DNA from: Salinibacter ruber DSM 13855
GTDB lineage: Bacteria > Bacteroidota > Rhodothermia > Rhodothermales > Salinibacteraceae
Assembly (NCBI RefSeq): GCF_000013045.1
Contig: NC_007677.1
Span: 3,096,203-3,160,202, forward strand
Length of the DNA: 64,000 nucleotides
Direction: 5' to 3'
Part shown: positions 1 through 64,000 of the stretch, in pieces
How the letters are laid out: each line of letters begins with the position of its first letter
How positions within the stretch are numbered: the stretch's first letter is position 1
The notes under the pieces: generated by a model
What the model saw: only the letters and a program-made list of their open reading frames with translations
Databases searched by the model: none
Told to the model about the DNA's origin: nothing
Made by a program: the position numbers and the translations under genes

Positions 1-29
1 TCTCCCTTCCCCGATTCATCCCGCCGATC

Positions 30-740
30 ATGCAGACGACAACGGACCGCACCTACCACATGCTTATTGTGGAGGACGACACCGACATCCTCATGGGGCT
101 CGAAGAGTATTTTGAGCTCGAAGACTACGAGGTGGACACGGCCGAGGACGGGGAGACGGCCCTCCAGAAAATGAAGGACATGGACAAGTGCGACGTGGTC
201 CTCCTCGACGTAATGCTGCCCGAGAAGGACGGCTTTGAGGTGCTCGAGGAGTCGCAGGAGATGGGCTTCAGCGCCCCCGTTCTCATGATTACGGCCCGCG
301 GGGAGCAGGAGTCGAAATTGAAGGGGTTCGGCCTTGGGGCGGACGACTACATCACCAAGCCGTTCAATGTGGAGGAGCTGGCGGCGCGGGTGAAGGCCAT
401 CCTCCAGCGCACCATGCCGCCCGCCGAGGCCCCGATGGACGTCTACGAGATCGGGGACGTGGAGGTCAATTTCTCGACCCACGAGGCGTACCGGAACGGC
501 GACGAGCTGAACTTCACGGCCCTGGAGTTCGACATTTTGCGCTACCTCATCCAGCACAAGGGCCGCACCGTCACGCGCAAGCAGCTGCTGCGGGACGTCT
601 GGGGCATCGACGAGAACATCATCACACGGACGATTGACCGCCACATGGCCTCGGTCCGCAAGAAGATCGAACCGGACCCGTCCGACCCCACCTACATCGA
701 GACGGTCTACGGCATCGGCTACCGGTTCGACGAGGAGTAG
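30..740 (+). CDS. Two-component response regulator, OmpR/PhoB family (receiver + winged-helix)
   Basis: N-terminal receiver motifs (LIVEDD...D, LLDVMLP, TARGE..K, ADDYITKPF) and C-terminal winged helix ending YGIGYRF. ATG at 30. Confidence 0.85.
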   Translation: MQTTTDRTYHMLIVEDDTDILMGLEEYFELEDYEVDTAEDGETALQKMKDMDKCDVVLLDVMLPEKDGFEVLEESQEMGFSAPVLMITARGEQESKLKGFGLGADDYITKPFNVEELAARVKAILQRTMPPAEAPMDVYEIGDVEVNFSTHEAYRNGDELNFTALEFDILRYLIQHKGRTVTRKQLLRDVWGIDENIITRTIDRHMASVRKKIEPDPSDPTYIETVYGIGYRFDEE

Positions 741-768
741 TCCGTCTGGACGCCCCGCCCCCCTGCCC

Positions 769-1509
769 CTACACCGTCTCCTGCTCGGACCCTGTCGTCC
801 GCTCGGCGCCCTCCAGTTTGTACCCAATTCCGTACACGCTCTGGATGGGCCACTCGTCTTCCGCCTCGCCGTCCATGACGTCGCGGAGGGCGTTGACGTG
901 CCGGTCGATGGTGCGCGTCTCCACCTCGGTGGGCAGGTCCCACACGTCGCGGAGAATCTGCTCACGGGTGGCCGTGCGGCCGCGCCGGCGCAGCAGATAG
1001 GCGAGCAGTTTGTACTCCAGGTCTGTGAGGTCGACGGGCTCTCCGTCCCGTGAGACATCGTCCTCTTCGAGATCCACGCGGAGCCCCCCGACCCGAAAGG
1101 TTCCGGTTTCGTCGGTTGCCTCCGCCTCCCGACGAAGCAGCACGTCGATCCGTGCCACCAGCTCCTCCGTCTCGAACGGCTTCGTTAGGTAGTCGTCGGC
1201 TCCGACCTGGAAGCCCCGCATCTTGTGCTCGTGGTCGCCGAGGCCCGTGAGCATGAGCACCGGCGTGCGGACCCCGTCGTCCCGGGACTGCCGGAGCACT
1301 TCGAAGCCGCTGAGGTCCGGCAGCTTCGCGTCGAGCACGATCAGGTCGTACCCCGGGAGCCGTGTGGCCTCTTCCAGGGCCGTTTCTCCCGTCTCGGCGA
1401 GCGTGACCTCGTAGCCCTCGGATTCCAGGTAGAGCAGAAGACTCGTGCTAAGCTCGCTATCGTCCTCGACGACGAGAAGAGAGGGGCCTTCGGGGTCGGA
1501 GTCGGACAT
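769..1509 (-). CDS. Two-component response regulator, OmpR/PhoB family
   Basis: Same architecture (LLVVEDD, DLIVLDAKLPD, ADDYLTKPF, YGIGYKL). Convergent with the first regulator. Confidence 0.85.
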   Translation of the reverse strand: MSDSDPEGPSLLVVEDDSELSTSLLLYLESEGYEVTLAETGETALEEATRLPGYDLIVLDAKLPDLSGFEVLRQSRDDGVRTPVLMLTGLGDHEHKMRGFQVGADDYLTKPFETEELVARIDVLLRREAEATDETGTFRVGGLRVDLEEDDVSRDGEPVDLTDLEYKLLAYLLRRRGRTATREQILRDVWDLPTEVETRTIDRHVNALRDVMDGEAEDEWPIQSVYGIGYKLEGAERTTGSEQETV

Positions 1510-1755
1510 GGAGGCAAAAGAAGTTAGGCAAAGAGAAGAGTCGGCGCGGAGCTAGGTAGCCCATACGATACGAAGCACGGTACGCTTCCGACAGGGCGCC
1601 CGATCCTATTACCCTCTCGCAACAAGAGAAGCTGGTTCAACGGATTCATATCCCTCCGGCCCCGTTGGGAGCCGTCCCGACCGCATTCCTCCTGCATTCG
1701 GCCGGGGGCCCGGTCGGCAAACGGATGGGGCGGGCCGTACAGCGATGCCAGGGGT

Positions 1756-3186
1756 TCATCCGTGCATGACGGCGAGGGGCTCCAGCCGCGCCACCTTGCC
1801 GGCGAGGCGCGACCCGGCCACCGTCTCCACGACCCCGCCGATGTTTTCCTTGAGCTGGACGCCGGCGGACGCGGATCCGTCGCCGGACCGAACGGCGACG
1901 CCGTCCCCGTCCCCGTCGAGCGGCACCGGCTCGGCCTGGTGGTTTGCCTCGTGGCGACTCATGGTCCGTCCGGCGCCGTGGCAGGCCGACCCAAAGCTCT
2001 TCTGCATCGCGTCGCGGGTGGCCAGCATGACCCACGAGGTCTCGCCCATGCTTCCGGGGACCAGCACCGGCTGTCCGAGGGCACGGTACGGGAGCGAGAT
2101 GCCCGGCGTGCCGGGGCCGAAGGCGCGCGCCGCCCCCTTGCGGTGGACATAGCAGCGCATGTGCTTGCCGTCGACCTGATGCATCTCCACCTGCCCCAGG
2201 TTGTGGGCCACGTCGTAGACCGTCTTGAGCCGTTCCCCCGCCCCCTCAAGCAGATCGTCGAACACCTCGCGGACGCGGTGGGCCAGCACCTGTCGGTTGG
2301 CATAGGCGTAGTTGGCCGCGGCCCGCATGGCCCCCATGTAGTCTTCCGCCTCGCCCGAGTCGAGCGGCACCGACGCCAGGTTCGGGTCCGGCGGGTCGAT
2401 GTCGTAGGAGGGGGCCACCTCCTGAAATCGCTCGATGTAGTCGGCACAGACCTGTCGCCCGTACCCACGGGACCCGCAGTGAATCTGGGCAACGAGGGTG
2501 CCCTCTTTGAGACCCATCGTGACGGCCGCCGCGCGGTTGAAGACCTCCTCCACCGAGTGAATCTCGATGAAGTGCTCTCCGCCCCCGAGCGTCCCGAGCT
2601 GCTGCGCCCCGATCGACCGGGCCGCCTCGCTCACCTTCTTCGGGTCCGCCTCGTTGAGGCGCCCCCCCTCCTCGGCGCGGACGAGGTCGTCCTGCTGCGC
2701 CATGTCCTTGCGCAGGGCCCACTGGGCACCGGACTGGGCGACGTGGTCGACCTCGCTCTTGTTGAGCGAGATGGACCCCTCCGCGTCCGTCCCACTCGGA
2801 ATGTGGTTCTTCAGGGCGTCGGCAAGGGCGTCGAAGTTGCCCTCCGCCTCCTCGGTCTTGATGTCCGACCCCAGCAGTCGGACGCCCGCGTTGATGTCGT
2901 GTCCGATGGCGCCGGGCGCAATGGTGCCCACCGGCCATTTCGACACGGCCACAATGCCTACCGGCGCCCCCTGCCCGCTGTAGACATCGGGCATCACCAC
3001 GAGATGCCCCACCAGTCCGGACAGCATCGAGGTGCGAATCGCCTGACCGATGGCCTTTCGTTCGAGAATCTCGTCGATGAGATTCTCACTCGCGAGGATG
3101 CGCACGGGCACCCGCATCGCGTCCTGGAACGACTTGGGGATTTCCCATGTGAATTCGTCGATCCGCGTCAGGTCCGTGCGTTTCAT
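1756..3186 (-). CDS. rtcB: RNA-splicing ligase RtcB
   Basis: 476 aa with conserved RtcB blocks (HCGSRGYGRQV, metal-binding His/Cys pattern, C-terminal catalytic His region). ATG at 3186. Confidence 0.85.
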   Translation of the reverse strand: MKRTDLTRIDEFTWEIPKSFQDAMRVPVRILASENLIDEILERKAIGQAIRTSMLSGLVGHLVVMPDVYSGQGAPVGIVAVSKWPVGTIAPGAIGHDINAGVRLLGSDIKTEEAEGNFDALADALKNHIPSGTDAEGSISLNKSEVDHVAQSGAQWALRKDMAQQDDLVRAEEGGRLNEADPKKVSEAARSIGAQQLGTLGGGEHFIEIHSVEEVFNRAAAVTMGLKEGTLVAQIHCGSRGYGRQVCADYIERFQEVAPSYDIDPPDPNLASVPLDSGEAEDYMGAMRAAANYAYANRQVLAHRVREVFDDLLEGAGERLKTVYDVAHNLGQVEMHQVDGKHMRCYVHRKGAARAFGPGTPGISLPYRALGQPVLVPGSMGETSWVMLATRDAMQKSFGSACHGAGRTMSRHEANHQAEPVPLDGDGDGVAVRSGDGSASAGVQLKENIGGVVETVAGSRLAGKVARLEPLAVMHG

Positions 3187-3412
3187 ACGCTAGAGGCTCG
3201 CGCACGCCCCAGGGCTGAACGCCGTCTGGAACGCCGCGTCTTGTTATTTTTGAGACGTAATTGAGCGAAAATTGAACCATGGGAAGAAATTCAGTGTTCC
3301 ACTTCCATCTTCCTCATGGGGACTTCCCCGTAGGCTTTCTTTTCGAGCGACGTGCGTTGCACAGTCGCTGTGTCCCCTCTCCAGCGAGGACGGTGCCCCG
3401 GCGTCGGTGGGG

Positions 3413-4564
3413 TTACGCTGGGGCTTCAGCCGCCCGCTCCGCCGCCTCGTTCTCGGCCCCGCCCACTTCGTGAATCCACCCCCCGCCGAGCACGTCTTCG
3501 TCCTCGTATAGCACGAGGCTTTGCCCCGGCGTGATGGCGCGCTTCGGCTCGGCAAAGGCCACCTTCAGGGTGTCCTCGTCCGGCTGCCAGGCCAGGCACC
3601 CCGCCCCATCGTCGTTGTAGCGGATGGTCCCCCAGGCCGGGCGCTCCCCGTCGAGCTCGGGGTACTTCACGAGGTTGATCTCGTGGGCCGTCAGGGTCTG
3701 TTCCATGAGCTCCTCCTTCGGCCCCACCGTAATCGTGTTTGTCTCGGGGTCAATGTCGGTCACGTAGACCCGCTCGCCGAGCGCGAGGTCCAGCCCCCGG
3801 CGCTGGCCGATGGTGTAGAAGGGGTAGCCGTCGTGCTCCCCCACCACGGTGCCGTCGCTGAGCACGAACGTGCCGCCGCTTACCTCCTCCTCAAGGCCGT
3901 CGACGCGGTCCTTCAGGAACCGAGGGTAGTCGTTGTCCGGGATGAAGCAGATCTCGTAGGAGTCCGGCTTGTCGGCTACGTTGTCGAGGCCGAACTCCGC
4001 CGCCATCTCGCGGATCTCCGGCTTCTCGTACGCGCCAAGGGGGAAGATCGAGCGGGCGAGGTGCTCCTGCGGCAGGCCCCAGAGCGCGTAGCTCTGGTCC
4101 TTGTTGCGGTCGAGCCCGCGGCTCAGGAGGTAGCGGTCCCGTTCGTCGTCGTAACGGACGTTGGCGTAGTGGCCCGTGGCGATGTACTCGCAGTCCAGGT
4201 CGTCGGCCCGCTGCAACAGGGCGTCCCACTTGATGTGGGTGTTACAGAGCACGCAGGGGTTGGGCGTGCGGCCCGAGAGGTACTCGTCGGTGAAGCGCTC
4301 GATCACCCAGTCCCCAAACTCCTCCCGCAGGTCCACGACGAAGTGCGGAAAGCCGTGCTCAGTCGCCACCACACGGGCGTCGTTCATCGACTCGATGGAG
4401 CAACAGCCCACTTCTTTTCCGTCGCGCCCCCCGCTGGTGGAATAGTCCCAGGTTTTCATGGTGAGGCCCACCACGTCGTAGCCGCGCTCTTTGAGCAGCA
4501 CGGCCGTCACCGAGGAGTCGACGCCGCCACTCATGGCGACGAGCACGCGTCCCTTCTTGCTCAT
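3413..4564 (-). CDS. mnmA: tRNA-specific 2-thiouridylase MnmA
   Basis: PP-loop SGGVDSS near the N-terminus, catalytic Cys (CCSIE), tRNA-binding C-terminal domain. 383 aa. Confidence 0.9.
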   Translation of the reverse strand: MSKKGRVLVAMSGGVDSSVTAVLLKERGYDVVGLTMKTWDYSTSGGRDGKEVGCCSIESMNDARVVATEHGFPHFVVDLREEFGDWVIERFTDEYLSGRTPNPCVLCNTHIKWDALLQRADDLDCEYIATGHYANVRYDDERDRYLLSRGLDRNKDQSYALWGLPQEHLARSIFPLGAYEKPEIREMAAEFGLDNVADKPDSYEICFIPDNDYPRFLKDRVDGLEEEVSGGTFVLSDGTVVGEHDGYPFYTIGQRRGLDLALGERVYVTDIDPETNTITVGPKEELMEQTLTAHEINLVKYPELDGERPAWGTIRYNDDGAGCLAWQPDEDTLKVAFAEPKRAITPGQSLVLYEDEDVLGGGWIHEVGGAENEAAERAAEAPA

Positions 4565-4796
4565 GATTTAGGCGGTGAGTCGAAAGAGAAGACTGTAGAT
4601 ATGTAAAACCGCCGCGCACGGATGGGCGTTCCTCAGTCGCGTCGGGGCCCCGCCGATCAGCAACACACGTGCCCCCCTGCTGCTCGGCCGCCTCGAGCGG
4701 GAAATGGTCTTCAGAAAATATTTGCTTGTACCACGACCCCGGAAAGCAGAAGTTTGAAGGCATCACTCCCTGCCAAACGCCCCCGGTACGTATTCT

Positions 4797-5195
4797 ATGT
4801 CCACGTCGACCTCTGCGTCTCGCAGTACCGTCACGACCCCCCTCGCCCCCGCGGCCATCGGCCCGTACAGCCAGGGCGTCCTCGTCGACGACCGGCTCTA
4901 TGTCTCAGGTCAAATCGCGATCGACCCGGACACCGACAGCATGGTGGACGGGACGATTGAGGCGGAAACGGAACGCGTGCTCGAAAACGTTGGCGCCGTC
5001 CTGAAGGCCGCGAGCATGTCGTTCGAGAACGTGGTGCGGTGCGAGGTCTTCATGGCCGACATGAACGACTACGCGCAGATCAACGAGGTGTACGCGCGGT
5101 ACTTCAACGAAAAACCGCCGGCCCGGCAGGCCGTGGAGGTTGCCAAGCTCCCCCGGAATGCACGGGTCGAGGTGTCCTGCATCGCCATCCGGTAG
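4797..5195 (+). CDS. ridA: RidA/YjgF family reactive-intermediate deaminase
   Basis: GPYSQ motif and a C-terminal PARQAVEVAKLP...VE block typical of YjgF/RidA. Confidence 0.8.
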   Translation: MSTSTSASRSTVTTPLAPAAIGPYSQGVLVDDRLYVSGQIAIDPDTDSMVDGTIEAETERVLENVGAVLKAASMSFENVVRCEVFMADMNDYAQINEVYARYFNEKPPARQAVEVAKLPRNARVEVSCIAIR

Positions 5196-5211
5196 AGCCC
5201 CAGAGGGCGTC

Positions 5212-5766
5212 CTACACACCCTCCACTTCGAGTCGGTAGTAGACCTCAGCCTTGACTGCTCCATCGCCGGCGCTTTCTAGCCCAAACCGGCCGTAGAGCG
5301 TTCGTGCCTCGTCGTTTCGTACAGCCTCAAGGACGGGTGTAGACGTGTCGTCGACGACGAACGAAGCGCCGTCCGGAAAAGACGTGACCTGTGCAACGCG
5401 AGGGCCTTCTGCGTCTGTCCCCAAGAACACATCTGCGTCTCTCAGCGACGGGGCAGATTCCGGATTGATAATCTTTACACTATCAATTCGGGCATCGACC
5501 ACATCACTCCGGCTAAATCCGTTGCGGGACAAAATGGCGTCGAGGTCATCCGACTGAATCTTCGACTCGACCGCCACTTCTCCATCCACAACGTCCTCCC
5601 CTTTGTACTCGAACCGATGCTGCACCGTCGGAGCAATGGGCGAGTTCGCGTTCAGGATGGCCGTGTTGCTCGCCGACGCAAGGTCGCAGCTGGTCCACGC
5701 CACACTTGCGGCCAGCAGCACGATCAGCAACGATCCTCGGCGCAGGGTCCGTTCGGCAACGGTCAT
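5212..5766 (-). CDS. Hypothetical secreted protein (signal peptide)
   Basis: ATG start MTVAERTLRRGSLLIVLLAASVAW looks like a signal peptide. No recognisable domain. Lies downstream of the amidase on the same strand. Confidence 0.5.
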   Translation of the reverse strand: MTVAERTLRRGSLLIVLLAASVAWTSCDLASASNTAILNANSPIAPTVQHRFEYKGEDVVDGEVAVESKIQSDDLDAILSRNGFSRSDVVDARIDSVKIINPESAPSLRDADVFLGTDAEGPRVAQVTSFPDGASFVVDDTSTPVLEAVRNDEARTLYGRFGLESAGDGAVKAEVYYRLEVEGV

Positions 5767-5850
5767 GGCACGTGCGGTTGGCTGTGAGGAGCAGGGCACC
5801 AGTGTGAGCAGTCCAGCCCCGTCCCCACCAGGGCCGCACGCGAACGGGCC

Positions 5851-7152
5851 CTACTCGCTGGAGACGATGCCCTTGTTGTACTGGTTCTTGTACTTGCGGA
5901 CGGCCCGGAAAATGGCGCTTGCGAGATAGGTCTGGCCCCGGTCGCTGTTGAGGAAGCGGGCCTCCTGGCGGTTGGTCAGGTACCCAAGCTCCACGAGGAC
6001 CGACGGCATTGAGGCGCTCCACAGGACGTAGAACCCGGCCTGGTGCACCCCCCGACTGCGCCGCTGGACCCGCTCCTTGAACTGATTCTGGACGATCGAC
6101 GCGAACTCTTCGCTGAACTGCATGCTCGCGCTGAGGAAGAGTTCGCCCTTCACGAAGGCCTCCGCGTCGTACTCGTCGTAGCGGTCCGGATTCTCCTCGT
6201 ACTCCCGCACAACGCTGTTCTCCTGCTTCATGACGCGCCGCGCCGCGTCCGTCTTGGAGCGCCCCAGGAAGTACGTCTCGGTGCCCTGGACGGACGCGGA
6301 TTGAAACGCATTGGCGTGAAGCGAGATGAAGAGGTCGCCGCCCCTCCGGTTGGCCAGGTGCCCACGCTCCTCCAGGGCAATGAAGCGGTCGTCCGTTCGG
6401 GTGTAGACCACCTCAAGGTTCAGGCGGTTCTCGACGTACTCCCCCAGCTTGTGCGCCACGTCCAGCACAATGTCCTTCTCGTACAGCCCGTGGGCCACCG
6501 CTCCCGGGTCTTTGCCCCCGTGCCCGGGATCGATCACCACCGTGTCGAGGCGTGATCGCTCGCGGGAGAGGGTCGCCATCGGGTCCCGCCGGCGTTGTTC
6601 TGTCCGGGCGGCCGTCGGGGCGTCCGCGGCGGATGGAGACGAGGCGGACGCGGTCGACGCGGGGGACGAGGCGGCCCCCGAGGCCACCGGCGGGGCGTCG
6701 TCGTACGCGAGGTTCAGTAGCACGTCGTCGGACGCCCCGTCGCGGTAGGCCGTGGGCGAGATCGAGCGGTCCGAGGTTAGGGTCACCCGAAGGATCAAGT
6801 GGCCGTTTTGCTGCGTCACCGTGTAGTCCTCAACCGGCCCTGCCGGCGCCCGCTTGTCATAGTCCGCGTGGAGGGTCGTGTTGTAGAGCACCCACTTCAG
6901 TTCGCGCGCCTGCTCCGGCTGCAGCATGTACGCCTCGGGGGAGCCCGTCGTCCGGACGCGCACGACGTAGCCCTGCCCGTCGGACCGGGGAGAGAAGATC
7001 ACGTCGGTCACGAGCACATCGGCCTGGGCCGGCCCCGCCGCCACGAGCAGAAGCCCGACCAGGAGCCACGACGGGCCCCAACGCGATCGATGCCCGGCGT
7101 CGACACAACGAGCGATGTGGGCCCGGAACCAATCCATAGACAGATGCGACAC
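5851..7152 (-). CDS. N-acetylmuramoyl-L-alanine amidase (Amidase_3, AmiC-like) with N-terminal AMIN-like domain
   Basis: Amidase_3 motifs VVIDPGHGG.DPGA and LFISLHANA...GTETYF. N-terminal signal/TM then a beta-rich domain, with an Ala/Ser-rich linker. Confidence 0.85.
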   Translation of the reverse strand: MSHLSMDWFRAHIARCVDAGHRSRWGPSWLLVGLLLVAAGPAQADVLVTDVIFSPRSDGQGYVVRVRTTGSPEAYMLQPEQARELKWVLYNTTLHADYDKRAPAGPVEDYTVTQQNGHLILRVTLTSDRSISPTAYRDGASDDVLLNLAYDDAPPVASGAASSPASTASASSPSAADAPTAARTEQRRRDPMATLSRERSRLDTVVIDPGHGGKDPGAVAHGLYEKDIVLDVAHKLGEYVENRLNLEVVYTRTDDRFIALEERGHLANRRGGDLFISLHANAFQSASVQGTETYFLGRSKTDAARRVMKQENSVVREYEENPDRYDEYDAEAFVKGELFLSASMQFSEEFASIVQNQFKERVQRRSRGVHQAGFYVLWSASMPSVLVELGYLTNRQEARFLNSDRGQTYLASAIFRAVRKYKNQYNKGIVSSE

Positions 7153-7286
7153 CCCTGACGAAAAGCGACGTGCGGACGGTGGCTGCGTGCCCCGCCGCCC
7201 TACAAGATGCGGCGCAGCCCACTTAAAGTAAAGGATGAGGTGACAACGAGGACGATGCGGGCGGCGGACGGCCCTGTGCGGCGTCG

Positions 7287-8030
7287 CTATCGGCCGCGCG
7301 TGGAGTCGATGAGTTGGCGGAGGTGGCGGTCAATCATGCGGTCCCGCATCTGGGCCCGTCGCTGAAGGTTTTCCTGCAGCTCACGGATCTGCCGCTGTAG
7401 ACGCTCGATCTCGCGGCGCCGGTTTTCCTGCTTCACCGCAAAAATGTCTTCGAGCATGGCGCGAAGCGTGTCGATCTGGGCCCGGCGCTCCGCGCCCTCC
7501 GGCAACAGCCGAATGGTGCGCGCGAGGTTCCGCGCGTTCTGCTCCATTTGGCGCTCGCGCTGAAGCCGCTCGTAGAGCTCCCGGCTGGAGCGCTGCACGG
7601 CGTCGAGGTACTGCCGGTGCGACGCCTCGGGGGCACTCGCGGCCTCGACCCCGTCAGGGGACGAAGAGGCTCGCGCCTGCCCCCCGCCACTTCCCAATAC
7701 GACGGAGGCCCGCTGCCGCCGCACCTCCTCTTCGGTGATGGGCCTCAGTCCATCCTGCACCACGAACAGGCGTCCCTTGAGCTCCACGACGGGGCGCTGG
7801 ATGCCGACGAACCGGTAGTTGGCCCGCACCCCTCGCAGGTCCAAGCTGTCCGGGAGCTGGTCCGCCGACAGAGGCTGCCCGTCGACGTAGACGGTGCCGT
7901 CCCGGATGTTCAGGGTGTGGGTCTGCTGGGCCGACGCGGCGGGCAGAAGCAGGCCCCACAGGAGGAGCCCGACGGCGAGCCCGGCGACGACTCGACGACA
8001 CGTAGAACCCAGGCGGTGCAGAGCGGTCAT
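7287..8030 (-). CDS. Hypothetical periplasmic coiled-coil protein (third gene of the ECF sigma operon)
   Basis: ATG at 8030 gives MTALHRLGSTCRRVVAGLAVGLLLWGLLLPAASAQ (signal peptide), then a region with charged heptad-like repeats (RELQENLQRRAQMRDR). The upstream part of the 597-aa ORF is Arg-rich read-through and not coding. Confidence 0.55.
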   Translation of the reverse strand: MTALHRLGSTCRRVVAGLAVGLLLWGLLLPAASAQQTHTLNIRDGTVYVDGQPLSADQLPDSLDLRGVRANYRFVGIQRPVVELKGRLFVVQDGLRPITEEEVRRQRASVVLGSGGGQARASSSPDGVEAASAPEASHRQYLDAVQRSSRELYERLQRERQMEQNARNLARTIRLLPEGAERRAQIDTLRAMLEDIFAVKQENRRREIERLQRQIRELQENLQRRAQMRDRMIDRHLRQLIDSTRGR

Positions 8031-8080
8031 GGGGAAGCGAGACGTGAACAATGGGACGCGAGGCGAGCCGGAAACGGATG

Positions 8081-8644
8081 TTAGGGGCGGCTGACCCGCT
8101 GGAGGGAGCCCCACCGGTCCGGCGCGCTCCGTGCCTGCAGCCGGTCGATGCGGCGCTGTATGCGGATCAACTCCTCCCCGTCGTCCCACGCCGGGATGGC
8201 GTCCGCGCCGCTCGACCGGGTTTGGGCGGTCGTGGGGGCCTGCCGGGGCGCCCCGTCGATCGCGCCGGGCGCCGCGGCGTCCGCGGCCGGGCCGTCGGAC
8301 GTTCCGTCGCCCTGCCACCACCCTAGGCCAATCACCAGCAGGAGGGCAAGCGCGGCACCGGCGGGCTGCAGGCGGCGGGCCCAGGCGTGGGAGGGGGCCC
8401 GCGCCGGGCGGTCCTCGCTCGGGGGCGCGGCCGGGGGGGCGGCCGTGCGGGCCTGGTCCACCACCTGGTCCACGACCGCCGCGTCCGGCCGGCGCGCGGG
8501 CCGGTCGTCCAGCGCCCGCTTCGTCGCGGCCAGCTCCTCGTACTCGCGGTAGAGGTCCGGATCGTCGGACAACCGCCGCGCGAGCGCCGACTCGTCCACC
8601 TCCTCGTCGTACAGATACCGAATGAGACGTAGCCGATCGTCCAT
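8081..8644 (-). CDS. Putative anti-sigma factor (single-pass membrane protein)
   Basis: Sits immediately downstream of the ECF sigma. N-terminal cytoplasmic helix, one TM (ALALLLVIGLGWW) and a Pro/Ala-rich periplasmic tail. Confidence 0.6.
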   Translation of the reverse strand: MDDRLRLIRYLYDEEVDESALARRLSDDPDLYREYEELAATKRALDDRPARRPDAAVVDQVVDQARTAAPPAAPPSEDRPARAPSHAWARRLQPAGAALALLLVIGLGWWQGDGTSDGPAADAAAPGAIDGAPRQAPTTAQTRSSGADAIPAWDDGEELIRIQRRIDRLQARSAPDRWGSLQRVSRP

Positions 8645-8692
8645 AGGGGCAAAAGGTCACTCTGTGAAGCAGGCCGGACCGCGCCGCGACCC

Positions 8693-9298
8693 TCACGTGT
8701 CGATCGTGCCGACCAGCGCGGTCTCGTCGGAGGCCTCCATCATCTTGCGAAGGTTCTTGAGGGCGTACCGCATGCGGCCGAGGGCGGTGTTGATGGACAC
8801 GTCTTGGAGCTCGGCGATCTCCCGAAAGGTGAGGTCCGTTTCCTGGCGCAGGAGCAGGACCTCTTTCTGCTCGGGGGCGAGCTGCTCGATGTGCTCGTCG
8901 AGCCACTCGCGCTGCTCCGCGCGGTGGAGCTGCTCGTCGGCGTAGGGCGAGTCGTCCTCCAGGGTGTCCCAGAAGGACCGCCCGTCGTCCTCGTCCTGCG
9001 GCACGTCCGTCCACTTCTTCTGCTTCCGCGTGTGGTCGATTGCCGCGTTGCGCGCGATGCTCATCACCCAGCTCAGCCACTGGCCCTGCCGGTCGTACGA
9101 CCCGCGCTCGCCGTGCATGGCCTTGATCACGCGCTCGAAGGTTTCCTGGAAGAGATCGTTGGCCACCGCCCGGTCTTTCACCATGCCCATCAGGTAGCCA
9201 AAAATACGGTCCTGGTGCCGCTCGACGAGCTGCCGAAAGGCCTGCTCGTCGCTCTCGTCCAGGTACGCCGATACCAGTTCCTCATCCGTAGGCTGCAT
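8693..9298 (-). CDS. RNA polymerase sigma-70 factor, ECF subfamily
   Basis: Region 2 (FRQLVERHQDRIFGYL...DLFQETF) and region 4 HTH (LTFREIAELQDVSINTALGRMRYALKNLR). ATG at 9298; the ORF track's 9310 start is a TTG. Confidence 0.85.
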   Translation of the reverse strand: MQPTDEELVSAYLDESDEQAFRQLVERHQDRIFGYLMGMVKDRAVANDLFQETFERVIKAMHGERGSYDRQGQWLSWVMSIARNAAIDHTRKQKKWTDVPQDEDDGRSFWDTLEDDSPYADEQLHRAEQREWLDEHIEQLAPEQKEVLLLRQETDLTFREIAELQDVSINTALGRMRYALKNLRKMMEASDETALVGTIDT

Positions 9299-9439
9299 GC
9301 GGAAACCCAATCAGTGGCAGGTGCCGGGACGTGGGGACATGGTGCCGATTCAAACGAGTGTCCCAGCGCAATTATTGTGTGTCCCCTCGTGCTCGGCCCT
9401 CTACGTTTACAAGGACCGTTCCGGAGCGGCGATCCGCCG

Positions 9440-10819
9440 TCACAACACCACGTCCACGACCTCCTTCAGTTGCTGGGCCCCGGTCACGTCGATGTCGTAG
9501 TCGCCCGCAATGCGGTCGAGGTTGTTCTCCGGCACCACCGCCCGGTCGAAGCCCAGCTTGGCGGCCTCCTTGAGGCGCGGCTCCACGCGGCTCACGGTGC
9601 GAATCTCGCCGCCGAGCCCCACCTCGCCGATGAGGGCCGAGCCGGTGTCGGCGGGAATGTCGCGGAACGACGACGCCGCCGCGATGGCGACGCCCAGGTC
9701 CACGGCCGGCTCCTCCAGTTTGACCCCCCCGGCCACGTTGATGAACACGTCATGGTCGCTGAAGGCCAGTCCGGCGCGCTTCTCCAACACCGCCAGTATC
9801 ATCTGCAGCCGCTGGGCCGCGAAGCCGGTGACGGTGCGCTGGGGGGTGCTGTAGGAGGTGGGCGTGACGAGCGCCTGAATCTCGACCAGGATGGGCCGGG
9901 TGCCCTCCAGGGAGCACACGACCGTGGAGCCGCTCACGCCGTAGCCGCGCTCGGACAGGAAGATCTCACTCGGGTTGGGCACCTCCCGCAGGCCGTCCTC
10001 CCGCATCTCGAACACCCCAATCTCGTTGGCCGCTCCGAACCGGTTTTTCACACTCCGGAGGATGCGGTACGCGTGGTTCTGATCGCCCTCAAAGTACAAC
10101 ACCGTGTCCACCATATGCTCCAGCACCCGGGGCCCCGCGATGGTGCCCTTCTTGGTAACGTGCCCCACGAGGAAGGTGGAGAACTCCCGCTCCTTCGTGA
10201 GCTTGAGGAGCGAGGCGGTGCTCTCCCGCACCTGACTGACCGAACCGGGGGCGCTCGTCAGGTCGGGACGGTAGATGGTCTGAATGGAGTCGGCCACGAG
10301 CAGGTCGGGGGCCACGTCGTCGACGGCGTTGGCGATCTCCTGCACGTTCGTCTCGGCCAGCAGGTAGAGGGCGTCGCTGTCGACCCCGAGCCGCTGGGCG
10401 CGCAGCTTGACCTGTCGCTTCGACTCCTCCCCGGTCACGTACAGGATCTTGCGGCCCGGCAGGTAGCCGCCCAGCTCGGTCATGAGCGTGCTCTTGCCGA
10501 TGCCGGGGTCCCCGGCGATGAGGCTGAACGAGCCCTGCATGATGCCCCCGCCCATGACGCGGTCGAGCTCGTCGACCCCGGTCTTCAGCCGAGACTCCCC
10601 CTCCATCTCCACCTCCGTCAGCTGGGTCGGCTGGTTTTGGGCCGCCGCCGTTCCGTTCTGGCCGTCCGTGCTGAGGTCGGGGACCTGGGCCTCCACGTCG
10701 GCACTCTCGGTCTCCTTTACGAGCGTGTTCCAGGCCCCGCACCCGGTGCACTTGCCCATCCACTTGTGGGCCTCGTGCCCACATTCCTGACAAACGTATC
10801 GCGGCTCGGAGCTGGCCAT
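9440..10819 (-). CDS. radA: DNA repair protein RadA (Sms)
   Basis: N-terminal C4 zinc finger (CQECGH...CTGCGAWNT), Walker A GDPGIGKST, KNRFG motif and C-terminal Lon-like domain. ATG at 10819 (MASSEPRYVC). Confidence 0.9.
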   Translation of the reverse strand: MASSEPRYVCQECGHEAHKWMGKCTGCGAWNTLVKETESADVEAQVPDLSTDGQNGTAAAQNQPTQLTEVEMEGESRLKTGVDELDRVMGGGIMQGSFSLIAGDPGIGKSTLMTELGGYLPGRKILYVTGEESKRQVKLRAQRLGVDSDALYLLAETNVQEIANAVDDVAPDLLVADSIQTIYRPDLTSAPGSVSQVRESTASLLKLTKEREFSTFLVGHVTKKGTIAGPRVLEHMVDTVLYFEGDQNHAYRILRSVKNRFGAANEIGVFEMREDGLREVPNPSEIFLSERGYGVSGSTVVCSLEGTRPILVEIQALVTPTSYSTPQRTVTGFAAQRLQMILAVLEKRAGLAFSDHDVFINVAGGVKLEEPAVDLGVAIAAASSFRDIPADTGSALIGEVGLGGEIRTVSRVEPRLKEAAKLGFDRAVVPENNLDRIAGDYDIDVTGAQQLKEVVDVVL

Positions 10820-10869
10820 GCGAATACCGGCGGGTTCGTGCGTTTGACGACTGAGGGCGGACGCGGCCC

Positions 10870-11808
10870 GTGTTCTTCCGAGGGCTGCGCCTGCATAGTG
10901 CACTGCCATCCGTCCGCCAGAGATCCCTCCGTGCCCCCGACGTAGAGGAACCTCCGCGTCGGGTTGGATGTGCATATGCAGGCTCCGGCTCAGAGCCGTC
11001 CCGGCTCCGGGCCGCCTCGTTCGCGCCCTGTGCATTCTCTGCTTCTTCTGTCTCGTTGCTCGACGCTCTGCTCTCTCCGTTTCGGGCCCTCGGCCGGTAC
11101 GCGACGCTCATGGGCCGGGCGTTTGCCTCGATCGACAAGGTGGGCACCTACTGGAATAACCTCTTCATCCAGATGGTGCGCGTGGGGATCGACTCGATCC
11201 CCATCGTCGCCCTCGCGGCGGCGTTTACGGGGGCGGTGTTTACCGTGCAGACCGCCTACCAGCTGGAGACGCCCTTCATCCCGAAGACGATCATCGGGTC
11301 GATCGTGGCGCCGTCCATCATGCTGGAGCTGGGGGCCGTAATCGCGGGCTTCATCCTAGCGGGGCGCGTGGGCGCCCGGATCGCGGCGGAGCTCGGGACA
11401 ATGCGGGTGTCCGAGCAGATCGACGCCCTGGAGGTGATGGGCCTCAACTCCGTCGGGTTCCTGGTCCTGCCGCGCGTGCTGGCCGGCGTCCTCATGTTTC
11501 CGGTGCTGTACGTCGTCTCCTGCGTCGTCGGAATCGGGACCGGCATCGGGGTGGGGCACTTCGGGGGCTTCCTGAGCGCCAGCGAGTTTCTGGAGGGCGC
11601 GCGCCAGTTTTTCAAGCTGCTCGACCCCACCATCGGGCTCATCAAGTCGTTCGCCTTCGGGTTTATCATCACCTCCATCGCCTGCTACAAAGGCTACTAC
11701 ACGGGCGGCGGGGCCGTGGGGGTGGGCGACAGCACGACCCAGGCGGCCGTCCTGAGCTGCGTGTTCATCCTCGTCGCCGACCTCCTCATCGCCCTGCTGC
11801 TGCTGTGA
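10870..11808 (+). CDS. mlaE: MlaE-like ABC transporter permease (phospholipid/organic-solvent resistance family)
   Basis: Multi-TM permease with an EQIDALEVMG block characteristic of MlaE/TtgB. GTG start at 10870; the true start is uncertain. Confidence 0.75.
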   Translation: MFFRGLRLHSALPSVRQRSLRAPDVEEPPRRVGCAYAGSGSEPSRLRAASFAPCAFSASSVSLLDALLSPFRALGRYATLMGRAFASIDKVGTYWNNLFIQMVRVGIDSIPIVALAAAFTGAVFTVQTAYQLETPFIPKTIIGSIVAPSIMLELGAVIAGFILAGRVGARIAAELGTMRVSEQIDALEVMGLNSVGFLVLPRVLAGVLMFPVLYVVSCVVGIGTGIGVGHFGGFLSASEFLEGARQFFKLLDPTIGLIKSFAFGFIITSIACYKGYYTGGGAVGVGDSTTQAAVLSCVFILVADLLIALLLL

Positions 11809-11874
11809 CGGGCCCGACGCGTGCCCGGCTCCGTGCGACGGGCCGTCCCTGCACCCCCTGCCTCCCTCCCCGCC

Positions 11875-12645
11875 ATGATTGAGGTCCAGAACGTATCGAA
11901 AGGGTTCGGAACGCTCCAGGTGCTGGAGGGCGTCTCGCTCGACATCCACGACGGCGAGACCCTCGCCATCATCGGGCGGTCCGGGTCCGGAAAGAGCGTG
12001 CTGATGAAGCACGTCGTGGGCCTGCTCACGCCGGACGAAGGGCGTGTGCTCGTGGACGGCACGGACATCGACACGATTCCCTACGAGGAGCTTCGCCGGC
12101 TCCGGCGCCGGTTCGGCGTGCTGTTCCAGGGCGGCGCGCTCTTCGACTCGATGACGACGTTCGAAAACGTTGCCTTCCCGCTCCGCTACTTCTCGTCGAT
12201 GGACGAGGGGGGCATCCGGGACCGCGTGCAGGAGTGCCTCGACCTGGTTCGCCTCTCAGGCGTGGGGACGAAGAACCCGACCGACCTATCCGGGGGGATG
12301 CGGAAACGGGTGGCCCTCGCCCGCGCCATCGCCATCGAGCCGGAATACATTCTCTACGACGAGCCGACGAGCGGCCTCGACCCCGAGACCTCAAACACCA
12401 TCAACGACCTCATCAGCCACCTCGCCGAGGAGCTTAACGTGACGAGTGTCGTCGTCACCCACGACATGCACTCCGTCCTTTCCATTGCCGACCGGGTCGC
12501 CTTTCTCCACGAGCGCAACCTCGAATGGGTGGGGCCCGTCTCCGGGATTCACGACTGCTCGAACCCGCACCTCAATTCCTTTGTGAAAGCCAACGAGTAC
12601 CAGGTGGGCGACACCACCCCCGCCCTGTCCGGGCCGTCGGCCTGA
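11875..12645 (+). CDS. mlaF: MlaF-like ABC transporter ATP-binding protein
   Basis: Walker A GRSGSGKS, signature LSGGMRKRVALARA, Walker B ILYDEPTSGLDP. ATG at 11875 (MIEVQNVSK). Confidence 0.85.
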   Translation: MIEVQNVSKGFGTLQVLEGVSLDIHDGETLAIIGRSGSGKSVLMKHVVGLLTPDEGRVLVDGTDIDTIPYEELRRLRRRFGVLFQGGALFDSMTTFENVAFPLRYFSSMDEGGIRDRVQECLDLVRLSGVGTKNPTDLSGGMRKRVALARAIAIEPEYILYDEPTSGLDPETSNTINDLISHLAEELNVTSVVVTHDMHSVLSIADRVAFLHERNLEWVGPVSGIHDCSNPHLNSFVKANEYQVGDTTPALSGPSA

Positions 12646-12702
12646 CCCCTTGGGCTCGTTTCGGGTTCTTCGCCGTTCTCGCACGTCCTGCTCTCCTGCT
12701 AC

Positions 12703-13635
12703 ATGGAATACAGCAACGAAATCAAGGTTGGGATCGCCATCGTCGTCGCGGTTGTCGCGGCCGTCTTTGGGGTTCGGTTCCTGCAAGACCTCCCGCTGTT
12801 CGGCGACACGTACGCCGTGAAGGCCGAATTTGAGGAGGCCAGCGGCCTCACGGCGGGCAACCCGGTGCGCATGAAGGGCGTCAATGTGGGCTCCGTGGAG
12901 TCGATCCGCCTCAACCAGGAGACCCAAACCGTGCGGGCCCGCCTCCGCATCGAGGAGGGCATTCGGATTCCGGAGGGCTCCCACGCGAAGGTTGCCGGCT
13001 TTAGCGGCATTGGCGGCGTCCGCATCAGCATCCTTCCCGGCCCCCGCGAGAACCCCCCGCTCCCGCCGGACGCCACGCTCTCGGCGCCCCCTGAGGGCAG
13101 CGTCTTCGACCGCCTTACCGACCAGGCCCCCGCGCTGGCGAACAAGGCCGACAGCGTGCTTACGAGCACGAACACGACCATGTCGGCCCTGAGCACCCAA
13201 CTCCAAGATCCGGACAGCGACCTGCGACAGGCCCTCACCTCCGCCAAGAACATCACGGGCGACCTCGAATCGGTCACCGAGGCGGAGAAGGAAACCCTCC
13301 GCGCCCTCCTCCAAAACCTGCAGTCGGTGTCGAGCGACCTCGACACGTTCATGGGCGAAAACGGCGACTCCCTGGACGTGGCCGTGCGGCGCCTGAACGA
13401 GTCGCTCGACCGCCTCAACCGGGGGCTCGCCTCCCTCGAACAGACCTCCGCCACCCTCGACACGGTGGCCACCAAGCTGAACGAGGGCGACGGCACGGCC
13501 GGCCGCCTCCTCAACGACCCGAGCCTCTACCTGCGGCTGGACTCGGCCGCGGCCCGCACCAACACGCTTCTCCAGGACTTCCAGCGCGACCCGGGGCGCT
13601 ACCTGAACGACATGACGCTCGTGAAGGTGTTTTAG
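12703..13635 (+). CDS. mlaD: MlaD/MCE-family substrate-binding protein
   Basis: N-terminal TM then an MCE domain (YAVKAEFEEASGLTAGNPVRMKGVNVGSVESIRL), followed by a long helical C-terminal region. Confidence 0.8.
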   Translation: MEYSNEIKVGIAIVVAVVAAVFGVRFLQDLPLFGDTYAVKAEFEEASGLTAGNPVRMKGVNVGSVESIRLNQETQTVRARLRIEEGIRIPEGSHAKVAGFSGIGGVRISILPGPRENPPLPPDATLSAPPEGSVFDRLTDQAPALANKADSVLTSTNTTMSALSTQLQDPDSDLRQALTSAKNITGDLESVTEAEKETLRALLQNLQSVSSDLDTFMGENGDSLDVAVRRLNESLDRLNRGLASLEQTSATLDTVATKLNEGDGTAGRLLNDPSLYLRLDSAAARTNTLLQDFQRDPGRYLNDMTLVKVF

Positions 13636-13683
13636 ACACGGAGCACCCCGACGGGCCCCTCAGCACGCAACCGATCGCTGCGC

Positions 13684-14892
13684 ATGGCGGCTCCTGATTC
13701 CGATACCAACGACGGCCAGGAAGATACAGGGCTGGCGGCAGCGGTGCAATCCCGCTCGCACGACGGGGCGACCGGACGCGACGCGTCGTGGCCCCGCCTG
13801 CAGCGGCAGATCTTTCGCACGGCGAGCCGCCACCTGCCCGATTCCGCCGGCACGGCGGAGGCGGGGGTGGAGCCGCCCCCCAAGCGCACGGGCCGCTACG
13901 CCCGCTGGCTGCCGGTGCTGAAGGCCCTGCCCTGGGTGCTGGGCGCGCTCTTTGCCCTGTCGTTCGTGTGGGACTTTCCGGGCGTGACCCTGACCGTGGC
14001 CGGGTATACCGTCGTGCTGGAGGACCTGCTGCGCTTCACCGCCGTCAGCGGCCTCGTCGGCTTCGGGACGAACTGGCTCGCCATCACGATGCTCTTTCGC
14101 CCCCGCGAGCCGCGGCCTCTCGTGGGACAGGGCCTCGTGCCCGCCCAGCGGGAGCGGGTGGCCTACCGTCTCGCCCAGGCCGTGAGCGACGAGCTCATCA
14201 ACAAGGCCCTCATCAAGGAGAAAATTCGGGAGAGCGGCCTCGTGGCCCAGTACCGGGATCTGCTCGTGGCGGCGGCCAGCGACGTGGCGACCGACGACGC
14301 GGTGCGCACGGAGGGGAAGGCCCTGCTCCGCCGCGCGCTGCGAGACGTGCTCTCCACCCCGTCGGTGCAGACACGGATCGTCGCCCTCACCGCCGAGCAG
14401 GTGGAGGCGCAGGCCGGCGAGGGCCTCTCGGGCCTGATGCTGCGGGCCTACCGGTACTTCGGGGAGGACGACTTCCGGGCCCGCCTGCGCGAGACCGTGC
14501 GGCGCCTGCCCGACGCGGTCGACCCGCTGGTGGAGGAGCTCGATCCGGTGCTCGACCGCCTCCCCGCCGAACTGGAACGCCGCAGCGACGAGATCGAATC
14601 GCTGCTGACGCGCGTGGTGCTCCGCCTCGTGGACACGCTCGACCTGGAGCGCATGATCTATGAGAACGTGCGCGCCTACGACGAGCGGCAACTCGAAATG
14701 CTGCTGCGCCGCACGACCAACGAGCAGCTCAACTACATCAAGTACCTCGGGGCCGCGCTCGGCATCATCGGCGGCTTCATCATCTGGGCCCCAGCGGCCG
14801 CACTCGTCGCGGTCACGACACTCGGCCTCGCCGTGTACGGCCTGGACGAGGCGCTCTTTCGCGCCCGGACAGATGATACGTCGTCCTCGTAA
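13684..14892 (+). CDS. DUF445-family membrane protein
   Basis: GFGTNWLAITMLFRP matches the DUF445 signature and there is a C-terminal TM. Follows the Mla-like genes. Confidence 0.6.
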   Translation: MAAPDSDTNDGQEDTGLAAAVQSRSHDGATGRDASWPRLQRQIFRTASRHLPDSAGTAEAGVEPPPKRTGRYARWLPVLKALPWVLGALFALSFVWDFPGVTLTVAGYTVVLEDLLRFTAVSGLVGFGTNWLAITMLFRPREPRPLVGQGLVPAQRERVAYRLAQAVSDELINKALIKEKIRESGLVAQYRDLLVAAASDVATDDAVRTEGKALLRRALRDVLSTPSVQTRIVALTAEQVEAQAGEGLSGLMLRAYRYFGEDDFRARLRETVRRLPDAVDPLVEELDPVLDRLPAELERRSDEIESLLTRVVLRLVDTLDLERMIYENVRAYDERQLEMLLRRTTNEQLNYIKYLGAALGIIGGFIIWAPAAALVAVTTLGLAVYGLDEALFRARTDDTSSS

Positions 14893-14955
14893 AACCGGCC
14901 GCGCACACATTGATCGGTCGTCCCTGCTTTTCCTTCACCACCTGCACTGCCGCCA

Positions 14956-16365
14956 ATGCCCCCCCACGAGCCCCTCTCCGGCGTCGACGCGGCGTGGCTG
15001 CGGATGGACGAGCCGACGAACCTGATGACCATCACCGGCGTGCTCGTGCTCGACGACCCGATGGACGTCGACACGCTCAAGACCCTTCTAGAGGAGCGCT
15101 TCCTCGGCTTCGACCGGTTTCGGCAGCGGGTGCGCGACCCCGAGGGCTCCCCGTACTGGGAACTGGATCCGTACTTTGACCTCGACCGGCACGTGCACCG
15201 CACGGCCCTGCCGGGCGCGGCCGGCCGCGACGAGCTCAAGGAGCGGGTGAGCACGCTCATGAGCGTGCCGCTCGACCGGGACAAGCCACTCTGGGAGATG
15301 GAGCTGGTGGAGGACTATCTCGGCGGCAGTGCCCTCATCATACGGCTGCACCACTGCATCGCCGACGGCATGGCGCTGCTGCAGGTGCTGCTGTCGCTCA
15401 CCGACGAGTATTTCGACCCGGCCCGCTTCCCCACGACGGAGGACCGCGGGCTGCTCTCCGGCGTGATGCAGGGCGCCCTCGACACCGTCCGCGGCACCGT
15501 CCGGACCGGGCGGCGCCTGCTGAGCGAAGGCGCGAAGTCGCTCCTTCGGCCCTCCCGCGCCCTGCGGCGCGCCAAACAGGGCCTGAGCTTCGGGGCGGCG
15601 CTGTCGAAGTTTCTCTCGCTGCCCCACGATGACGACACGCCCCTGAAGGGCGAGCTGGGCGTGAAGCAGCGGGCTACGTGGTCCGCCCCCCTCGACCTGG
15701 CGCGCGTCAAGCGCATCGGGGGCGTCGTGGACGCCAAGGTGAACGACGTGCTGCTCGGGGCCGTGGCGGGGGCGCTGCGGTACTACCTGGCCGCCCGCAC
15801 GGAGCCGACCGACACGGAGACGGTACGCGCCCTCATCCCGGTCAACCTGCGCCCGCCAGAGCAGGCCTTCGAGCTCGGCAACCGCTTCGGGCTCGTGTTT
15901 CTGGACCTGCCCGTCGGCCTCGACGATCCCCTGGAGCGCATGCTGGCGGTAAAGCAGCGGATGGACGCCCTCAAGGGCTCGGCGGAGGCCGTCGCCGCGT
16001 TCAGCGTATTGGAGAGCCTCGGGTACCTGCCGCTGAGCGTGGAGGACCGCGCCGTGCGCCACTTCAGCAACCGGGCCAGCGCGGTGATGACGAACGTGCC
16101 GGGGCCGCAGGAGCCGCTCCACATGAAGGGGCGGCACGTGCAGCACGTGATGCCGTGGGTGCCGCGGGCGGGGCACGTGGGCCTGGGCGTGAGCATCTTC
16201 AGCTACGACGGCACGGTGCGCCTCGGCATCGCCTGCGACGCCGGCCTCATCCCCGACCCCGACACCATTATCGAGGGGTTCGAGCGCGAGTTCGACCGGC
16301 TCGCGGACGACCTGCTGCCCGCCACGGATGAGGGACCGCCCCCCGCGTCATCCCCTCAAGGTTAA
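14956..16365 (+). CDS. Wax ester synthase/diacylglycerol acyltransferase (WS/DGAT family)
   Basis: Catalytic HHxxxDG motif present as HHCIADG. Length 469 aa and N-terminal PLSGVDAAWL match the WS/DGAT family. Confidence 0.85.
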   Translation: MPPHEPLSGVDAAWLRMDEPTNLMTITGVLVLDDPMDVDTLKTLLEERFLGFDRFRQRVRDPEGSPYWELDPYFDLDRHVHRTALPGAAGRDELKERVSTLMSVPLDRDKPLWEMELVEDYLGGSALIIRLHHCIADGMALLQVLLSLTDEYFDPARFPTTEDRGLLSGVMQGALDTVRGTVRTGRRLLSEGAKSLLRPSRALRRAKQGLSFGAALSKFLSLPHDDDTPLKGELGVKQRATWSAPLDLARVKRIGGVVDAKVNDVLLGAVAGALRYYLAARTEPTDTETVRALIPVNLRPPEQAFELGNRFGLVFLDLPVGLDDPLERMLAVKQRMDALKGSAEAVAAFSVLESLGYLPLSVEDRAVRHFSNRASAVMTNVPGPQEPLHMKGRHVQHVMPWVPRAGHVGLGVSIFSYDGTVRLGIACDAGLIPDPDTIIEGFEREFDRLADDLLPATDEGPPPASSPQG

Positions 16366-16892
16366 GAATCGGCTTCCTCAATGGACCGGGCGAGCGCCTC
16401 GATGCGGGCGCCGAGGGCGTCCACCCGCTCGCGCAACTCCGCCACGTCGTCGCGGGACGGCACCCCCACCCGCCGGAGAACGTCGTTCACGTCCGCCTGG
16501 ACGCGCTCGTCCGACGCCCGGATCGCGTCGGCCTCGTCCGTCGCCCGCCGCACCCGCCGGGCCATCGCCTCCGTGCGCTCGCGCCGGGCCCGCTCCCACG
16601 ACCGGCCCTCCTCCACGAGCGCGTCGAACACCTGCGTGCCGGCGTCCTGCACCGCCCCGACGACCCCGAGGCCGGCCCACCACGCCGCACGCGCCCCACG
16701 AACCAGGCCCGATGCCACTGCGCCGGGCCCCGGCAGCCCCCACCCCGACGATCGCGAGCGCGCAGACGACGCGGACGGCTTCGGGTCGGCCTGCTCGGGT
16801 CGTTTGCCACGCGTAATGGTAATTGTGGGGCCGCTGTCGCTCATGTGTTTGCCGTTGAGGATGTCGGAGAACGGATCGGTGCCCTCACGCAA
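16362..16892 (-). CDS. Phasin-like (poly(hydroxyalkanoate) granule-associated protein family)
   Basis: ARAAWWAGLGVVGAVQDAGTQVFDALVEEGRSWE resembles the conserved core of the PHA-granule-associated protein family. Helical and charged C-terminus. Start could be the internal MSDSGPT at 16844. Confidence 0.6.
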   Translation of the reverse strand: MREGTDPFSDILNGKHMSDSGPTITITRGKRPEQADPKPSASSARSRSSGWGLPGPGAVASGLVRGARAAWWAGLGVVGAVQDAGTQVFDALVEEGRSWERARRERTEAMARRVRRATDEADAIRASDERVQADVNDVLRRVGVPSRDDVAELRERVDALGARIEALARSIEEADS

Positions 16893-16894
16893 CG

Positions 16895-17338
16895 CTAGTA
16901 GGTTTTCTCCACGTCCGCCGCCACCGACATCATGCCGCGGAAGACGCCCATGTTGGACATGATCTGCATCATGGAGCCGTCGATCTTATAGTCCGGCGAC
17001 GCGATGGCCTCGGTGGCGCCCATCTCGCCCTGGTCCATCTGCATCCACACGTCGTAGGGGGCCGTGGCCCGCGCCATGATCGCATCGGTGTCCACCGCCT
17101 CCTCGCGCATCTGATCGGAGGGGGCGTCGTCAATCCAAAGGTCCACGTCCACGACCTGGCCCTCCTCGAACGTGTAGGTGGCGGTCACGTCCTCGGCGTC
17201 GGGCGTGTCGAGGCACCGCAGCTCGATGGTTTCGGAGAAGGAGCCCGCGGTGTCCTGGAACTCGTCGTCGCGGTTCAGCGCCTCGACGAAGCGTTCGACG
17301 TACGCGGGCGTCCAGTAGCGGGGGGCGTCGTCGCTCAT
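16895..17338 (-). CDS. SCP2 (sterol carrier protein-2)-like lipid-binding protein
   Basis: C-terminal block MGATEAIASPDYKIDGSMMQIMSNMGVFRGM resembles the SCP2 fold signature (...KIxGxM...). 147 aa. Confidence 0.55.
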   Translation of the reverse strand: MSDDAPRYWTPAYVERFVEALNRDDEFQDTAGSFSETIELRCLDTPDAEDVTATYTFEEGQVVDVDLWIDDAPSDQMREEAVDTDAIMARATAPYDVWMQMDQGEMGATEAIASPDYKIDGSMMQIMSNMGVFRGMMSVAADVEKTY

Positions 17339-17785
17339 GGGTGGAGAAGGGATTTGTCAAAAGGCCGCGCCGTAGTGTAGCCGTGCGGGGGGCAGAGTGG
17401 CAAGCGAAACGGGGGCGCGCAACGTTGGGGCACGTTGACCGGCGCCCAGGTCTCGTGCGTCTCGCGGTCTTTCCCGTCCCCCCCGTCCATCGCCGCGACG
17501 ACTCACAACTCACAGACAAGGCCGGTCCCCATTCCCCGCTCTGCGGACCGGCCCCACGCCGACCAGCACCGACCGTCGGGTGTCCACACGGTCCCCTTCT
17601 AGCGTGGAGACGATGACTCGGCGCACCGTCCCGAAGAGGACCTGAGCGTCGGCTTTCAGAAACGGATCTCTCGGCCGGGGGCGGGTGGGACGGGCCGTGG
17701 TCCCTTCCGGGGACGGTCGCCCCCGGTTCTTTTCCCCACCACCACGCGGTTCCCTCTGCCCCTGCGCATGCAGTCGCATCCGGCC

Positions 17786-18103
17786 TTACGGGTCGATCGG
17801 GCCGGGGCTCTCTCCGGAGGAGGACACGAGAAGGGCCACGCCCCGGCTGAACAGTTGCCCAGCAAGGCCCAGGGCAACCCCGAGCCCCATGCCAAAGATG
17901 GCGAGCTCCTTCACGCCCAGGTATTTGCTGACGCTGATGAAGCCCATCCAGGAGAGCGCGCGCTGAACGATGCCGGTCTGGTCGGAGACCACGAAGAGAA
18001 CGGCCCCGAACACGAACCCGAAGAAGGCGGATCGAACCAGGTCCTCGACCAGCAGGCCGCCAACCAATGGGGAAGAAATCGTCTCGTCTTCGCTCTGGCT
18101 CAT
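17786..18103 (-). CDS. Hypothetical small membrane protein
   Basis: 105 aa with two hydrophobic segments. Composition (K, F, I, Y present) fits a real gene rather than GC noise. ATG at 18103. Confidence 0.45.
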   Translation of the reverse strand: MSQSEDETISSPLVGGLLVEDLVRSAFFGFVFGAVLFVVSDQTGIVQRALSWMGFISVSKYLGVKELAIFGMGLGVALGLAGQLFSRGVALLVSSSGESPGPIDP

Positions 18104-18768
18104 AAGGATGAACGCTCAAACACAGAAAGGGCCCGCCCTGAAAAGCGAGGCGGGACCGGCTCGTGGGGCTATTTCCGGCCGCTTTGCAGTCGCGTGAGTG
18201 CGCAGCCGTTGCTCCGCGATCCTTCAGAACGCCACACAGGCTCGTAGGACGCGGTAACTCGCTTTTTAGAGAACCAACAAAGAACGTGGGAGGTCCGGAG
18301 AGTGGGCCCTGACGCCTCCCCTGAAGGTCAAAATAAAATCGAAATCCAATGGGTCGTCCCCAGATGGCCCGGGGCCGTACGGCGGAGAACCGGGGTCCGT
18401 GTCGCCCTGAGTGTCGTGCGGGACCCGTCCGGGCGGACGAACGGCCTCGCCATTTTTTGGGATTCGGGCCGGGCGTACGACGACCGGACGTTCTCGGGGG
18501 AGTCTCTTCGCTTTCGTGAGAAGGCCGGCCCCATCCCCCGATCACTGAACCACTTCGTGCCGGTGGGGACCTAGCCTCGGTGGGCCCGAGCACCAGTCTT
18601 CCGTCCGTCTGGGAGGTCTTCGCGCGAAGGGGGCCTGCCCCACGACGGCGGAAGGGTGTCGCGATCGCGTTACAATGCAGAGGAAGCGGGAACGACCCGG
18701 GTGGGCAAGGGGAACCAGCACTCGTGGTTTGGCCCAATTCTTACACTTCTTCAAACGCTTTGCCTGCT

Positions 18769-19251
18769 ATGGACGAACGCGAACTTGTTGAGACACGGGT
18801 CCGAGACGTGCTGCGAACGAAGGGCACCCTCCAGCAGAACGGGGATGTCCTCACGGCCACCCCCACCGACACCGTTTACGAGTGTATCGACGCCATGGTG
18901 GACCGCGGCATCGGGTCCATCGTCATCACGGAGGACGACGAGATGGTCGGCATCTTCACCGAGCGGGACTACATGCGCGACATTGCCTTGAAGGGACGCT
19001 CCTCCCCGGAGACCGAGGTGCAGGAAGTCATGACGGAAGACGTCGTCACCGCAGAGGCGGAGGACCAGCTCCGCGATTGCCTGGATCGGATGAACGACCT
19101 GCAGTGCCGCCACCTTCCCGTGGTCGACGACGAGGGCAACCTCGCCGACATCATCTCGATGCGGGACTGCGCGAAGCAAGTCGCCGAGTCGGCGGAGTCG
19201 GGCGCGACGCAGCTCGTGAACTACGTGACGGGCCAGTATTCCACCCGGTAG
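18769..19251 (+). CDS. CBS-domain pair protein
   Basis: Two CBS motifs (VYECIDAMVDRGIGSIVITEDDEMVGIFTERD; CLDRMNDLQCRHLPVVDDEGNLADIISMRD). ATG at 18769 (MDERELV); the long upstream reading frame is not convincing coding. Confidence 0.8.
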   Translation: MDERELVETRVRDVLRTKGTLQQNGDVLTATPTDTVYECIDAMVDRGIGSIVITEDDEMVGIFTERDYMRDIALKGRSSPETEVQEVMTEDVVTAEAEDQLRDCLDRMNDLQCRHLPVVDDEGNLADIISMRDCAKQVAESAESGATQLVNYVTGQYSTR

Positions 19252-19693
19252 GAGAGCGGATGCTCGCCGAGGGCAGGCGCCGGTTGTGGGATTCGACGGG
19301 CCGGAATGCGCCGCGCCGGACGGACCGTACGCTTGAGCTGAGGGCACGGCTTCTGGAGCCGCTCGCGCAGGCGGCTGTCCCCGAAAGAGCGGAGACGGCG
19401 CCTCAATCGTCCGCGAGAACCCGCGGACCCGCTGAGCCCCAGATCGATCGGGGAGAGTACATCCCGTAGTGCCCCCTGCTCGCAGCGGCATGGAGTTCGG
19501 CCGATCCAGCCTCTCCCCGGCACGGACGCAACACGACGCGACGTGGAGGCGAGAAACGTCCCTTCCGGGCGTCCTCGCCTCGGAACCCTCGTCCACCTCC
19601 CGTGATGCAATGTGTAACGTTGTAGTCTGAAGACGGCCCCGACACCTCTTTTCAATCTACGGCCGTCGGTTTCCGCCGCTCTCGGGATCTGCC

Positions 19694-22573
19694 ATGCCTT
19701 CTCCCGCCCGCAACATCACCGCCCTTCTCTGGCCGAGCGACGACATGCTCTCCACCAATGCTAAGTCTCGGCTGCAGGTGGTTCGTCTGCTCTGCCTCCT
19801 CGGGAGCCTCCTGATCCCACTTTACGGCCTCCTGTACGAGGCCGCGCGCCCCGAGGCAACCGATCCGATGTGGATCCGGCTCGTCATTGCGGGCGTCTTG
19901 GGGGCGTTCGTGGCGGGCACATACGTTCTGCGAACGCTTCGCACCCACTGCGTCGGCGTCGCGTGGGGACTGCTTTACCTTTTGATGGCCTGGAGTGTGG
20001 CCCTGGCGGCGGTCAATCAGTTTTCGGGCGCGTACGTGGTAGGCATGCTCGTCGTGTACGCTGTCTCCGCCACCCTGGTGTTGGTCAGCAGTCAATTGCT
20101 GCGGTCCGTGCTGTCGTTTTTGTCGGCGGGCCTGCTCCTCACGGGGGCTGCACTGCTGTGGGCCCCTGCCGTTCAGCTGAGCCCCCTGGTGCTGTGCGGG
20201 GGCATGGCCATGGTGGCCTTCGTCGTCGGGGTGGTCGCGCGGTGGGTCTTGCGCGTGCGGAGGCACCTCGCGGACCAGGCACGGGAGCTCGAGGAGCAGC
20301 GCGACCGGCTGGAGGGCCATCGGGCGTACACCAACCGCCTCCTCAACGCGACCGACGACCTGTTCTTTGCCCTCGACCCGACAGGCCAGTTTCAATGGTG
20401 GAACGACCGCGTGTTGGAGACGACCGGCCTGTCCGACGAGGACGTCGGAAGCGTGGACGCGCTGGACCATTTTGTGCCGGCCGAGCGGGAGAAGCAGGCC
20501 AAGCAAGCCATCCGCAGGGTGCTTCAAACCGGCAGCGGCCAGGTGGAAGTGCCCCTCGTGGCCGACGACGGAGTGGCGGTGCCCTACGAGTTCGTGGGCA
20601 ACCCCGTCGAAAACCTGGAGGGGGAGCGCCAGATCGTGTGTGTCGGCCGGAACGTTGCCGAGCGGAAGCGCCGGGAGCGGGAGCTGCGGGAGAGCGAACG
20701 GCGCTTCCAGGCGATGCTGAACGACCCGAACATCCTCGCCGGCGTGCTCTCGCCGGACGGGACGTTCCAGAAGGTCAACGACACGGCCCTCGGGTACATC
20801 GAGGCGACCCGGGCGGACGTTCTCGGCCGGCCGTTCTGGGAGACCCCCTGGTGGGAAACGGAAAACAGGTCGGCGGTCCGAGAGAAGGTCGAGCGCGTGG
20901 CGGAGGGGGAATACGTGCGGTTCGAGGCCGAGCACGTGACCCCGGACGGGGAAGCCCGGACCGTGACCGGCATCATGCGTCCGGTGACCGGCGAGGAGGG
21001 GGAGGTCGTCTCGATTTTTGTCACGGCCCGGGACATCACCGAGCGGAAACGGCGGGAGGAGGCCCTTCAGGTGGCGGAGGGGCGGTACCGAGCGCTTATC
21101 GAGAACTTTCCCGGGGGCGTTTTTCTCTTCGACGAGGATTTGCAGTATACACTGGCAGGGGGACGCGAACTCCGGGACGCGGGCCTCTCCCCGTCGGACG
21201 TGGAAGGGGGAGGTCCGCACGACATATTTCCGGCCGCCCTGGCCGAGGAGCTCGACATGTACTTCCGGCGCGCACTCAACGGCGAGAAGAATGCGTTCGA
21301 GCAGACGATGGACGGGCGCCGGTACTTCAACCGAACGCTCCCGGTTCGGGACGAGTCCGGAACAGTTATCGCCGGCATGGCAGTCGCCCAGGATATCACC
21401 GAGGAGCGCCGCCGCAAGGAAAAGCTCGAGCGGAAGAACGATCTCTTCCAACGGGCCCAGGAGATCGCCAATGTCGGCGGGTGGGAGTACGACCTAGACA
21501 CGGGCGCCCTCACCCTCACCGACCAGGCCTACCGCATCCACGGCGTTTCTCCGGGCGCGAAGATGACGCTGGAGCGGAGCCACGGGCTGTATCACCCCAA
21601 TGACCGATGGGAGGCCGAAGAGGCCTTCCGCCGGGCGGCCGAGGACGGGGTACCCTACGACGTCGAGGCCCGCCTGATTACCGACGCTGGGGAGGAGAAG
21701 TGGATCCGCACCCGCGGGGCGCCGCAACAGGACGACGGCCGGACGGTTCGGGTCCGTGGAACGATCCAGGACATCACCGACCAGAAGGAGCGAGAGCAGG
21801 CCCTCCGCACAGCCAAGGCCGACGCGGAGGCGGCCCGCCAGGAGGCCGAGGAGGCCAGCCGCCTCAAAAGCGCCTTCCTCGCTAACATCAGCCACGAGAT
21901 TCGCACCCCGCTGACGTCGATTATCGGCTTTGCCGAGCTGATCGGCTCGGAGGCCGGCGCGTTGGATCTGTCGGACAGCCCGCTCCCGGGGTATGCCACC
22001 ATGATCGAGCGAAGCGGGAAGCGCCTGCTCGAAACGCTGGAGGGGGTGCTCAACCTCTCCAAGTTGCAGTCCGGGCAGATGAAGCTGGAAACGGCCCCGG
22101 TCGACCTGAACGAGCAAATCCGCTGGGCCGTTCAGGAGCTCCGCCCGAAGGCTGAGGAGAAGGGGGTTCGCCTTCAGCTCGAGACCGGTTGCGCCGTGGC
22201 GGAGGGCGACGAAGGCGGCATCCAGATCGTCATTCGGAACCTGGTCTCCAATGCGATCAAGTACACCGAGCAGGGCGGCCGCATCTGGGTCCGGTCGTTT
22301 CAGAACGAGGACCGGGCCGTGCTTGAAGTTGAGGACACCGGCATTGGGATGGACCCGGCGGTGGCCGAGTCGCTCTTCGAGCCGTTCCGACAGGCGTCGG
22401 AAGGGCTAAATCGCGAGTACGAGGGGACCGGCGTCGGCCTGGCGGTCACGAACAAGGCGGTTGCCCAGATGGACGGATCCATCGAGGTAGACACCGAGAA
22501 AGGCGAGGGCACCCGGTTTACCATCCATCTTCCGGCCTCGGAGGAGCATCCGACCGATGGATCCGCCTCGTGA
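19694..22573 (+). CDS. Multi-sensor signal transduction histidine kinase (7TM-like membrane domain + several PAS/PAC domains + HisKA + HATPase_c)
   Basis: N-terminal polytopic membrane region, at least four PAS-like modules, H-box LANISHEIRTPLTSIIGFAEL, and N/G boxes (VSNAIKYT, IEVEDTGIGM, GTGVGLAV). Confidence 0.9.
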   Translation: MPSPARNITALLWPSDDMLSTNAKSRLQVVRLLCLLGSLLIPLYGLLYEAARPEATDPMWIRLVIAGVLGAFVAGTYVLRTLRTHCVGVAWGLLYLLMAWSVALAAVNQFSGAYVVGMLVVYAVSATLVLVSSQLLRSVLSFLSAGLLLTGAALLWAPAVQLSPLVLCGGMAMVAFVVGVVARWVLRVRRHLADQARELEEQRDRLEGHRAYTNRLLNATDDLFFALDPTGQFQWWNDRVLETTGLSDEDVGSVDALDHFVPAEREKQAKQAIRRVLQTGSGQVEVPLVADDGVAVPYEFVGNPVENLEGERQIVCVGRNVAERKRRERELRESERRFQAMLNDPNILAGVLSPDGTFQKVNDTALGYIEATRADVLGRPFWETPWWETENRSAVREKVERVAEGEYVRFEAEHVTPDGEARTVTGIMRPVTGEEGEVVSIFVTARDITERKRREEALQVAEGRYRALIENFPGGVFLFDEDLQYTLAGGRELRDAGLSPSDVEGGGPHDIFPAALAEELDMYFRRALNGEKNAFEQTMDGRRYFNRTLPVRDESGTVIAGMAVAQDITEERRRKEKLERKNDLFQRAQEIANVGGWEYDLDTGALTLTDQAYRIHGVSPGAKMTLERSHGLYHPNDRWEAEEAFRRAAEDGVPYDVEARLITDAGEEKWIRTRGAPQQDDGRTVRVRGTIQDITDQKEREQALRTAKADAEAARQEAEEASRLKSAFLANISHEIRTPLTSIIGFAELIGSEAGALDLSDSPLPGYATMIERSGKRLLETLEGVLNLSKLQSGQMKLETAPVDLNEQIRWAVQELRPKAEEKGVRLQLETGCAVAEGDEGGIQIVIRNLVSNAIKYTEQGGRIWVRSFQNEDRAVLEVEDTGIGMDPAVAESLFEPFRQASEGLNREYEGTGVGLAVTNKAVAQMDGSIEVDTEKGEGTRFTIHLPASEEHPTDGSAS
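20660..21040. repeat. Left copy of a ~380-bp inverted repeat (about 99% identical) inside the PAS region of the first histidine kinase
   Basis: By eye, its reverse complement matches 26490-26870 with only about three mismatches, all synonymous. Encodes RRERELRESERRFQAML...VTARDITERKR. Confidence 0.85.
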
Positions 22574-22832
22574 AGACGGATGCGACGAAACGAGGCGGGG
22601 CCACACGGAGACCCGCTGTCTCTTGAGTGTCTCTCATTTCTCCCTCGCCAGGGGCCGCGCTGCCGCCCCCACGAGGGTCGTGCGTCATTCAGCCCCCGAA
22701 GTCGCCTTTGGTCAGTAGAGGCATGTACGACATCCCACGCGGCTTCCGGCGTCTCTCCCCGAATGTGCACCCGAACGGACCGCGGGCGTCCAGGTGCACC
22801 ACAGGCCGGCACCGCAGTTCTGCTCCGACCAC

Positions 22833-22876
22833 CGGTGCCGCCCCCCGCTCTCTTCCGTCGAGAGGCGGCACCGCCT
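22833..22876. terminator. GC-rich stem-loop between the convergent histidine-kinase and Htr genes (possible bidirectional terminator)
   Basis: ggtgccgcc...ggcggcacc gives a 9-bp perfect stem with an internally structured loop. No clear U-tract, so the function is uncertain. Confidence 0.3.
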
Positions 22877-22943
22877 TGTCTCGGGCGTCCTCGGGGCGAC
22901 AACGGATCCGGACGGACAGACGCGAGCGGCGTCCTTCTGCGTC

Positions 22944-24499
22944 CTATGCCCCGAGCTCCGGCGCCTCCCGTCGGCCGGCCGCGCCGTCCCCGGTCGTGCT
23001 CTCGAACCCCCCTTCCGTGCCGTTGGCGGGCGCTTTCGGGCCGTCCGCACGGCCGTTGGCGTCCCGACTGCCAACGTGGAACTCGTCGACCAGCCCGCGG
23101 AGGCTGCCCGTCAGCTCCTCCAGCTCCGTGGCCGCCTGCACGACCTCTTCGATGCCCTGCGCTGACTCGTCGGACACCTCGGAAATCGACTGCACGCTTT
23201 CGGAAATCTGGTCCCCGGTCGCCGCCTGCTCTTCGGTCGCGGTGGCGATGCTGTCGACCCGGTCGGTAATGCCCCCGGTGCTGTCCACAATCTCTTCGAA
23301 GGCATCGGCCGCCTGCCCGGCCAATTCAATTCCGGCCTCCACCTCGCTTTGTCCCTGCTCGATGGCGCCGACCGCCTCGCTGGTGTCCTCCTGAACGGAG
23401 GAGACCATCTGCTCGATCTCGTCGGTGGCCTTCGACGTCCGCTCGGCCAGCTCGCGGACCTCCTCGGCCACGACGGCAAATCCCTGTCCCGTCTTTCCGG
23501 AGCCGTCGCCCCCCGCGCGGGCCGCCTCGATGGCCGCGTTTAGGGCGAGAAGGTTCGTCTGATCGGCAATCTCGTCGATCGTCGCCACGATCTTGCCAAT
23601 CTCCTCGCTCGATTCCTTCAGTCCACTAACGGTCCGGGCGGAACGCTTCACGACGTCCCCGATCTCCCGCATCTTGTCGACGGCCTTCAGCACCACGTCT
23701 CCATTCTCCTCGGCCAGCTCCCCATTCTTCCGGGCGGCCTTGGCCGTCTCGGTCGCGTTCTCCGCGTTGTCGTCGATCGTGCGGGCCATCTGCTCCATGG
23801 CGGCGGCAACCTCGTCGGCCTGCTGGGCCTGCTTCTGCACCCCGGCGTTCAGCTGATCGGCCGAGCTTGCGAGCTGGTTGGCGACCGCGTCGGTCTTCTC
23901 GACCGCTTCAGACAAGCGGTGAAAGACCTGCTGAATGTTCTGGACGGACTGGTTGAACTTGCCCTGCAGACGCCCGATTTCTTCGGCCTGCGAGGCATCC
24001 ATCTTGGACGCAAGGTCCCGGCCCTCCGTCTCGGCGTCAACTTGGACCGTCAGGTCTCCCCTGACGAAGCGGTCCATGGCCCCGACCATCCGGTCCACTT
24101 CTTCGGAGAGGGCCTCCTTCTCTTTCTCCCGCTTGTTGGCGAGGGACTCCGCCTCGCGCTTCGTCTCCTCGGCCTCGGCCTTTCGCTCCTCAACCTCCTC
24201 AATACGGGTGAGGAGGGACTGGCGAAGGTCGTCGACGGCCCGGTACACGTCGCCGAACTCGTCGCCGCGGCCGGTGCGGATGGACTTGTCGAGGTTGCCC
24301 TCCGCGAGCTTCGAGGTGACGTAGCGCAGGTCCGTGAGGGCCGTAATGGTGATCGTTCCCGTGATGGACCCGATCGTGAGGAACCCGACGAACGTCGCCA
24401 GCCCGCTGGCGAGGGGGCTCTCTGTGACTAAGACCGTTGTCACGATCATGACGCCAGTCAGCAAATACCAGAAGACGTACTTCGTCAGAAAGCGTTTCA
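22944..24499 (-). CDS. Sensory-rhodopsin transducer (Htr-like methyl-accepting chemotaxis protein)
   Basis: Two N-terminal TM helices, a HAMP-like region, and a highly conserved MCP signalling domain ([38 protein letters not shown]). ATG at 24499 ([10 protein letters not shown]). Directly downstream of the rhodopsin gene. Confidence 0.85.
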
Positions 24500-24556
24500 T
24501 GGGAAAGTAGGGTGTTGGGAGCCAAACAGTGAGGAGAAAAGAAGCAGGGGCGGCGC

Positions 24557-25276
24557 TTAGGCGGCAGACGTGACTGTCGCTGCCCCCCCCTGCCCAGAAG
24601 CGGTCTCGGGCTCTCCGCCGGTCACCTTGACAAAGTTCTTGCGCGCCCGGTAGATGAAGTAGACAAACGGCACCTTCGCGGTCACGTCCAGGTAGCTGAT
24701 GATCACCGCGATTCCCGCCGCGTCGACCCACTGCAGGCCCGGCCCGAAGAGCCACACCAGCGGGTAGGCGAGCCAGAGCAGCCCGACGTAGTTCAGCAGG
24801 AGCCGCGCGAGCCGCCGGTGGGAGGGCGGCTCTCCGAACGCCGAGTTGCGCACCGGCCCGTAGAGGAGCGCGAGGAGGGTCAGGTGGCAGGCCGAGGACA
24901 GCCCGAAGAACACCCACTGGGCCGTGGACGAAAACACGACGGCCCCCAGGCCGAACACGATCATCATGAAGTCGGCCAGGGCGGTGCCCGCGATCATGCC
25001 CCGGCTGGCCCCGGCGATGTACGCGGTGTACCCCACGAGAAGGGGCGTGGTGAGGGCCCAATCAATATACCGGGGGATGGGCACATGATACCCCTGAAAC
25101 TGCACCGACCCGACGTCGAACGTCATGAGCAGGTACATGAACGCGGCAATTCCGGGAATGGCCCAGACGTAGTCGAAGTCGAGTCCCACCTCGTCGCCGA
25201 CCAGCGACAGTGCAGGGGGAATCCCAACGAGCATTCCAAGGGTTCCGATGATGTAGACGATCGTAATCGGGTCCAT
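24557..25276 (-). CDS. Sensory rhodopsin (microbial type-1 rhodopsin, SRI-like)
   Basis: Seven TM helices. The helix-C motif [12 protein letters not shown] matches bacteriorhodopsin's RYADWLFTTPLL, and helix G carries the retinal-binding lysine (DVTAKVPF). Adjacent to the Htr transducer, which indicates a sensory rather than pumping role. Confidence 0.9.
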
Positions 25277-25326
25277 GGGGGTGTGTATCTCTGAATCCAG
25301 ACAGAACGTTTGGGGCTCCCTTCCGA

Positions 25327-25349
25327 GAGAGAAGCTTCTCTCCGGAGAG
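25327..25349. promoter_or_regulatory. Overlapping perfect palindromes (GAGAGAAGCTTCTCTC and CTCTCCGGAGAG) in the sensory-rhodopsin 5' leader
   Basis: Read directly from the sequence: a 16-bp perfect palindrome centred on AAGCTT shares its CTCTC arm with a 12-bp palindrome centred on CCGG. They lie about 50-70 bp upstream of the rhodopsin start codon, on the transcribed side. Confidence 0.4.
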
Positions 25350-25439
25350 CGTTTTTCAGCAAGGCATTCCTCCAGCAGGGTTGAGGAGAGGCCCGCAGAC
25401 CGCTCTTCTCTTCCGTGGGACTGTCGCTGGCCTCCGCGA

Positions 25440-25545
25440 TAAATCCTTGCATCCTTCCTTTCTATTTTATCGGTCCTGATGTCTGACTTTTAAGCCAGAT
25501 GTGCTCTATTTATTTCTTTGTATTGATCACAAAAAAGCGGGGTAC
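25440..25545 (-). promoter_or_regulatory. AT-rich island, putative promoter region of the rhodopsin-Htr operon
   Basis: A roughly 100-bp stretch at about 35% GC in a 66% GC background, about 170-270 bp upstream of the rhodopsin start. No confident -35/-10 assignment. Confidence 0.35.
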
Positions 25546-25670
25546 TCTGCGCACCGAGCCGGTGCTGAATTCGGTTTTCCGGGCAGACATGCCGGGCGGG
25601 CCCCGCACGGGACGACGATCAGTGGGATGATTCCGAAGGACACCACGGGCGGGTCTTCGGAACGCCCCAC

Positions 25671-27938
25671 TCATCCACCGACTCGGTCGGACCGGCCCGT
25701 TTTCTTCTCGTTCGGGTCCGTTGCTGAACGCTTGGCCTTCCGGTCCGCCGCCGGAAGCCGGGCGGTGAACGTGCTGCCCTGCCCCTTTTCCGTCTCCACG
25801 TCGATGGATCCCCCCATCTGCTCGGTCGCCTTCTTCGTCACCGCCAGCCCGATGCCAGTGCCCTCGTACTCGCGAGACAGCCCCTCGGACCCCTGCCGGA
25901 ACGGCTCGAAGAGCGACTCGGCCACCGCCGGGTCCATCCCAATGCCGGTGTCCTCGATTTGCAGCACCGCCTCCCCGTCTTCTCGGTACGTCCGCACCTG
26001 CACCGTCCCTTCCTCCGTGTACTTAATCGCGTTGGACAGGAGGTTCTGGAGTACGATCTGGAGCCCCCCCTCATCGGCCCAGGCGCCAGCCTCTTCGGCC
26101 TCGACCTCAAGCGCAAGGCCGCTGTCGTCCGCCTCCGCCGCAAACTCCCGGGCGACCTGCCGAGCCTGACCCGCCAAATCGATGGGGCGGGACTCCAAGG
26201 TCATCTGTCCGGCCTCCAGCTTTGAGAGGTTGAGCACCGCATCCAGGGTGTCCAGCAGCCGCCGGCCACTGTCTTCAATCAGGTCCGCGAAATGAGCGAC
26301 GCCGCCGTCCCCGTCGATCTCGTCCCCGATCGCCTCGGCGAACCCAATGATTCCGGTCAGCGGCGTGCGAATCTCGTGACTCATGTTCGCGAGCATGGCG
26401 GACTTCATGCGGCTGGCCTCTTCGGCCTCCAGCTTTGAGAGCTCGGCCTGCTCCTTCGCCTGTTTGAGCCGCCGCGCCTTCCGCTTCCGTTCGGTGATGT
26501 CCCGGGCCGTGACAAAAATCGAGACGACCTCCCCCTCCTCGCCGGTCACCGGACGCATGATGCCGGTCACGGTCCGGGCCTCCCCGTCCGGGGTCACGTG
26601 CTCGGCCTCGAACCGCACGTATTCCCCCTCCGCCACGCGCTCGACCTTCTCTCGGACCGCCGACCTGTTTTCCGTTTCCCACCAGGGGGTTTCCCAGAAC
26701 GGCCGGCCGAGAACGTCCGCCCGGGTCGCCTCGATGTACCCGAGGGCCGTGTCGTTGACCTTCTGGAACGTCCCGTCCGGCGAGAGCACGCCGGCGAGGA
26801 TGTTCGGGTCGTTCAGCATCGCCTGGAAGCGCCGTTCGCTCTCCCGCAGCTCCCGCTCCCGACGCTTCTGTTCGGTGATGTCCGACAGGACGACCGTCTG
26901 GGTGTCCATGCCCTGTCCCAGGCTTGTCTGGATCACCCGAAAGTACCGGCAGTGCTCCGCTGGGTGCACGCTGGCGTCGGACTGCTTGGGGGTAGTCATC
27001 GCCCGTTCCTCCTGGCACTCCTGCGCCTCCCCCTTCTCGAACCCAGCCCGCCACGCCGGCTCCCCACGGCGAATCGTCTCCCCGAGTCCGGGCAATGCCT
27101 CCGTCAGCGGCCGCCCCAGGTCCTCCTCGCTCAGCGGGGGAATGATCTCCTTAATCCCCCCGCCGAGCCCCCGAATCCGCCCCTCCCGCCCGATCGTCAG
27201 GTTCGGCTCCTCGACGCTCCCGGTCAGCTGCACGACGCTGAACTGCGTCTCGTAGGCGAACAGCAGCCCCACCGCAAACACCGCCACCCCCAGCGGCTCG
27301 TGGGTGATGTCCAAGAGCGCCGGCTGGACGTGCCCGATCACGTTGAAGACCGCCGGCAGGGCCGTGAGCCCCGTCAGCACCCCTAGCGGGAGCACCTTCG
27401 CCTCCGCCTCGAGAAGAAACTCAAAGATCATCAGGTAGCCGGCTGCCGACAGGGCGTAGGCCACGGCCATTACGACCCAGTAGAGCGTCTCGTGGGTCAC
27501 GACCAGGCCGAAGGCGCCCCCCGCCGGCTCCAGCCCGTAGTAGAGGCCGTGCAGCGGGTTGGTCACCTTCAGGGCGGTCACGATCACGTACACGGCGATC
27601 GCAAACTGTTGGACCCTTCGGTTGCGGTGGAGGCCCCGCCCGCTGTAGGCAGAGCAAAACCAGAGCCAGGCGAAGACGGTGCCGAAGCCCACGATCAGGC
27701 TCAGCTGGTAGAAGAGGTGCTTCTCGAGGGCCGATCCGACGAGCAGAAAGCCCACGTAGGCCCCGGCCCAGACGGCACTTCCGGAAAAGAACCACGTCAG
27801 GGCCTGCCGGGTCTCCGGCGACGGAACCGACCGGGCCCGCCAGGCGGCCCCCAGACAGGCAGCGGTCGCGGCGACGAAAGCAAGAAGATAACCGGTGTAG
27901 GTCAGGGGCGTGGATGCCTCAATCAGGCTTCCGATCAT
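25671..27938 (-). CDS. Multi-sensor histidine kinase (polytopic membrane sensor domain + PAS + HisKA + HATPase_c)
   Basis: H-box LANMSHEIRTPLTGIIGFAE, N/G boxes, and one PAS module identical to one in the first kinase. The N-terminal membrane domain differs from that of the first kinase. ATG at 27938; the ORF track's 27956 start is a TTG. Confidence 0.9.
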   Translation of the reverse strand: MIGSLIEASTPLTYTGYLLAFVAATAACLGAAWRARSVPSPETRQALTWFFSGSAVWAGAYVGFLLVGSALEKHLFYQLSLIVGFGTVFAWLWFCSAYSGRGLHRNRRVQQFAIAVYVIVTALKVTNPLHGLYYGLEPAGGAFGLVVTHETLYWVVMAVAYALSAAGYLMIFEFLLEAEAKVLPLGVLTGLTALPAVFNVIGHVQPALLDITHEPLGVAVFAVGLLFAYETQFSVVQLTGSVEEPNLTIGREGRIRGLGGGIKEIIPPLSEEDLGRPLTEALPGLGETIRRGEPAWRAGFEKGEAQECQEERAMTTPKQSDASVHPAEHCRYFRVIQTSLGQGMDTQTVVLSDITEQKRRERELRESERRFQAMLNDPNILAGVLSPDGTFQKVNDTALGYIEATRADVLGRPFWETPWWETENRSAVREKVERVAEGEYVRFEAEHVTPDGEARTVTGIMRPVTGEEGEVVSIFVTARDITERKRKARRLKQAKEQAELSKLEAEEASRMKSAMLANMSHEIRTPLTGIIGFAEAIGDEIDGDGGVAHFADLIEDSGRRLLDTLDAVLNLSKLEAGQMTLESRPIDLAGQARQVAREFAAEADDSGLALEVEAEEAGAWADEGGLQIVLQNLLSNAIKYTEEGTVQVRTYREDGEAVLQIEDTGIGMDPAVAESLFEPFRQGSEGLSREYEGTGIGLAVTKKATEQMGGSIDVETEKGQGSTFTARLPAADRKAKRSATDPNEKKTGRSDRVGG
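26490..26870. repeat. Right copy of the ~380-bp inverted repeat (inside the second histidine kinase)
   Basis: Reverse complement of 20660-21040 at about 99% identity. The 130-aa antisense read-through peptides are identical in both ORF-track entries (20584..21039 and 26383..27255). Confidence 0.85.
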
Positions 27939-28571
27939 GGGCGGGTCGTTGTGCAAAAAAGCTCGCTACAGCACAGCATCCACTCTAATGGAGCAAGAAA
28001 GGGACCGTGTATACTCCATCTCTTGATCCGTATCGGACTCGTCAAACTCGACATGGGTCGTCACAGCCCCCGTCAAATTTCCTCCTTCGGTGGTCCTCGT
28101 ATCGGCCGGCCGGCGCGACGAACGGGCCTTTCACAGCTACCAGCCCCCGGTAATTTTACAGCGTAGGCGCTACGACACCGGGCCGCGCCCCCCCACTCCA
28201 GCGGGCCTCCAGTGCCCGTTCGGGCCCGGCATCGTTTTTTCTGTATTGAACCGCGCCCGCCCAGCATTGCGCGGTGGCCGTTTTCTCCCTCCCGTCGTGG
28301 CCCTTCCTCGACGATCGGTGCTGGGGCACGGTCGTGAGATGTCCGCGCGGCACAGCTCACCCCGGCGGATGTGGGACATAGTGTATTTTTAAAATCTACG
28401 CCTTTAATGCCTCGCCGGTCGGGCCGATGATTATAATCCAACGGACGAGAAGCCCCCCTGGGCGTGGCCGTACGGGGCCCATCTCCTCGGCTACCGCACG
28501 GCCGGCACGAGCGACCGCATCATCTGGTGCCGCACGACGCACCTGACCTCCGACTTTTCTCTCTGCTTTGC

Positions 28572-30338
28572 ATGGACGGCGAGACGCTTCCTGTCGACGA
28601 ACACGGCCACGTTCGGGTCGCCCGCCTACTGTGTCTGCTGGGGGCCGTCCTGGTATCCCTGTACGTCCCCCTGTACGGGGCCGGTGCCGACGCCCCAGTC
28701 TCGATGAGCTGGCTTCACTTCGGCGTAGCGGGACTGCTCGTGGCCCTGATCGGCGCCTCGTACATCTCCGACACGGTCCGTCGCCGCCACGTGGCGATCA
28801 CGTGGGGGCTGCTCTACGCCATCATGGGATGGACCGCGGTCCTCGCCGCGCTCAACGAGTTCGCCGGGGGATACGCGGTGGGCGTCCTTCTGGTCTACGC
28901 CGTCTTCGGGGGCGTGGTGGCACTGGGAAGCGCGTCGATGAGACCCGTCTTGACGTTTCTTCTGGCGGGCCTTTTGGCGGTTGGGGGGGCACTGCTGTGG
29001 GCCCCTGTGCTCCAGACGAGTCCCTGGGCGCTGATCGGGGCCATGGGCGTCGTGGCCCTCGTCGAAGGGGCCACCCTCCGGTGGGTTCGGTCGGTGTGTG
29101 CCCGCCTTCGGACCCAGGGGCGAACCCTTCGCGAGCAGCGCGACCTCCTGGACCGTCTCGTGGAGACGAGTCCCCACGCGGTCGTTCGGGTCGACGCGAG
29201 CGGGGCGCCCACCGGTGCAAATGGCCGGGCCGAAGAGATTCTCGGCCCCGATGTGGAAGCGGCGTCCGGCGACTCGGACGGGGCCACCACAGGCGGGTCT
29301 GCCGGAGACGAGGAGACAACGCCCCCCGGCACCCGCCCCCTGTCGCAGGTTCTGCAGGTGAGGCGCGTCGTGCGCAACCTAAAGTGCTCGGTCGAGCGGC
29401 CGGACGGCACCCGGCGCGTGCTTTCGGCCAGCGGCGCGCCGGTGCGGGGGGCCGACGGGACGATTCGCGAGGCCGTCTTTCACCTCGAAGACGTGACCGA
29501 GCAGGAACGTCGGAAGCAGGCCCTCCGGCGGGCCGAAGAGGAGATCGAAGAGGCCGACCGCCTCAAGTCCGCCCTGCTGGCGAACATGAACCACGAAATC
29601 CGCACCCCCTTGACCGCGATCATCGGGTTTGCCGAGGCGATCGGCACGACCGCCAGTGAGATGGACCTGCCCGAGCACACCCCACTGACCGGCTACGCCG
29701 ACCTGATTGAGCAGAGCGGGAAGCGCCTGCTCGACACCTTCGAGGACATACTGGACCTCTCCCAATTGGAGGCGGGCCAGATGGAGCTCGGCATCGAGAC
29801 GGTCGACCTCGCCGAGCAGGCCCGCCGGGCCGTCCAGGAATGCGGGGCCAACGCCCAGGACAAAGAGATCGACGTGCGGCTGGAGGCGACCAGCGTCTCT
29901 GCGCGTGCCAACGAGAACGGGGTCCAGGTCGCGCTGCAGAACCTCCTGGACAACGCGATCAAGTACACGGCGGATGGGGGCACCGTGTGGGTGCGGACCC
30001 GTCCGGAGCCGGGGAGGGCTGTGCTGGAGGTCGAAGACGACGGAGCCGGGATGGAGCCGGAGACGGTCGATCAGCTCTTCGAGCCGTTCCGACAGGCCTC
30101 CACCGGCATGGCACGCGAGTACGAAGGCGCCGGCGTTGGCCTCGCGGTCACGAAGGAGGCGACCGAGCAAATGGGCGGGGCGATTGAGGTGGAGACCGAG
30201 CCGGGGGCAGGCAGCCGGTTCCTCATCCGATTCCCGATGGCGGACCACAGCACTCACGACTGCGGGGACGGCCCCGTTGAGCCTTCCGAGGAGGTCGCCG
30301 ATGCGCATCGGGACCCCCAGACGACCGTGACGAACTGA
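28572..30338 (+). CDS. Sensor histidine kinase (7TM-like membrane domain paralogous to the first kinase + PAS + HisKA + HATPase_c)
   Basis: N-terminal membrane region aligns with the first kinase (RLLCLLGAVLVSLY.../...WGLLYAIMGW...LLWAPVLQ). H-box LANMNHEIRTPLTAIIGFAEA. ATG at 28572; a GTG at 28464 is also possible. Confidence 0.85.
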   Translation: MDGETLPVDEHGHVRVARLLCLLGAVLVSLYVPLYGAGADAPVSMSWLHFGVAGLLVALIGASYISDTVRRRHVAITWGLLYAIMGWTAVLAALNEFAGGYAVGVLLVYAVFGGVVALGSASMRPVLTFLLAGLLAVGGALLWAPVLQTSPWALIGAMGVVALVEGATLRWVRSVCARLRTQGRTLREQRDLLDRLVETSPHAVVRVDASGAPTGANGRAEEILGPDVEAASGDSDGATTGGSAGDEETTPPGTRPLSQVLQVRRVVRNLKCSVERPDGTRRVLSASGAPVRGADGTIREAVFHLEDVTEQERRKQALRRAEEEIEEADRLKSALLANMNHEIRTPLTAIIGFAEAIGTTASEMDLPEHTPLTGYADLIEQSGKRLLDTFEDILDLSQLEAGQMELGIETVDLAEQARRAVQECGANAQDKEIDVRLEATSVSARANENGVQVALQNLLDNAIKYTADGGTVWVRTRPEPGRAVLEVEDDGAGMEPETVDQLFEPFRQASTGMAREYEGAGVGLAVTKEATEQMGGAIEVETEPGAGSRFLIRFPMADHSTHDCGDGPVEPSEEVADAHRDPQTTVTN

Positions 30339-30392
30339 CGCCGAATACGACTGCCCCCACGCTTCCCCATCCCCTTTTCGTTCCTGCCGACC

Positions 30393-31226
30393 ATGAGCAC
30401 ACGCGCCGTGGAGACCGAAGCATTGGAGGCCAAGTTTCCCACGCTCCCCTCTGCGATCGAGGCGGTAGAGGAGTTGATCGCGTCCGGACAGACCGATCCC
30501 GAGAAGCTGATCGCGGTCGTCAAGCAGTGTCCGTCGACGTCCCTCAATGTCCTCCGCCGGGCAAACTCTGCCTACTACGGCCTGCGACACGAAGTTGAAA
30601 GCGTCGAGCAGGCGGTACGCCTTCTCGGCTTCGTCGAGGTGACGTCGATCGTTGTGCTTGAAGGCGCCAACGAGATGCGGGACCAACTCACGAACCACAC
30701 GGGCCTTCTCGACCGCATCATGCACGCCGCCATTTTCACCGGCCGGTTCACCCAACAGCTGACTCGCCAGCTCGACCTGGCGGACGAATGGGCGCGCCCA
30801 GCCTTCTCGGTGGGGCTCCTCCACGTGATGGGCCGCCTCGTGCTTCTGTACTCCGCCCCGGCCCAGTATGCCCCGCTGGCCGATGGACAGGACGACGCTC
30901 TTCCCGAGGTGGGGGATGAACGGCGCCTCTTCGGGGAGGGCCATCGCACCCTCGCCCGCCGCGCCGGCGAACACTGGAACCTCTCCGACCGCATCTGCTC
31001 GGTCCTACACCGCGCCATCGACCTGTCCGGGCCTTCGACGGGCCGACGGTGGACGCTGGCAGTGGCCGTTCGGGCGGGGAGCGCCCTGGCCCAGCGTGAC
31101 CTGAGCAACGCGCCGCTCGCGCTCCCGAAGGGCCTGCCCACCGCCGACGCCTCCCTGCCGGAGGAGCTCGTGGCCGTCGCCGCCGACGACGCGACCGACT
31201 ACGCCGCGAACCTGGGCACCTTTTGA
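30393..31226 (+). CDS. HDOD-domain signalling protein
   Basis: HDOD-like core (LNVLRRANSAYYGLRHEVESVEQAVRLLGFVEVTSIVV). Lies 54 bp downstream of the third kinase and is probably co-transcribed with it. Confidence 0.65.
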   Translation: MSTRAVETEALEAKFPTLPSAIEAVEELIASGQTDPEKLIAVVKQCPSTSLNVLRRANSAYYGLRHEVESVEQAVRLLGFVEVTSIVVLEGANEMRDQLTNHTGLLDRIMHAAIFTGRFTQQLTRQLDLADEWARPAFSVGLLHVMGRLVLLYSAPAQYAPLADGQDDALPEVGDERRLFGEGHRTLARRAGEHWNLSDRICSVLHRAIDLSGPSTGRRWTLAVAVRAGSALAQRDLSNAPLALPKGLPTADASLPEELVAVAADDATDYAANLGTF

Positions 31227-31322
31227 GGCGTCCCGCCCTCCACGGCAGCCCGGCGCGGAGGGGCTCGGGACGGCTGCTTCAGGCCCCCGCGTGTCGGCCG
31301 CCGCGTCATCCCGCGGCCCATG

Positions 31323-32678
31323 TCATCCTGCGGCCCGCGTCAGTGGGTCCTCATCGACGAGCGGGCCGGACCCGTCGCTCAGAATGTTCTTGACGACGTC
31401 CTTGCTCATGCCGAGTCCCACGCCGGTGCCGATGCCGGACACCCCCAGTACCGTCACCTGATCCGGGCCGATGAGGTTGAAGGCCCGGCGCTTCAGCTTC
31501 GACGTCCGGAGCTCGAAGTTGCGCTTGAGCGCCTCGAGGGAATTCTGTAGCGAGATGGCCTTCTTGAGCCGCGCTCGGAAGTTGGCCAGGTCCCGGTCCA
31601 GCTCCGACGCCCCCTCCTCCAGCTTCCGCCGCGCCTCGATGAGCACCTCCTGGCGCTTCTCGTTGACCAGCTCGGTGATGTCGGTGTCCAGCGAGATCTT
31701 GGCCTGCTGCAGCTCCGGGGTCAGGCGACGGGCCTGTTTCCGCTTCGTGCGGAGCTCGGACTCGACGGCCTTGACGGCCGACTCGAGCCGCACCTGCCGC
31801 TTCTCCTTCATGGCGTCGATCTCCTTGAGGAGCGTGCGGATCTCTTCGAGGTCCTCCAGGATCTGATTGTCGGCCGACGGCATGCTCACGTTCGTCACCT
31901 CGATGCCGAAGTCGTCGGAGAGGTGGTCGTTGAGCGCCGCCACGATGTTGTCGAGCGAGTCGCGCCCGCTGAACTTCACCCGGGCGTCCTCCACGGACGT
32001 GATGATGCGCAGCGCGATGTAGGAGGCGTAGAGGTTGAGGCTCTTCATGATGCCCGCCGGGGTGGTGTTCGCGATGAACTTCTTCGCGTCGACCACCTGG
32101 AAGACGATCTGGCTGGAGATGCCGATGCTCGCGTAGTCGGCGGTAAAGTTCGCGTTGTGCATGTCCACCACCTGGTCCCGCTTCGAGACGAGGTACGGGA
32201 TGTAGTCGGAAAATCGAAACAGCCAGTTGCGCCCGTTGCGGGTCTCTTTGTTCTCGTAGGGCTCCCCAAAGCGGCAGAGCACCCCCTCGTAGCCCTCCGG
32301 CACGTCCACCTTGGCGTTGAGCACGTACCGGGCCCCGAACGCGAGGGCGCCGCCGAGGAAAAACAGGTACGCGACCACGTTGAGAACCGAGGGCAGAAGG
32401 ACCAGCAGAAAGAGCCCCATGAGCAGGGGCCCGATGCCCGCAAATCGGCGCCGGTCGGGGACAAACCTGAGCACCTCCTCCTCGTCGATCCCCCGAAACT
32501 GTTCTTTGAGCGTCTCTCGGGCCGAGTCGGTTACCATCCCGACCATCGCCCCGAGCTTGTCCTCAATCTCCCCCTGCACCTTCTTCCGTCCCTCCTCGAT
32601 GGAGGCCTGAAGCTCATCCGAGGCCTTGTCGCCGACCTCGTTTGCGATGTCGCCGGCGGCGTCCTGTACGCGTTCCAT
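31323..32678 (-). CDS. SPFH/Band-7 domain membrane protein (flotillin/stomatin-like) with coiled-coil C-terminus
   Basis: Central TM segment then a Band-7 core (GVLCRFGEPYENKETRNGRNWLFRF...IVFQVVD) and a long heptad-rich tail. Confidence 0.7.
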   Translation of the reverse strand: MERVQDAAGDIANEVGDKASDELQASIEEGRKKVQGEIEDKLGAMVGMVTDSARETLKEQFRGIDEEEVLRFVPDRRRFAGIGPLLMGLFLLVLLPSVLNVVAYLFFLGGALAFGARYVLNAKVDVPEGYEGVLCRFGEPYENKETRNGRNWLFRFSDYIPYLVSKRDQVVDMHNANFTADYASIGISSQIVFQVVDAKKFIANTTPAGIMKSLNLYASYIALRIITSVEDARVKFSGRDSLDNIVAALNDHLSDDFGIEVTNVSMPSADNQILEDLEEIRTLLKEIDAMKEKRQVRLESAVKAVESELRTKRKQARRLTPELQQAKISLDTDITELVNEKRQEVLIEARRKLEEGASELDRDLANFRARLKKAISLQNSLEALKRNFELRTSKLKRRAFNLIGPDQVTVLGVSGIGTGVGLGMSKDVVKNILSDGSGPLVDEDPLTRAAG

Positions 32679-32737
32679 GGTTGGTTGGGCGTCTTTGATG
32701 CCAACGGAAGTGAACTGCGGACGGCCCGCGGGGCGCG

Positions 32738-34426
32738 CTAGCCCTCCTGCAGCGACGCTTCGACGTCCTCGGAAATTTCTTCGAGCCGCGACTCGACGTT
32801 GTCCAGTGAAAACCGCTCGGTCGAGATTTCCGACTCGGACGAGATCTGGTCGAGGGCCGTCTGGAGGCGATCCATGATCTCGCTGACGTTCACGTCTTCG
32901 GCCTTCCCCTCAATCTCCTGGATGATTTCCTCAATCTCTGCCTCGGTGTAGGAGTCGCCGGCCTCCTCGACGAGGCGTTCGAGCTGCCGGAGCGTTCCGG
33001 TGTCTTCCAGCACGCGCTGGACCACGTCCTCCCCAGGGATGATGTCCTCATTCACCCCATTTACGACGACGGACTCGACCTGCGGGACGTACTCCGGCAG
33101 CTTGGTTTCGAGCTCGTCCAGAATCTGCTCCCACTCCGAGTTGAACCGCTCGATGGCCCCGATCGTGCTCATCTCTTTGGCCCGAATCTGCGCCTGCAGG
33201 GACTCGATGAGCGAGATGGCCGGGGCGATCTCCTCCTGCGCCGCGTTCTCGATCGTGGCCTCGCGGGCCTGCATGATGGCTTCCTTGTTCTCCTCGTCGT
33301 TGAGCGTCTGCCGCATCGACTTGATCTCGCGGAGGACCTGATCGGTCTCCCGCACCGCCAGCTTGAGCTCGGCCACCTTCGCCTGGATTTCCTCGTCGAT
33401 CTCCTCCTCGGTAATTTCGCGCAGCGTCTCGGTGGCCTGGCGCAGCCGCGTGATCGACGACACGAGCGGCAGGGCCAGCGTACGCAGGTAGTCCCCGCTC
33501 GTGAGGTTGCCGACCGGGATGTGGTCGATGATGTCGATGCCGTAGTCCGAGCCGAGCCGCTGCAACCGATCCAGGATCTGGCGCCGGTCCGGGTCGTCGG
33601 ACTCCTCGAGGTCGAACTGAGAGATGTCAATCTCCTCGATCTGGGAGGCGCCCGTGAGGTACTCAACCGAGAGGTCGCTCGACTCGAGGTTGTCGAGGCG
33701 CTCCGTGACGCTCTCCCCCTCGATCTCCGGCACCGCCACCGACTCGACCATGAACTGGTTGAACTCCCGCGCACTGATCTTGAGCACCGCGTCCTTGATG
33801 ATGCTCTCGTAGACCTCCCGGAGCTGGCGGAGGAATTTCTCGAAGCCGCCCCGCTCGAGGAGGCGGTACGTGTCGGTGACCCGCATGCGGATGGCCCCCC
33901 GGTACTTCTGGGTGATGTTCTCGCTGGTGTTGCCGTCAATCTCCGGCATCTCCAGCACGATCAGCTTCGAGGAGACCACCGCGTAGGGCTGCACCCGCGG
34001 ATCCAGCACAAAGCTCCACTCGCCGGGCCGGAGCGTCTTGACGATCTTCTCGTGCTTCATGAAGTGGATCTCGGCCCCCGGCTGGCCGGTGTAGAGGTTG
34101 TTTTTCACCAGCGAGAACCCGAAGTATAGCAGATAGAGCACGACCGCGGTCAGCCACGTCCCGAGCGACACCACTTCCCACCCGTGGAGCGCATCGACCG
34201 TCCAGTGCACGCCCTCCGGCAAAACGCCGAGGGGCTGGTGCAGAAAGTACACCGAGAGGACGAACACAAGGCCGAGGGCCCGGAAGAACGTCGGGAAGAA
34301 GCTGAACACCCCACTCTCAACGTAGACGATGCCGATGGTCTGTCCGTCCGGGTCCTGTTGCCCGATCCGCCGGAGCGCGTCCTGGTAACTGCCCCGCTTC
34401 TCGGTGACTCCAATCACAGAATCCAT
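32738..34426 (-). CDS. SPFH/flotillin-like membrane protein with very acidic coiled-coil tail
   Basis: Two N-terminal TM helices, a Band-7-like segment (IHFMKHEKIVKTLRPGEWSFVLDPRVQPYAVV), then about 300 aa of Glu/Asp/Ile-rich coiled coil. Confidence 0.6.
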   Translation of the reverse strand: MDSVIGVTEKRGSYQDALRRIGQQDPDGQTIGIVYVESGVFSFFPTFFRALGLVFVLSVYFLHQPLGVLPEGVHWTVDALHGWEVVSLGTWLTAVVLYLLYFGFSLVKNNLYTGQPGAEIHFMKHEKIVKTLRPGEWSFVLDPRVQPYAVVSSKLIVLEMPEIDGNTSENITQKYRGAIRMRVTDTYRLLERGGFEKFLRQLREVYESIIKDAVLKISAREFNQFMVESVAVPEIEGESVTERLDNLESSDLSVEYLTGASQIEEIDISQFDLEESDDPDRRQILDRLQRLGSDYGIDIIDHIPVGNLTSGDYLRTLALPLVSSITRLRQATETLREITEEEIDEEIQAKVAELKLAVRETDQVLREIKSMRQTLNDEENKEAIMQAREATIENAAQEEIAPAISLIESLQAQIRAKEMSTIGAIERFNSEWEQILDELETKLPEYVPQVESVVVNGVNEDIIPGEDVVQRVLEDTGTLRQLERLVEEAGDSYTEAEIEEIIQEIEGKAEDVNVSEIMDRLQTALDQISSESEISTERFSLDNVESRLEEISEDVEASLQEG

Positions 34427-35229
34427 GGGGGAAGGGTCGGTGGGTGTAGAAGAGCGTTCTCTGAATGCCGGGTCGCGGGCCGACGCGGCCCGTCCGTGGG
34501 CCGGAGAGTGGAATCGTCGGATTTTTGCTGTTTCCCGCGTGCCCCTTCACGACGAAACGGGCGGAGTTGTTACAGGCCCCGCATCGCCGACCGGAGTACC
34601 GTTCCGCCTTCCGTCTTCCCGCCACCACTTGGCCCCTACGGCCTCATCTGGGGGCAGGAACGGTCTGTTCGGGGCAGGCTTATGTGCAGTAGCGATGATG
34701 CTGGTTCCCCTGTCGCCCTCCTCTCCGACAGTTCCGGACGCCGATGGACACGACTTCCGAAGACACGCCCCCGAACGTTTCGTTTCGAACACGCCTCGCT
34801 GTCCTCCGGCCGCGAGATCATGCGACCCTGCTCCTCACGCCGATACTCGTGGGGCTCGGCCTTCTAGAGGGGGCCACGTCGGGGGGCGCCCCGGCCGACC
34901 TGTTCTCCGCGGGCCTTCTGCTTGCGTTGGCGGCCGTGGGCGGGTACCGGTCGTACATGGCGTGGCGGAAACCCTCCTCTGATTTTCAGGCCGGACGGCC
35001 GGAGGGCAATCCGGCATCGTAGGGGAGACGCAGGGCGCACGTGGTCACGGCCCCCTCGCCCTGGAGACGCCGAGACGCCCGAACACGTGCCGTTTCGTCT
35101 GCGTGGTCCCCGAACGTTCGAACACGGGAGCACCCGGGACGGAGCGCACGCCGCCGAGACCGGGCCCTGGCGCGTTCGAAGGGCCCTCCGAACCTCGCCG
35201 CTTTCTCTTTCGCACCGCTCCACTGCTAC

Positions 35230-35706
35230 ATGCCCGACTCCGTTGACGCCCTCGACCACGAGCGGTTCGTCCGGGCCGCCATCGACGAAGCTGGCTCGGC
35301 CCAGGACGCCGGCAATCCGCCTTTTGGCGCCGTGCTGGTGGGCCCGGGCGGGACGGTCCTAGACCGCGCCGGCAATACGGAGGGCCGCACGGGGGACTGC
35401 ACGGGGCACGCCGAGACCAATCTCGTCCGCGCCGCCTCTCAGGAGTATGACCCGGAGCGGCTCGCGAAGGCCACCCTCTACGCGAGCACGGAGCCGTGCG
35501 CGATGTGCGCTGGGGCCATCTTCTGGGCCCGCATCGGGCGCGTCGTGTTTGGGCTGCGCGCCGAGCGCCTCTACGACATGAAGGGCGACGCCGGGCGCCA
35601 GTTGGCCCTGTCCTGCGAGGACGTGCTCGCCCGGGGCAACCACGAGGTGGAGGTCGTCGGGCCGGTGCTGGAGGACGAAGCCGCGGCGGTGTTCGACATT
35701 TCATGA
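35230..35706 (+). CDS. CMP/dCMP-type zinc-dependent nucleoside/nucleotide deaminase (TadA/GuaD-like)
   Basis: HAE...(25)...PCAMC zinc-binding signature (CTGHAETNLV ... STEPCAMCAGAI). ATG at 35230. Confidence 0.8.
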   Translation: MPDSVDALDHERFVRAAIDEAGSAQDAGNPPFGAVLVGPGGTVLDRAGNTEGRTGDCTGHAETNLVRAASQEYDPERLAKATLYASTEPCAMCAGAIFWARIGRVVFGLRAERLYDMKGDAGRQLALSCEDVLARGNHEVEVVGPVLEDEAAAVFDIS

Positions 35707-35855
35707 CTTCCACGGGCGCATGGCTCTCCGCTCAGGTCTCATCGTGGCGGACGCGCGTCACCACCGCGGTTTGGACACCGGTCAGATGCGCCTAGGGGGC
35801 AAGCTCATGCCGAACATTCTCGGTCAGTCCCCACTGCGCCCAGTCCGTTCATCAG

Positions 35856-36995
35856 CTACGATGCCATCGACGCCGGCAGCTCCGCCTTCTTCGTCCCCAC
35901 CTCCGGGTCTGCCCCGTCGCCGCCCGGCGACGGCAGGTCGTCCGGCACGTCGGGCTTCTTCGTGTCCACCGCGTCCGGGTCGGCGGTCTCCTCCGGCAGC
36001 TTGGCGGCGGGCACCTGGATGTCGGGCGCGTCGGGCTTGAAGTTGAGCATCACTTCGAGCACGCCCGCCTTCGTCTCCGGCTGCATCAGCTCGTGCCGCA
36101 GCGTCGACGCGTTGCGGAAGCCCTTGAAGTAGCTGCTGTAGTTCTTGCGCATCTCCATCACGCCGGTCCGCTCGCCCAGCCACTCGCACTTGAGCGACAG
36201 GTGCTCGGCCACCACCTGTACGCGCTCCTCCCAGTCGGGGGGCGGGGGCAGCTCGCCGGTCTCCATGTAGGTCTTCGCGCGCTCAAAAATCCACGGGTTG
36301 CCGAGCGCCCCGCGCCCGAGCATCACGCCGTCGACGCCCGTCTCCTCGAACATCGCCTCGATGGCCTCCGGGTCCAGCGCATCCCCGTTCCCGATAAACG
36401 GCATGTCGCGGGTGCCCTCCTCCTTGATCGTGCGGAGCCACTCCCACCGGGCGTCGCCCTTGTACTTTTGCTCCCGGGTGCGGGCGTGTACCGTGAGCGC
36501 CGCGACGCCCATGTCCTCCAGCATGCGGGCCACGTCCACGATGTGAATCGAGTCGTCGTCCCAGCCCAGGCGCGTCTTGACCGTGACCGGGCGGGTGGCC
36601 TCCTCCATCACCGCCGCCGTGATGTTGCGCATCTTGTCGAGGTTGCGCAGCACCCCGGCCCCGCCGTCCTTCTGCACGATTTTGCGGACGGGACAGCCGA
36701 AGTTGATGTCGATCACGTCCGGCCCGGCGGCGTCGACCATGGGCGTCGCGTTGCGGACCTCGTCGATCCCGCCGCCCCACACCTGAATGCCGATGGGGCG
36801 CTCCTCGTCGAAAATCTCCAGCTTCTGGTGCTCGTGCTCCTGCTCGCGGAGGAGCCCCGCGGAGGAGACGAACTCGGTGTACATCATGTCGGCCCCGTAC
36901 CGCTTGCAGAGGATGCGGAACGGCGGGTCGCTCACGTCCTCCATGGGCGCGAGGAAGAGGGGCCGGTCGTCAAAGTCGAGGTGGCCGATGCGCAT
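35856..36995 (-). CDS. dus: tRNA-dihydrouridine synthase (Dus family)
   Basis: FMN-binding TIM-barrel motifs (LAPMEDVSDPPFR, DINFGCPVRKIV, catalytic Cys, VKTRLGWDD) and a C-terminal Lys/Asp/Pro-rich tail. ATG at 36995 (MRIGHLDFDD). Confidence 0.85.
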   Translation of the reverse strand: MRIGHLDFDDRPLFLAPMEDVSDPPFRILCKRYGADMMYTEFVSSAGLLREQEHEHQKLEIFDEERPIGIQVWGGGIDEVRNATPMVDAAGPDVIDINFGCPVRKIVQKDGGAGVLRNLDKMRNITAAVMEEATRPVTVKTRLGWDDDSIHIVDVARMLEDMGVAALTVHARTREQKYKGDARWEWLRTIKEEGTRDMPFIGNGDALDPEAIEAMFEETGVDGVMLGRGALGNPWIFERAKTYMETGELPPPPDWEERVQVVAEHLSLKCEWLGERTGVMEMRKNYSSYFKGFRNASTLRHELMQPETKAGVLEVMLNFKPDAPDIQVPAAKLPEETADPDAVDTKKPDVPDDLPSPGGDGADPEVGTKKAELPASMAS

Positions 36996-37185
36996 CGAAA
37001 CGAGGCCGACTTGGTTTGTAGCAGTGTGTTGCAAGGTGTCCAGAAACGGATTGTGCGCGGACGGTGGTTCCGAGAGTGTGCTGAAACGTTGAACGTTCGC
37101 ACGTTTAACGAGAGCCTGTACCCATTCCGGTCGCTCATTCGTACGTTGGGTGCACGGCCTCTTTTTCCTTGACCTTCTGGCCTTC

Positions 37186-37473
37186 ATGTCCGACGAACAC
37201 CGCTTTTCCCGCCTCCGTCCGCTCTCGCTCGGCCTGCTCGCGCCGCTCGCGGTGCTACTCACCGGCTGCGGCGGCCCCAACCTCATCGAGCGTCTGTCGA
37301 TCGGCAATTGGGGCTTCTGGGGCACCGTCATCATCGTGCTCGACCTCGTGGCACTGGTCGACCTGCTCGGCGACGGCACCCGGAGCACGACCAGCACGGT
37401 CGTCTGGGCGCTCCTGATCGTCTTCGCGCCGGTGCTCGGGGTGATCCTGTACTTTATCTTTGGTCGCGAGTAG
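37186..37473 (+). CDS. PLDc_N-domain small membrane protein (cardiolipin-synthase N-terminal-like)
   Basis: WALLIVFAPVLGVILYFIFGRE is the typical PLDc_N terminus. Lipobox-like LLTGCGG. ATG at 37186; a GTG at 37150 is possible. Confidence 0.6.
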   Translation: MSDEHRFSRLRPLSLGLLAPLAVLLTGCGGPNLIERLSIGNWGFWGTVIIVLDLVALVDLLGDGTRSTTSTVVWALLIVFAPVLGVILYFIFGRE

Positions 37474-37477
37474 CCCC

Positions 37478-38266
37478 ATGGAGAGCCGCACGGAGATGCA
37501 CGCGTGGACCTCCGGGCGGGCCGCCGGGGGCTGGGGGGCTGTCGCCGCAATCGCGGCGGGCCTGCTGATGATGGCCTGCGGCGGGCCCCGTGCCGTGACC
37601 GAGCCGGACCCGGCGGCGCAGTACCGGGCCGCCATTGCGGACGCCCGCACGGCGGAGCCGTCGGAGATTGCGACCACCCTCACGCCCCTCGTCCCGTACA
37701 ACGACGCGCTCGTCTGGCGCGCCCCGGCCGACTCGACGCGGCAGGTGCTCGTGGTGACCTGGGGCGGGGCCGACACCCTCCCCGCCGCCACGGCGGGCGA
37801 CACGGTGACGGCCGACCGGGACGTGTGGGTGACCGCCGCCCCCGCCCTCAAACAGTTCTGCCGCGCCTCCGACCGCACCGACAATGCCCTCCGGCTCCGC
37901 CTCGCGCAGCGCCTCGGCCTGCCGCCCGACGCGGACTACGACCGCTTCGTGGAGCTCTGGGTCCGCCCCCGAGACCTCGTGCGCCCCTGTCCCGACCCCG
38001 AAGTGACGGACCGTGAGTGCGAACTGCGCCCGCCCAAGCCCCAGACGCACGTGCCGGTCAGCGACGCCCACCAGGATTGGTTTCAGGGGTTGAAGGAGAC
38101 CTCCTACGGCCCGGACGGATACCCTTTCACCGGCCTCGGCTACACCTACGACTGGCACCCAGCGACCGACGAGGTGGGGCCGAGTGAGTTCGTGCTGCGG
38201 CCCGGCGAGCCCGGCATCGTCCGGGCCACGTACTCGACGGCCGCGTACTGCGACGGCTCAGGGTGA
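37478..38266 (+). CDS. Hypothetical lipoprotein
   Basis: Signal peptide with a Cys (AAGLLMMACGGPR). Trp/Tyr-containing composition argues for a real gene. No recognised domain. Confidence 0.5.
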   Translation: MESRTEMHAWTSGRAAGGWGAVAAIAAGLLMMACGGPRAVTEPDPAAQYRAAIADARTAEPSEIATTLTPLVPYNDALVWRAPADSTRQVLVVTWGGADTLPAATAGDTVTADRDVWVTAAPALKQFCRASDRTDNALRLRLAQRLGLPPDADYDRFVELWVRPRDLVRPCPDPEVTDRECELRPPKPQTHVPVSDAHQDWFQGLKETSYGPDGYPFTGLGYTYDWHPATDEVGPSEFVLRPGEPGIVRATYSTAAYCDGSG

Positions 38267-38357
38267 CCGGCATCTTTTCTTTGCGGTTTACACGATCGTG
38301 CCGACGGATGCCTACTTTGGCGATGCCGCTGTCTGTTTCCCACCGGCCCGCCCCCAC

Positions 38358-39641
38358 ATGCCGATCCGACGCTCGCTGACGATCGCCCTTTTCCTCCTCT
38401 TTCCGGCCCTTGGCTCTGGATGCCAGTCGACAGCGCCGTCCACCTCCTCGCCCTCGGCAACGGAGGACGCCCCGGCGCCCCTGATCGTGATTTCCATCGA
38501 CGGCCTCCGCTGGGACTACCTCGACCGGCACGAGGCGCCGGCCCTGTCGCGGATCGCCGAGGATGGGGCCCACGTCGATCACCTCACGCCGGTCTTTCCC
38601 ACCAAGACCTTTCCCAACCACTACAGCGCGGTCACGGGCCTCTACCCGTCCCGCCATGGCATCATCGCAAACACGATGTACGACCCGGCGATGGACGCCT
38701 CGTTCAGCCTCAGCGACCGGGAGGCCGTGATGAACCCGGACTGGTGGGGCGGCGAGCCGATCTGGGTCACCGCCGAGCAGCAGGGGCGCACCGCGGCCAC
38801 GTACTTCTGGCCCGGCTCCGAGGCGCCTGTCCGGGGCACGCGGCCCACCGAGTGGTTTGAGTACGACGGCAGCGTGCCCGGCACCACGCGCGTCGACCAG
38901 GCCCTGCAGTGGCTCGATCGCCCGGCGGACACGCGCCCCGACCTCATCACGCTCTACTTCAGCCGCGTCGACACGAAGGGACACAGGCACGGCCCGCGCT
39001 CCGACTCGGTCGCCACGGCCCTGCGGGAGGTCGACGGCTTCATCCAGCGCCTCCTCGACGGCCTCGCTGCGCGGGGCCTCGCGGACGCGGTCAACGTGAT
39101 GGTGACCGGCGACCACGGCATGAGCCCCACGTCCCGCGACCGCACCATCGTGCTCGACGATTACATCGACCCCGACGACGTGCGGCTCACCGCCCGCAAC
39201 CCGGTGGCCATGATGGAGCCCCGGCCCGGCATACCGGCCGACTCGGTGGTGACGGCGCTCGACCAAGCCCCTCACCTGTCGGCGTACCGGCGCGGCACGC
39301 TGCCGGACACGCTCCACTTCGAGGGCCACCGCCGCATTCCATCCGTGATCGCCGTGGCCGACGACCGGTGGAGCATCCGGACGCAGGCGTGGATGGACGA
39401 GAACCCGGACTGGACCGGCGGCGGCACGCACGGCTACGACCCTCGATCCGAGAACATGCATACGCTGCTCGCCGCCCGCGGGCCTGGATTTCGGCGCAAC
39501 ACGACAGTCGATCAACTGTCCCTGCTCCACCTCTACGAGCTGATGAGCGCACTGCTCGACGTGGAGCCCGCCCCCAACGACGGGCGCCTGGAGGCGGCCC
39601 GGCCGCTCCTGCTGCCGGCGTCCGCCCGGACGGCGGAGTAG
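38358..39641 (+). CDS. Ectonucleotide pyrophosphatase/phosphodiesterase family (alkaline-phosphatase superfamily, type I phosphodiesterase)
   Basis: Catalytic-site block ISIDGLRWDY...VFPTKTFPNHYSAVTGLYPSRHGIIANTMYD is the NPP signature with the Thr nucleophile. Signal peptide plus lipobox (ALGSGC). ATG at 38358. Confidence 0.85.
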   Translation: MPIRRSLTIALFLLFPALGSGCQSTAPSTSSPSATEDAPAPLIVISIDGLRWDYLDRHEAPALSRIAEDGAHVDHLTPVFPTKTFPNHYSAVTGLYPSRHGIIANTMYDPAMDASFSLSDREAVMNPDWWGGEPIWVTAEQQGRTAATYFWPGSEAPVRGTRPTEWFEYDGSVPGTTRVDQALQWLDRPADTRPDLITLYFSRVDTKGHRHGPRSDSVATALREVDGFIQRLLDGLAARGLADAVNVMVTGDHGMSPTSRDRTIVLDDYIDPDDVRLTARNPVAMMEPRPGIPADSVVTALDQAPHLSAYRRGTLPDTLHFEGHRRIPSVIAVADDRWSIRTQAWMDENPDWTGGGTHGYDPRSENMHTLLAARGPGFRRNTTVDQLSLLHLYELMSALLDVEPAPNDGRLEAARPLLLPASARTAE

Positions 39642-39667
39642 CCCGGCGGCCGCCTCGGGGGCACGTC

Positions 39668-40324
39668 CTAGGCGGACACGGGCGATTCCTCGCCGAGGCG
39701 CACCACCTCGTCGGCGAGCGGGCGGAGCGCGTCTGTGAGGTGGCTGGCCACGACGGCAAGCCCGCCGTCCGCCACAAACTCGTCTACGAGGTCGACGGTG
39801 GCCTCGGTGGTGGCGGTGTCGAGGCTGCGGAGGGGCTCGTCCATGAGCACGACCGCCGGCTCGGCCACGAACGCAGCGGCCACCTGCGCCTTCTGCGTCA
39901 TGCCGCTGGAGTAGGTGCCGATCAGGTTCGCGCGGCGCTCGTCGAGCCGGAGGCGGTCGAGCACCGCCGCGATCCGGGCCGGGCCCTCGTCCTCCGTCCA
40001 GTGCCCCCGACTGCGCAGAATCCACTCCAGCAGCTCCACCGCCGTGAGGTGCTCCGGCAGCTCGGGCCCCGCGTGGACGAGGCCCACCCGCTGGAGGTAC
40101 CGGTACGGGTCGTCGTGCACGTCGATCTCGCCGTAGCGCACCGCCCCGTCCGTGGGGTAGGCCTGCACGGCCAGCAGGCGCAGGAGCGTGGTCTTCCCCG
40201 CGCCGTTGGGCCCCACGAGGAGCGTGAGCGTCCCCGGCTCAAACGACCGCGAGAGGTTCGACAGGACGGGCGGCCCGTCGCCGTACCGTTTGGACAGGGC
40301 GTCGAGGGCAAGCGTGTCGGCCAT
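39668..40324 (-). CDS. ABC transporter ATP-binding protein
   Basis: Walker A GPNGAGKTT, signature SSGMTQKAQVA, Walker B VVLMDEP. ATG at 40324 (MADTLALDAL). Confidence 0.85.
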   Translation of the reverse strand: MADTLALDALSKRYGDGPPVLSNLSRSFEPGTLTLLVGPNGAGKTTLLRLLAVQAYPTDGAVRYGEIDVHDDPYRYLQRVGLVHAGPELPEHLTAVELLEWILRSRGHWTEDEGPARIAAVLDRLRLDERRANLIGTYSSGMTQKAQVAAAFVAEPAVVLMDEPLRSLDTATTEATVDLVDEFVADGGLAVVASHLTDALRPLADEVVRLGEESPVSA

Positions 40325-40377
40325 AGCGCGAGTCGATGTGGAGAAAAAGGGGTGGGCAGTTGGGGCCGCGGTGCCGG

Positions 40378-41640
40378 CTACGCGGCGGAGCGCACCGATC
40401 CTTCCGTCGCGAGGGTGACGGCCGTGGCCGCCGCCGCCGAGAGCCCGACGTGGACGGCCGCCCAGGTCCCGACCCAGGCCCATCCGTAGGCGTCGCCAAA
40501 CAGCACCACGAGCGCGAGGCTGCCCATGTGCGGCCCGAACCAGCGCAGGTTGACGAACGTGCGGGTCCCGATCCAGTCGCCCACCGACTGCAGGGCGCGC
40601 TGAAAGGGGCGGGGGGCTGCCGAGGGGGTTCCCAGCACCGCACAGGCGGCGACCTGGCCGGTGAAGACCAGCGTTAGGTACCCGGTGATGAAGGCCGGCG
40701 CCCCCCCGCGGATGCAGAAGAGCCAGAGGCCCAGGTGGGCCACGGCCACGAGGCGGCCGAGGGGCAGGCGGCGGTCGAGCTGCCGGATGCTGGCCCAGGC
40801 GGCCGGGCGCCACCGTGCCGGCACCCAGTAGAGCGCGTCGTACGGCACCGGTTCGCGGTCGGTGGCCGCCACCGTGCCCCCGCCCAGCACCTCCGCGTAG
40901 AAGGCCGTGGTGTGGTAGAAATGTCGGTCGTACGCGGCCCGCGACCGCCACAGGCGCACGCCCGCCCAGCCCACGAGGAGCGCCCCGGGTGCCCACGCCA
41001 GCCCGTGCAGCCCGTTGGCCGCGGCCGCCGCGGTGGCCACCACGACGGCGACCCCCACCGCGAAGCACCGCGTGGTGGCGAAGAGGGCGGGCACCAGCCC
41101 CCGCGGGAGACTAATCCCCTGGCCCTGCTCCTCCACGGCCCGGGCGTACCACTGTCCCGCCCGCCCCTCATGCCAGGCCTGCGACCGGGCCCCAAGGGTG
41201 GCAAAGTGGACGAAGCTGTCCAGCGCGGTGCCCCCAATTAGGAGGAGCCCCTGCCCCAGGGCGACGGTCTTCACGCCGAGGTGCTGGAGGGGGCTGCCGG
41301 AATCCCCGTACGCCACCAGAACGGCCGGCACCGCCGCCAGCAGCACGAGCGGCCCCAGGCGGCGCGCCTGGTAGCGCAGGAGCCGCGGGGGCGACCAGTT
41401 CAGGCGCTGTAGCATCGAGACGTTCGGGTCCGGGAACAGCACGTTCGGCGGCGCCACGGCAAACACCCCCGCCCCCGCCAGCGCCCACAGCCGGAGCCCG
41501 GCGGCCCGCGCCCCGGGATCGGCCCCGGCGGCGAGCAGCAGGGCCGCCGCACTCAGCACCCCCAGGAGCAGTCCGTAGGCGAGCCGGGACGCCCCCCCGC
41601 GGACGTGACGAATCGGGGCCGGCAGGGAACGAGACAACAC
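40378..41640 (-). CDS. Polytopic membrane protein, probable permease partner of the ABC ATPase
   Basis: At least eight hydrophobic segments, ending 53 bp before the ATPase gene. Start uncertain (GTG at 41640). The upstream part of the 646-aa ORF is antisense to the sigma-factor gene and is not coding. Confidence 0.45.
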   Translation of the reverse strand: MLSRSLPAPIRHVRGGASRLAYGLLLGVLSAAALLLAAGADPGARAAGLRLWALAGAGVFAVAPPNVLFPDPNVSMLQRLNWSPPRLLRYQARRLGPLVLLAAVPAVLVAYGDSGSPLQHLGVKTVALGQGLLLIGGTALDSFVHFATLGARSQAWHEGRAGQWYARAVEEQGQGISLPRGLVPALFATTRCFAVGVAVVVATAAAAANGLHGLAWAPGALLVGWAGVRLWRSRAAYDRHFYHTTAFYAEVLGGGTVAATDREPVPYDALYWVPARWRPAAWASIRQLDRRLPLGRLVAVAHLGLWLFCIRGGAPAFITGYLTLVFTGQVAACAVLGTPSAAPRPFQRALQSVGDWIGTRTFVNLRWFGPHMGSLALVVLFGDAYGWAWVGTWAAVHVGLSAAAATAVTLATEGSVRSAA

Positions 41641-41838
41641 GAGGGGCGGGGCGATTTCGACAATTGGCGGTGAAAGCAACGTATTGCCGAGCGGGCCTTC
41701 CTGTCCATCCGCCCCCGGGAAAATCAGACCAAATGTGCCCGAATTGCCGTCCGTTCGTGTCCGCACTCGCCCTTGTGAAGTTTCCCCAAAACCAGGGATC
41801 CGGTTGTAAGATCGGGGCGCCTCGGGAGACTCATTATA

Positions 41839-42384
41839 ATGAACAAGTTTCGCGGATGCGCTACGGCCCGTGTCATGCCTGATCGGGACGACGAGTTTGT
41901 ACAGCTGGTGCGCGAGAACGACGTGCGTCTTCGCAAAATCTGCCGCGTATACGCGGACAATACGGAGGCGCAGCGCGACTTGTACCAGGACATTCTCGTG
42001 GAGCTCTGGCGGTCCTTCTCCTCGTTCGAGAGGGATGCTCAGCCAGGCACCTGGCTCTACCGCGTGGCCCTCAACACCGCCTTGAGCCACGACCGCTCTC
42101 GGGCGGTGCGGAACGAAGCAACGCTCGACGCCGACCATCCGGTATGGACGGACGGCGTGAGCCGCCCCGACAAGCGTCTCGATCGGGACGAGAAGCTTGA
42201 CCGGCTGTACGCAGCTATCGACCGTCTCGACGACGTCGACAAGGCACTCGTGATGATGTACCTCGACGAGAAGAGCTATCGGGAAATGGGCGATGTGCTC
42301 GGCCTCAGCGAGTCCCACGTCGGCGTAAAACTACACCGAGTCAAGAACAAATTGGCCTCCTGGCTGGAGGCCCCTCCAGCATGA
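41839..42384 (+). CDS. RNA polymerase sigma-70 factor, ECF subfamily
   Basis: Region 2 (DLYQDILVELWRSF) and region 4 HTH (KSYREMGDVLGLSESHVGVKLHRVKNKL). Confidence 0.85.
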   Translation: MNKFRGCATARVMPDRDDEFVQLVRENDVRLRKICRVYADNTEAQRDLYQDILVELWRSFSSFERDAQPGTWLYRVALNTALSHDRSRAVRNEATLDADHPVWTDGVSRPDKRLDRDEKLDRLYAAIDRLDDVDKALVMMYLDEKSYREMGDVLGLSESHVGVKLHRVKNKLASWLEAPPA

Positions 42385-42986
42385 ACCTCGACGACGCCAA
42401 AGAGCTCTGGACCTCCAAACAAGATTCCAACACCCCGCCCATGTCTGCACGCTCCCTGTCCGACGACGAACTGCTGCACTTTGTCAAAGAGAAGGCCGAG
42501 GCCTTCGACCGACGACTCTGGCGACGCGATCTTCTGGAATCGATCGCCGCCGTCGCGGTCTTCCTGTTCTTCGGCTGGATTCTGCTCCGGGATCCATCCT
42601 GGTGGACCCGCTCCGGCGCCCTTCTGCTCATGGCGGGAAGCGCGTACGTATTTTGGCGCCTGCGTCGGGCCCGCACCCGGTACGCGGCCCCCTCGGATCG
42701 CCCCGTAGCGGAGGTCCTCCGCACCGAACGGGCAAAGGTGGAAGAGCAAATTCAGTTGCTCGACACCGTTCTCTGGTGGTACCTTGCCCCGATTACACTG
42801 GGCGCCCTTCTCATCGTGGTTGGGAGTAATGGGTGGACCTGGAGTGCCCTCGTTCAGGCGGTCTTGGTGCTTCTCGTCACCGGGGCCCTCTACCTGTTCA
42901 ACCAACGGGGCCGGCGTTGCACCTACGAGCCGCGCCACGAGAAACTGACCCGCCTACTCGAACAGGTGGAGGAGAACACCCCCTGA
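42381..42986 (+). CDS. Putative membrane-bound anti-sigma factor
   Basis: Start overlaps the sigma gene's stop (ATGA). Short cytoplasmic N-terminus followed by four TM segments. Confidence 0.55.
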   Translation: MNLDDAKELWTSKQDSNTPPMSARSLSDDELLHFVKEKAEAFDRRLWRRDLLESIAAVAVFLFFGWILLRDPSWWTRSGALLLMAGSAYVFWRLRRARTRYAAPSDRPVAEVLRTERAKVEEQIQLLDTVLWWYLAPITLGALLIVVGSNGWTWSALVQAVLVLLVTGALYLFNQRGRRCTYEPRHEKLTRLLEQVEENTP

Positions 42987-43115
42987 CCGACAACGCCGGG
43001 CCTCTTGCCGTCGGGGCAGCACGGCCCCGCTGGGCCTTCCCGAAAACCTCTCCTCCGACACGCGTGTACACGCCACGGCACGTCACATTTTCCCGCACTG
43101 CCCGCTGCGCCCCTC

Positions 43116-44468
43116 ATGTCCACGCGTTCGCTCGCCGACGCCCTTTCGGAGCGCCTGCTCGACACGTTTCCGGCCGACCAGGCCTACACGAAGGCCGACT
43201 GGGCGACGGACGCGATGCCGGAGCCCCTCCGTCACTACCTGACCCACCTCCTGCGGCACCATCATCGGCGCGAGGCGCGCCAGCTGCGCCGGGCGCGGAC
43301 CGACTGGGTGGACTACGACCACCCGGAGATGGAACAGGCCACCCATTCGTTTCTCGACGCGACGGAGCAGCACATGCAGGTGCCCCGTGACCAGTGGACC
43401 GACACGCTCCGCACCGCCGCCCGCCGCACGACGAACTACCTCGTGCGTCCCGTCCCGACACTGCGCGCCTTTGTATTCGAGGACGCCGCCGGGGCGGTGC
43501 CGGTGCCCCAGGTGCAGTGGCGCATGCGCTTCTTCGGGCCGTACGCCTACCTTCGAAACGCCGTGCAGGCCTTCGCCGACAAGCAAGACCGGGACGCCTT
43601 CACCCCGGATGCCTTTGAGCGTGTCCTCCGGCGCGTCGACGAGCGCATGACGGCGGACTTCGACGCGGACCGCTGGCTCGACCTGCTCGATCCCCTCTTC
43701 GACACGGCCCGCTGTGCCACCGACCGCCCCCAGGTGCCCCTCCCGCTCCTGCGTACGTTCTTCGAGCAGAAGAACGCCGCCCCTCTCGTCGAACGCCTGA
43801 CCGCCCACGGCCGGACCGCAGACGCCGACGCCGTGGCCCCCGATACGCTGCGTCGACTGATCAACGCGGCCCCCGCCCAGAGCTCTTCCCCCGAAGTCCC
43901 CTCCGGAAAACGCGACGCCCCGGACGCCCCTCTGGACCCCGACCTCCACAAGCCGACCGACGAGGCCTCCGCCCCGCGGTCGAACTCCTCGTCGGAGGCC
44001 GCCCCCGAAGCCACACCGATGTGGAAGCAGTTCGAGCAGGACGCCAGCCGGCGCCGCACCGAGACCGACGCGTCCAACGATGACGCCCAGCCCCTCTGGG
44101 CCCAGTTCCAGCAGCGTCCCGCAGACGGATCCAGGCAGACGAACGCTTCCTCTCCCCCTACGGGTGCGGACTCGTCCTCTTCGTCGGGCGGGCGGTCGAC
44201 CGCCTCCGACCCCGACGACGCCCTGTCGGCCCTGGAACGGGAGGTGTTCGGGCCGTCGCACACGCCGAAGCGGGAGGTGTACGTAGACGCCCTCTTCGAC
44301 GGCGACCGGGACGCCTACCGCCGCGTGTTGAAGCGCCTGCGCACGGTGGACAGTTGGAGCGACGCCTCCCAGATCATTTCGGACGACGTATTTCGGCCCT
44401 ACCAGGTCAACATCTACAGCGACGCGGCGGTCCACTTCACCAATGCCATCGAGGCGACCTTTCGCTGA
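43116..44468 (+). CDS. Hypothetical protein (possible target of the upstream ECF sigma)
   Basis: No recognisable domain. Contains the internal repeat P[ML]W[KA]QF[EQ]Q twice within a Ser/Asp/Pro-rich disordered segment. ATG at 43116. Confidence 0.5.
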   Translation: MSTRSLADALSERLLDTFPADQAYTKADWATDAMPEPLRHYLTHLLRHHHRREARQLRRARTDWVDYDHPEMEQATHSFLDATEQHMQVPRDQWTDTLRTAARRTTNYLVRPVPTLRAFVFEDAAGAVPVPQVQWRMRFFGPYAYLRNAVQAFADKQDRDAFTPDAFERVLRRVDERMTADFDADRWLDLLDPLFDTARCATDRPQVPLPLLRTFFEQKNAAPLVERLTAHGRTADADAVAPDTLRRLINAAPAQSSSPEVPSGKRDAPDAPLDPDLHKPTDEASAPRSNSSSEAAPEATPMWKQFEQDASRRRTETDASNDDAQPLWAQFQQRPADGSRQTNASSPPTGADSSSSSGGRSTASDPDDALSALEREVFGPSHTPKREVYVDALFDGDRDAYRRVLKRLRTVDSWSDASQIISDDVFRPYQVNIYSDAAVHFTNAIEATFR

Positions 44469-44606
44469 GCCCCACAGGCGGGCCCGCAATCTTTCGCCCG
44501 CAATCCTTCGATGCGGCCCCCCTGCGATGCGGCCCCCTGTCTTCCTCGCTCTCTTCGCAAACCGGGGGCGGCCCCTGGGCCGCCGGTGGGCCCTGGCCCC
44601 CGACGC

Positions 44607-45233
44607 TCACGCCGTCTCCAGCCCGATGTGCCGAAGCACCTCGTCGGGACAGCCGGTCCACTCGGCCACAAACTGGTTGCCCTGATACTGCAGGTCCTCC
44701 ATTCCCATCTTTGAACTGAAAAACCCCGAGGCGGTCAGGTCGCGGAGGCTGTTGAAGAACTCGACGCCCGGCTGCATCTCCGGCGCGGCGGCCTCCGGCC
44801 ACGCGATGTCGTCGAGCAGCCCCTGCTGTTGGGCCTCGGTGCACTCGACGAACGGGGTGCCGTGCCGGTCGAGGCACGTGTAGTCGATCCACGCCAGCCC
44901 CCCGCGAAAGGCCGCCTGCTGCTCCTCGCGGTCGGGCAGCGCCTCGTCGGTCAGGATGTGGTCGATAAATTCCGGCACGCCCGCGTCGGTGGCACTGCCG
45001 GAACGGTCGTCCGCCGGGATGATCCAGTCGGTCAGCACGCGGACCGTCTCGAACTCGTGGTCGGTAAGGAGCTGACGGTCGTAGTCTTGCGGCGCCGGCC
45101 GGGTGGGGGCCTGTTCGGCCTGCTGCTCGCGGGCCCGCTGCACGTCTTCGGAGGAGCAGGCCACGCTAAAGGTGGGCGCGGCCGCCATCAGGCCCAGCAT
45201 CTTGAGGGCGTCTCGGCGGTTGAGGTCGCTCAT
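44607..45233 (-). CDS. Gluconate 2-dehydrogenase subunit 3-family protein (Tat-exported small subunit of a GMC oxidoreductase)
   Basis: Twin-arginine signal MSDLNRRDALKMLGLMAAAP. Family-typical WIIPADDRSGSATDAGVPEFID block. ATG at 45233. Confidence 0.75.
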   Translation of the reverse strand: MSDLNRRDALKMLGLMAAAPTFSVACSSEDVQRAREQQAEQAPTRPAPQDYDRQLLTDHEFETVRVLTDWIIPADDRSGSATDAGVPEFIDHILTDEALPDREEQQAAFRGGLAWIDYTCLDRHGTPFVECTEAQQQGLLDDIAWPEAAAPEMQPGVEFFNSLRDLTASGFFSSKMGMEDLQYQGNQFVAEWTGCPDEVLRHIGLETA

Positions 45234-45333
45234 GGAAGTCGGGGGAGGCGGTGAGGAAACGACGTGCGGACAGGAATGCTCAGGGTGAAGGGCGCGCGGC
45301 GGGCGCGCCCTCCCTCTCGGGGACGCAGGCGGC

Positions 45334-47067
45334 TCAGATGTTGCCCTTGTTGCGCTGGTCGATGATGTACTCGGAGGTGCGCATCGAGAGGGCAAGGATC
45401 GTCCACGTCGGATTCTTGTGCGGCATCGACGTGAACGGCCCGGCGTCGGCCACGAACAGGTTGTCCACGTCGTGGGCCTGGCACTGCGCGTTGAGCACCG
45501 AGGTGTCCGGGTCCGCCCCCATCCGGGTCACCCCTGCCTCGTGGATGATCTCGCCCGGCATGGTGATGCCATAGCCGTCTTCCTTGCTCGGCACCGAGCC
45601 GAGCGGCTCGGCCCCGGCCGATCGCAGAATCTCTCGCCCCTTCTCCTGCATGTGCTTGACCTGCAGGTACTCCTCCTCCCCCCAGGAGTGGTGGAAGCGC
45701 AGGACCGGAATGCCGTACTCGTCGCGGGCGTCCGGGTCGATCTCGCAGTAGTTGTCCCGGCGGGCAATCGACTCGCCCCGCCCGGACATCCCGACCGTTG
45801 CCCCGTAGAAGCGCCGGTAGTCGTTCTTGAGCTGCTGGCCATAGCCGCCCCCGCCCTTCTTCTTGGTTTCCTCGTCGCCGGGAAACATGGCGTTGAGGTT
45901 TTGGATGCCGCTGCCGAAGCCATAGCCCGGCATCCCGCGCCCGCCCCACAGCTCGAAGTGGTAGCCCCGTGGAAAGTCGAGGTCCTGGTCGTGGGCCCAC
46001 CACGGAATGTAGGAATGCATGCCCCCGACCCCGTCGCAGTTGTGGGCCGGCTGGTCCATCAGCTGCGGGGCCACGCCCATGATGGTCGACCCTGTCGAGT
46101 CCATCAGGTAGCGCCCCACCGCGCCGCTGGAGTTGGCCAGGCCGTTGGGGTGCTGGCGGGAGGTGGAGTTGAGCAGAAGACGGGCCGACTCGCACGCGCT
46201 GGCGGCCAGGACCACCACGTCGGCCTTCACCTTCTGCTCCCGCCGGCTCTGGGTGTCGACGTAGGAGACGCCAGTGGCCTGCCCCTCCTGGTCGGTGGTC
46301 ACCTCCCGTGCCATCGCGTGGGTGATCAGGGTCACGTTGCCGGTCTGGAGGGCCGGGTCCAGCAGCACCGGCGGCGCCGAGAAGTTCGAGTGCGTCGTGC
46401 AGCCCCGGTTGCACTGCGCGCAGTAGTGGCAGGGCGCCCGGCCGTTGTGCTGCTCGGTCAGGATCGAGAGGCGGGACGGGATGACCGGCACCCCAACGTC
46501 CTCGGCCCCGCTCTTGATGAACTTCTCGTAGCAGCGGGGCTCGGGGGGCTCCATAAAGATGCCATCGGGGGAGTTGTAAAATCCCTCCTCCGACCCGAAG
46601 AGGCCAATCAGCCGGTCGACCCGGTCGTAATAGGGCTTCAGGTCCTGGTAGTCGATGGGCCAGTTCTGTCCGTGGCCGTCGACGCTCCGCCCGTTGAAGT
46701 CGTCCGGCCCGAAACGGAGGGAGATGCGGCCCCAGTGGTGGGTGCGCCCGCCCAGCATCCGGGCCCGGAACCAGTTCCAGTTGGTGTCCTCGGCGGTCGT
46801 GTACGGCTCCCCCTCAATGTCCCATCCCCCAAGGCACGCGTCCATCTCCCCAAAGGGACGCGCCGTCGTCGAAGCCCCCCGGCGGGGCGAGGAGTAGTTC
46901 CAGTCAAACATCGCCCCGTCCTCCTCGACGCTCCACTCCGGGCCGGCCTCCAGGACCACGACGTTGGCCCCGGCCTCCGCCAGGACCTTCGCGGCCATGC
47001 TGCCCCCCGCGCCGGAGCCAACAATGCAGACATCGTAGGTGTCGGGGGTTTCCTGAACAAACGGCAT
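45334..47067 (-). CDS. GMC-family FAD-dependent oxidoreductase (large subunit)
   Basis: N-terminal FAD fold YDVCIVGSGAGGSMAAKVLAEAGANVVVLEAG and C-terminal GMC signature with catalytic His (VADAGPFTSMPHKNPTWTILAL). ATG at 47067. Confidence 0.85.
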   Translation of the reverse strand: MPFVQETPDTYDVCIVGSGAGGSMAAKVLAEAGANVVVLEAGPEWSVEEDGAMFDWNYSSPRRGASTTARPFGEMDACLGGWDIEGEPYTTAEDTNWNWFRARMLGGRTHHWGRISLRFGPDDFNGRSVDGHGQNWPIDYQDLKPYYDRVDRLIGLFGSEEGFYNSPDGIFMEPPEPRCYEKFIKSGAEDVGVPVIPSRLSILTEQHNGRAPCHYCAQCNRGCTTHSNFSAPPVLLDPALQTGNVTLITHAMAREVTTDQEGQATGVSYVDTQSRREQKVKADVVVLAASACESARLLLNSTSRQHPNGLANSSGAVGRYLMDSTGSTIMGVAPQLMDQPAHNCDGVGGMHSYIPWWAHDQDLDFPRGYHFELWGGRGMPGYGFGSGIQNLNAMFPGDEETKKKGGGGYGQQLKNDYRRFYGATVGMSGRGESIARRDNYCEIDPDARDEYGIPVLRFHHSWGEEEYLQVKHMQEKGREILRSAGAEPLGSVPSKEDGYGITMPGEIIHEAGVTRMGADPDTSVLNAQCQAHDVDNLFVADAGPFTSMPHKNPTWTILALSMRTSEYIIDQRNKGNI

Positions 47068-47321
47068 GCAGGCAAAAAGACGTAGGAAGAGCAATGCGCT
47101 TTGCAGAAAGTAATCACGGGGTGGATTCAGACGCAACCAAATATCCCGGCCCAGGGCGGCGTCTCAAAATTTGGAACCGGTTCCGGGCGTTGTGCAATCT
47201 GGAAGCGGTCCCGAACTTCTCTCGATATTGTTACGGCGGGTCTCGTCTTCTATCATACACGGTCCGAGCACTGCGTCTCACCGCGCGTTCCTCCCTCCTC
47301 GAACCACCGCCGCCCCGAGCC

Positions 47322-49289
47322 ATGGACTCGTACGCCCCTCCGGCCAACGCCTCCGAACAGGCCACCCGGCCCGACACGCAACACGAACGGGTCGAGACCC
47401 TCATCTTCGACGATCCGGCCGAGATGGCCCATCGCGTGGCCCGGCGCATCGCCACCCTAATTGAGGAACGGCAGGCCGTCGACCAGCAGGCGGTTCTTGG
47501 CCTGCCGACCGGGTCCACCCCCATCGGCGTGTACCAGGAGCTCATCCGCATGCACCGGGAGGACGGGCTCGACTTCTCGAACGTGGTGACGTTCAACCTC
47601 GACGAGTACTACCCCATGGACCCGAGCAGCCTGCAGAGCTACCACCGGTTCATGGACGAGAACTTCTTCAACCACGTCAACATCCCGGCAGACCAGATTC
47701 ACATTCCCCGCGGCGACATTCCGCCGGACGCCGTGGAGCGCCACTGCGTGGAGTACGAGCACGAGATCGAAAAGGCCGGCGGAATCGACCTTATGCTGCT
47801 CGGCATCGGGCGCTCCGGCCACGTGGGCTTCAACGAGCCGGGCTCCGGGCGGCAGACGCGCACCCGCCAGGTGATCCTCGACGAGATCACGCGCAAGGAC
47901 GCCGCGAGCGACTTCTTTGGGGAGGCCAACGTGCCCCAGGAGGCGATCACGATGGGCGTGGGCACCATCCTCGACTGCGACGAGATTGTGCTCATGGCCA
48001 CGGGGGAGCACAAGGCCCCCATCGTGAAGCGGGCGGTGGAGAAGCCCCCCTCCCGCGAGGTGACGGCCAGCTACCTGCAGGACCACCCCAACGCGACCTT
48101 CTATCTCGACCGGGCGGCCGCGGGCGAACTCACGCGGGAGAAGATGCCGTGGCGCGTCCGCGAGGTCGACTGGACCGACCAGAAGGCCAAGCGCGCCGTC
48201 ATTTGGCTGTCCGAGACGCTCGACACCCCGATCCCCCGCCTCGAGGCGTCTGACTACTACCAGAACCAGCTCCACAGCCTGGTTCACCGCTACGACGACG
48301 TCGACGATCTGGCCCGGGAGGTCTTCGAGGACCTGCGCCAGCGCATCACCTACCGCGAAAACCTGCTCTCCGACGAGCGCGTCCTCATCTTCAGCCCGCA
48401 CCCGGACGACGACGTCATCTCGATGGGGGGCATGTTCGACAAGCTCGTGTCCAACGGCAACGACATCACCGTCTCGTACATGACGAATGGGTCGGTGGCC
48501 GTCTTCGACGCCGACGTGCGCCGCTACCTCCGCTTTATCGGCCTCAGCAGCGACGCGCTCAACATGAGCCCCGAGGACCTGTCGGGCTTCCGCAACCGGC
48601 GCGAGGAGATCGAAACCTTTTTTGCCGAGAAGGACCCGGCGGAGGTGGACCCGTCGGCGGTGCAAACCCTCAAGGCCCACATCCGGTACGGCGAGGCGAT
48701 CGCGGCGATCGAGGTCATGGGCCTGGACGCCGACCACGCCGAGTTCCTAGACATGCCCTTCTACAAGACGGGGCGCGTCCGCAAGGATCCGATTACGGAG
48801 GACGACGTGGACGTGGTGCACGACCTGCTCACGGAGGTCGAGCCCACCCACATTTTCGTGGCCGGCGACCTCTCGGACCCCCACGGCACGCACCGAATGT
48901 GCTACAAGGCCATCAAGGAGGCCCTCCGCCAGTACAACGACGAGGCCACCGTGCCGGCGGGCGCCAATGGCGAGGCCCCCACGGCGAACGAGACCCCCCG
49001 TCCTCAGCCCCTCGTGTGGCTCTACCGTGGGGCCTGGCAGGAGTGGCCGCTCCACGAGGCCGACGTGTTCGTGCCGCTCTCCAAGGCGGATCTCGACCGC
49101 AAGGTCGAAGCCATCTTCAAGCACGAGAGCCAGAAGGACCGGGCGATGTTTCCGGGCGCCTACGACGACCGCGAATTTTGGGAACGGGCCCGCGACCGCA
49201 ACCGCGACACCGCCGACGCCCTGAACGGCCTCGGGCTCCCGGAATTCTACGCCGCCGAGGCGTTCGTGACGACCTACGACATGCCCTGA
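47322..49289 (+). CDS. nagB: Long-form glucosamine-6-phosphate deaminase (NagB-II): NagB domain fused to LmbE/PIG-L-like domain
   Basis: N-terminal NagB motifs ([29 protein letters not shown]). C-terminal PIG-L signature ([18 protein letters not shown]...H..D). 655 aa. ATG at 47322. Confidence 0.8.
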
Positions 49290-49399
49290 TATGCCCCGCG
49301 TCCCTGCCGCCCCGCCCCGAAGCAAACAAGCACGACTCGGCCGTCGCCCCGACGCGGCGTAGCCGCCCCCGGTGCTCCCTCGATCAGAATTGCGTCCCC

Positions 49400-50368
49400 A
49401 TGCCTGCTTCGAGCCGACGCGCGTTCCTGAAAACCTCCGCCGCCCTGGCCCTCGGCACCGCCCTTCCCGCGGGCGGGCCGGCCTCCGCCCGCGCCCCCGA
49501 CACGGCCCGAAGCGGAAGGGCTGCCGCGGGGAGCGGGCCTCTCTACCGGATCTCCCTTGCGCAGTGGTCCCTCCACCGGGCCCTCTTCGACGGCGACCTC
49601 GACCCGCTCGACTTCGCCCGCACGGCCCGTGAGGCGTTCGACATCGGGGCGGTCGAGTACGTCAACCAGTTCTTTATGGACCGGGCGACGGACGCACAGT
49701 ACCTGCAGACAATGAAGACGCGCGCCGAAGACGCGGGCGTGCAGGGCCTGCTCATCATGTGCGACGGGGAGGGCGCCCTCGGACACCCGGACGCCGCGGA
49801 GCGAACGACCGCCGTCGAAAACCACCACAAGTGGGTCGAGGCCGCCGCCATGCTCGGGTGCCACTCGATTCGCGTAAACGCAGAGACGATGGGCGAGGGG
49901 GCGCCCGCCGAGCAGCAAAAGCGGGCGGCAGACGGGCTCCGTCGCCTCACCGAGTTTGCCGCCGAGCGGGACATCAACGTGCTCGTCGAGAACCACGGCG
50001 GCCTCTCGTCCGACGGCGAGTGGCTCGCCGGCGTGATGAACGAGGTCGACCACGAGCGCTGCGGCACGCTCCCGGACTTCGGCAACTGGCAGATCCGCGA
50101 GGGAACGTCGTACGACCCGTACGAGGGCGTCCGCGACCTCATGCCCCACGCACAGGCCATCAGCGCGAAGGCGTACGGCTTCGATGACCGGGGACGGGAG
50201 GCAACCCTCGACTACACAAAGCTAATGAGCATCGTGCTCGACGCGGGGTATCGGGGCCACGTGGGCATCGAGTACGAGGGCGACGGGCTGAGCGAGCGGG
50301 CGGGCATTCGGGCAACGAAACAGCTTCTGATGGACGTGCGCGGCCAGCTCGAAAGTGAATATACCTGA
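49400..50368 (+). CDS. Xylose-isomerase-like TIM-barrel protein (sugar phosphate isomerase/epimerase family), Tat-exported
   Basis: Twin-arginine signal [25 protein letters not shown]-endonuclease-2/xylose-isomerase-like barrel motifs ([25 protein letters not shown]). Confidence 0.75.
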
Positions 50369-50754
50369 ACAGCCAAGCAAGGAGCGAGCGGACCGCCTGC
50401 GGGGCCTTCAAATCCGGGCCCATCTCGCGCCGGCCGCCCGCAAGACACGCGCCCCCCTGTGCGACGATACGCTTGGCGTTTGAGATTGACGGGATGACGT
50501 ACGACTTCTGACCGGGCGATGCATGGCCGGGCGTCGGTGCCCGTCGTCTCGGGGGCGCACTCCGCTTCGCTGCGCGCGGATCCCTCCGCACTGATTTCTC
50601 GCTCCCTCTGTCTCGTCACCTCCCACAGTCTCGCCACCTCCCACGAAGACGCCGGTTGCCGAAGCAACGCTGCGGGACGTCGGGCAGGGCGGGACGCTTC
50701 CCCCTTCTTCCTCCCCTCTCGAGGACACTCGCTTCACTCACCTCCCTTTCCCTC

Positions 50755-51930
50755 ATGGCCCTCAATCGCACGATTCGCTACGGCATGGTGGGGGGCGGGC
50801 CCGGGGCCTTCATCGGCGCCGTGCACCGCTCCGCCGCCGCCCTCGACGGCGAGATGAATCTCGTCGCCGGGGCCTTCTCCTCCTCGCCCGAAAAATCCAG
50901 GGAGCAGGGCGACAACCTGCACCTCGACCCCGATCGGGTCTACGACACCTACGAGGAGATGGCCGACGCGGAGGCCGAGCGGCCCGACGGCATCGACGTC
51001 GTCTCCATCGTCACGCCCAACTTCCTGCACCACGACGTGGCCCGCACCTTCATCGACCGGGGCTTCCACGTCATCTGCGACAAGCCGATGACCACCACCC
51101 TCGAGGACGCCGAGGACCTGTGTCGGCGCGTCGACGAGCAGGACGTGGTGTTCTGCCTTACCCACAACTACGCCGGCTACCCGCTGGTGAAGCAGGCCCG
51201 GGCGCTCGTAGAACAGGGCCGCCTCGGCGCCCTGCGCAAGATCGTAGTGGAGTACCCGCAGGGCTGGCTGAACCGGCGGCTCGAGGCGGAGGGCAACAAG
51301 CAGGCCTCGTGGCGCACCGACCCGGACAAGGCCGGCGCCGGCGCGCTGGGCGACATCGGGACCCACGCCGAGCACCTGGCCCGGTACGTGACCGGCCTGT
51401 CGCTGGAGCGCATGTGTGCCGACGTGGGAACGGTCGTGGAGGGACGCCCGGTGGACGACGACGCCAGCATCCTGGCCCGCTACGAAGGGGGCGTGCGCGG
51501 CCTCATTCACGTCTCGCAGATCTCGGCCGGGGAGGAAAACAACCTCCGCCTGCGCGTCTACGGGACGGAGGCCGGGCTCGACTGGCGCCAGGAGGACCCG
51601 CATCGGCTGACCCTCCTCACCGACATCAACGGCGAGGCCCCGCAACAAATCTATAGCCACGGCCGCGCCTCCCTCGCCGATTCGGTGCAGCCGTTCGTCC
51701 GCACCCCGCAGGGCCACCCCGAGGGCTTCATCGAGGCCTTCGCCAACCTCTACCGGAGCGCGGCCCACGCCATCGCGGCCCACGAGGCCGGCGTGGAACC
51801 CGAGCCGTGGGCCCGAGACTTCCCGACGGTGCAGGATGGGGCCGCCGGCGTCCACTTCATCGAAACCGCCCTCGAAAGCAGCGAGCAGGAGGCCTGGGTC
51901 GACGCCAGCTACACGCCCCCGCGCACATAA
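50755..51930 (+). CDS. Gfo/Idh/MocA-family NAD(P)-dependent oxidoreductase
   Basis: Rossmann start IRYGMVGGGPGAFIGAVH and the EKP motif (VICDKPMT). No signal peptide, so probably cytoplasmic. Confidence 0.85.
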   Translation: MALNRTIRYGMVGGGPGAFIGAVHRSAAALDGEMNLVAGAFSSSPEKSREQGDNLHLDPDRVYDTYEEMADAEAERPDGIDVVSIVTPNFLHHDVARTFIDRGFHVICDKPMTTTLEDAEDLCRRVDEQDVVFCLTHNYAGYPLVKQARALVEQGRLGALRKIVVEYPQGWLNRRLEAEGNKQASWRTDPDKAGAGALGDIGTHAEHLARYVTGLSLERMCADVGTVVEGRPVDDDASILARYEGGVRGLIHVSQISAGEENNLRLRVYGTEAGLDWRQEDPHRLTLLTDINGEAPQQIYSHGRASLADSVQPFVRTPQGHPEGFIEAFANLYRSAAHAIAAHEAGVEPEPWARDFPTVQDGAAGVHFIETALESSEQEAWVDASYTPPRT

Positions 51931-52037
51931 TTCCTCATATTTCGCTTCGCATTTCCCTCCGGCCGTCGACCGGCCGGGTCGGATCGAAGCCCGAACGCAT
52001 ACACGGTTTTCGTTTCACGACCCTTGTACTGCCCACC

Positions 52038-52811
52038 ATGACTGTACTGCCCCCCATGACCGGACGCACGATGCGCGCAGCCACGATCCTTATCGCACTC
52101 TCGTCCGCCCTCCTTCTAACCGCCCCCGCGAGCGCCCAGGAGATGGACGCCCCCAATACACTGACGCCGGCGGAGCGGGCCGACGGCTGGACGCTGCTGT
52201 TCGACGGGGAGACGGCCGCAGGATGGCGCGGCTACAACGACGAGGACTTCCCCGACACCGGCTGGACAATCGAGGACGGGGTCCTCACCATCGAGGGCGC
52301 CGGCGGGGGCGTGAGCGGATCGGGGGGCGACATCATCACGACCGAGACGTACGGGGACTTCGTCCTCAAGCTGGAGTGGAAGATCTCCGAGGGCGGCAAC
52401 AGCGGCATCTTTTACCGCGCCATCGAGCAGCCGGACCAGCCCATCTACTGGTCGGCCCCGGAGATGCAGATCCTGGACAACGCCAATCACCCGGACGCAG
52501 GCCGGGGCGAAAACGGCAACCGAAAGGCCGGATCGCTCTACGACCTGATCCCGGCCGATCCCCAGACGTTCTCCGGCCACGGGGAGTGGCAGGACGTCAT
52601 GATCGTCGTCGAGGGCGGCCACGTTGAGCACTGGCTCAACGGCCAGAAGGTGCTGGAGTACGAGACGTGGACCCCCGGCTGGTACCGGATGATTCGCGAC
52701 AGCAAGTTTCGGACCCACCCGGAGTTCGGAGACGCGCGGGAGGGACACATTGGCCTTCAGGACCACGGAACGACGGCCCACTTCCGCAACATCAAGATCA
52801 AGGAGCTCTAG
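52038..52811 (+). CDS. DUF1080-family protein (3-keto-disaccharide hydrolase-like), secreted
   Basis: Signal peptide ([24 protein letters not shown]) and DUF1080 blocks ([45 protein letters not shown]). Start is ambiguous among ATGs at 52038, 52056 and 52071. Confidence 0.8.
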
Positions 52812-52887
52812 CGCCCCCTGTCCGGGAGCCCCCCTGCCACGACGACCGTTCCGCCACAACCACCGATACAGTAAAAACGCCGACACG

Positions 52888-54299
52888 ATGGACCGACGCA
52901 CGTTTTTGAAAGGATCGGCCCTGACCGCCGCGGGCCTCAGTGTGGTGCCCCGCTCCGTTTTGGGCGGCGCCGGCCACCAGCCCCCGAGCGACACCCTCAA
53001 CATCGCGGGCATCGGCGTCGGGGGACGGGGCACCAGTAACATGAACGCGATGACGAGCGAGAACATCGTCGCCATCTGCGACATCGACTTCGACCACGTC
53101 GACCAGTCGCTGCGCGACGGCGACGGCAACGTGGCGGACGGGCTCGGGGCCCTGCACGAGGCGTACGAGCAGGCCGAGCGCTACGCCGACTACCGCCGCA
53201 TGTTCGACGACCTGGAAGACGAAATCGACGGGGTCGTCATCTCGACCCCGGACCACCTCCACGCCGTCGCCGCGCAGGAGGCGATGAAGCGCGGACTGCA
53301 CGTCTACGTCGAGAAGCCGCTGACCCGAACCGTCCGGGAGGCACGGACGCTGATGGAAACGGCCGACGCGATGGACGTCGTAACCCAAATGGGCAATCAG
53401 GGGCACACCCATCCGGACGGGCGTCGCGCGATTGAGTGGGTGTGGGACGGGGCCATCGGCACGGTGCACGAGATTCACGCCTGGACCGACCGCCCGGCCA
53501 GCTGGTGGCCGCAGGGCGTCTCTCGTCCAGAAGGCTCGATGCCCATCCCCGATGCGGTCAACTGGGACCTCTTCCTGGGCCCAGCCCCGGAGGTGCCCTA
53601 CCACGAGGCCTACCATCCGTTCGACTGGCGGGATGGGTCGACTACGGCACCGGCGCGCTCGGCGACATGGGGGCGCACCTCATCGACCACGCGATGTGGG
53701 CGCTCGACCTGGGGGCCCCGACGGAGGTGTGGGGCTCGTCGAACGCCTTCGGCCGGGACGGCGACGAGCGGGTCTCCTGGCCCACCGCCGAGACGGTCCA
53801 CTACACGTTTGGACGGGGCGGCCGGGATCCGGTCCGTCTGACCTGGTACGACGGCGGCCTGCTGCCGCCTCGCCCGCAGGCCCTCCCGAACGACGTGCCA
53901 CTGGTGCGGGACCTCGGCGCGAACGAGGACGGGCCGCCGCCGTCCTGGGGCGGCGCAATCTGGGTCGGGGACGAGGGCATTCTGATGCACGACACCTACG
54001 GCCGCAACCCGCGCCTCTACCCCAAGGAACTGGAGGCCCAGCACAGCGATGCCCCTCGGCAGCTGCCCCGGGTCGGCACGAGCCATCAGATGAACTGGGT
54101 GGAGGCCTGCAAAGGGCGGGCCGAGGCGACGTGTCCCTTCGACTACGCGGCCCCGCTGACGGAAACGCTCCTTCTGGGGGTGGTGGCCCTCCAGGCCGGC
54201 GCCCCGGTGCGGTACGACCCGCGCTCGATGGCCATCCCCAACGCGCCGGCGGCGGAGCAGTACCTGCGCCGGAACTACCGCGGGGAGTGGTCGCTGTAG
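52888..54299 (+). pseudogene. Gfo/Idh/MocA-family oxidoreductase with Tat signal, interrupted by a frameshift near 53629
   Basis: Tat signal [21 protein letters not shown] and Rossmann fold in the 52888..53841 frame; the conserved continuation ...FDWR|[20 protein letters not shown]... is in the 53436..54299 frame. The switch maps to the G-run in tggcgggatgggtcgac, consistent with one missing G. This may be a sequencing error rather than a true pseudogene. Confidence 0.7.
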
Positions 54300-54345
54300 C
54301 GCCCCGGCGTCCCCGTCGTCCTTCCTCGCTCATGCCCTTGTCCCG

Positions 54346-55350
54346 ATGTCCTACCGCCCCGTCACCCTCTTCACCGGACAGTGGGCCGACATGCCCCTCA
54401 CCCCCCTCGCCGAAAAGGCCGCGGGCTGGGGCTACGACGGCCTGGAACTGGCCTGTGCGGGCGACCACTTCGATCCCGCACGGGCCGCAAACGAAGACGG
54501 CTACGTCCGCAACAAGCGCGACCGACTAGCGGCGCACGACCTGGACGTCTGGGCCCTCAGTCAGCACCTGGTGGGCCAGGCCGTGAGCGACCGCATCGAC
54601 GAGCGCCACGAGGACGTGCTGCCGGAGCGCGTGTGGGGCGACGGCGACCCCGACGGCGTGACGCGGCGCGCCATCGAGGAGCTGAAGCGCACCGCCGCGG
54701 CGGCGAGTGCGCTCGGGGTGGACGTGGTGACCGGCTTCACCGGCTCCCCCGTCTGGCACCTGCTGTACGCCTTTCCGCCCACCCCGCAGTCGATGATCGA
54801 CGAGGGGTACGAGGCCTTCGCCGATCAGTGGACGCCCATCCTCGACGCCTTCGCGGACGCGGGCGTGCAGTTCGCCCTGGAGGTGCACCCCACCGAAATT
54901 GCGTTCGACCTCAGCACGGCCCGGCGCACGCTCGACGCCCTCGACGGCCACTCGGCGTTCGGCTTCAACTACGACCCCAGCCACTTTGGCTACCAGGGCG
55001 CCGACTACCTCGCCTTTCTGGACCGGTGTGCCGACCGCATCGACCACGTCCATATGAAAGACGTCTGGTGGGCCGACGACCGGCAGCCCGCCGGCGTGTT
55101 CGGCGGGCACCTCCCGTTCGGGCACGAGGACCGGTACTGGGACTTCCGCTCCATTGGCCGCGGCAAGATCGACTTTGAGGCGATCATTCGTCGCCTCAAC
55201 CGAATCGGCTACACCGGGCCCCTCTCCATCGAGTGGGAGGACAGTGGCATGGAGCGGGAGCACGGGGCCGCGGAGGCCCTCGGGCGGGTCCGCGCCGTCG
55301 ACTTCCCGCCCGCCGACGCCGGATTCGAGGAGGCGTTCGGGGAGGGATAG
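54346..55350 (+). CDS. Xylose-isomerase-like TIM-barrel protein (sugar phosphate isomerase/epimerase family), cytoplasmic
   Basis: TIM-barrel motifs ([33 protein letters not shown]) with no signal peptide. Confidence 0.8.
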
Positions 55351-55384
55351 TCCCCGCCTGCCCCCACGCAGCGGCCACGTCGCG

Positions 55385-55696
55385 CTACCGCCCGTCCTCC
55401 TCGCGCAGGCGGCGGGACACGAGCATGCAGAGGGCCCCCAGCGTGGGGTCGTCGAGCGCGTAGTAGACGTGCACGCCGTCGCGCCGCCGCGCCAGCAGCC
55501 CCTCCTCCGCCATCAGGCTCAGGTGCTTGCTGACGTTGGACTGCCGGATGCCGGTCGCCTCCACCAGTTCGCCGACCGTCTGCTCCCCCGTTGCGTGCAG
55601 TGCGCTGAGCAGCCGGAGCCGTGCCGGTGCGCCGAGCACGTCGAACCGGCGCGCCACGGGCTTAATGTCGTCGGGCGGAAGCAGGGGACGATCCAT
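55385..55696 (-). CDS. ArsR/SmtB-family transcriptional regulator
   Basis: Winged HTH (ARLRLLSALHATGEQTVGELVEATGIRQSNVSKHLSLMAEEGLLARRRDGVHVYYAL). Confidence 0.85.
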   Translation of the reverse strand: MDRPLLPPDDIKPVARRFDVLGAPARLRLLSALHATGEQTVGELVEATGIRQSNVSKHLSLMAEEGLLARRRDGVHVYYALDDPTLGALCMLVSRRLREEDGR

Positions 55697-55740
55697 GAGC
55701 TGGGTGCGAAAACAAAACGGACGCGCTTCGGGAAACGGGG

Positions 55741-58254
55741 CTAAAAGGTGAGGTGGAGGCGTGCGTTCAGGGTCCGCGGGGTCAGGCGCTTGGGCACGCG
55801 CTCATAGCCCTGCGTCCAGCTGTAGTCGACGGTGTTGTCCATGTCGAAGAGGTTGAGCACTTCGAGCGTGAGCTCCAGGTGGACGGGCCCGCCGATTCCG
55901 TTTTGGACCAGCTCGATGCGCTTGGTCGCCCCCACGTCCACGCGCCGGTAGGCCGGGAGCCGTCCGCTCATCCGGTCGCCCGGAATGCGGGTCTCGGCCC
56001 CGCCCGGGGTTTTCGGCCCTGGACTGGTGGGGGTGTACGGCAGCCCACTGCCGTAGAGCAGGCGCATGTGCACCTTCCAGGACTTGTCCCCCGGCACGTA
56101 GTCCTGCACAAACGCCGAAAAGGTGTGGCGCTGATCGGCGGGGCGGGGCAGGAGGCCCGTTCGGTTTTCCCGAAACTCGTCGGAGAACCCCGTCGGCGCC
56201 TGGGCCGCGTACCGCTCCAGCGCCGCGTCCGTGAACCGCTCGCGGGAGACCAGGTAGCTGTAGTTGAACCAACTCTCCAGGCCCGGGACGAGTTCGCCCC
56301 GAAGCTGAAAGTCCACCCCGTAAGTGTACCCGTAGGTGTCGTTCTCGCCGGAATAGTTCACCCGCACGTCCTCGATGGTGTAGGAAATCAGGTCGTCGAG
56401 GTCTTTGTAGTACGCCTCGGCCCGCAGGTACAGCCGCCGATCGGGAAAGAAGTACTCCCCGCCGAATACGTACTGCACCGACCGTTGCGACCGGATGTCT
56501 CGGTTTTGGTCCAGCGTGCCCCGGATCGACGCGGTGTCCGTCGGGGTGCCCCGAAGCTCCCGGTAGGTCGGCTTCTGGTGATAGATGCCCCAGGCCCCCG
56601 TGAGGGTGAGACGGTCGGTGGCCACGAAGCGGCCCGACAGGCGAGGGGAGACCGTCCACTCGTCGTTAAACGAGAAGTAGTCGGCCCGCACCCCGCCCGT
56701 GATGGTGAGGCGGCCGTCGGTGGGGAGCACATCCACGGCGTCCTGGAGGTGGGCCCCAAACTGGTACTCGTCGAATGTCGCGCTGTCGTCGAGCCGGTCG
56801 ACCAGCGTAGAGTCTTGGCCGTCTTCCACCCGACCGTCGATCGTGGTCCGCTCATTGAGGTTGTCGTCGAAGTGGAGGCCGCGCAGGTGCCAGCCGCCCT
56901 TCAGCGTCTGTCGGTCGAGGTCCCATTCGTAGCGCCCCCGTCCGGTCCGACGCCGCACCTCCACGGAGTTATCGGCAAACCGGGTCACCGTAGACTCCCC
57001 CTGGAGCACGCTGGTGCAGTTTGACGGGTTGTCTCCGCCCGTGGGGTTGACCTGGCACACCCGTCGGTCGCTCTGGATGTCGAAGCTCTCGGTCTCCCGC
57101 GTTCCGAAATAGGCAAAATCGTGCGCCAGCTTAAGCCGGTCGGAGAGGTCCGTGTGGAGCCGCACGCCCCCAAACGTGGTGGTGTATCCGTCCGTGCGGG
57201 CCCCGTTTAGGCTGGCCCGGAGCGCCTTGAAGTCGGAGGGCCGCTCCGGATCGAGGCTGATGACCCCGAAGTAGGTGGTCCGTTCCTCCGGCTCCAGGTC
57301 GAAGGTATTGTCGGCCCAGATGCCGAGGGCCTCTACCGAGACGCGATCGGAGAACCGGTAGGACACCGTGCCCTGCAGGTCGGTGAAGCGGGGGCTGTAG
57401 TCGCCCTTCAGGTCCTGCGTTCCAAAAAACCGGCCGGGCTGCGCCCGCCGCATCCCGAACCCCCACCCGAGATCGCCCCCGAGGGCCGACGACTGAAGGT
57501 GCGCGCTGGCGTCGAGCGTGGAGAGGTCGACCGACCCGCTCAGGGGGTCACTCTCGGGGCGGACGTACTGCACGTCAAGCGCGGAGGAGAGCTTGCCCCC
57601 GTACTCGGGCGGAAAGCCGCCCGTGTAGAACGTGATGTCCGAGGCCAGGGCCGGGTTCAACAGGCCCATCCCCTCCTGCTCCCCCTGCCGGGGCCGGAAG
57701 GGGAAGAAAATCTCAAAGCCGTTGATGAAGACGAGGTTCTCGTTGTACCCCCCGCCGCGCACCGAATACTGCTGGGTCAGCTCGTTGTTGGTCGCCACTC
57801 CCGGCGTGGTCTTGAGGGCCCGGAAGCCGTCTTTGAAGGGCGTGGGCATGTTCTGCACGTCGGCCGGGTCGACCTTGTAGACACCGGGCCGGTTGGGGAC
57901 GGCCCCGTCCGTCACCGTTAGCTCGTCCATCTTCAAGACGGTGGAGGCCAGGGTTGCGTCGAGCTGCGTCGTCCCCTCCGCCACCGTGACCGAGTCGACG
58001 CGCGTCGCAAAGCCAACCGCCGAGAACCGGAGCGTGTAGCGGCCCGTGGGAAGCTCCAGGCGGTAGCGGCCGTCGGCACTGGTGGCCGTGCCGAAGTCGG
58101 TGCCCTCCACCAGGACCGTTACGCCCGGCAGGGGCGCTCCTTGCACCGAGTCCGTAACGGTGCCCGTGACGGTGCCCCAGGTCTGGGCGTGAGCAGGCGC
58201 GGCCCCCAAGGGCCAACAACAGGCCGCAAGAATCAAAACGCGGTACAGGCGCAT
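55741..58254 (-). CDS. TonB-dependent outer-membrane receptor with N-terminal carboxypeptidase-regulatory-like domain
   Basis: Signal peptide, CarbopepD_reg-like domain (GTVTDSVQGAPLPGVTVLVEGT...GRYRLELPTGRYTLRFSAVGF), a plug region and a beta-barrel ending in a C-terminal Phe (ARLHLTF). Confidence 0.85.
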   Translation of the reverse strand: MRLYRVLILAACCWPLGAAPAHAQTWGTVTGTVTDSVQGAPLPGVTVLVEGTDFGTATSADGRYRLELPTGRYTLRFSAVGFATRVDSVTVAEGTTQLDATLASTVLKMDELTVTDGAVPNRPGVYKVDPADVQNMPTPFKDGFRALKTTPGVATNNELTQQYSVRGGGYNENLVFINGFEIFFPFRPRQGEQEGMGLLNPALASDITFYTGGFPPEYGGKLSSALDVQYVRPESDPLSGSVDLSTLDASAHLQSSALGGDLGWGFGMRRAQPGRFFGTQDLKGDYSPRFTDLQGTVSYRFSDRVSVEALGIWADNTFDLEPEERTTYFGVISLDPERPSDFKALRASLNGARTDGYTTTFGGVRLHTDLSDRLKLAHDFAYFGTRETESFDIQSDRRVCQVNPTGGDNPSNCTSVLQGESTVTRFADNSVEVRRRTGRGRYEWDLDRQTLKGGWHLRGLHFDDNLNERTTIDGRVEDGQDSTLVDRLDDSATFDEYQFGAHLQDAVDVLPTDGRLTITGGVRADYFSFNDEWTVSPRLSGRFVATDRLTLTGAWGIYHQKPTYRELRGTPTDTASIRGTLDQNRDIRSQRSVQYVFGGEYFFPDRRLYLRAEAYYKDLDDLISYTIEDVRVNYSGENDTYGYTYGVDFQLRGELVPGLESWFNYSYLVSRERFTDAALERYAAQAPTGFSDEFRENRTGLLPRPADQRHTFSAFVQDYVPGDKSWKVHMRLLYGSGLPYTPTSPGPKTPGGAETRIPGDRMSGRLPAYRRVDVGATKRIELVQNGIGGPVHLELTLEVLNLFDMDNTVDYSWTQGYERVPKRLTPRTLNARLHLTF

Positions 58255-58405
58255 GGGCGAGAGTGCGGTCGGTGAGCCAGGGCGTGCCGTATCGGTCCGT
58301 CAGAGGGTGCAGGAAAACGATGATACGAAACAGCGAGGGGGCCGGTGGGCGCATTTGTTAAGAAACGAAACAATGCGGTGTGATCCAACTCCCGCGCTTC
58401 GCCGC

Positions 58406-59107
58406 TCACACCCCGATCGCGCCCGACAAGGCGACCAGCTCTAGGTAGGGCGCCACGAGCCCCATTCCCGTTCCCGCCGCGGCCTGGGCCGGGGTGTGGG
58501 CCCGGCTCCGCACACGCGCCCAAAGCACGAGCCCCGTCAGGCCCGCCCCGCCGGCCAGCACGGCGGCTCCTGCAGGGCCCGCATCGAGGACCCGCCCGGG
58601 CACATGCCTGTGAACGAACGCGAGGGTCGACACCGCCCCGGCCACCGACGCGCAGTGCACCGAGATTTTCCAGCGGGTGGTAATGAGAACGAGGAGGGTC
58701 GTGTTGAGGGCGTGGCACGCCACCAGCGCCGCCAGCAGCCCCCGCCCCGCGACGTCGATCCCGAGCACCACGGCCAGCGCCGCTCCGTTGGCCCCCAGCG
58801 CCACGAGGAACGGCTCGGTGCGCTTCGTCCGGTCCCGGATCTCCAGCGACGCAATCCGCCCCTGCAGCCGCATCCCGCCCACGTACACGAGCGGCACCAC
58901 GGACAAAAACACGAGCCCAATCCCCGCCCCCCACGCGACGCCGGCCCACGACGCCCCCACGTGGGCCAGCACCAGTCCGTATACCAGCGGGGGCAGGGCG
59001 AGGGGGCTCACCACGTAACTCACGGCCACCGCCGCCCACAGGCCAACCCCGCCGGGCGCATCGGTCTGGGAGGCAGCGGGATTGGGGAGCGGGTTGGGGG
59101 GCGACAT
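58406..59107 (-). CDS. Hypothetical polytopic membrane protein
   Basis: Six or seven hydrophobic segments. No confident family assignment; PAP2-like was considered but the motifs are not clear. Confidence 0.45.
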   Translation of the reverse strand: MSPPNPLPNPAASQTDAPGGVGLWAAVAVSYVVSPLALPPLVYGLVLAHVGASWAGVAWGAGIGLVFLSVVPLVYVGGMRLQGRIASLEIRDRTKRTEPFLVALGANGAALAVVLGIDVAGRGLLAALVACHALNTTLLVLITTRWKISVHCASVAGAVSTLAFVHRHVPGRVLDAGPAGAAVLAGGAGLTGLVLWARVRSRAHTPAQAAAGTGMGLVAPYLELVALSGAIGV

Positions 59108-59143
59108 ATGCCTACGTTGGCGGAATTCCGGGCGATCGGGACG

Positions 59144-60355
59144 CTACATTAACACCACGGCCGCGAGGGCGAGCAGAATGAATCCAATCAGCAGCATAAT
59201 TGAATACACGAGCAGCAGGAGGAACGCCTTGATCGTCGACTTGATGAGTCCTTGCTCGTAGACGTGCCCCATCGCGACGACGAGGTACAGGAGGGGCGCT
59301 AGTTCCACCCAGGTCGCGGCGGTCTGGACCCACGGGGCCTCGACCTCGCCGAGCAGGATCCCGACGGTGAAGGCGAAAAAGGCGAACGCATGCAGGTGGA
59401 GACTGAAGATGAGGTGCTCCACGTAGAGACGCCCCCGCCGGATGTAGAGCAGCTTGAGGAGAAAGGCAAAGACGGGCAGCATAAGGAACATGACGTAGGG
59501 CCCCCGATCAATCATGCCCCCGATCAGGTCTCGGGGGTTCCGGATGGCCTCGGCCACCTTTGCTCGGAGGAGCGGCTCGAGACGCGCCTGGGTCTCCGCC
59601 CCCCCAAACAGCACATCCACCGTGCCCGGATTTTGCCGAAACGACCGCGCCCACCGCTCGCGCTGCTCGGGACTGCCAAAGAACCAGGGCGCCGAGGCCA
59701 CTGCGGTCGTGTCCATCCCGGCCATCCCCGTCTCCACCTGGACCGTGTCCGCCTGCGCGGGCGACATCTGCGGATTGAAGGGCACCTGCACCCCGCCTCC
59801 GGCGGTGAGGGCGAGCACGGTAAACAGGACGAACGTGGTAAATAGGTACAGCCGGAAGGGGCGGATGTAGCGCTTGCGCCGCCCGTTGATGTACTCCTTC
59901 GTGAGCCGGCCGGGCAGGAACAGGAATTTGGGCAGGGTCCAGAGTACCCGCATGTCGAGCTCAATGACGGCCTCCAACGCCTCATTGAGCATGTGCCAGA
60001 GGGGCACGACCCGTTCCGCAGCCTTCTGCCCGCACTGCGAACAGTACGGCCCGTGCAGGAGCGCGCCGCAGTTCTCACACTGGTCTTCGGGGGCCCCGGA
60101 CGAAGGCGATGTGCCCGAGTCGGTCGGGGCGGACGCCGACTCGGAGGGCGGGGGCTCCTGCGGATCCGCCGCCTCCACGTCCGGCTCCTCGTCGAGGTCG
60201 GCCATCGCCTCGATCTGCGCCAGGGCGTCCTCGGCCGCGGCCCGGGCTTCGTCCGGGTCCGATGCGGCCTGTCCGGACGGGGCCTCGTCGCCGGGGCCTC
60301 CCAGGGGATCGTCTTCGGGACGGCCGGACTCAGAGCCGAGCGGCGGGGCGCTCAT
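59144..60355 (-). CDS. DUF3667-domain protein (zinc-ribbon plus membrane domain)
   Basis: CENCGALLHGPYCSQCGQK zinc ribbon, then YINGRRKRYIRPFRLYLFTTFVLF and further TM helices typical of DUF3667. Asp/Glu/Pro-rich N-terminus. Confidence 0.65.
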   Translation of the reverse strand: MSAPPLGSESGRPEDDPLGGPGDEAPSGQAASDPDEARAAAEDALAQIEAMADLDEEPDVEAADPQEPPPSESASAPTDSGTSPSSGAPEDQCENCGALLHGPYCSQCGQKAAERVVPLWHMLNEALEAVIELDMRVLWTLPKFLFLPGRLTKEYINGRRKRYIRPFRLYLFTTFVLFTVLALTAGGGVQVPFNPQMSPAQADTVQVETGMAGMDTTAVASAPWFFGSPEQRERWARSFRQNPGTVDVLFGGAETQARLEPLLRAKVAEAIRNPRDLIGGMIDRGPYVMFLMLPVFAFLLKLLYIRRGRLYVEHLIFSLHLHAFAFFAFTVGILLGEVEAPWVQTAATWVELAPLLYLVVAMGHVYEQGLIKSTIKAFLLLLVYSIMLLIGFILLALAAVVLM

Positions 60356-60372
60356 GGGGGCCGAGCGAAACG

Positions 60373-60408
60373 TGTGCGTGAACTCGGGAATTCGTTATTA
60401 TTCACGCA
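60373..60408 (-). terminator. Candidate intrinsic terminator downstream of proS
   Basis: Perfect 9-bp stem gtgcgtgaa/ttcacgcac with an 18-nt loop. On the minus strand it is followed by cacguuucgcu (a short U-stretch), 100 bp past the proS stop. Confidence 0.4.
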
Positions 60409-60508
60409 CGACGCCCGCAAATGTTACAGCCGGGCACCGCGTATGTCGTATTGCGTGTGTCCTCTCGTCGCCACCTCATCACGCAATACGCGTTGCGCAA
60501 TACGAAAA

Positions 60509-61980
60509 TCAGTACGCCTGCGCGAAGAGCACGCGGCCCTCGGACGGCTCGCCCGTGAGCATGTCTTCTCCCTCCTCGTGGTCCTCGCGGTCGAAGGGGA
60601 TGAGGCGGATGGTCGCGGAGGTCTCCTCCTGAATGCGCGCCTCGGTCTCCGGCGTGCCGTCCCAATGGGCCCAGGCGAAGCCGCCACGCCCGATGACCTC
60701 GCGGAACGCGTCGTAGTCCTCGACGACGCGGGTGTTGTCCGCCTGCCGGTCTTGGGCCCGTTCGTGGAGGGCGTGCTGAATGTCGTCGAGCGTGTCGGAC
60801 ACGCGCTCCGCGATGCCGTCCTGCGGCACCACCTCCTTCTCCTGCGTGTCGCGACGGGCCATCTCCACGTTGTCGTTCTCCAGGTCGCGCGGCCCGATGG
60901 CGAGGCGGAGCGGCACGCCGCGCAGCTCGTGCTCGCTGAAGCGCCAGCCCGGGCTCTGCGTGTGGTTCTGATCCATCTTCACGCGGATGCCGTGGTCCTC
61001 CAGCCTCTCCTGCAGGCGCTCGCACGTCTCCATCACCGGCCCCTCCTGGTCGTCGTCGAAGAAGAGGGGCACGATCACGACCTGATGCGGCGCCAGCTTG
61101 GGGGGCAGCACGAGGCCCTGGTCGTCGGAGTGGGTCATGATGAGGCCCCCGATCAGCCGGGTCGACACGCCCCACGAGGTGGCCCACACGTACTCCTCTT
61201 CGTTGTCCTCATTGGTGAACGTACAGTCGAACGCCTTCGCAAAGTTCTGGCCCAGGAAGTGGCTCGTGCCGGCCTGCAGCGCCTTCCCGTCCTGCATCAT
61301 CGCCTCGATGCAGTAGGTGTCCACCGCCCCCGGGAAGCGCTCGCTCTCCGTCTTCCGCCCCTGGAGCACCGGCATCGCCATATACTCCTCGGCGAACGTG
61401 GTGTAGACATCGAGCATCCGCTCGGCCTCCTCGACCGCCTCCGTCTCCGTGGCGTGGGCGGTATGCCCCTCCTGCCACAGAAACTCGGCGGTGCGCAGGA
61501 AGAGGCGCGGCCGCATCTCCCACCGGACGACGTTGGCCCACTGGTTGTAGAGCAGCGGCAGGTCGCGGTACGACTGGATCCACTTCGAGTACGTGTCCCA
61601 GATGATCGTCTCGGAGGTGGGGCGCACGATGTAGTTCTCGCCCAGCTCCGACTCCGGGTCGGGGACCAGGTCGCCCTCTTCGTCCTGCGTGAGGCGGGAG
61701 TGGGTTACCACCGCGCACTCCTTCGCGAAGCCCTCCACGTGCTCCGCCTCCCGCTCCATGTAGCGCTCCGGGATGAAGAGCGGAAAGTAGTAGTTCTGGT
61801 GGCCCGTGTCCTTGAACATCTGGTCCAGCTGGTCGCGCATGTTTTCCCAGAGGGCCATGCCGTTGGGCTTGATGATCATGCACCCACGGGCGGGGGAGTT
61901 CTCGGCCAGCTGACCGTTGCGCACGACGTCCTGGTACCACTGCGAGTAGTCTTCATCACGGGGCGTGACTGCGTCTGCCA
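60509..61980 (-). CDS. proS: Proline--tRNA ligase (archaeal/eukaryotic-type class II ProRS)
   Basis: Class II motifs and ProRS-specific blocks ([51 protein letters not shown]-terminal zinc-binding domain ending ...AY). ATG at 61980 ([12 protein letters not shown]). Confidence 0.9.
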
Positions 61981-62396
61981 TGTCGTCGGGGCGTTGGGGA
62001 CCGGTAAAAAACGAGCGACGGACACTTGAGGCGACGCACGTCGGCCGCCGTTTTGGGTGTCGATGTTGCAGGTCTGAATATAGGAATGCCACTCCACAGA
62101 TATCAACGGGCCGGGGCGGTGTTCACGGCGATCGCATTTTGGGCCGGGGGTCGGGGCAACGCTCGTAGAACCCGCTCCCCCCCCGCGGTCACGGCCCCTC
62201 CCGACCGGTTTTGTTACTTTCGAGTCGGTCTCTACGACTATACAGGGCGAAGCCCTCCAACCAAAAGTTCTGGGACCTCGTGCCTCCGCGTGACGAGACA
62301 AGCAATCCGGCGTCCCCGCTGCAACTTTTGGCGTTCTGCGACGTGTTATCATTCCCAAACGCTTTAACAACCCCCTGCGGCTGAAGGTGTCCCACT

Positions 62397-63788
62397 ATGG
62401 CATACGTTGATTGGTCTCGCCCCTCCACACCGCGCCACGTAGGCGTTCTTCTCATCCTTAGCGTTCTGGCCGTTGGCCTCACGGGCTGTTACACCCAACT
62501 GAAGACGGTGGACGCGCCGGATCGGCAGCCGCGCGCCGAGCAGACGCAGACGCGCACGCAGCAGTACGCCGACGAGTACCGGCGCGAAGACCGCCGGGGG
62601 GCCCGTCGGCAGACCGAGACGCACAGGACCGAACGCTACGAATACAACTACCACTTTTATGACCGGGGCGTGACGTACAGCGGCCTGCACTACGATCCCT
62701 TCTTTCACGATCCCTTTTTCCACCATCCGTACGGCTCCTCGTTTTCGCTTTCCTTCCGTTTTGGAACGCCGTACGTTTCCGTCCGGCCGCGGTACTACCG
62801 GTCCTTTTATCTCGACCCATTCGGGCGCCCTCTGTACGGGTACCGATATGGCGCATTCTCCTCTTTCGGGCCCGCCTACGGGCTGAGCTACGGCAGCCCG
62901 TATCCTGCAGGTACGTCGGAGGAGGCAACCGGGGGCCGAGACTACCGCCCGCGGGGAGGAACCGTCGGACGAAGCGCCTCGGGCGCCGACCGACGGGGCA
63001 CGCGATCACGGAACGGCCGCCGGGCAGTCGTCACCCGCCGTGCCGAGTCCGACGGCCGCATTGGTCGTCGTCCGTCGGACCGGCGTGAGGCACGTCGCGC
63101 AAGATCGAGCCGCACCGAACGAGGGCGACGCGCGCGCTCGCCGCGAAGCGACCGGGCCCGGTCGTCGCGCGGACGCATCGGCCGCCGCACCATAGACCGG
63201 GACCGTACGGTTCGGGGTCGGTCTTCTCGAAGCCGCTCGCGTGACGCTCGGCGAAGCCGGCGGGCCGACGACGCGGGGGCACGACGGTCCAGCCGTTCCT
63301 CGAACCGGGACGCCCGCCGCCAGGCGCGACGGCGGTCCTCAGACTCAGGCAACAGGCGCGCACGGTCGGGCCGGCAGTCGGACCGCGAGGGCTCCCGATC
63401 GAGCCGCGGCTCCCGCTCCGACGAGGACGGAGAAAGACGACTGCTCCTGGATCGTTACACCCCAGATCGCCTTGACACCGACCGCTACGAGCAAAAGCGG
63501 AAACGCCTCCGGCAGGAGCGACGGCTGTCCCATCGCACGCTGAACTGGGCCCCCCCTGAGTCCGAGACCGTCGGCTTCTCCGATCGGGCCGATCCGTTCT
63601 CGTTTGAGCGCTCCCGGTCCGTGAACCGCTCCCGGTCGCGGTCAACCTCTCGGTCGTCACGGTCGTCCTCTCGCGCCGAATCGTCGCGCTCCGATCGCTC
63701 GTCTTCGGCCTCCCGGGGCTCGCGGTCCTCCCGTTCGGACCGTGGGGAATCAAGCCGGAGCAGCCGGAGTGACGAGGACGACCAGTAG
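62397..63788 (+). CDS. Lipoprotein with aromatic/Pro-rich N-terminal domain and a long Arg/Ser(Asp)-rich low-complexity tail
   Basis: Signal peptide plus lipobox (VLAVGLTGCYT) and a Tyr/Phe/Pro-rich about 170-aa region (YDPFFHDPFFHHPYGSS...). The following roughly 290 aa are dominated by RS, RR and SR dipeptides encoded by varied codons. Whether the whole tail is translated is uncertain. Confidence 0.55.
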   Translation: MAYVDWSRPSTPRHVGVLLILSVLAVGLTGCYTQLKTVDAPDRQPRAEQTQTRTQQYADEYRREDRRGARRQTETHRTERYEYNYHFYDRGVTYSGLHYDPFFHDPFFHHPYGSSFSLSFRFGTPYVSVRPRYYRSFYLDPFGRPLYGYRYGAFSSFGPAYGLSYGSPYPAGTSEEATGGRDYRPRGGTVGRSASGADRRGTRSRNGRRAVVTRRAESDGRIGRRPSDRREARRARSSRTERGRRARSPRSDRARSSRGRIGRRTIDRDRTVRGRSSRSRSRDARRSRRADDAGARRSSRSSNRDARRQARRRSSDSGNRRARSGRQSDREGSRSSRGSRSDEDGERRLLLDRYTPDRLDTDRYEQKRKRLRQERRLSHRTLNWAPPESETVGFSDRADPFSFERSRSVNRSRSRSTSRSSRSSSRAESSRSDRSSSASRGSRSSRSDRGESSRSSRSDEDDQ

Positions 63789-63869
63789 TCCACCTCGCAG
63801 CCGGGACGGCGGCCCCGCCCCGGCTCCTCGGCCCCCAGACCTGCTCTGTCACACAGCAACACCCGATCT

Positions 63870-64000
63870 ATGTCGACGCGGTCGTTTTGCTCTCGGCTCC
63901 TCCTGCTCTTTCTCGTTGGCCTTGTCGGGGGGGGGCCCGCCATCGCCGCCGCACAGACAGCGGATGATGCGTACCGCTTCTCCAATCGGTTTCCGGCGGT
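63870..64000 (+). CDS. 5' end of a gene for a secreted protein (truncated by the window edge)
   Basis: ATG at 63870 gives MSTRSFCSRLLLLFLVGLVGGGPAIAAAQTADDAY, a signal peptide. Confidence 0.35.
   Translation, partial: MSTRSFCSRLLLLFLVGLVGGGPAIAAAQTADDAYRFSNRFPA

Follow-up and report, generated by a model that had tools for sequence, protein, structure and literature searches.

The rhodopsin locus of Salinibacter ruber raises the question of why two otherwise diverged histidine-kinase genes, lying in opposite orientation on either side of a photoreceptor operon, share one PAS module almost letter for letter, and whether the resulting inverted repeat acts as a switch. The reading that we favour, at a probability of about 0.6, is concerted evolution in the style of tufA/tufB with probable rare inversions of the RecA type, a programmed switch not being demonstrated. 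No earlier description of the S. ruber repeat or of its inversion was found in the literature.

The analysed window is a 64-kb stretch of the S. ruber DSM 13855 genome. The first kinase, K1 (19694..22573, + strand, 959 aa), is defined by its open reading frame and by Pfam as a hydrophobic N-terminal region followed by PAS1, the shared PAS module, three more PAS domains, HisKA and HATPase_c; its protein is identical to ABC43859.1 of the DSM 13855 genome and is found in exact form on at least 23 contigs. The second kinase, K2 (25671..27938, - strand, 755 aa from the ATG), identified in the same manner, consists of a HisKA_7TM membrane domain, a linker, the shared PAS module, HisKA and HATPase_c, and its exact protein is found on 22 contigs. 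Between the two modules the original prediction had placed a rhodopsin and its transducer, and Pfam bears this out with a bacteriorhodopsin-family gene (Bac_rhodopsin; 24557..25276, - strand, 239 aa) and a gene for a transducer with HAMP and MCP signalling domains (22944..24500, - strand, 518 aa). Asp72 and His131 are both present in the window rhodopsin, matching the description of SrSRI, which is directly followed downstream by a 518-residue transducer (PMC3274258). With a 239-aa rhodopsin carrying both residues, followed by a 518-aa two-TM HAMP/MCP transducer (SrHtrI), the interior of the repeat pair is the SrSRI-SrHtrI operon of S. ruber. A haloarchaeal origin was excluded, as every relative of the rhodopsin comes from Salinibacter and K1 is the DSM 13855 protein, and Rfam returned no RNA families across positions 19000-29000.

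A repeat search of the 64-kb window finds inverted arms of 426 nt at 95% identity (20658-21083 and 26450-26875), within which base-by-base comparison delimits a high-identity block of 395 nt with seven mismatches (98.2%; 20658-21052 against 26875-26481). The core of this block (20672-21042, 371 nt) has just two mismatches between the arms, at 20842 and 20953, and the longest mismatch-free stretch is 170 nt. DNA-level alignment of both kinase genes maps the identity boundaries to 20658-21052 and 26481-26875, and beyond either edge identity falls at once to chance, the flanks being unrelated. Arm A (20658..21052, + strand) is the K1 PAS module, bounded by linker motifs of the DITERKRRE type, and arm B (26481..26875, - strand) is the K2 PAS module, from which the shared sequence originally came. 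Each arm coincides exactly with a single PAS module, and the codon phase is the same in both (codons 322-453 of K1 and 361-492 of K2, counted in its 761-codon ORF); these are the only two copies of the module in the window. Six of the seven mismatches are synonymous third-position transitions, and the seventh, at 20664 on the left edge, changes R to Q. Outside the arms the N-terminal membrane domains are unrelated, PAS3-5 of K1 have no K2 counterpart, and the catalytic halves are ordinary paralogues (~70-78% in nucleotides, ~60% in amino acids). The near-identical inverted repeat and the divergence of the remaining kinase sequence were thus foreseen correctly from the window; the expected count of about three mismatches, all synonymous, within 20660-21040 needs a minor correction to five, one of them non-synonymous. 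Chance is no explanation for a 395-nt block at 98.2%, nor is the repeat an assembly artefact of the window, because identical K1 and K2 proteins are found on more than 20 independent contigs. What the window presents is a near-identical tract with sharp borders to diverged or unrelated sequence on one replicon, as concerted evolution would leave.

The origin of this tract can be read from the sister species. In S. altiplanensis the gene order is the same and the identical repeat is absent; the window module is 82% identical in amino acids to the K2-PAS of that species and 61% to its K1-PAS2, and when K1 is compared with its orthologue a dip in identity to ~60% is confined to the module. A matrix of module identities resolves two types, of which the K1 type is carried by K1 of S. 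altiplanensis, S. grassmerensis and the L013 species, and a K2-type module in K1 occurs, among the species compared, in S. ruber only. Outgroup K1-type modules are ~60% identical to the K2 type, which marks the identity in S. ruber as derived. As the K1 of the sister species carries a different PAS type (~60% in amino acids), the sequence relationships show the K2 module to have replaced a diverged, paralogous K1 module, which it overwrote in the S. ruber stem lineage. A repeat present but diverged and unrearranged in relatives had been named in advance as evidence against recombination; this is indeed the state of the sister species, where it dates homogenisation to the S. ruber lineage, and recombination within S. 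ruber stands unrefuted. A partial independent conversion tract in the K1 of S. grassmerensis was also considered and dropped, the first ~34 residues being conserved across both module types.

Within S. ruber, we compared a 378-nt core of the module in seven genomes, all short-read assemblies. Differences between K1 and K2 inside each genome number 3, 4, 1, 0, 0, 12 and 1 (mean 3.0), so that six of the seven show 0-4, and orthologues across genomes differ at ~10 sites on average; only 3 of 5040 permutations give within-genome differences as low as those observed. Paralogues within a genome are therefore closer than orthologues between genomes, with the caveat that the assemblies are short-read and that bubble-popping by assemblers could inflate within-genome identity, yet the window, L006 and L022 retain 3-12 differences. 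Polymorphic sites in the core are overwhelmingly common to both copies (26 shared, 3 in K1 only, 2 in K2 only, with 0 fixed differences), and at the protein level five substitutions are common to K1 P0004 and K2 P0016-18 and two to K1 P0003 and K2 P0012. Because 24 of the 33 variable module codons carry synonymous changes only, protein-level selection fails to explain the identity, and the co-variation of K1 and K2 within genomes together with the shared polymorphisms shows gene conversion to be ongoing. The strain comparison shows, on the evidence of the genomes compared, that repeated non-reciprocal homologous recombination (gene conversion) has kept the S. ruber copies near-identical since the replacement, and that its tracts end at the linker motifs, where homology stops. 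Homogenisation is nevertheless not continuous in every lineage, as L022 has 12 differences. The suggestion of recent gene conversion or ongoing recombination made for this locus is upheld by sister species without the identity and by strain-specific variants common to both S. ruber copies.

We propose a model in which the conserved ends of the module would have served as anchors for its first replacement in K1, the general RecA-type recombination machinery would carry out the exchange, and conversion intermediates may sometimes be resolved as crossovers that invert the 5.4-kb interior. One crossover product would join the K1 sensor half to the K2 catalytic half, and the other would join the 7TM domain and module of K2 to PAS3-5 and the catalytic half of K1. 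The invertible interior (21053..26480, 5428 bp, no strand assigned) holds the K1 3' half, Htr, SR and the K2 3' half. SR-Htr appears to have its own putative promoter inside this segment, at a promoter-like site upstream of SR (25464..25493, - strand; TTAAAA-18-TAAAAT) for which the evidence is weak, a single site standing against an expectation of 0.6. Past the K2 stop lies a terminator-like hairpin (25555-25541). With the putative promoter travelling inside the segment, inversion would mainly rewire the kinases and not the photoreceptor.

That a crossover in the arms would flip the SR-Htr segment and yield in-frame reciprocal fusions had been predicted from the window, and the corresponding configuration exists in public assemblies. 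The isolate assembly GCA_024807415.1 (L011) has the gene order CBS - 722 aa - SR - Htr - 992 aa - K3, in which the interior is reversed relative to both flanks, the breakpoints fall within the arms, and a K1N::K2C kinase of 722 aa and a K2N::K1C kinase of 992 aa are both complete and in frame, such that inversion changes the coding state of the locus. The metagenome contig L012 has the same first junction (K1N::K2C), and a chimera built from the window as query matches P0001 at 100%/100% and P0002 at 99%/100%. P0006 (706 aa), which matches the chimera at 67% identity and 98% coverage, was rejected as an ancient fixed inversion; its C-terminal half is of the K1 type (84% against 57%) and its species is without any K2. 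A search with the reciprocal 992-aa chimera found no further inverted genomes, the 992-aa product of L011 itself not forming a separate cluster. The rhodopsin search of metagenomes gave just six loci, of which L015 covers both arms and has the normal order, and the rest belong to other species without K2. The proposed check of assemblies for both orientations therefore returns the inverted one in a single isolate and a single metagenome contig, both short-read, and the normal or a broken arrangement in dozens of other assemblies.

The strongest rival holds that conversion is all there is, the inversions of L011 and L012 being short-read misassemblies and stable inversions being absent from nature or failing to survive there. 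In both records short reads were assembled over a repeat that exceeds them in length, and L012 comes from a metagenome, where repeats often give rise to chimeric joins. For the isolates of the L011 collection, Nextera XT libraries were read at 2x150 bp and SPAdes was the assembler; the arm copies of L011 are identical over 369 nt, anywhere within which the exchange point could lie, and because this perfect identity exceeds the 150-nt reads the orientation is carried by read pairs only. Many sister assemblies end contigs at the module, and dozens from the same collection left the interior unoriented, with partial K1 proteins that start or end in the module and lone contigs of 5.4-5.9 kb. SPAdes, however, normally leaves unsupported repeats unresolved, as in those broken assemblies, whereas a single L011 contig runs through both arms within 1.6 Mb, and the same junction comes from two independent data sets. 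Conversion between inverted repeats is, moreover, expected to yield crossovers at a comparable rate. The edge SNPs of L011, G/G and A/A at 21043/21049, are the exact reciprocal product of common parental alleles and fit a crossover between those sites, but they fit normal order with private SNPs equally well, which leaves them unable to separate inversion from misassembly. No clone-mate of L011 in normal order was present among the loci examined, and CP020719 was rejected as a long-read control, being a HiSeq 100-bp assembly. On balance we regard misassembly of both records as unlikely, if far from negligible, and the inversion in the one isolate assembly and one metagenome contig as probably real but rare.

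If real, the inversion is better understood, by analogy with tufA/tufB in Salmonella, as a by-product of homology than as the work of a dedicated switch. The competing idea of a selected, reversible domain-shuffling switch supposes appreciable flipping that swaps membrane or PAS inputs between two catalytic outputs, bet-hedging between two kinase pairs, with the usefulness of the exchange helping to keep the arms identical. Both fusions are complete kinases in frame, the arms match the domain boundary exactly, and mixed cultures would likewise give frequent contig breaks at the arms. Against this, Pfam annotation of all called genes within ±10 kb, and a scan at E<=0.1 of the unannotated neighbour genes within ~10 kb, revealed no recombinase, invertase and integrase genes being absent within ~10 kb either side, though a trans-acting enzyme could be encoded farther away; the homology is the whole 395-bp coding module, unlike a short recombinase site of tens of bp; and the inverted form is seen in one isolate, set against dozens of isolate assemblies in normal order. 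Sister species do without the repeat altogether. In strain L014 the K2 module, and hence the repeat, has been deleted exactly, via recombination between the two linker-motif direct repeats (repeat family D4) at the module 3' end (26467..26502, - strand) and 5' end (26848..26883, - strand; partner 381 nt away), and other strains have broken K1 genes, which argues against strong selection for a two-state system. For these reasons the likeness to shufflons and phase variation that had been drawn for this locus is not supported, and we give little credence to functional bet-hedging or to its role in arm identity. A single recent conversion or domain swap, its copies alike for lack of time and with no continuing exchange, cannot be told apart in the window alone (2-3 core mismatches) but is already contradicted by strains that differ at ~10 module sites while their own two copies mostly differ at 0-4, by the shared polymorphisms in the face of no fixed difference, and by amino-acid changes common to K1 and K2 of the same clade.

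The closest precedent for concerted evolution with occasional inversion is tufA/tufB of Salmonella enterica, for which Abdulkarim and Hughes in 1996, and Hughes in 2000, reportedly described RecA-dependent gene conversion and linked chromosomal inversions. As there, two inversely oriented copies lie on one chromosome, non-reciprocal homologous recombination maintains their near-identity, heterology blocks the tracts, and that recombination probably also flips the DNA between the copies, with no dedicated recombinase found (in S. ruber, within ~10 kb). Concerted evolution is documented for the tuf genes, where an inversion results from as many as 50% of recombination events (PMC6735719; PMC5485169). 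Unlike these whole genes, the S. ruber homology is a single 395-bp module in two differently built proteins, so a crossover creates new domain combinations whereas exchange between the equivalent tuf genes trades like for like; the interval spans 5.4 kb as opposed to 760 kb, and the S. ruber evidence is population-genomic and not experimental, RecA being the presumed agent. Domain shuffling in histidine-kinase evolution was reportedly described from comparative genomics by Alm and co-workers in 2006, and here too sensor and catalytic parts are recombined at domain linkers; as a rule such shuffling is deduced from old exchanges between distant genes, whereas in S. ruber donor, recipient, junctions and reciprocal products all lie within one species. 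Systems of the shufflon and hsdS type rely on a tyrosine or serine recombinase of their own, in most cases encoded close by. Like the Rci shufflons of IncI plasmids, phase-variable hsdS type I loci and mba/UU172 of Ureaplasma (PMC3047005), the S. ruber locus has coding inverted repeats across which inversion gives in-frame chimeras drawn from a fixed set of halves, but those systems have short specific sites, frequent within-clone switching and surface or specificity proteins as products, in contrast to 395-bp homology, a rare inverted state and cytoplasmic-signalling kinases. In Ehrlichia ruminantium an inverted duplicate likewise feeds a two-component gene by conversion: ntrX of Senegal, a strain among those attenuated by serial passage, underwent gene conversion from an inverted segmental duplication, linked to virulence attenuation (PMC9937504). 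The ntrX case is reported for one strain, whereas exchange in S. ruber is recurrent across a natural population and involves a sensor module common to two functional kinases, together with a probable reciprocal inversion.

The S. ruber locus offers a clean natural case in which concerted evolution has worked on one protein domain and not on whole genes, with donor, recipient, tract boundaries and outgroup state all visible. The 395-bp repeat breaks, and may mis-orient, many short-read S. ruber assemblies, and leaving it out of account would skew the pangenome and recombination statistics for the SrSRI locus. S. ruber serves as a model in bacterial population genomics, which puts direct measurement of orientation frequency, conversion rate and fitness effects within reach. 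For the histidine kinases, the locus is probably a snapshot of domain shuffling, in which one stretch of homology has led to an in-frame reciprocal exchange of sensor and catalytic halves in one strain and to the clean loss of the module in a second. Selected, reversible flipping, which we hold to be improbable, would make of it a 'signalling shufflon' that works on two-component sensors and needs no recombinase.

The sensory rhodopsin operon of the window lies between two sensor histidine kinase genes that share one PAS module in inverted orientation. K1 (19694-22573, + strand) encodes a 959-aa protein, identical to ABC43859.1 of S. ruber DSM 13855, with a hydrophobic N-terminus, five PAS-type domains, HisKA and HATPase_c, and K2 (25671-27938, - strand) a 755-aa protein with a HisKA_7TM membrane domain, one PAS, HisKA and HATPase_c (Pfam); each of the two exact proteins recurs on over 20 contigs of S. 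ruber. The 239-aa rhodopsin between them (24557-25276, - strand), which carries Asp72 and His131, and the 518-aa HAMP/MCP transducer that comes next (22944-24500, - strand; Pfam) match SrSRI and SrHtrI as described in PMC3274258, as does the position of the rhodopsin gene upstream of its transducer gene (24500-24557 between them). All relatives of the rhodopsin are from Salinibacter. The order in Halobacterium salinarum, htrI-sopI, is the reverse. A third paralogous PAS histidine kinase, K3 (588 aa, 28572-30338, + strand), adjoins K2 and is followed by an HDOD-domain gene (30393-31226, + strand), so that three related orphan kinases surround the SrSRI operon, with no response regulator seen in the genes called up to about 10 kb away. 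In the 7TM domain of K2, EPAGG is followed by a Gly/Pro-rich insert that varies between strains, with a length of 5 or 11 residues (about 27507-27530, residues ~137-144), and by its length K2 occurs in forms of 755, 760 and 766 aa. A 229-aa ORF (22580-23269, + strand), partly antisense to the transducer gene, has no Pfam match, is uncalled in every related assembly and is probably no more than a spurious reading frame in GC-rich DNA.

A repeat search over 18000-30000 returned a single outstanding inverted pair (20658-21083 versus 26450-26875; window G+C 67%). Base-by-base comparison of the high-identity block (20658-21052 versus 26875-26481) gave 7 mismatches in 395 nt, of which two fall in a 371-nt core (20672-21042), with a longest perfect match of 170 nt. 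Alignment of the kinase genes at the DNA level mapped the boundaries of this block, beyond both of which identity is at once at chance level. The codon phase is the same in both arms, and six of the seven mismatches are synonymous third-position transitions, the remaining one, at the left edge, changing R to Q. The near-identical inverted repeat of the original prediction is thereby confirmed, its count of about three mismatches, all synonymous, being too low. The arms coincide exactly with a single PAS module, which runs for 127-131 aa, linker motif to linker motif. In K1 this is the second PAS and in K2 the sole one, and the 64-kb window holds just these two copies. Outside it the N-terminal halves of K1 and K2 are unrelated, and the resemblance of their catalytic halves is that of ordinary paralogues (about 60% identity in amino acids, 70-78% in nucleotides).

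Gene order is the same in the sister species S. altiplanensis (K3, K2, rhodopsin, transducer, K1), and its locus has no identical inverted repeat, which fits the predicted origin of the repeat by recombination. The window module shares 82% identity with the K2 module of S. altiplanensis, against just 61% with the K1 module of that species. Compared with its orthologue, K1 falls to about 60% identity precisely in the module, from 75-90% elsewhere, whereas K2 has no such drop. A matrix of modules over several species resolves two types, a K1 type in the K1 genes of S. altiplanensis, S. grassmerensis and a more distant species (L013), and a K2 type in every K2 gene and, among K1 genes, in S. ruber only. 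This distribution, together with the K1-specific dip, shows that the K2 module replaced the K1 module in the S. ruber stem lineage. As both types have nearly identical first ~34 residues and a common C-terminal ARDITERKR, the first exchange may have been anchored on these conserved ends. In the more distant Salinibacter species L013, L016, L017 and L018, K2 is missing and K3 lies directly beside the rhodopsin, so K2 was inserted later, in the ruber/altiplanensis/grassmerensis group; the K1 orthologue of L013 has 706 aa and lacks PAS3-5.

The two copies have gone on exchanging sequence. Over a 378-nt core taken from seven genomes or contigs, K1 and K2 differ within a genome at 3, 4, 1, 0, 0, 12 and 1 sites, orthologous copies across genomes differ at about 10 on average, and a mean as low as that of the true pairing arose in 3 of 5040 K1/K2 re-pairings. 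Twenty-six sites are polymorphic in both genes, three in K1 only and two in K2 only, with no fixed differences; five substitutions are common to K1 (P0004) and K2 (P0016-18) of one clade, the two proteins being encoded on the same contig in L023, and two others to K1 P0003 and K2 P0012. With variation synonymous only in 24 of 33 variable codons, the pattern is the signature of recurrent gene conversion and not of selection on the protein, and strongly supports the predicted recent conversion or ongoing recombination. All assemblies are short-read, and near-identical repeats can be collapsed by assemblers; against collapse, three genomes keep 3-12 K1-K2 differences, and mimicking the clade pattern would need 13-20 differences to be erased.

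Both fusion proteins expected from inversion between the arms were built from the window, and a protein search with the first, the K1 sensor half joined to the K2 catalytic half, found two 722-aa proteins that match along 100% of their length, P0001 at 100% identity and P0002 at 99%. P0002 comes from isolate GCA_024807415.1 (L011), on a contig of 1.6 Mb, in the order CBS, 722-aa kinase (+), rhodopsin (+), transducer (+), 992-aa kinase (-), K3, HDOD; aligned to the window, 20658-26875 is cleanly reversed and the flanks are collinear. P0001 is on a 4.8-kb metagenome contig (L012) with the same order of fusion, rhodopsin and transducer; in a sister metagenome contig (L015) the order is normal. 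Identity between the inverted records is 98.6%, and neither is a clone of any of the normal-order loci compared. The reciprocal chimera, used as query in its turn, gave no additional cases. The predicted inversion with in-frame reciprocal fusions is thus recorded with exact geometry, in full in one among dozens of isolates and by its first junction in one metagenome contig, its orientation being read from short-read assemblies.

The metagenome contig could be chimeric, and the arms of L011 are identical over 369 nt, longer than the 2x150-bp reads (Nextera XT libraries, SPAdes assembly; PMC10791622) of the isolate collection, so that only read pairs support its orientation. Assemblies of S. ruber are systematically interrupted at this locus: in many sister assemblies the break falls exactly at the module, where partial K1 proteins have their last residue at 352-449 or their first at 402-451. 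Drafts with contig ends in or at the module include those encoding P0008, P0180, P0182, P0185, P0187 and P0197-P0201, and stand-alone contigs of 5.4-5.9 kb are the 5.4-kb interior left alone in many drafts. In favour of a real inversion, the assembler evidently breaks at the module sooner than guess a path, two independent data sets agree, and the edge alleles of L011 are exactly those that a reciprocal exchange between common parental alleles would yield. In tuf genes, recombination giving conversion between inverted repeats gives inversions at a comparable rate (PMC6735719). We judge the inversion to be real with a probability of about two in three.

The further proposal of a phase-variation-like switch is unsupported. 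None of the genes called in the roughly 10 kb to each side has a recombinase domain, unannotated neighbours gave no recombinase match at E<=0.1, the homology between the arms is the whole coding module and not a short site, and the inverted state is rare. Strain GCA_024806755.1 (L014, 10001-11902) has moreover lost the repeat: its 633-aa K2 lacks exactly the 127-aa PAS module, an in-frame deletion that arose by recombination between 23-nt linker-motif direct repeats, GGACATCACCGAAC(A/G)GAAGCG, flanking the module (window equivalents 26467-26502 and 26848-26883), the junction lying inside the repeat. K1 is disrupted in some strains (P0009, P0190, P0191), one variant being a 597-aa frameshift with the frame change at the module end and another being broken into two ORFs, of 514 and 438 aa, on a contig of 612,507 bp, and K1 may be dispensable. 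A promoter-like site and a terminator-like hairpin, both weak evidence, lie between K2 and the rhodopsin gene inside the segment, so inversion would rewire the kinases and leave rhodopsin-transducer expression largely untouched.

Literature searches gave no earlier account of the repeat or of the inversion in S. ruber. Shufflons, phase-variable hsdS loci and Ureaplasma mba are alike in outcome, the inversion of coding segments, but the dedicated recombinase and short sites that define shufflon-type systems were both sought at the S. ruber locus and neither was found. The likeness in mechanism is to tufA/tufB of Salmonella, inverted paralogues under concerted evolution by homologous recombination with linked inversions, and the S. 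ruber module repeat is an instructive new example of that same mechanism.

Follow-up and report, generated by a model that had tools for sequence, protein, structure and literature searches.

Gene organization of the locus

The locus lies in the genome of Salinibacter ruber, a salt-loving species, in the DSM 13855 lineage, within a stretch of 64,000 nucleotides that was analysed as a whole (the window). The ten genes listed by the first-pass annotation were all found where it had placed them, with Pfam scores above the curated cut-offs (Table 1). A minus-strand pair encodes an FAD dehydrogenase, and the plus-strand sugar genes diverge from it.

Table 1. Genes and intergenic features of the locus (positions are those of the window)
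Feature	Position	Strand or length	Family or match
Small subunit, Gluconate_2-dh3	44607-45233	-	PF13618, 124 bits
GMC FAD dehydrogenase	45334-47067	-	PF00732 + PF05199
Divergent intergenic region, GMC operon and plus-strand operon	47068-47321	254 bp	sigma-70-like matches
NagB + PIG-L fusion	47322-49289	+	PF01182 + PF02585
Tat TIM barrel, xylose-isomerase-like	49400-50368	+	PF01261
Spacer	50369-50754	386 bp	no Rfam match
Cytoplasmic Gfo/Idh/MocA	50755-51930	+	PF01408 + PF22725
Secreted DUF1080	52056-52811 (alternative start 52038)	+	PF06439, 184.5 bits
Tat Gfo/Idh/MocA, frameshifted	52888-54299	+	8TDF, NF058561
Cytoplasmic TIM barrel, xylose-isomerase-like	54346-55350	+	PF01261, 142 bits
ArsR	55385-55696	-	NF033788, 79.5 bits
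TonB-dependent receptor	55741-58254	-	CarboxypepD_reg domain + plug

By consensus matching only, three of the four sigma-70-like matches within 15.5 kb fall in the divergent intergenic region, weak evidence for a probable promoter region. The spacer that follows the Tat TIM barrel gene is Salinibacter-specific, the equivalent gap in a relative of 81% identity (L087) being 52 bp. The S. ruber cluster has no gene for an inner-membrane sugar transporter; relatives have an MFS gene at that place, and neither such a gene nor a remnant of one was found in the cluster.

Enzymes predicted to act in the periplasm

The GMC protein begins directly with the FAD-binding fold and has no signal peptide. Its nearest solved relatives are the alpha subunit of an FAD-glucose dehydrogenase (6A2U) and the large subunit of fructose dehydrogenase, the similarity to 6A2U being moderate (E 2e-41 across the N-terminal 320 residues). 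A Cys-rich motif, PCHYCAQCNRGC, with the spacing C-x5-C-x3-C, is conserved. In the small subunit a lipobox-like Cys (FSVAC) comes after the twin-arginine signal NRRDALKML, and about half of its homologues have both the RR motif and a Cys after the signal. In 51 of 51 loci the GMC gene has a small-subunit homologue after it. The pair is assigned as a two-subunit FAD dehydrogenase, the small subunit probably serving the signal-less GMC subunit as both export vehicle and anchor. The GMC protein is predicted to be a periplasmic glycoside 3-dehydrogenase of the LacA/GlycDH type.

Matches of the Tat-exported Gfo/Idh/MocA protein include the structures of AL3, a glycoside 3-dehydrogenase of Alistipes (8TDF, E 5.6e-94; 8TDH, E 1.3e-90). 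All six active-site residues named for AL3 (Q171, R202, W207, D260, H264 and Y371) are identical in the alignment. Its best NCBIfam family is NF058561, "BT_2158_fam glycoside 3-dehydrogenase" (2.6e-138); the score of 461.6 bits is below the equivalog cut-off of 750 bits, and the protein counts as a relative, not a certified equivalent. It is best read as a BT2158/AL3-type glycoside 3-dehydrogenase with bound NAD.

A single-base deletion between positions 53630 and 53631 splits the gene for this dehydrogenase over two reading frames. The product is shortened to 317 residues and D260, H264 and Y371 are lost. The deletion is genuine: four assemblies and at least seven read sets, independent of one another, have the broken allele, and in the DSM 13855 lineage the gene for this key enzyme is a pseudogene. 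Many records of S. ruber and S. altiplanensis retain the intact protein of 470 residues. A strain with an unbroken gene shows no other difference across the same 17.6 kb, so the deletion is very recent. The first-pass annotation had overlooked the frameshift.

The DUF1080 protein matches BT2157-type structures at about 1e-57, and seven of eight named conserved residues are identical to the BT2157 type; Glu103 of BT2157 aligns to a Val within a shortened loop. Its signal is of the ordinary Sec type, ending in ASA. DUF1080 proteins are now described as lyase/hydratases (Nasseri et al., bioRxiv 10.1101/2024.03.25.586180), so the earlier label of "hydrolase" is outdated. The S. ruber protein, of the BT2157/AL2 type, is predicted to be a 3-keto-alpha-glycoside 1,2-lyase and 2-hydroxy-3-keto-glucal hydratase.

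The Tat TIM barrel has its best match in 4OVX (3e-108). The next-best matches in a family-profile search are C-glycoside deglycosidase subunits (5e-15 to 1e-8), and the Foldseek ranking agrees, with C-glycoside deglycosidases next at TM 0.6-0.67; by fold, the 3-keto-glucoside 4-epimerase YcjR and ketose 3-epimerases come only a little behind. None of the solved structures that bear the name 3-keto-O-glycoside lyase showed detectable sequence similarity to the Tat TIM barrel. The residues E197, H199, D226, K257 and E291 are conserved. As the 4OVX subfamily is uncharacterised the role has to be deduced, and the protein is predicted to be a metal-dependent 3-keto-glycoside lyase, although it may instead be an epimerase or hydratase. 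Its Pfam TAT_signal score is 18.4 bits, below the cut-off of 22.7, whereas that of the dehydrogenase is above it (23.8 bits). The motifs of all three twin-arginine signals claimed for the locus were confirmed in the sequence.

Cytoplasmic enzymes and the NagB fusion

The cytoplasmic TIM barrel matches 2ZDS at 7e-108 and, at 8e-45, 8RO4, the Agrobacterium 2-hydroxy-3-keto-glucal hydratase AtHYD, to which it is related by sequence. The cytoplasmic Gfo/Idh/MocA protein matches 3V5N at 2e-117. Homologues of the two are adjacent in loci L011, L012 and L028 and in Deinococcus, Novosphingobium and Pseudoalteromonas. The Gfo protein is predicted to be an NAD(P)H-dependent 3-keto-sugar reductase, partner of this TIM barrel.

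The gene previously called a long NagB-II is present, but the label was loose. It encodes a NagB domain (glucosamine-6-phosphate deaminase) fused to a PIG-L/LmbE-type deacetylase domain, scoring 1007 bits with NF002557 (cut-off 384) and 252.8 bits with TIGR00502 (cut-off 236.9).

Conservation of the cluster

Two synteny sets were analysed. One, anchored on the Tat dehydrogenase, has 42 loci of at least 18 kb each; DUF1080 is present in 16 of these, the GMC and small-subunit pair in 8, the cytoplasmic Gfo in 9 and the cytoplasmic TIM barrel in 8. The other, anchored on GMC, has 51 loci for the small subunit and 26 well-flanked loci of at least 14 kb. Of the latter, 15 have DUF1080 within 10 kb and 6 have the BT2158 type. 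A core of six genes is found again in Gemmatimonadota, Acidobacteriota, Gammaproteobacteria and Rhodothermales. In L011 and L012 the six all point the same way, and in L028 they are clustered. L087 keeps the S. ruber arrangement at 71-91% identity, and the arrangement is seen in L098 too. In Novosphingobium the Gfo and TIM pair follows a C-glycoside module, and in Pseudoalteromonas it lies inside a DUF1080 and GMC module. Because core genes stay together in distant phyla, the objection that their orthologues might be scattered fails for the core.

The NagB fusion is distributed differently. It is found at the equivalent place in L087 (84% identical) and is absent from all 68 distant loci (42 + 26) carrying the core, as well as from L082 and L083 (72-82% identity). 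It is a family-level add-on, linked to the cluster only within Salinibacteraceae, which makes the earlier suggestion of an amino-sugar substrate a weak one.

The cluster had also been credited with its own regulator and TonB-dependent receptor, which is not supported. The ArsR protein is an ArsR/SmtB-type metalloregulator, and the receptor has no SusD partner. The ArsR gene is 44 bp downstream of the receptor gene on the same strand, apparently co-transcribed with it, and both run opposite to the plus-strand sugar genes. The two genes accompany the cluster in neither the relative of 81% identity nor any of the 68 distant loci, and the receptor orthologues of Longibacter and Salisaeta are in unrelated gene contexts. 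They are probably a separate neighbouring unit and not part of the sugar cluster.

Comparison with known systems

The biochemistry of homologous systems has been published (bioRxiv 10.1101/2024.03.25.586180; PMC8121099; PMC10628242; PMC9007349). Like BT2156-BT2160 of Bacteroides thetaiotaomicron and AL1-AL5 of Alistipes (Liu et al. 2021, PMC8121099; Nasseri et al. 2024, bioRxiv 10.1101/2024.03.25.586180), the S. ruber locus has a Tat Gfo/Idh/MocA glycoside 3-dehydrogenase type with bound NAD (about 50% identity across 400 residues, all six active-site residues being shared), a secreted DUF1080 lyase/hydratase type, a second, cytoplasmic Gfo/Idh/MocA and a periplasmic metal-type TIM barrel. Unlike them, its periplasmic TIM barrel is of the 4OVX subfamily, with no named 3-keto-O-glycoside lyase among its matches, its dehydrogenase is below the equivalog cut-off and frameshifted in the DSM 13855 lineage, and the SusR/DUF6377 regulator is absent. 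S. ruber adds the FAD-type pair, the AtHYD-like TIM barrel and the NagB fusion.

The GlycDH operon of Agrobacterium tumefaciens consists of GlycDH with a Tat protein, AtOGE, AtHYD and a Gfo reductase (Bitter et al. 2023, PMC10628242). It shares with S. ruber a GMC-type dehydrogenase and, expressed together with it, a Tat-signal partner, an AtHYD-like TIM barrel adjoining a Gfo/Idh/MocA reductase, and the logic of oxidation, elimination, hydration and reduction. However, neither S. ruber TIM barrel has an AtOGE-like match, and S. ruber additionally has DUF1080 and the BT2158-type enzyme.

In Caulobacter crescentus the LacABC lactose/glycoside 3-dehydrogenase cluster includes DUF1080, two "sugar epimerases", a reductase and a transporter, and a LacABC-like association with DUF1080, "epimerases" and reductase was reported in Bacteroidetes too (Price et al. 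2022, PMC9007349). S. ruber likewise has a putative periplasmic FAD dehydrogenase with a small Tat subunit beside DUF1080, TIM-barrel "epimerases" and a sugar reductase, but no transporter gene. No gene for a cytochrome c subunit (LacC) was found in the window, nor in 25 of 26 related loci. The heterotrimeric flavoprotein dehydrogenases of Burkholderia cepacia (FAD-glucose dehydrogenase, 6A2U) and Gluconobacter (fructose dehydrogenase, 7W2J) also have the C-x5-C-x3-C motif in the GMC subunit, which in 6A2U binds a 3Fe-4S cluster, and a Tat signal on the small subunit; S. ruber has only two subunits.

Proposed pathway and alternatives

The interval 44607-55350 is probably a composite locus for non-hydrolytic glycoside cleavage via 3-keto intermediates. 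This core agrees well with the published pathway, in which C3 is oxidised and elimination, hydration and reduction follow. The enzyme set proposed in the first-pass annotation is borne out by the strong matches to the characterised 8TDF/8TDH, BT2157-type and 8RO4 structures. The analysis itself establishes the protein families, the conserved active sites, the signal peptides and the conserved clustering of the genes; from these we infer what each enzyme does, which substrate is used, how the Tat TIM barrel takes part and where the FAD enzyme passes its electrons.

In the periplasm two enzymes would be available to oxidise a glycoside at C3: the FAD dehydrogenase, with GMC piggy-backing on the probably lipid-anchored Tat small subunit, and the Tat-exported BT2158/AL3-type Gfo/Idh/MocA with bound NAD. 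The aglycone would then leave the 3-keto-glycoside by beta-elimination. DUF1080 would act on alpha-linked substrates, eliminating and also hydrating the resulting glucal; the Tat-exported TIM barrel would probably act on the other anomer. In the cytoplasm the AtHYD-like TIM barrel would hydrate 2-hydroxy-3-keto-glucal and the adjacent Gfo/Idh/MocA would reduce the 3-keto-sugar to an ordinary hexose.

Oxidative cleavage of N-acetylhexosaminides or other amino-sugar glycosides, with GlcNAc then phosphorylated and, by the NagB/PIG-L fusion, deacetylated and deaminated to fructose-6-phosphate, is unlikely. The fusion does head the plus-strand operon in S. ruber and in L087, where an MFS gene follows it and a gene for a BadF/BcrA-family ATPase lies just downstream; a BadF-family ATPase also adjoins the Pseudoalteromonas GMC/DUF1080 module, and the 3- and 4-hydroxyls alone were essential for AL3/BT3 (Nasseri et al., bioRxiv 10.1101/2024.03.25.586180). 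The BadF/BcrA family of ATPases includes GlcNAc kinases. Against this stand the distribution of the fusion described above, its membership of a widespread family named only "deaminase-like", and the finding of no hexosaminidase-type or chitin-related genes nearby. Slightly less likely again is a decaying or partly functional locus, no longer a working unit in the DSM 13855 lineage, whose surviving genes serve other purposes or none. The well-attested loss of three active-site residues, the missing MFS gene and the unkept Glu103 point that way, yet the remaining genes are all undamaged and have a high GC content at third positions, the deletion arose very recently, and many records of S. ruber and S. 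altiplanensis keep the full-length dehydrogenase. In addition, GMC and DUF1080 modules without a BT2158-type enzyme are common elsewhere, and therefore the FAD branch can exist on its own.

Very improbable is another 3-keto or inosose pathway, one that breaks down C-glycosides, levoglucosan or scyllo/myo-inositol-type cyclitols with enzymes of these same families. It is suggested by the deglycosidase relatives of the Tat TIM barrel, by levoglucosan dehydrogenase as the best NCBIfam match of the cytoplasmic Gfo, and by a weak IolE match of the cytoplasmic TIM barrel. However, none of these matches comes near its curated cut-off (112 against 650 bits and 44 against 290 bits), and the deglycosidases are only 13-18% identical. 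A deglycosidase beta subunit of the DUF6379 type was not found at the locus, and the strongest matches (1e-45 to 1e-94) are to O-glycoside systems.

The route predicted for S. ruber is of an already known, recently described kind, in which glycosides are cut by oxidation first, as against ordinary hydrolysis. In the DSM 13855 lineage, whose NAD-type dehydrogenase the deletion has inactivated, the oxidation step would fall to the FAD enzyme.

Gene content of the cluster

Since the window has a G+C content of about 67%, genuine genes were told apart from spurious ORFs by their third-position GC. The ten genes that the first-pass annotation placed across 44607-58254 were all found, with family assignments that all lie above the Pfam cut-offs, and the three twin-arginine signals it reported are present as motifs in the sequence. 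Comparison with database records showed that the proteins of the window are those of Salinibacter ruber. No Shine-Dalgarno motif precedes the start codons of the cluster genes and the enzymes are acidic (pI 4.2-5.1); both features fit the source organism.

Genes found across the 44607-58254 interval of the window
Gene	Position	Strand	Family evidence
Gluconate_2-dh3 small subunit	44607-45233	-	PF13618, 124 bits; RR motif
GMC oxidoreductase	45334-47067	-	
NagB + PIG-L fusion	47322-49289	+	NF002557, 1007 bits
Tat-signal TIM barrel	49400-50368	+	
Cytoplasmic Gfo/Idh/MocA	50755-51930	+	
DUF1080	52056-52811	+	PF06439, 184.5 bits (cut-off 26.8 bits)
Tat-signal Gfo/Idh/MocA	52888-54299	+	PF01408 and PF19051/PF22725
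Cytoplasmic TIM barrel	54346-55350	+	
ArsR	55385-55696	-	metalloregulator model
TonB-dependent receptor	55741-58254	-	

A 386-bp non-coding spacer (50369-50754) separates the genes of the Tat TIM barrel and the cytoplasmic Gfo protein. A second Salinibacter contig (L097) keeps it at 86%, and the corresponding gap is only 52 bp long in a relative whose Tat dehydrogenase is 81% identical (L087). An Rfam scan of 44.0-59.5 kb returned zero matches at E up to 0.1, so the spacer carries no known riboswitch or small RNA. A promoter consensus scan gave three promoter-like matches inside the divergent intergenic region. Terminator-like matches numbered 12 and were not above chance (7.6 +/- 3.6 expected after shuffling).

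Immediately upstream of the cluster are two long ORFs, 40378-42330 (-) and 42987-44468 (+), whose GC3 resembles that of coding sequence but which match no Pfam family; Ser, Asp and Pro abound in the second, which has a low-complexity appearance. Elsewhere in the window a bacteriorhodopsin-like gene (PF01036, 24557-25489, -) adjoins a gene for a histidine kinase whose N-terminal region is of the 7TM type (25671-27965, -). Further histidine kinases, with PAS domains, are found nearby together with an HDOD protein (19631-22573 and 28437-31226). A WS/DGAT (wax-ester synthase / diacylglycerol acyltransferase) gene (14914-16365, +) is located downstream of an MlaE/MlaF/MlaD lipid-transport operon (10855-13635).

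The Tat-exported dehydrogenase and its frameshift

The Tat-exported dehydrogenase has a Gfo/Idh/MocA Rossmann domain and a C2-type C-terminal domain, and its gene is split over two frames by a 1-nt deletion between 53630 and 53631. Both halves of the gene, and an intact orthologue (P0001), match the Pfam families listed in the table. The twin-arginine signal scores 23.8 bits on the Pfam TAT_signal model, which has a cut-off of 22.7 bits. Alignment of the window with another S. ruber assembly, GCA_024809725.1, showed 17,655 bp that are identical save for one C missing at the deletion site. Putting this C back gives a 470-residue protein, the form that numerous records of S. ruber and S. altiplanensis carry. 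The DSM 13855 annotation carries a truncated product of 317/363 residues (ABC43917.1, Q2RZJ9).

The repaired protein matches the structures of the Alistipes enzyme AL3 with E values of 5.6e-94 (8TDF) and 1.3e-90 (8TDH). The AL3 site consists of Gln161, Arg192, Trp195, Asp248, His252 and Tyr349 (Nasseri et al., bioRxiv 10.1101/2024.03.25.586180). In the alignment all six are identical, as Q171, R202, W207, D260, H264 and Y371 of the repaired protein. The best NCBIfam family is NF058561, "BT_2158_fam, glycoside 3-dehydrogenase", at 461.6 bits (E 2.6e-138), which falls short of the 750-bit equivalog cut-off. From these similarities the protein is predicted to oxidize the C3 of glycosides with a tightly bound NAD.

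The frameshift takes out the catalytic Asp, His and Tyr of this enzyme. A sequencing error is ruled out by the recurrence of the allele in many independent data sets. The 317-residue product is also encoded in GCA_041941415.1, GCA_943908195.1 and GCA_024807455.1, and altogether four assemblies carry the broken allele, as do those made from at least seven distinct read sets. Because it recurs in so many independent assemblies and reads, the frameshift is taken as a real allele of one lineage.

The two-subunit FAD dehydrogenase

The second candidate oxidant is a GMC protein that itself lacks a signal peptide; its partner, the small subunit, bears a Tat signal and a lipobox-like Cys. The closest solved structures are the catalytic subunits of FAD-glucose dehydrogenase (FAD-GDH) and fructose dehydrogenase. 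The GMC protein contains a Cys-rich motif, PCHYCAQCNRGC, whose C-x5-C-x3-C spacing is kept in all 15 aligned syntenic two-subunit homologues. This spacing is that of the 3Fe-4S ligands in 6A2U, and the motif is a putative Fe-S ligand. The motif is missing from the GMC protein of a Novosphingobium C-glycoside cluster, which has no adjoining small-subunit gene.

The GMC catalytic subunit with its Cys-rich motif and the Tat signal on the small subunit resemble the LacABC and FAD-GDH enzymes. Those enzymes, however, have three subunits, whereas the GMC subgroup to which the window protein belongs has two, and a gene for a multi-haem cytochrome c is hardly ever found close to it. A search for the cytochrome c third subunit found none in the 64-kb window, where all credible ORFs are free of CxxCH motifs. 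Of 26 related loci, a single one has an ORF with two or more such motifs, the cytochrome c gene being absent from the other 25. The small subunit follows the GMC gene in 51 of 51 GMC-anchored metagenome loci (L098-L176). A search of plasmid-record proteins with the GMC sequence gave matches in Hymenobacter (57%) and Pseudoalteromonas (44%). Rhizobium and Phaeobacter matches (~30% identity) stand in unrelated gene contexts and were set aside.

DUF1080 and the TIM barrels

The N-terminus of the DUF1080 protein, judged by eye, resembles a signal peptide and points to the periplasm. The protein matches BT2157-type structures with an E value of about 1e-57. Eight conserved residues are named for the BT2157 channel (E103, N134, E164, Q166, Y190, K245, Q273 and H275), and seven are identical in the S. 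ruber protein. The exception is Glu103, which aligns to a Val in a loop (residues ~70-80) that is shorter by two residues. According to Nasseri et al. (bioRxiv 10.1101/2024.03.25.586180), conservation of this position as Glu or Asp exceeds 95%.

The cytoplasmic TIM barrel matches SCO6571 (2ZDS, E 7e-108) and, over 300 residues, the Agrobacterium 2-hydroxy-3-keto-glucal hydratase AtHYD (8RO4, E 8e-45). The pairing of an AtHYD-type TIM barrel with a Gfo/Idh/MocA reductase gene is kept across phyla. In Agrobacterium the hydratase and the Gfo reductase together convert the eliminated sugar back to glucose (PMC10628242). The pair lies inside a DUF1080 and GMC module in Pseudoalteromonas. On the Novosphingobium resinovorum plasmid pSA2 (L090, 820023-839015), annotated genes for a TonB receptor, GMC, MFS, DUF6379, a xylose-isomerase-like protein and a lactonase are followed by a Gfo and TIM pair. 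Because a homologous pair trails this C-glycoside module, the arrangement suggests that the two genes form a general salvage module for eliminated keto-sugars.

The Tat-exported TIM barrel is the least certain assignment of the cluster. It is 61% identical to an uncharacterised Planctomyces structure (4OVX), and its family comprises some 320 representative clusters (E up to 1e-30). With the family profile, the next matches are C-glycoside deglycosidase subunits (5e-15 to 1e-8). The predicted model has a pLDDT of 92.5, and its structure ranking matches the profile ranking, though at TM values of 0.6-0.67; ketose 3-epimerases and YcjR follow closely behind. The family keeps E197, H199, D226, K257 and E291 at the strand ends. 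The likeness to the C-glycoside deglycosidases DgpBC and CarBC is only remote (13-18% identity, profile 5e-15), and no ORF like their DUF6379-type beta subunit is present among the cluster genes. A sequence search of solved structures with both TIM barrels gave no match named as a 3-keto-O-glycoside lyase, so a lyase role for the Tat TIM barrel rests on the remote deglycosidase similarity and on gene context.

Conservation and boundaries of the cluster

Related clusters were collected around the Tat dehydrogenase (39-52% identity; 42 loci spanning 18 kb or more, with flanks of up to 10 kb fetched on each side) and around the GMC protein (57-68% identity; 51 loci for the small subunit and 26 loci of at least 14 kb for the other genes). 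In the first set DUF1080 is found near the dehydrogenase in 16 of 42 loci, the cytoplasmic Gfo in nine, and the GMC with its small subunit and the cytoplasmic TIM barrel in eight each. NagB, the Tat TIM barrel, ArsR and the receptor are each found in none. In the 26 GMC-anchored loci DUF1080 is present in 15 and a BT2158-type enzyme in six; NagB, ArsR and the receptor are in none. The row in one of the metagenome loci (L098) reads cytoplasmic Gfo, Tat TIM, Tat dehydrogenase, DUF1080, GMC and small subunit. All six core genes (GMC, small subunit, Tat dehydrogenase, DUF1080, cytoplasmic Gfo and cytoplasmic TIM barrel) run in the same direction in two Gemmatimonadota/Longimicrobiales loci (L011, L012), and a third locus (L028) has them clustered.

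The first-pass annotation had proposed a true gene cluster, and for the core this agrees with the distant relatives, in which the orthologues are clustered and not scattered. Closer relatives show the same pattern. L087, the closest relative outside Salinibacter, has the gene order of the window, NagB included, with an extra MFS gene inside the cluster (5579-6877). Downstream (12524-17833), where S. ruber has ArsR and the receptor, it encodes a BadF/BcrA-type ATPase, an SSF symporter, a CBM9 protein and a LacI regulator. In two other relatives, L083 (72%) and L082 (82%), the module includes an MFS sugar transporter but lacks NagB. The S. ruber locus lacks the additional L087 genes; the MFS transporter was looked for and has left no remnant there, and the cluster encodes no transporter. 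Because the core genes co-occur across all three locus sets, the core is a conserved, modular unit.

The N-terminal domain of the NagB fusion scores 252.8 bits on TIGR00502 (equivalog cut-off 236.9 bits), and the whole protein fits the "deaminase-like" family NF002557. A literature search on long NagB fusions turned up just the NagB of the F. johnsoniae chitin locus, whose authors were unable to test its activity.

ArsR and the TonB-dependent receptor probably do not belong to the sugar cluster. The first-pass annotation had given the cluster its own regulator and receptor, which was not borne out: both are absent from the related clusters, and receptor orthologues occur without sugar genes. 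The ArsR gene, 44 bp downstream of the receptor, and the sugar operon are convergent. Salinibacteraceae and Rhodothermales commonly have orthologues of the receptor (55-90% identical); in Salisaeta the orthologue stands alone, and in Longibacter it adjoins DUF3667, as in the window, with no sugar genes near either. The arrangement also differs from a Bacteroidota SusC/SusD polysaccharide utilisation locus. The ORFs neighbouring the receptor contain no SusD domain, the receptor scores 57.6 bits on the SusC/RagA model (cut-off 368 bits), and it is not syntenic with the enzymes elsewhere. The DUF3667 gene is at 58406-60394 (-) in S. ruber and directly beside the receptor in Longibacter salinarum (L091, 507-4846); the two may form a conserved pairing.

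A proposed pathway and its significance

We infer all enzyme activities of the S. ruber cluster from homology and gene context, with the steps modelled on published systems (PMC8121099, PMC9007349, PMC10628242, bioRxiv 10.1101/2024.03.25.586180). In the periplasm, the C3 of a glycoside would be oxidized by the FAD enzyme or by the NAD-bound enzyme. The aglycone would then leave by beta-elimination via DUF1080 and probably the Tat TIM barrel, with hydration next. In the cytoplasm, the AtHYD-like TIM barrel would hydrate and the Gfo enzyme would reduce the product.

A bolder scheme, which we hold to be rather unlikely, is that the two periplasmic oxidants are functionally coupled and not redundant. 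The two-subunit dehydrogenase, with its FAD and Cys motif, would pass electrons to the respiratory chain and supply the first 3-keto sugar, the hydride acceptor that the NAD-locked BT2158-type enzyme needs, thereby priming and sustaining an otherwise redox-neutral cycle. As part of the same scheme, the 4OVX-family Tat TIM barrel would be a lyase or epimerase acting on 3-keto-glycosides in the periplasm, of a class so far uncharacterised.

The chemistry of the pathway is not new. The combination of a LacABC-type dehydrogenase with DUF1080, "epimerases" and a reductase has already been described (Price et al. 2022, PMC9007349), and homologues of BT2156-2159 are clustered in Caulobacter, Pedobacter and Echinicola (Liu et al. 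2021, PMC8121099). A literature search on these genes in Salinibacter found nothing relevant. The S. ruber locus is set apart by an FAD enzyme of only two subunits, by its Tat TIM barrel of the 4OVX type and by the loss of the NAD enzyme at strain level.

With this cluster, the recently described "alternative" oxidative breakdown of glycosides, hitherto reported from Bacteroides and Alistipes of the gut and Agrobacterium of the soil, is extended to an extremely halophilic bacterium. In several phyla, oxidants of the FAD and NAD types are repeatedly found together. The well-populated, uncharacterised Tat-exported TIM-barrel family of 4OVX is a candidate enzyme of the 3-keto pathway. The DSM 13855 lineage is a natural experiment, being without the NAD-type enzyme that a strain identical over the 17.6-kb locus possesses, and a contrast of strains with the broken and intact alleles could reveal the contribution of each oxidant.
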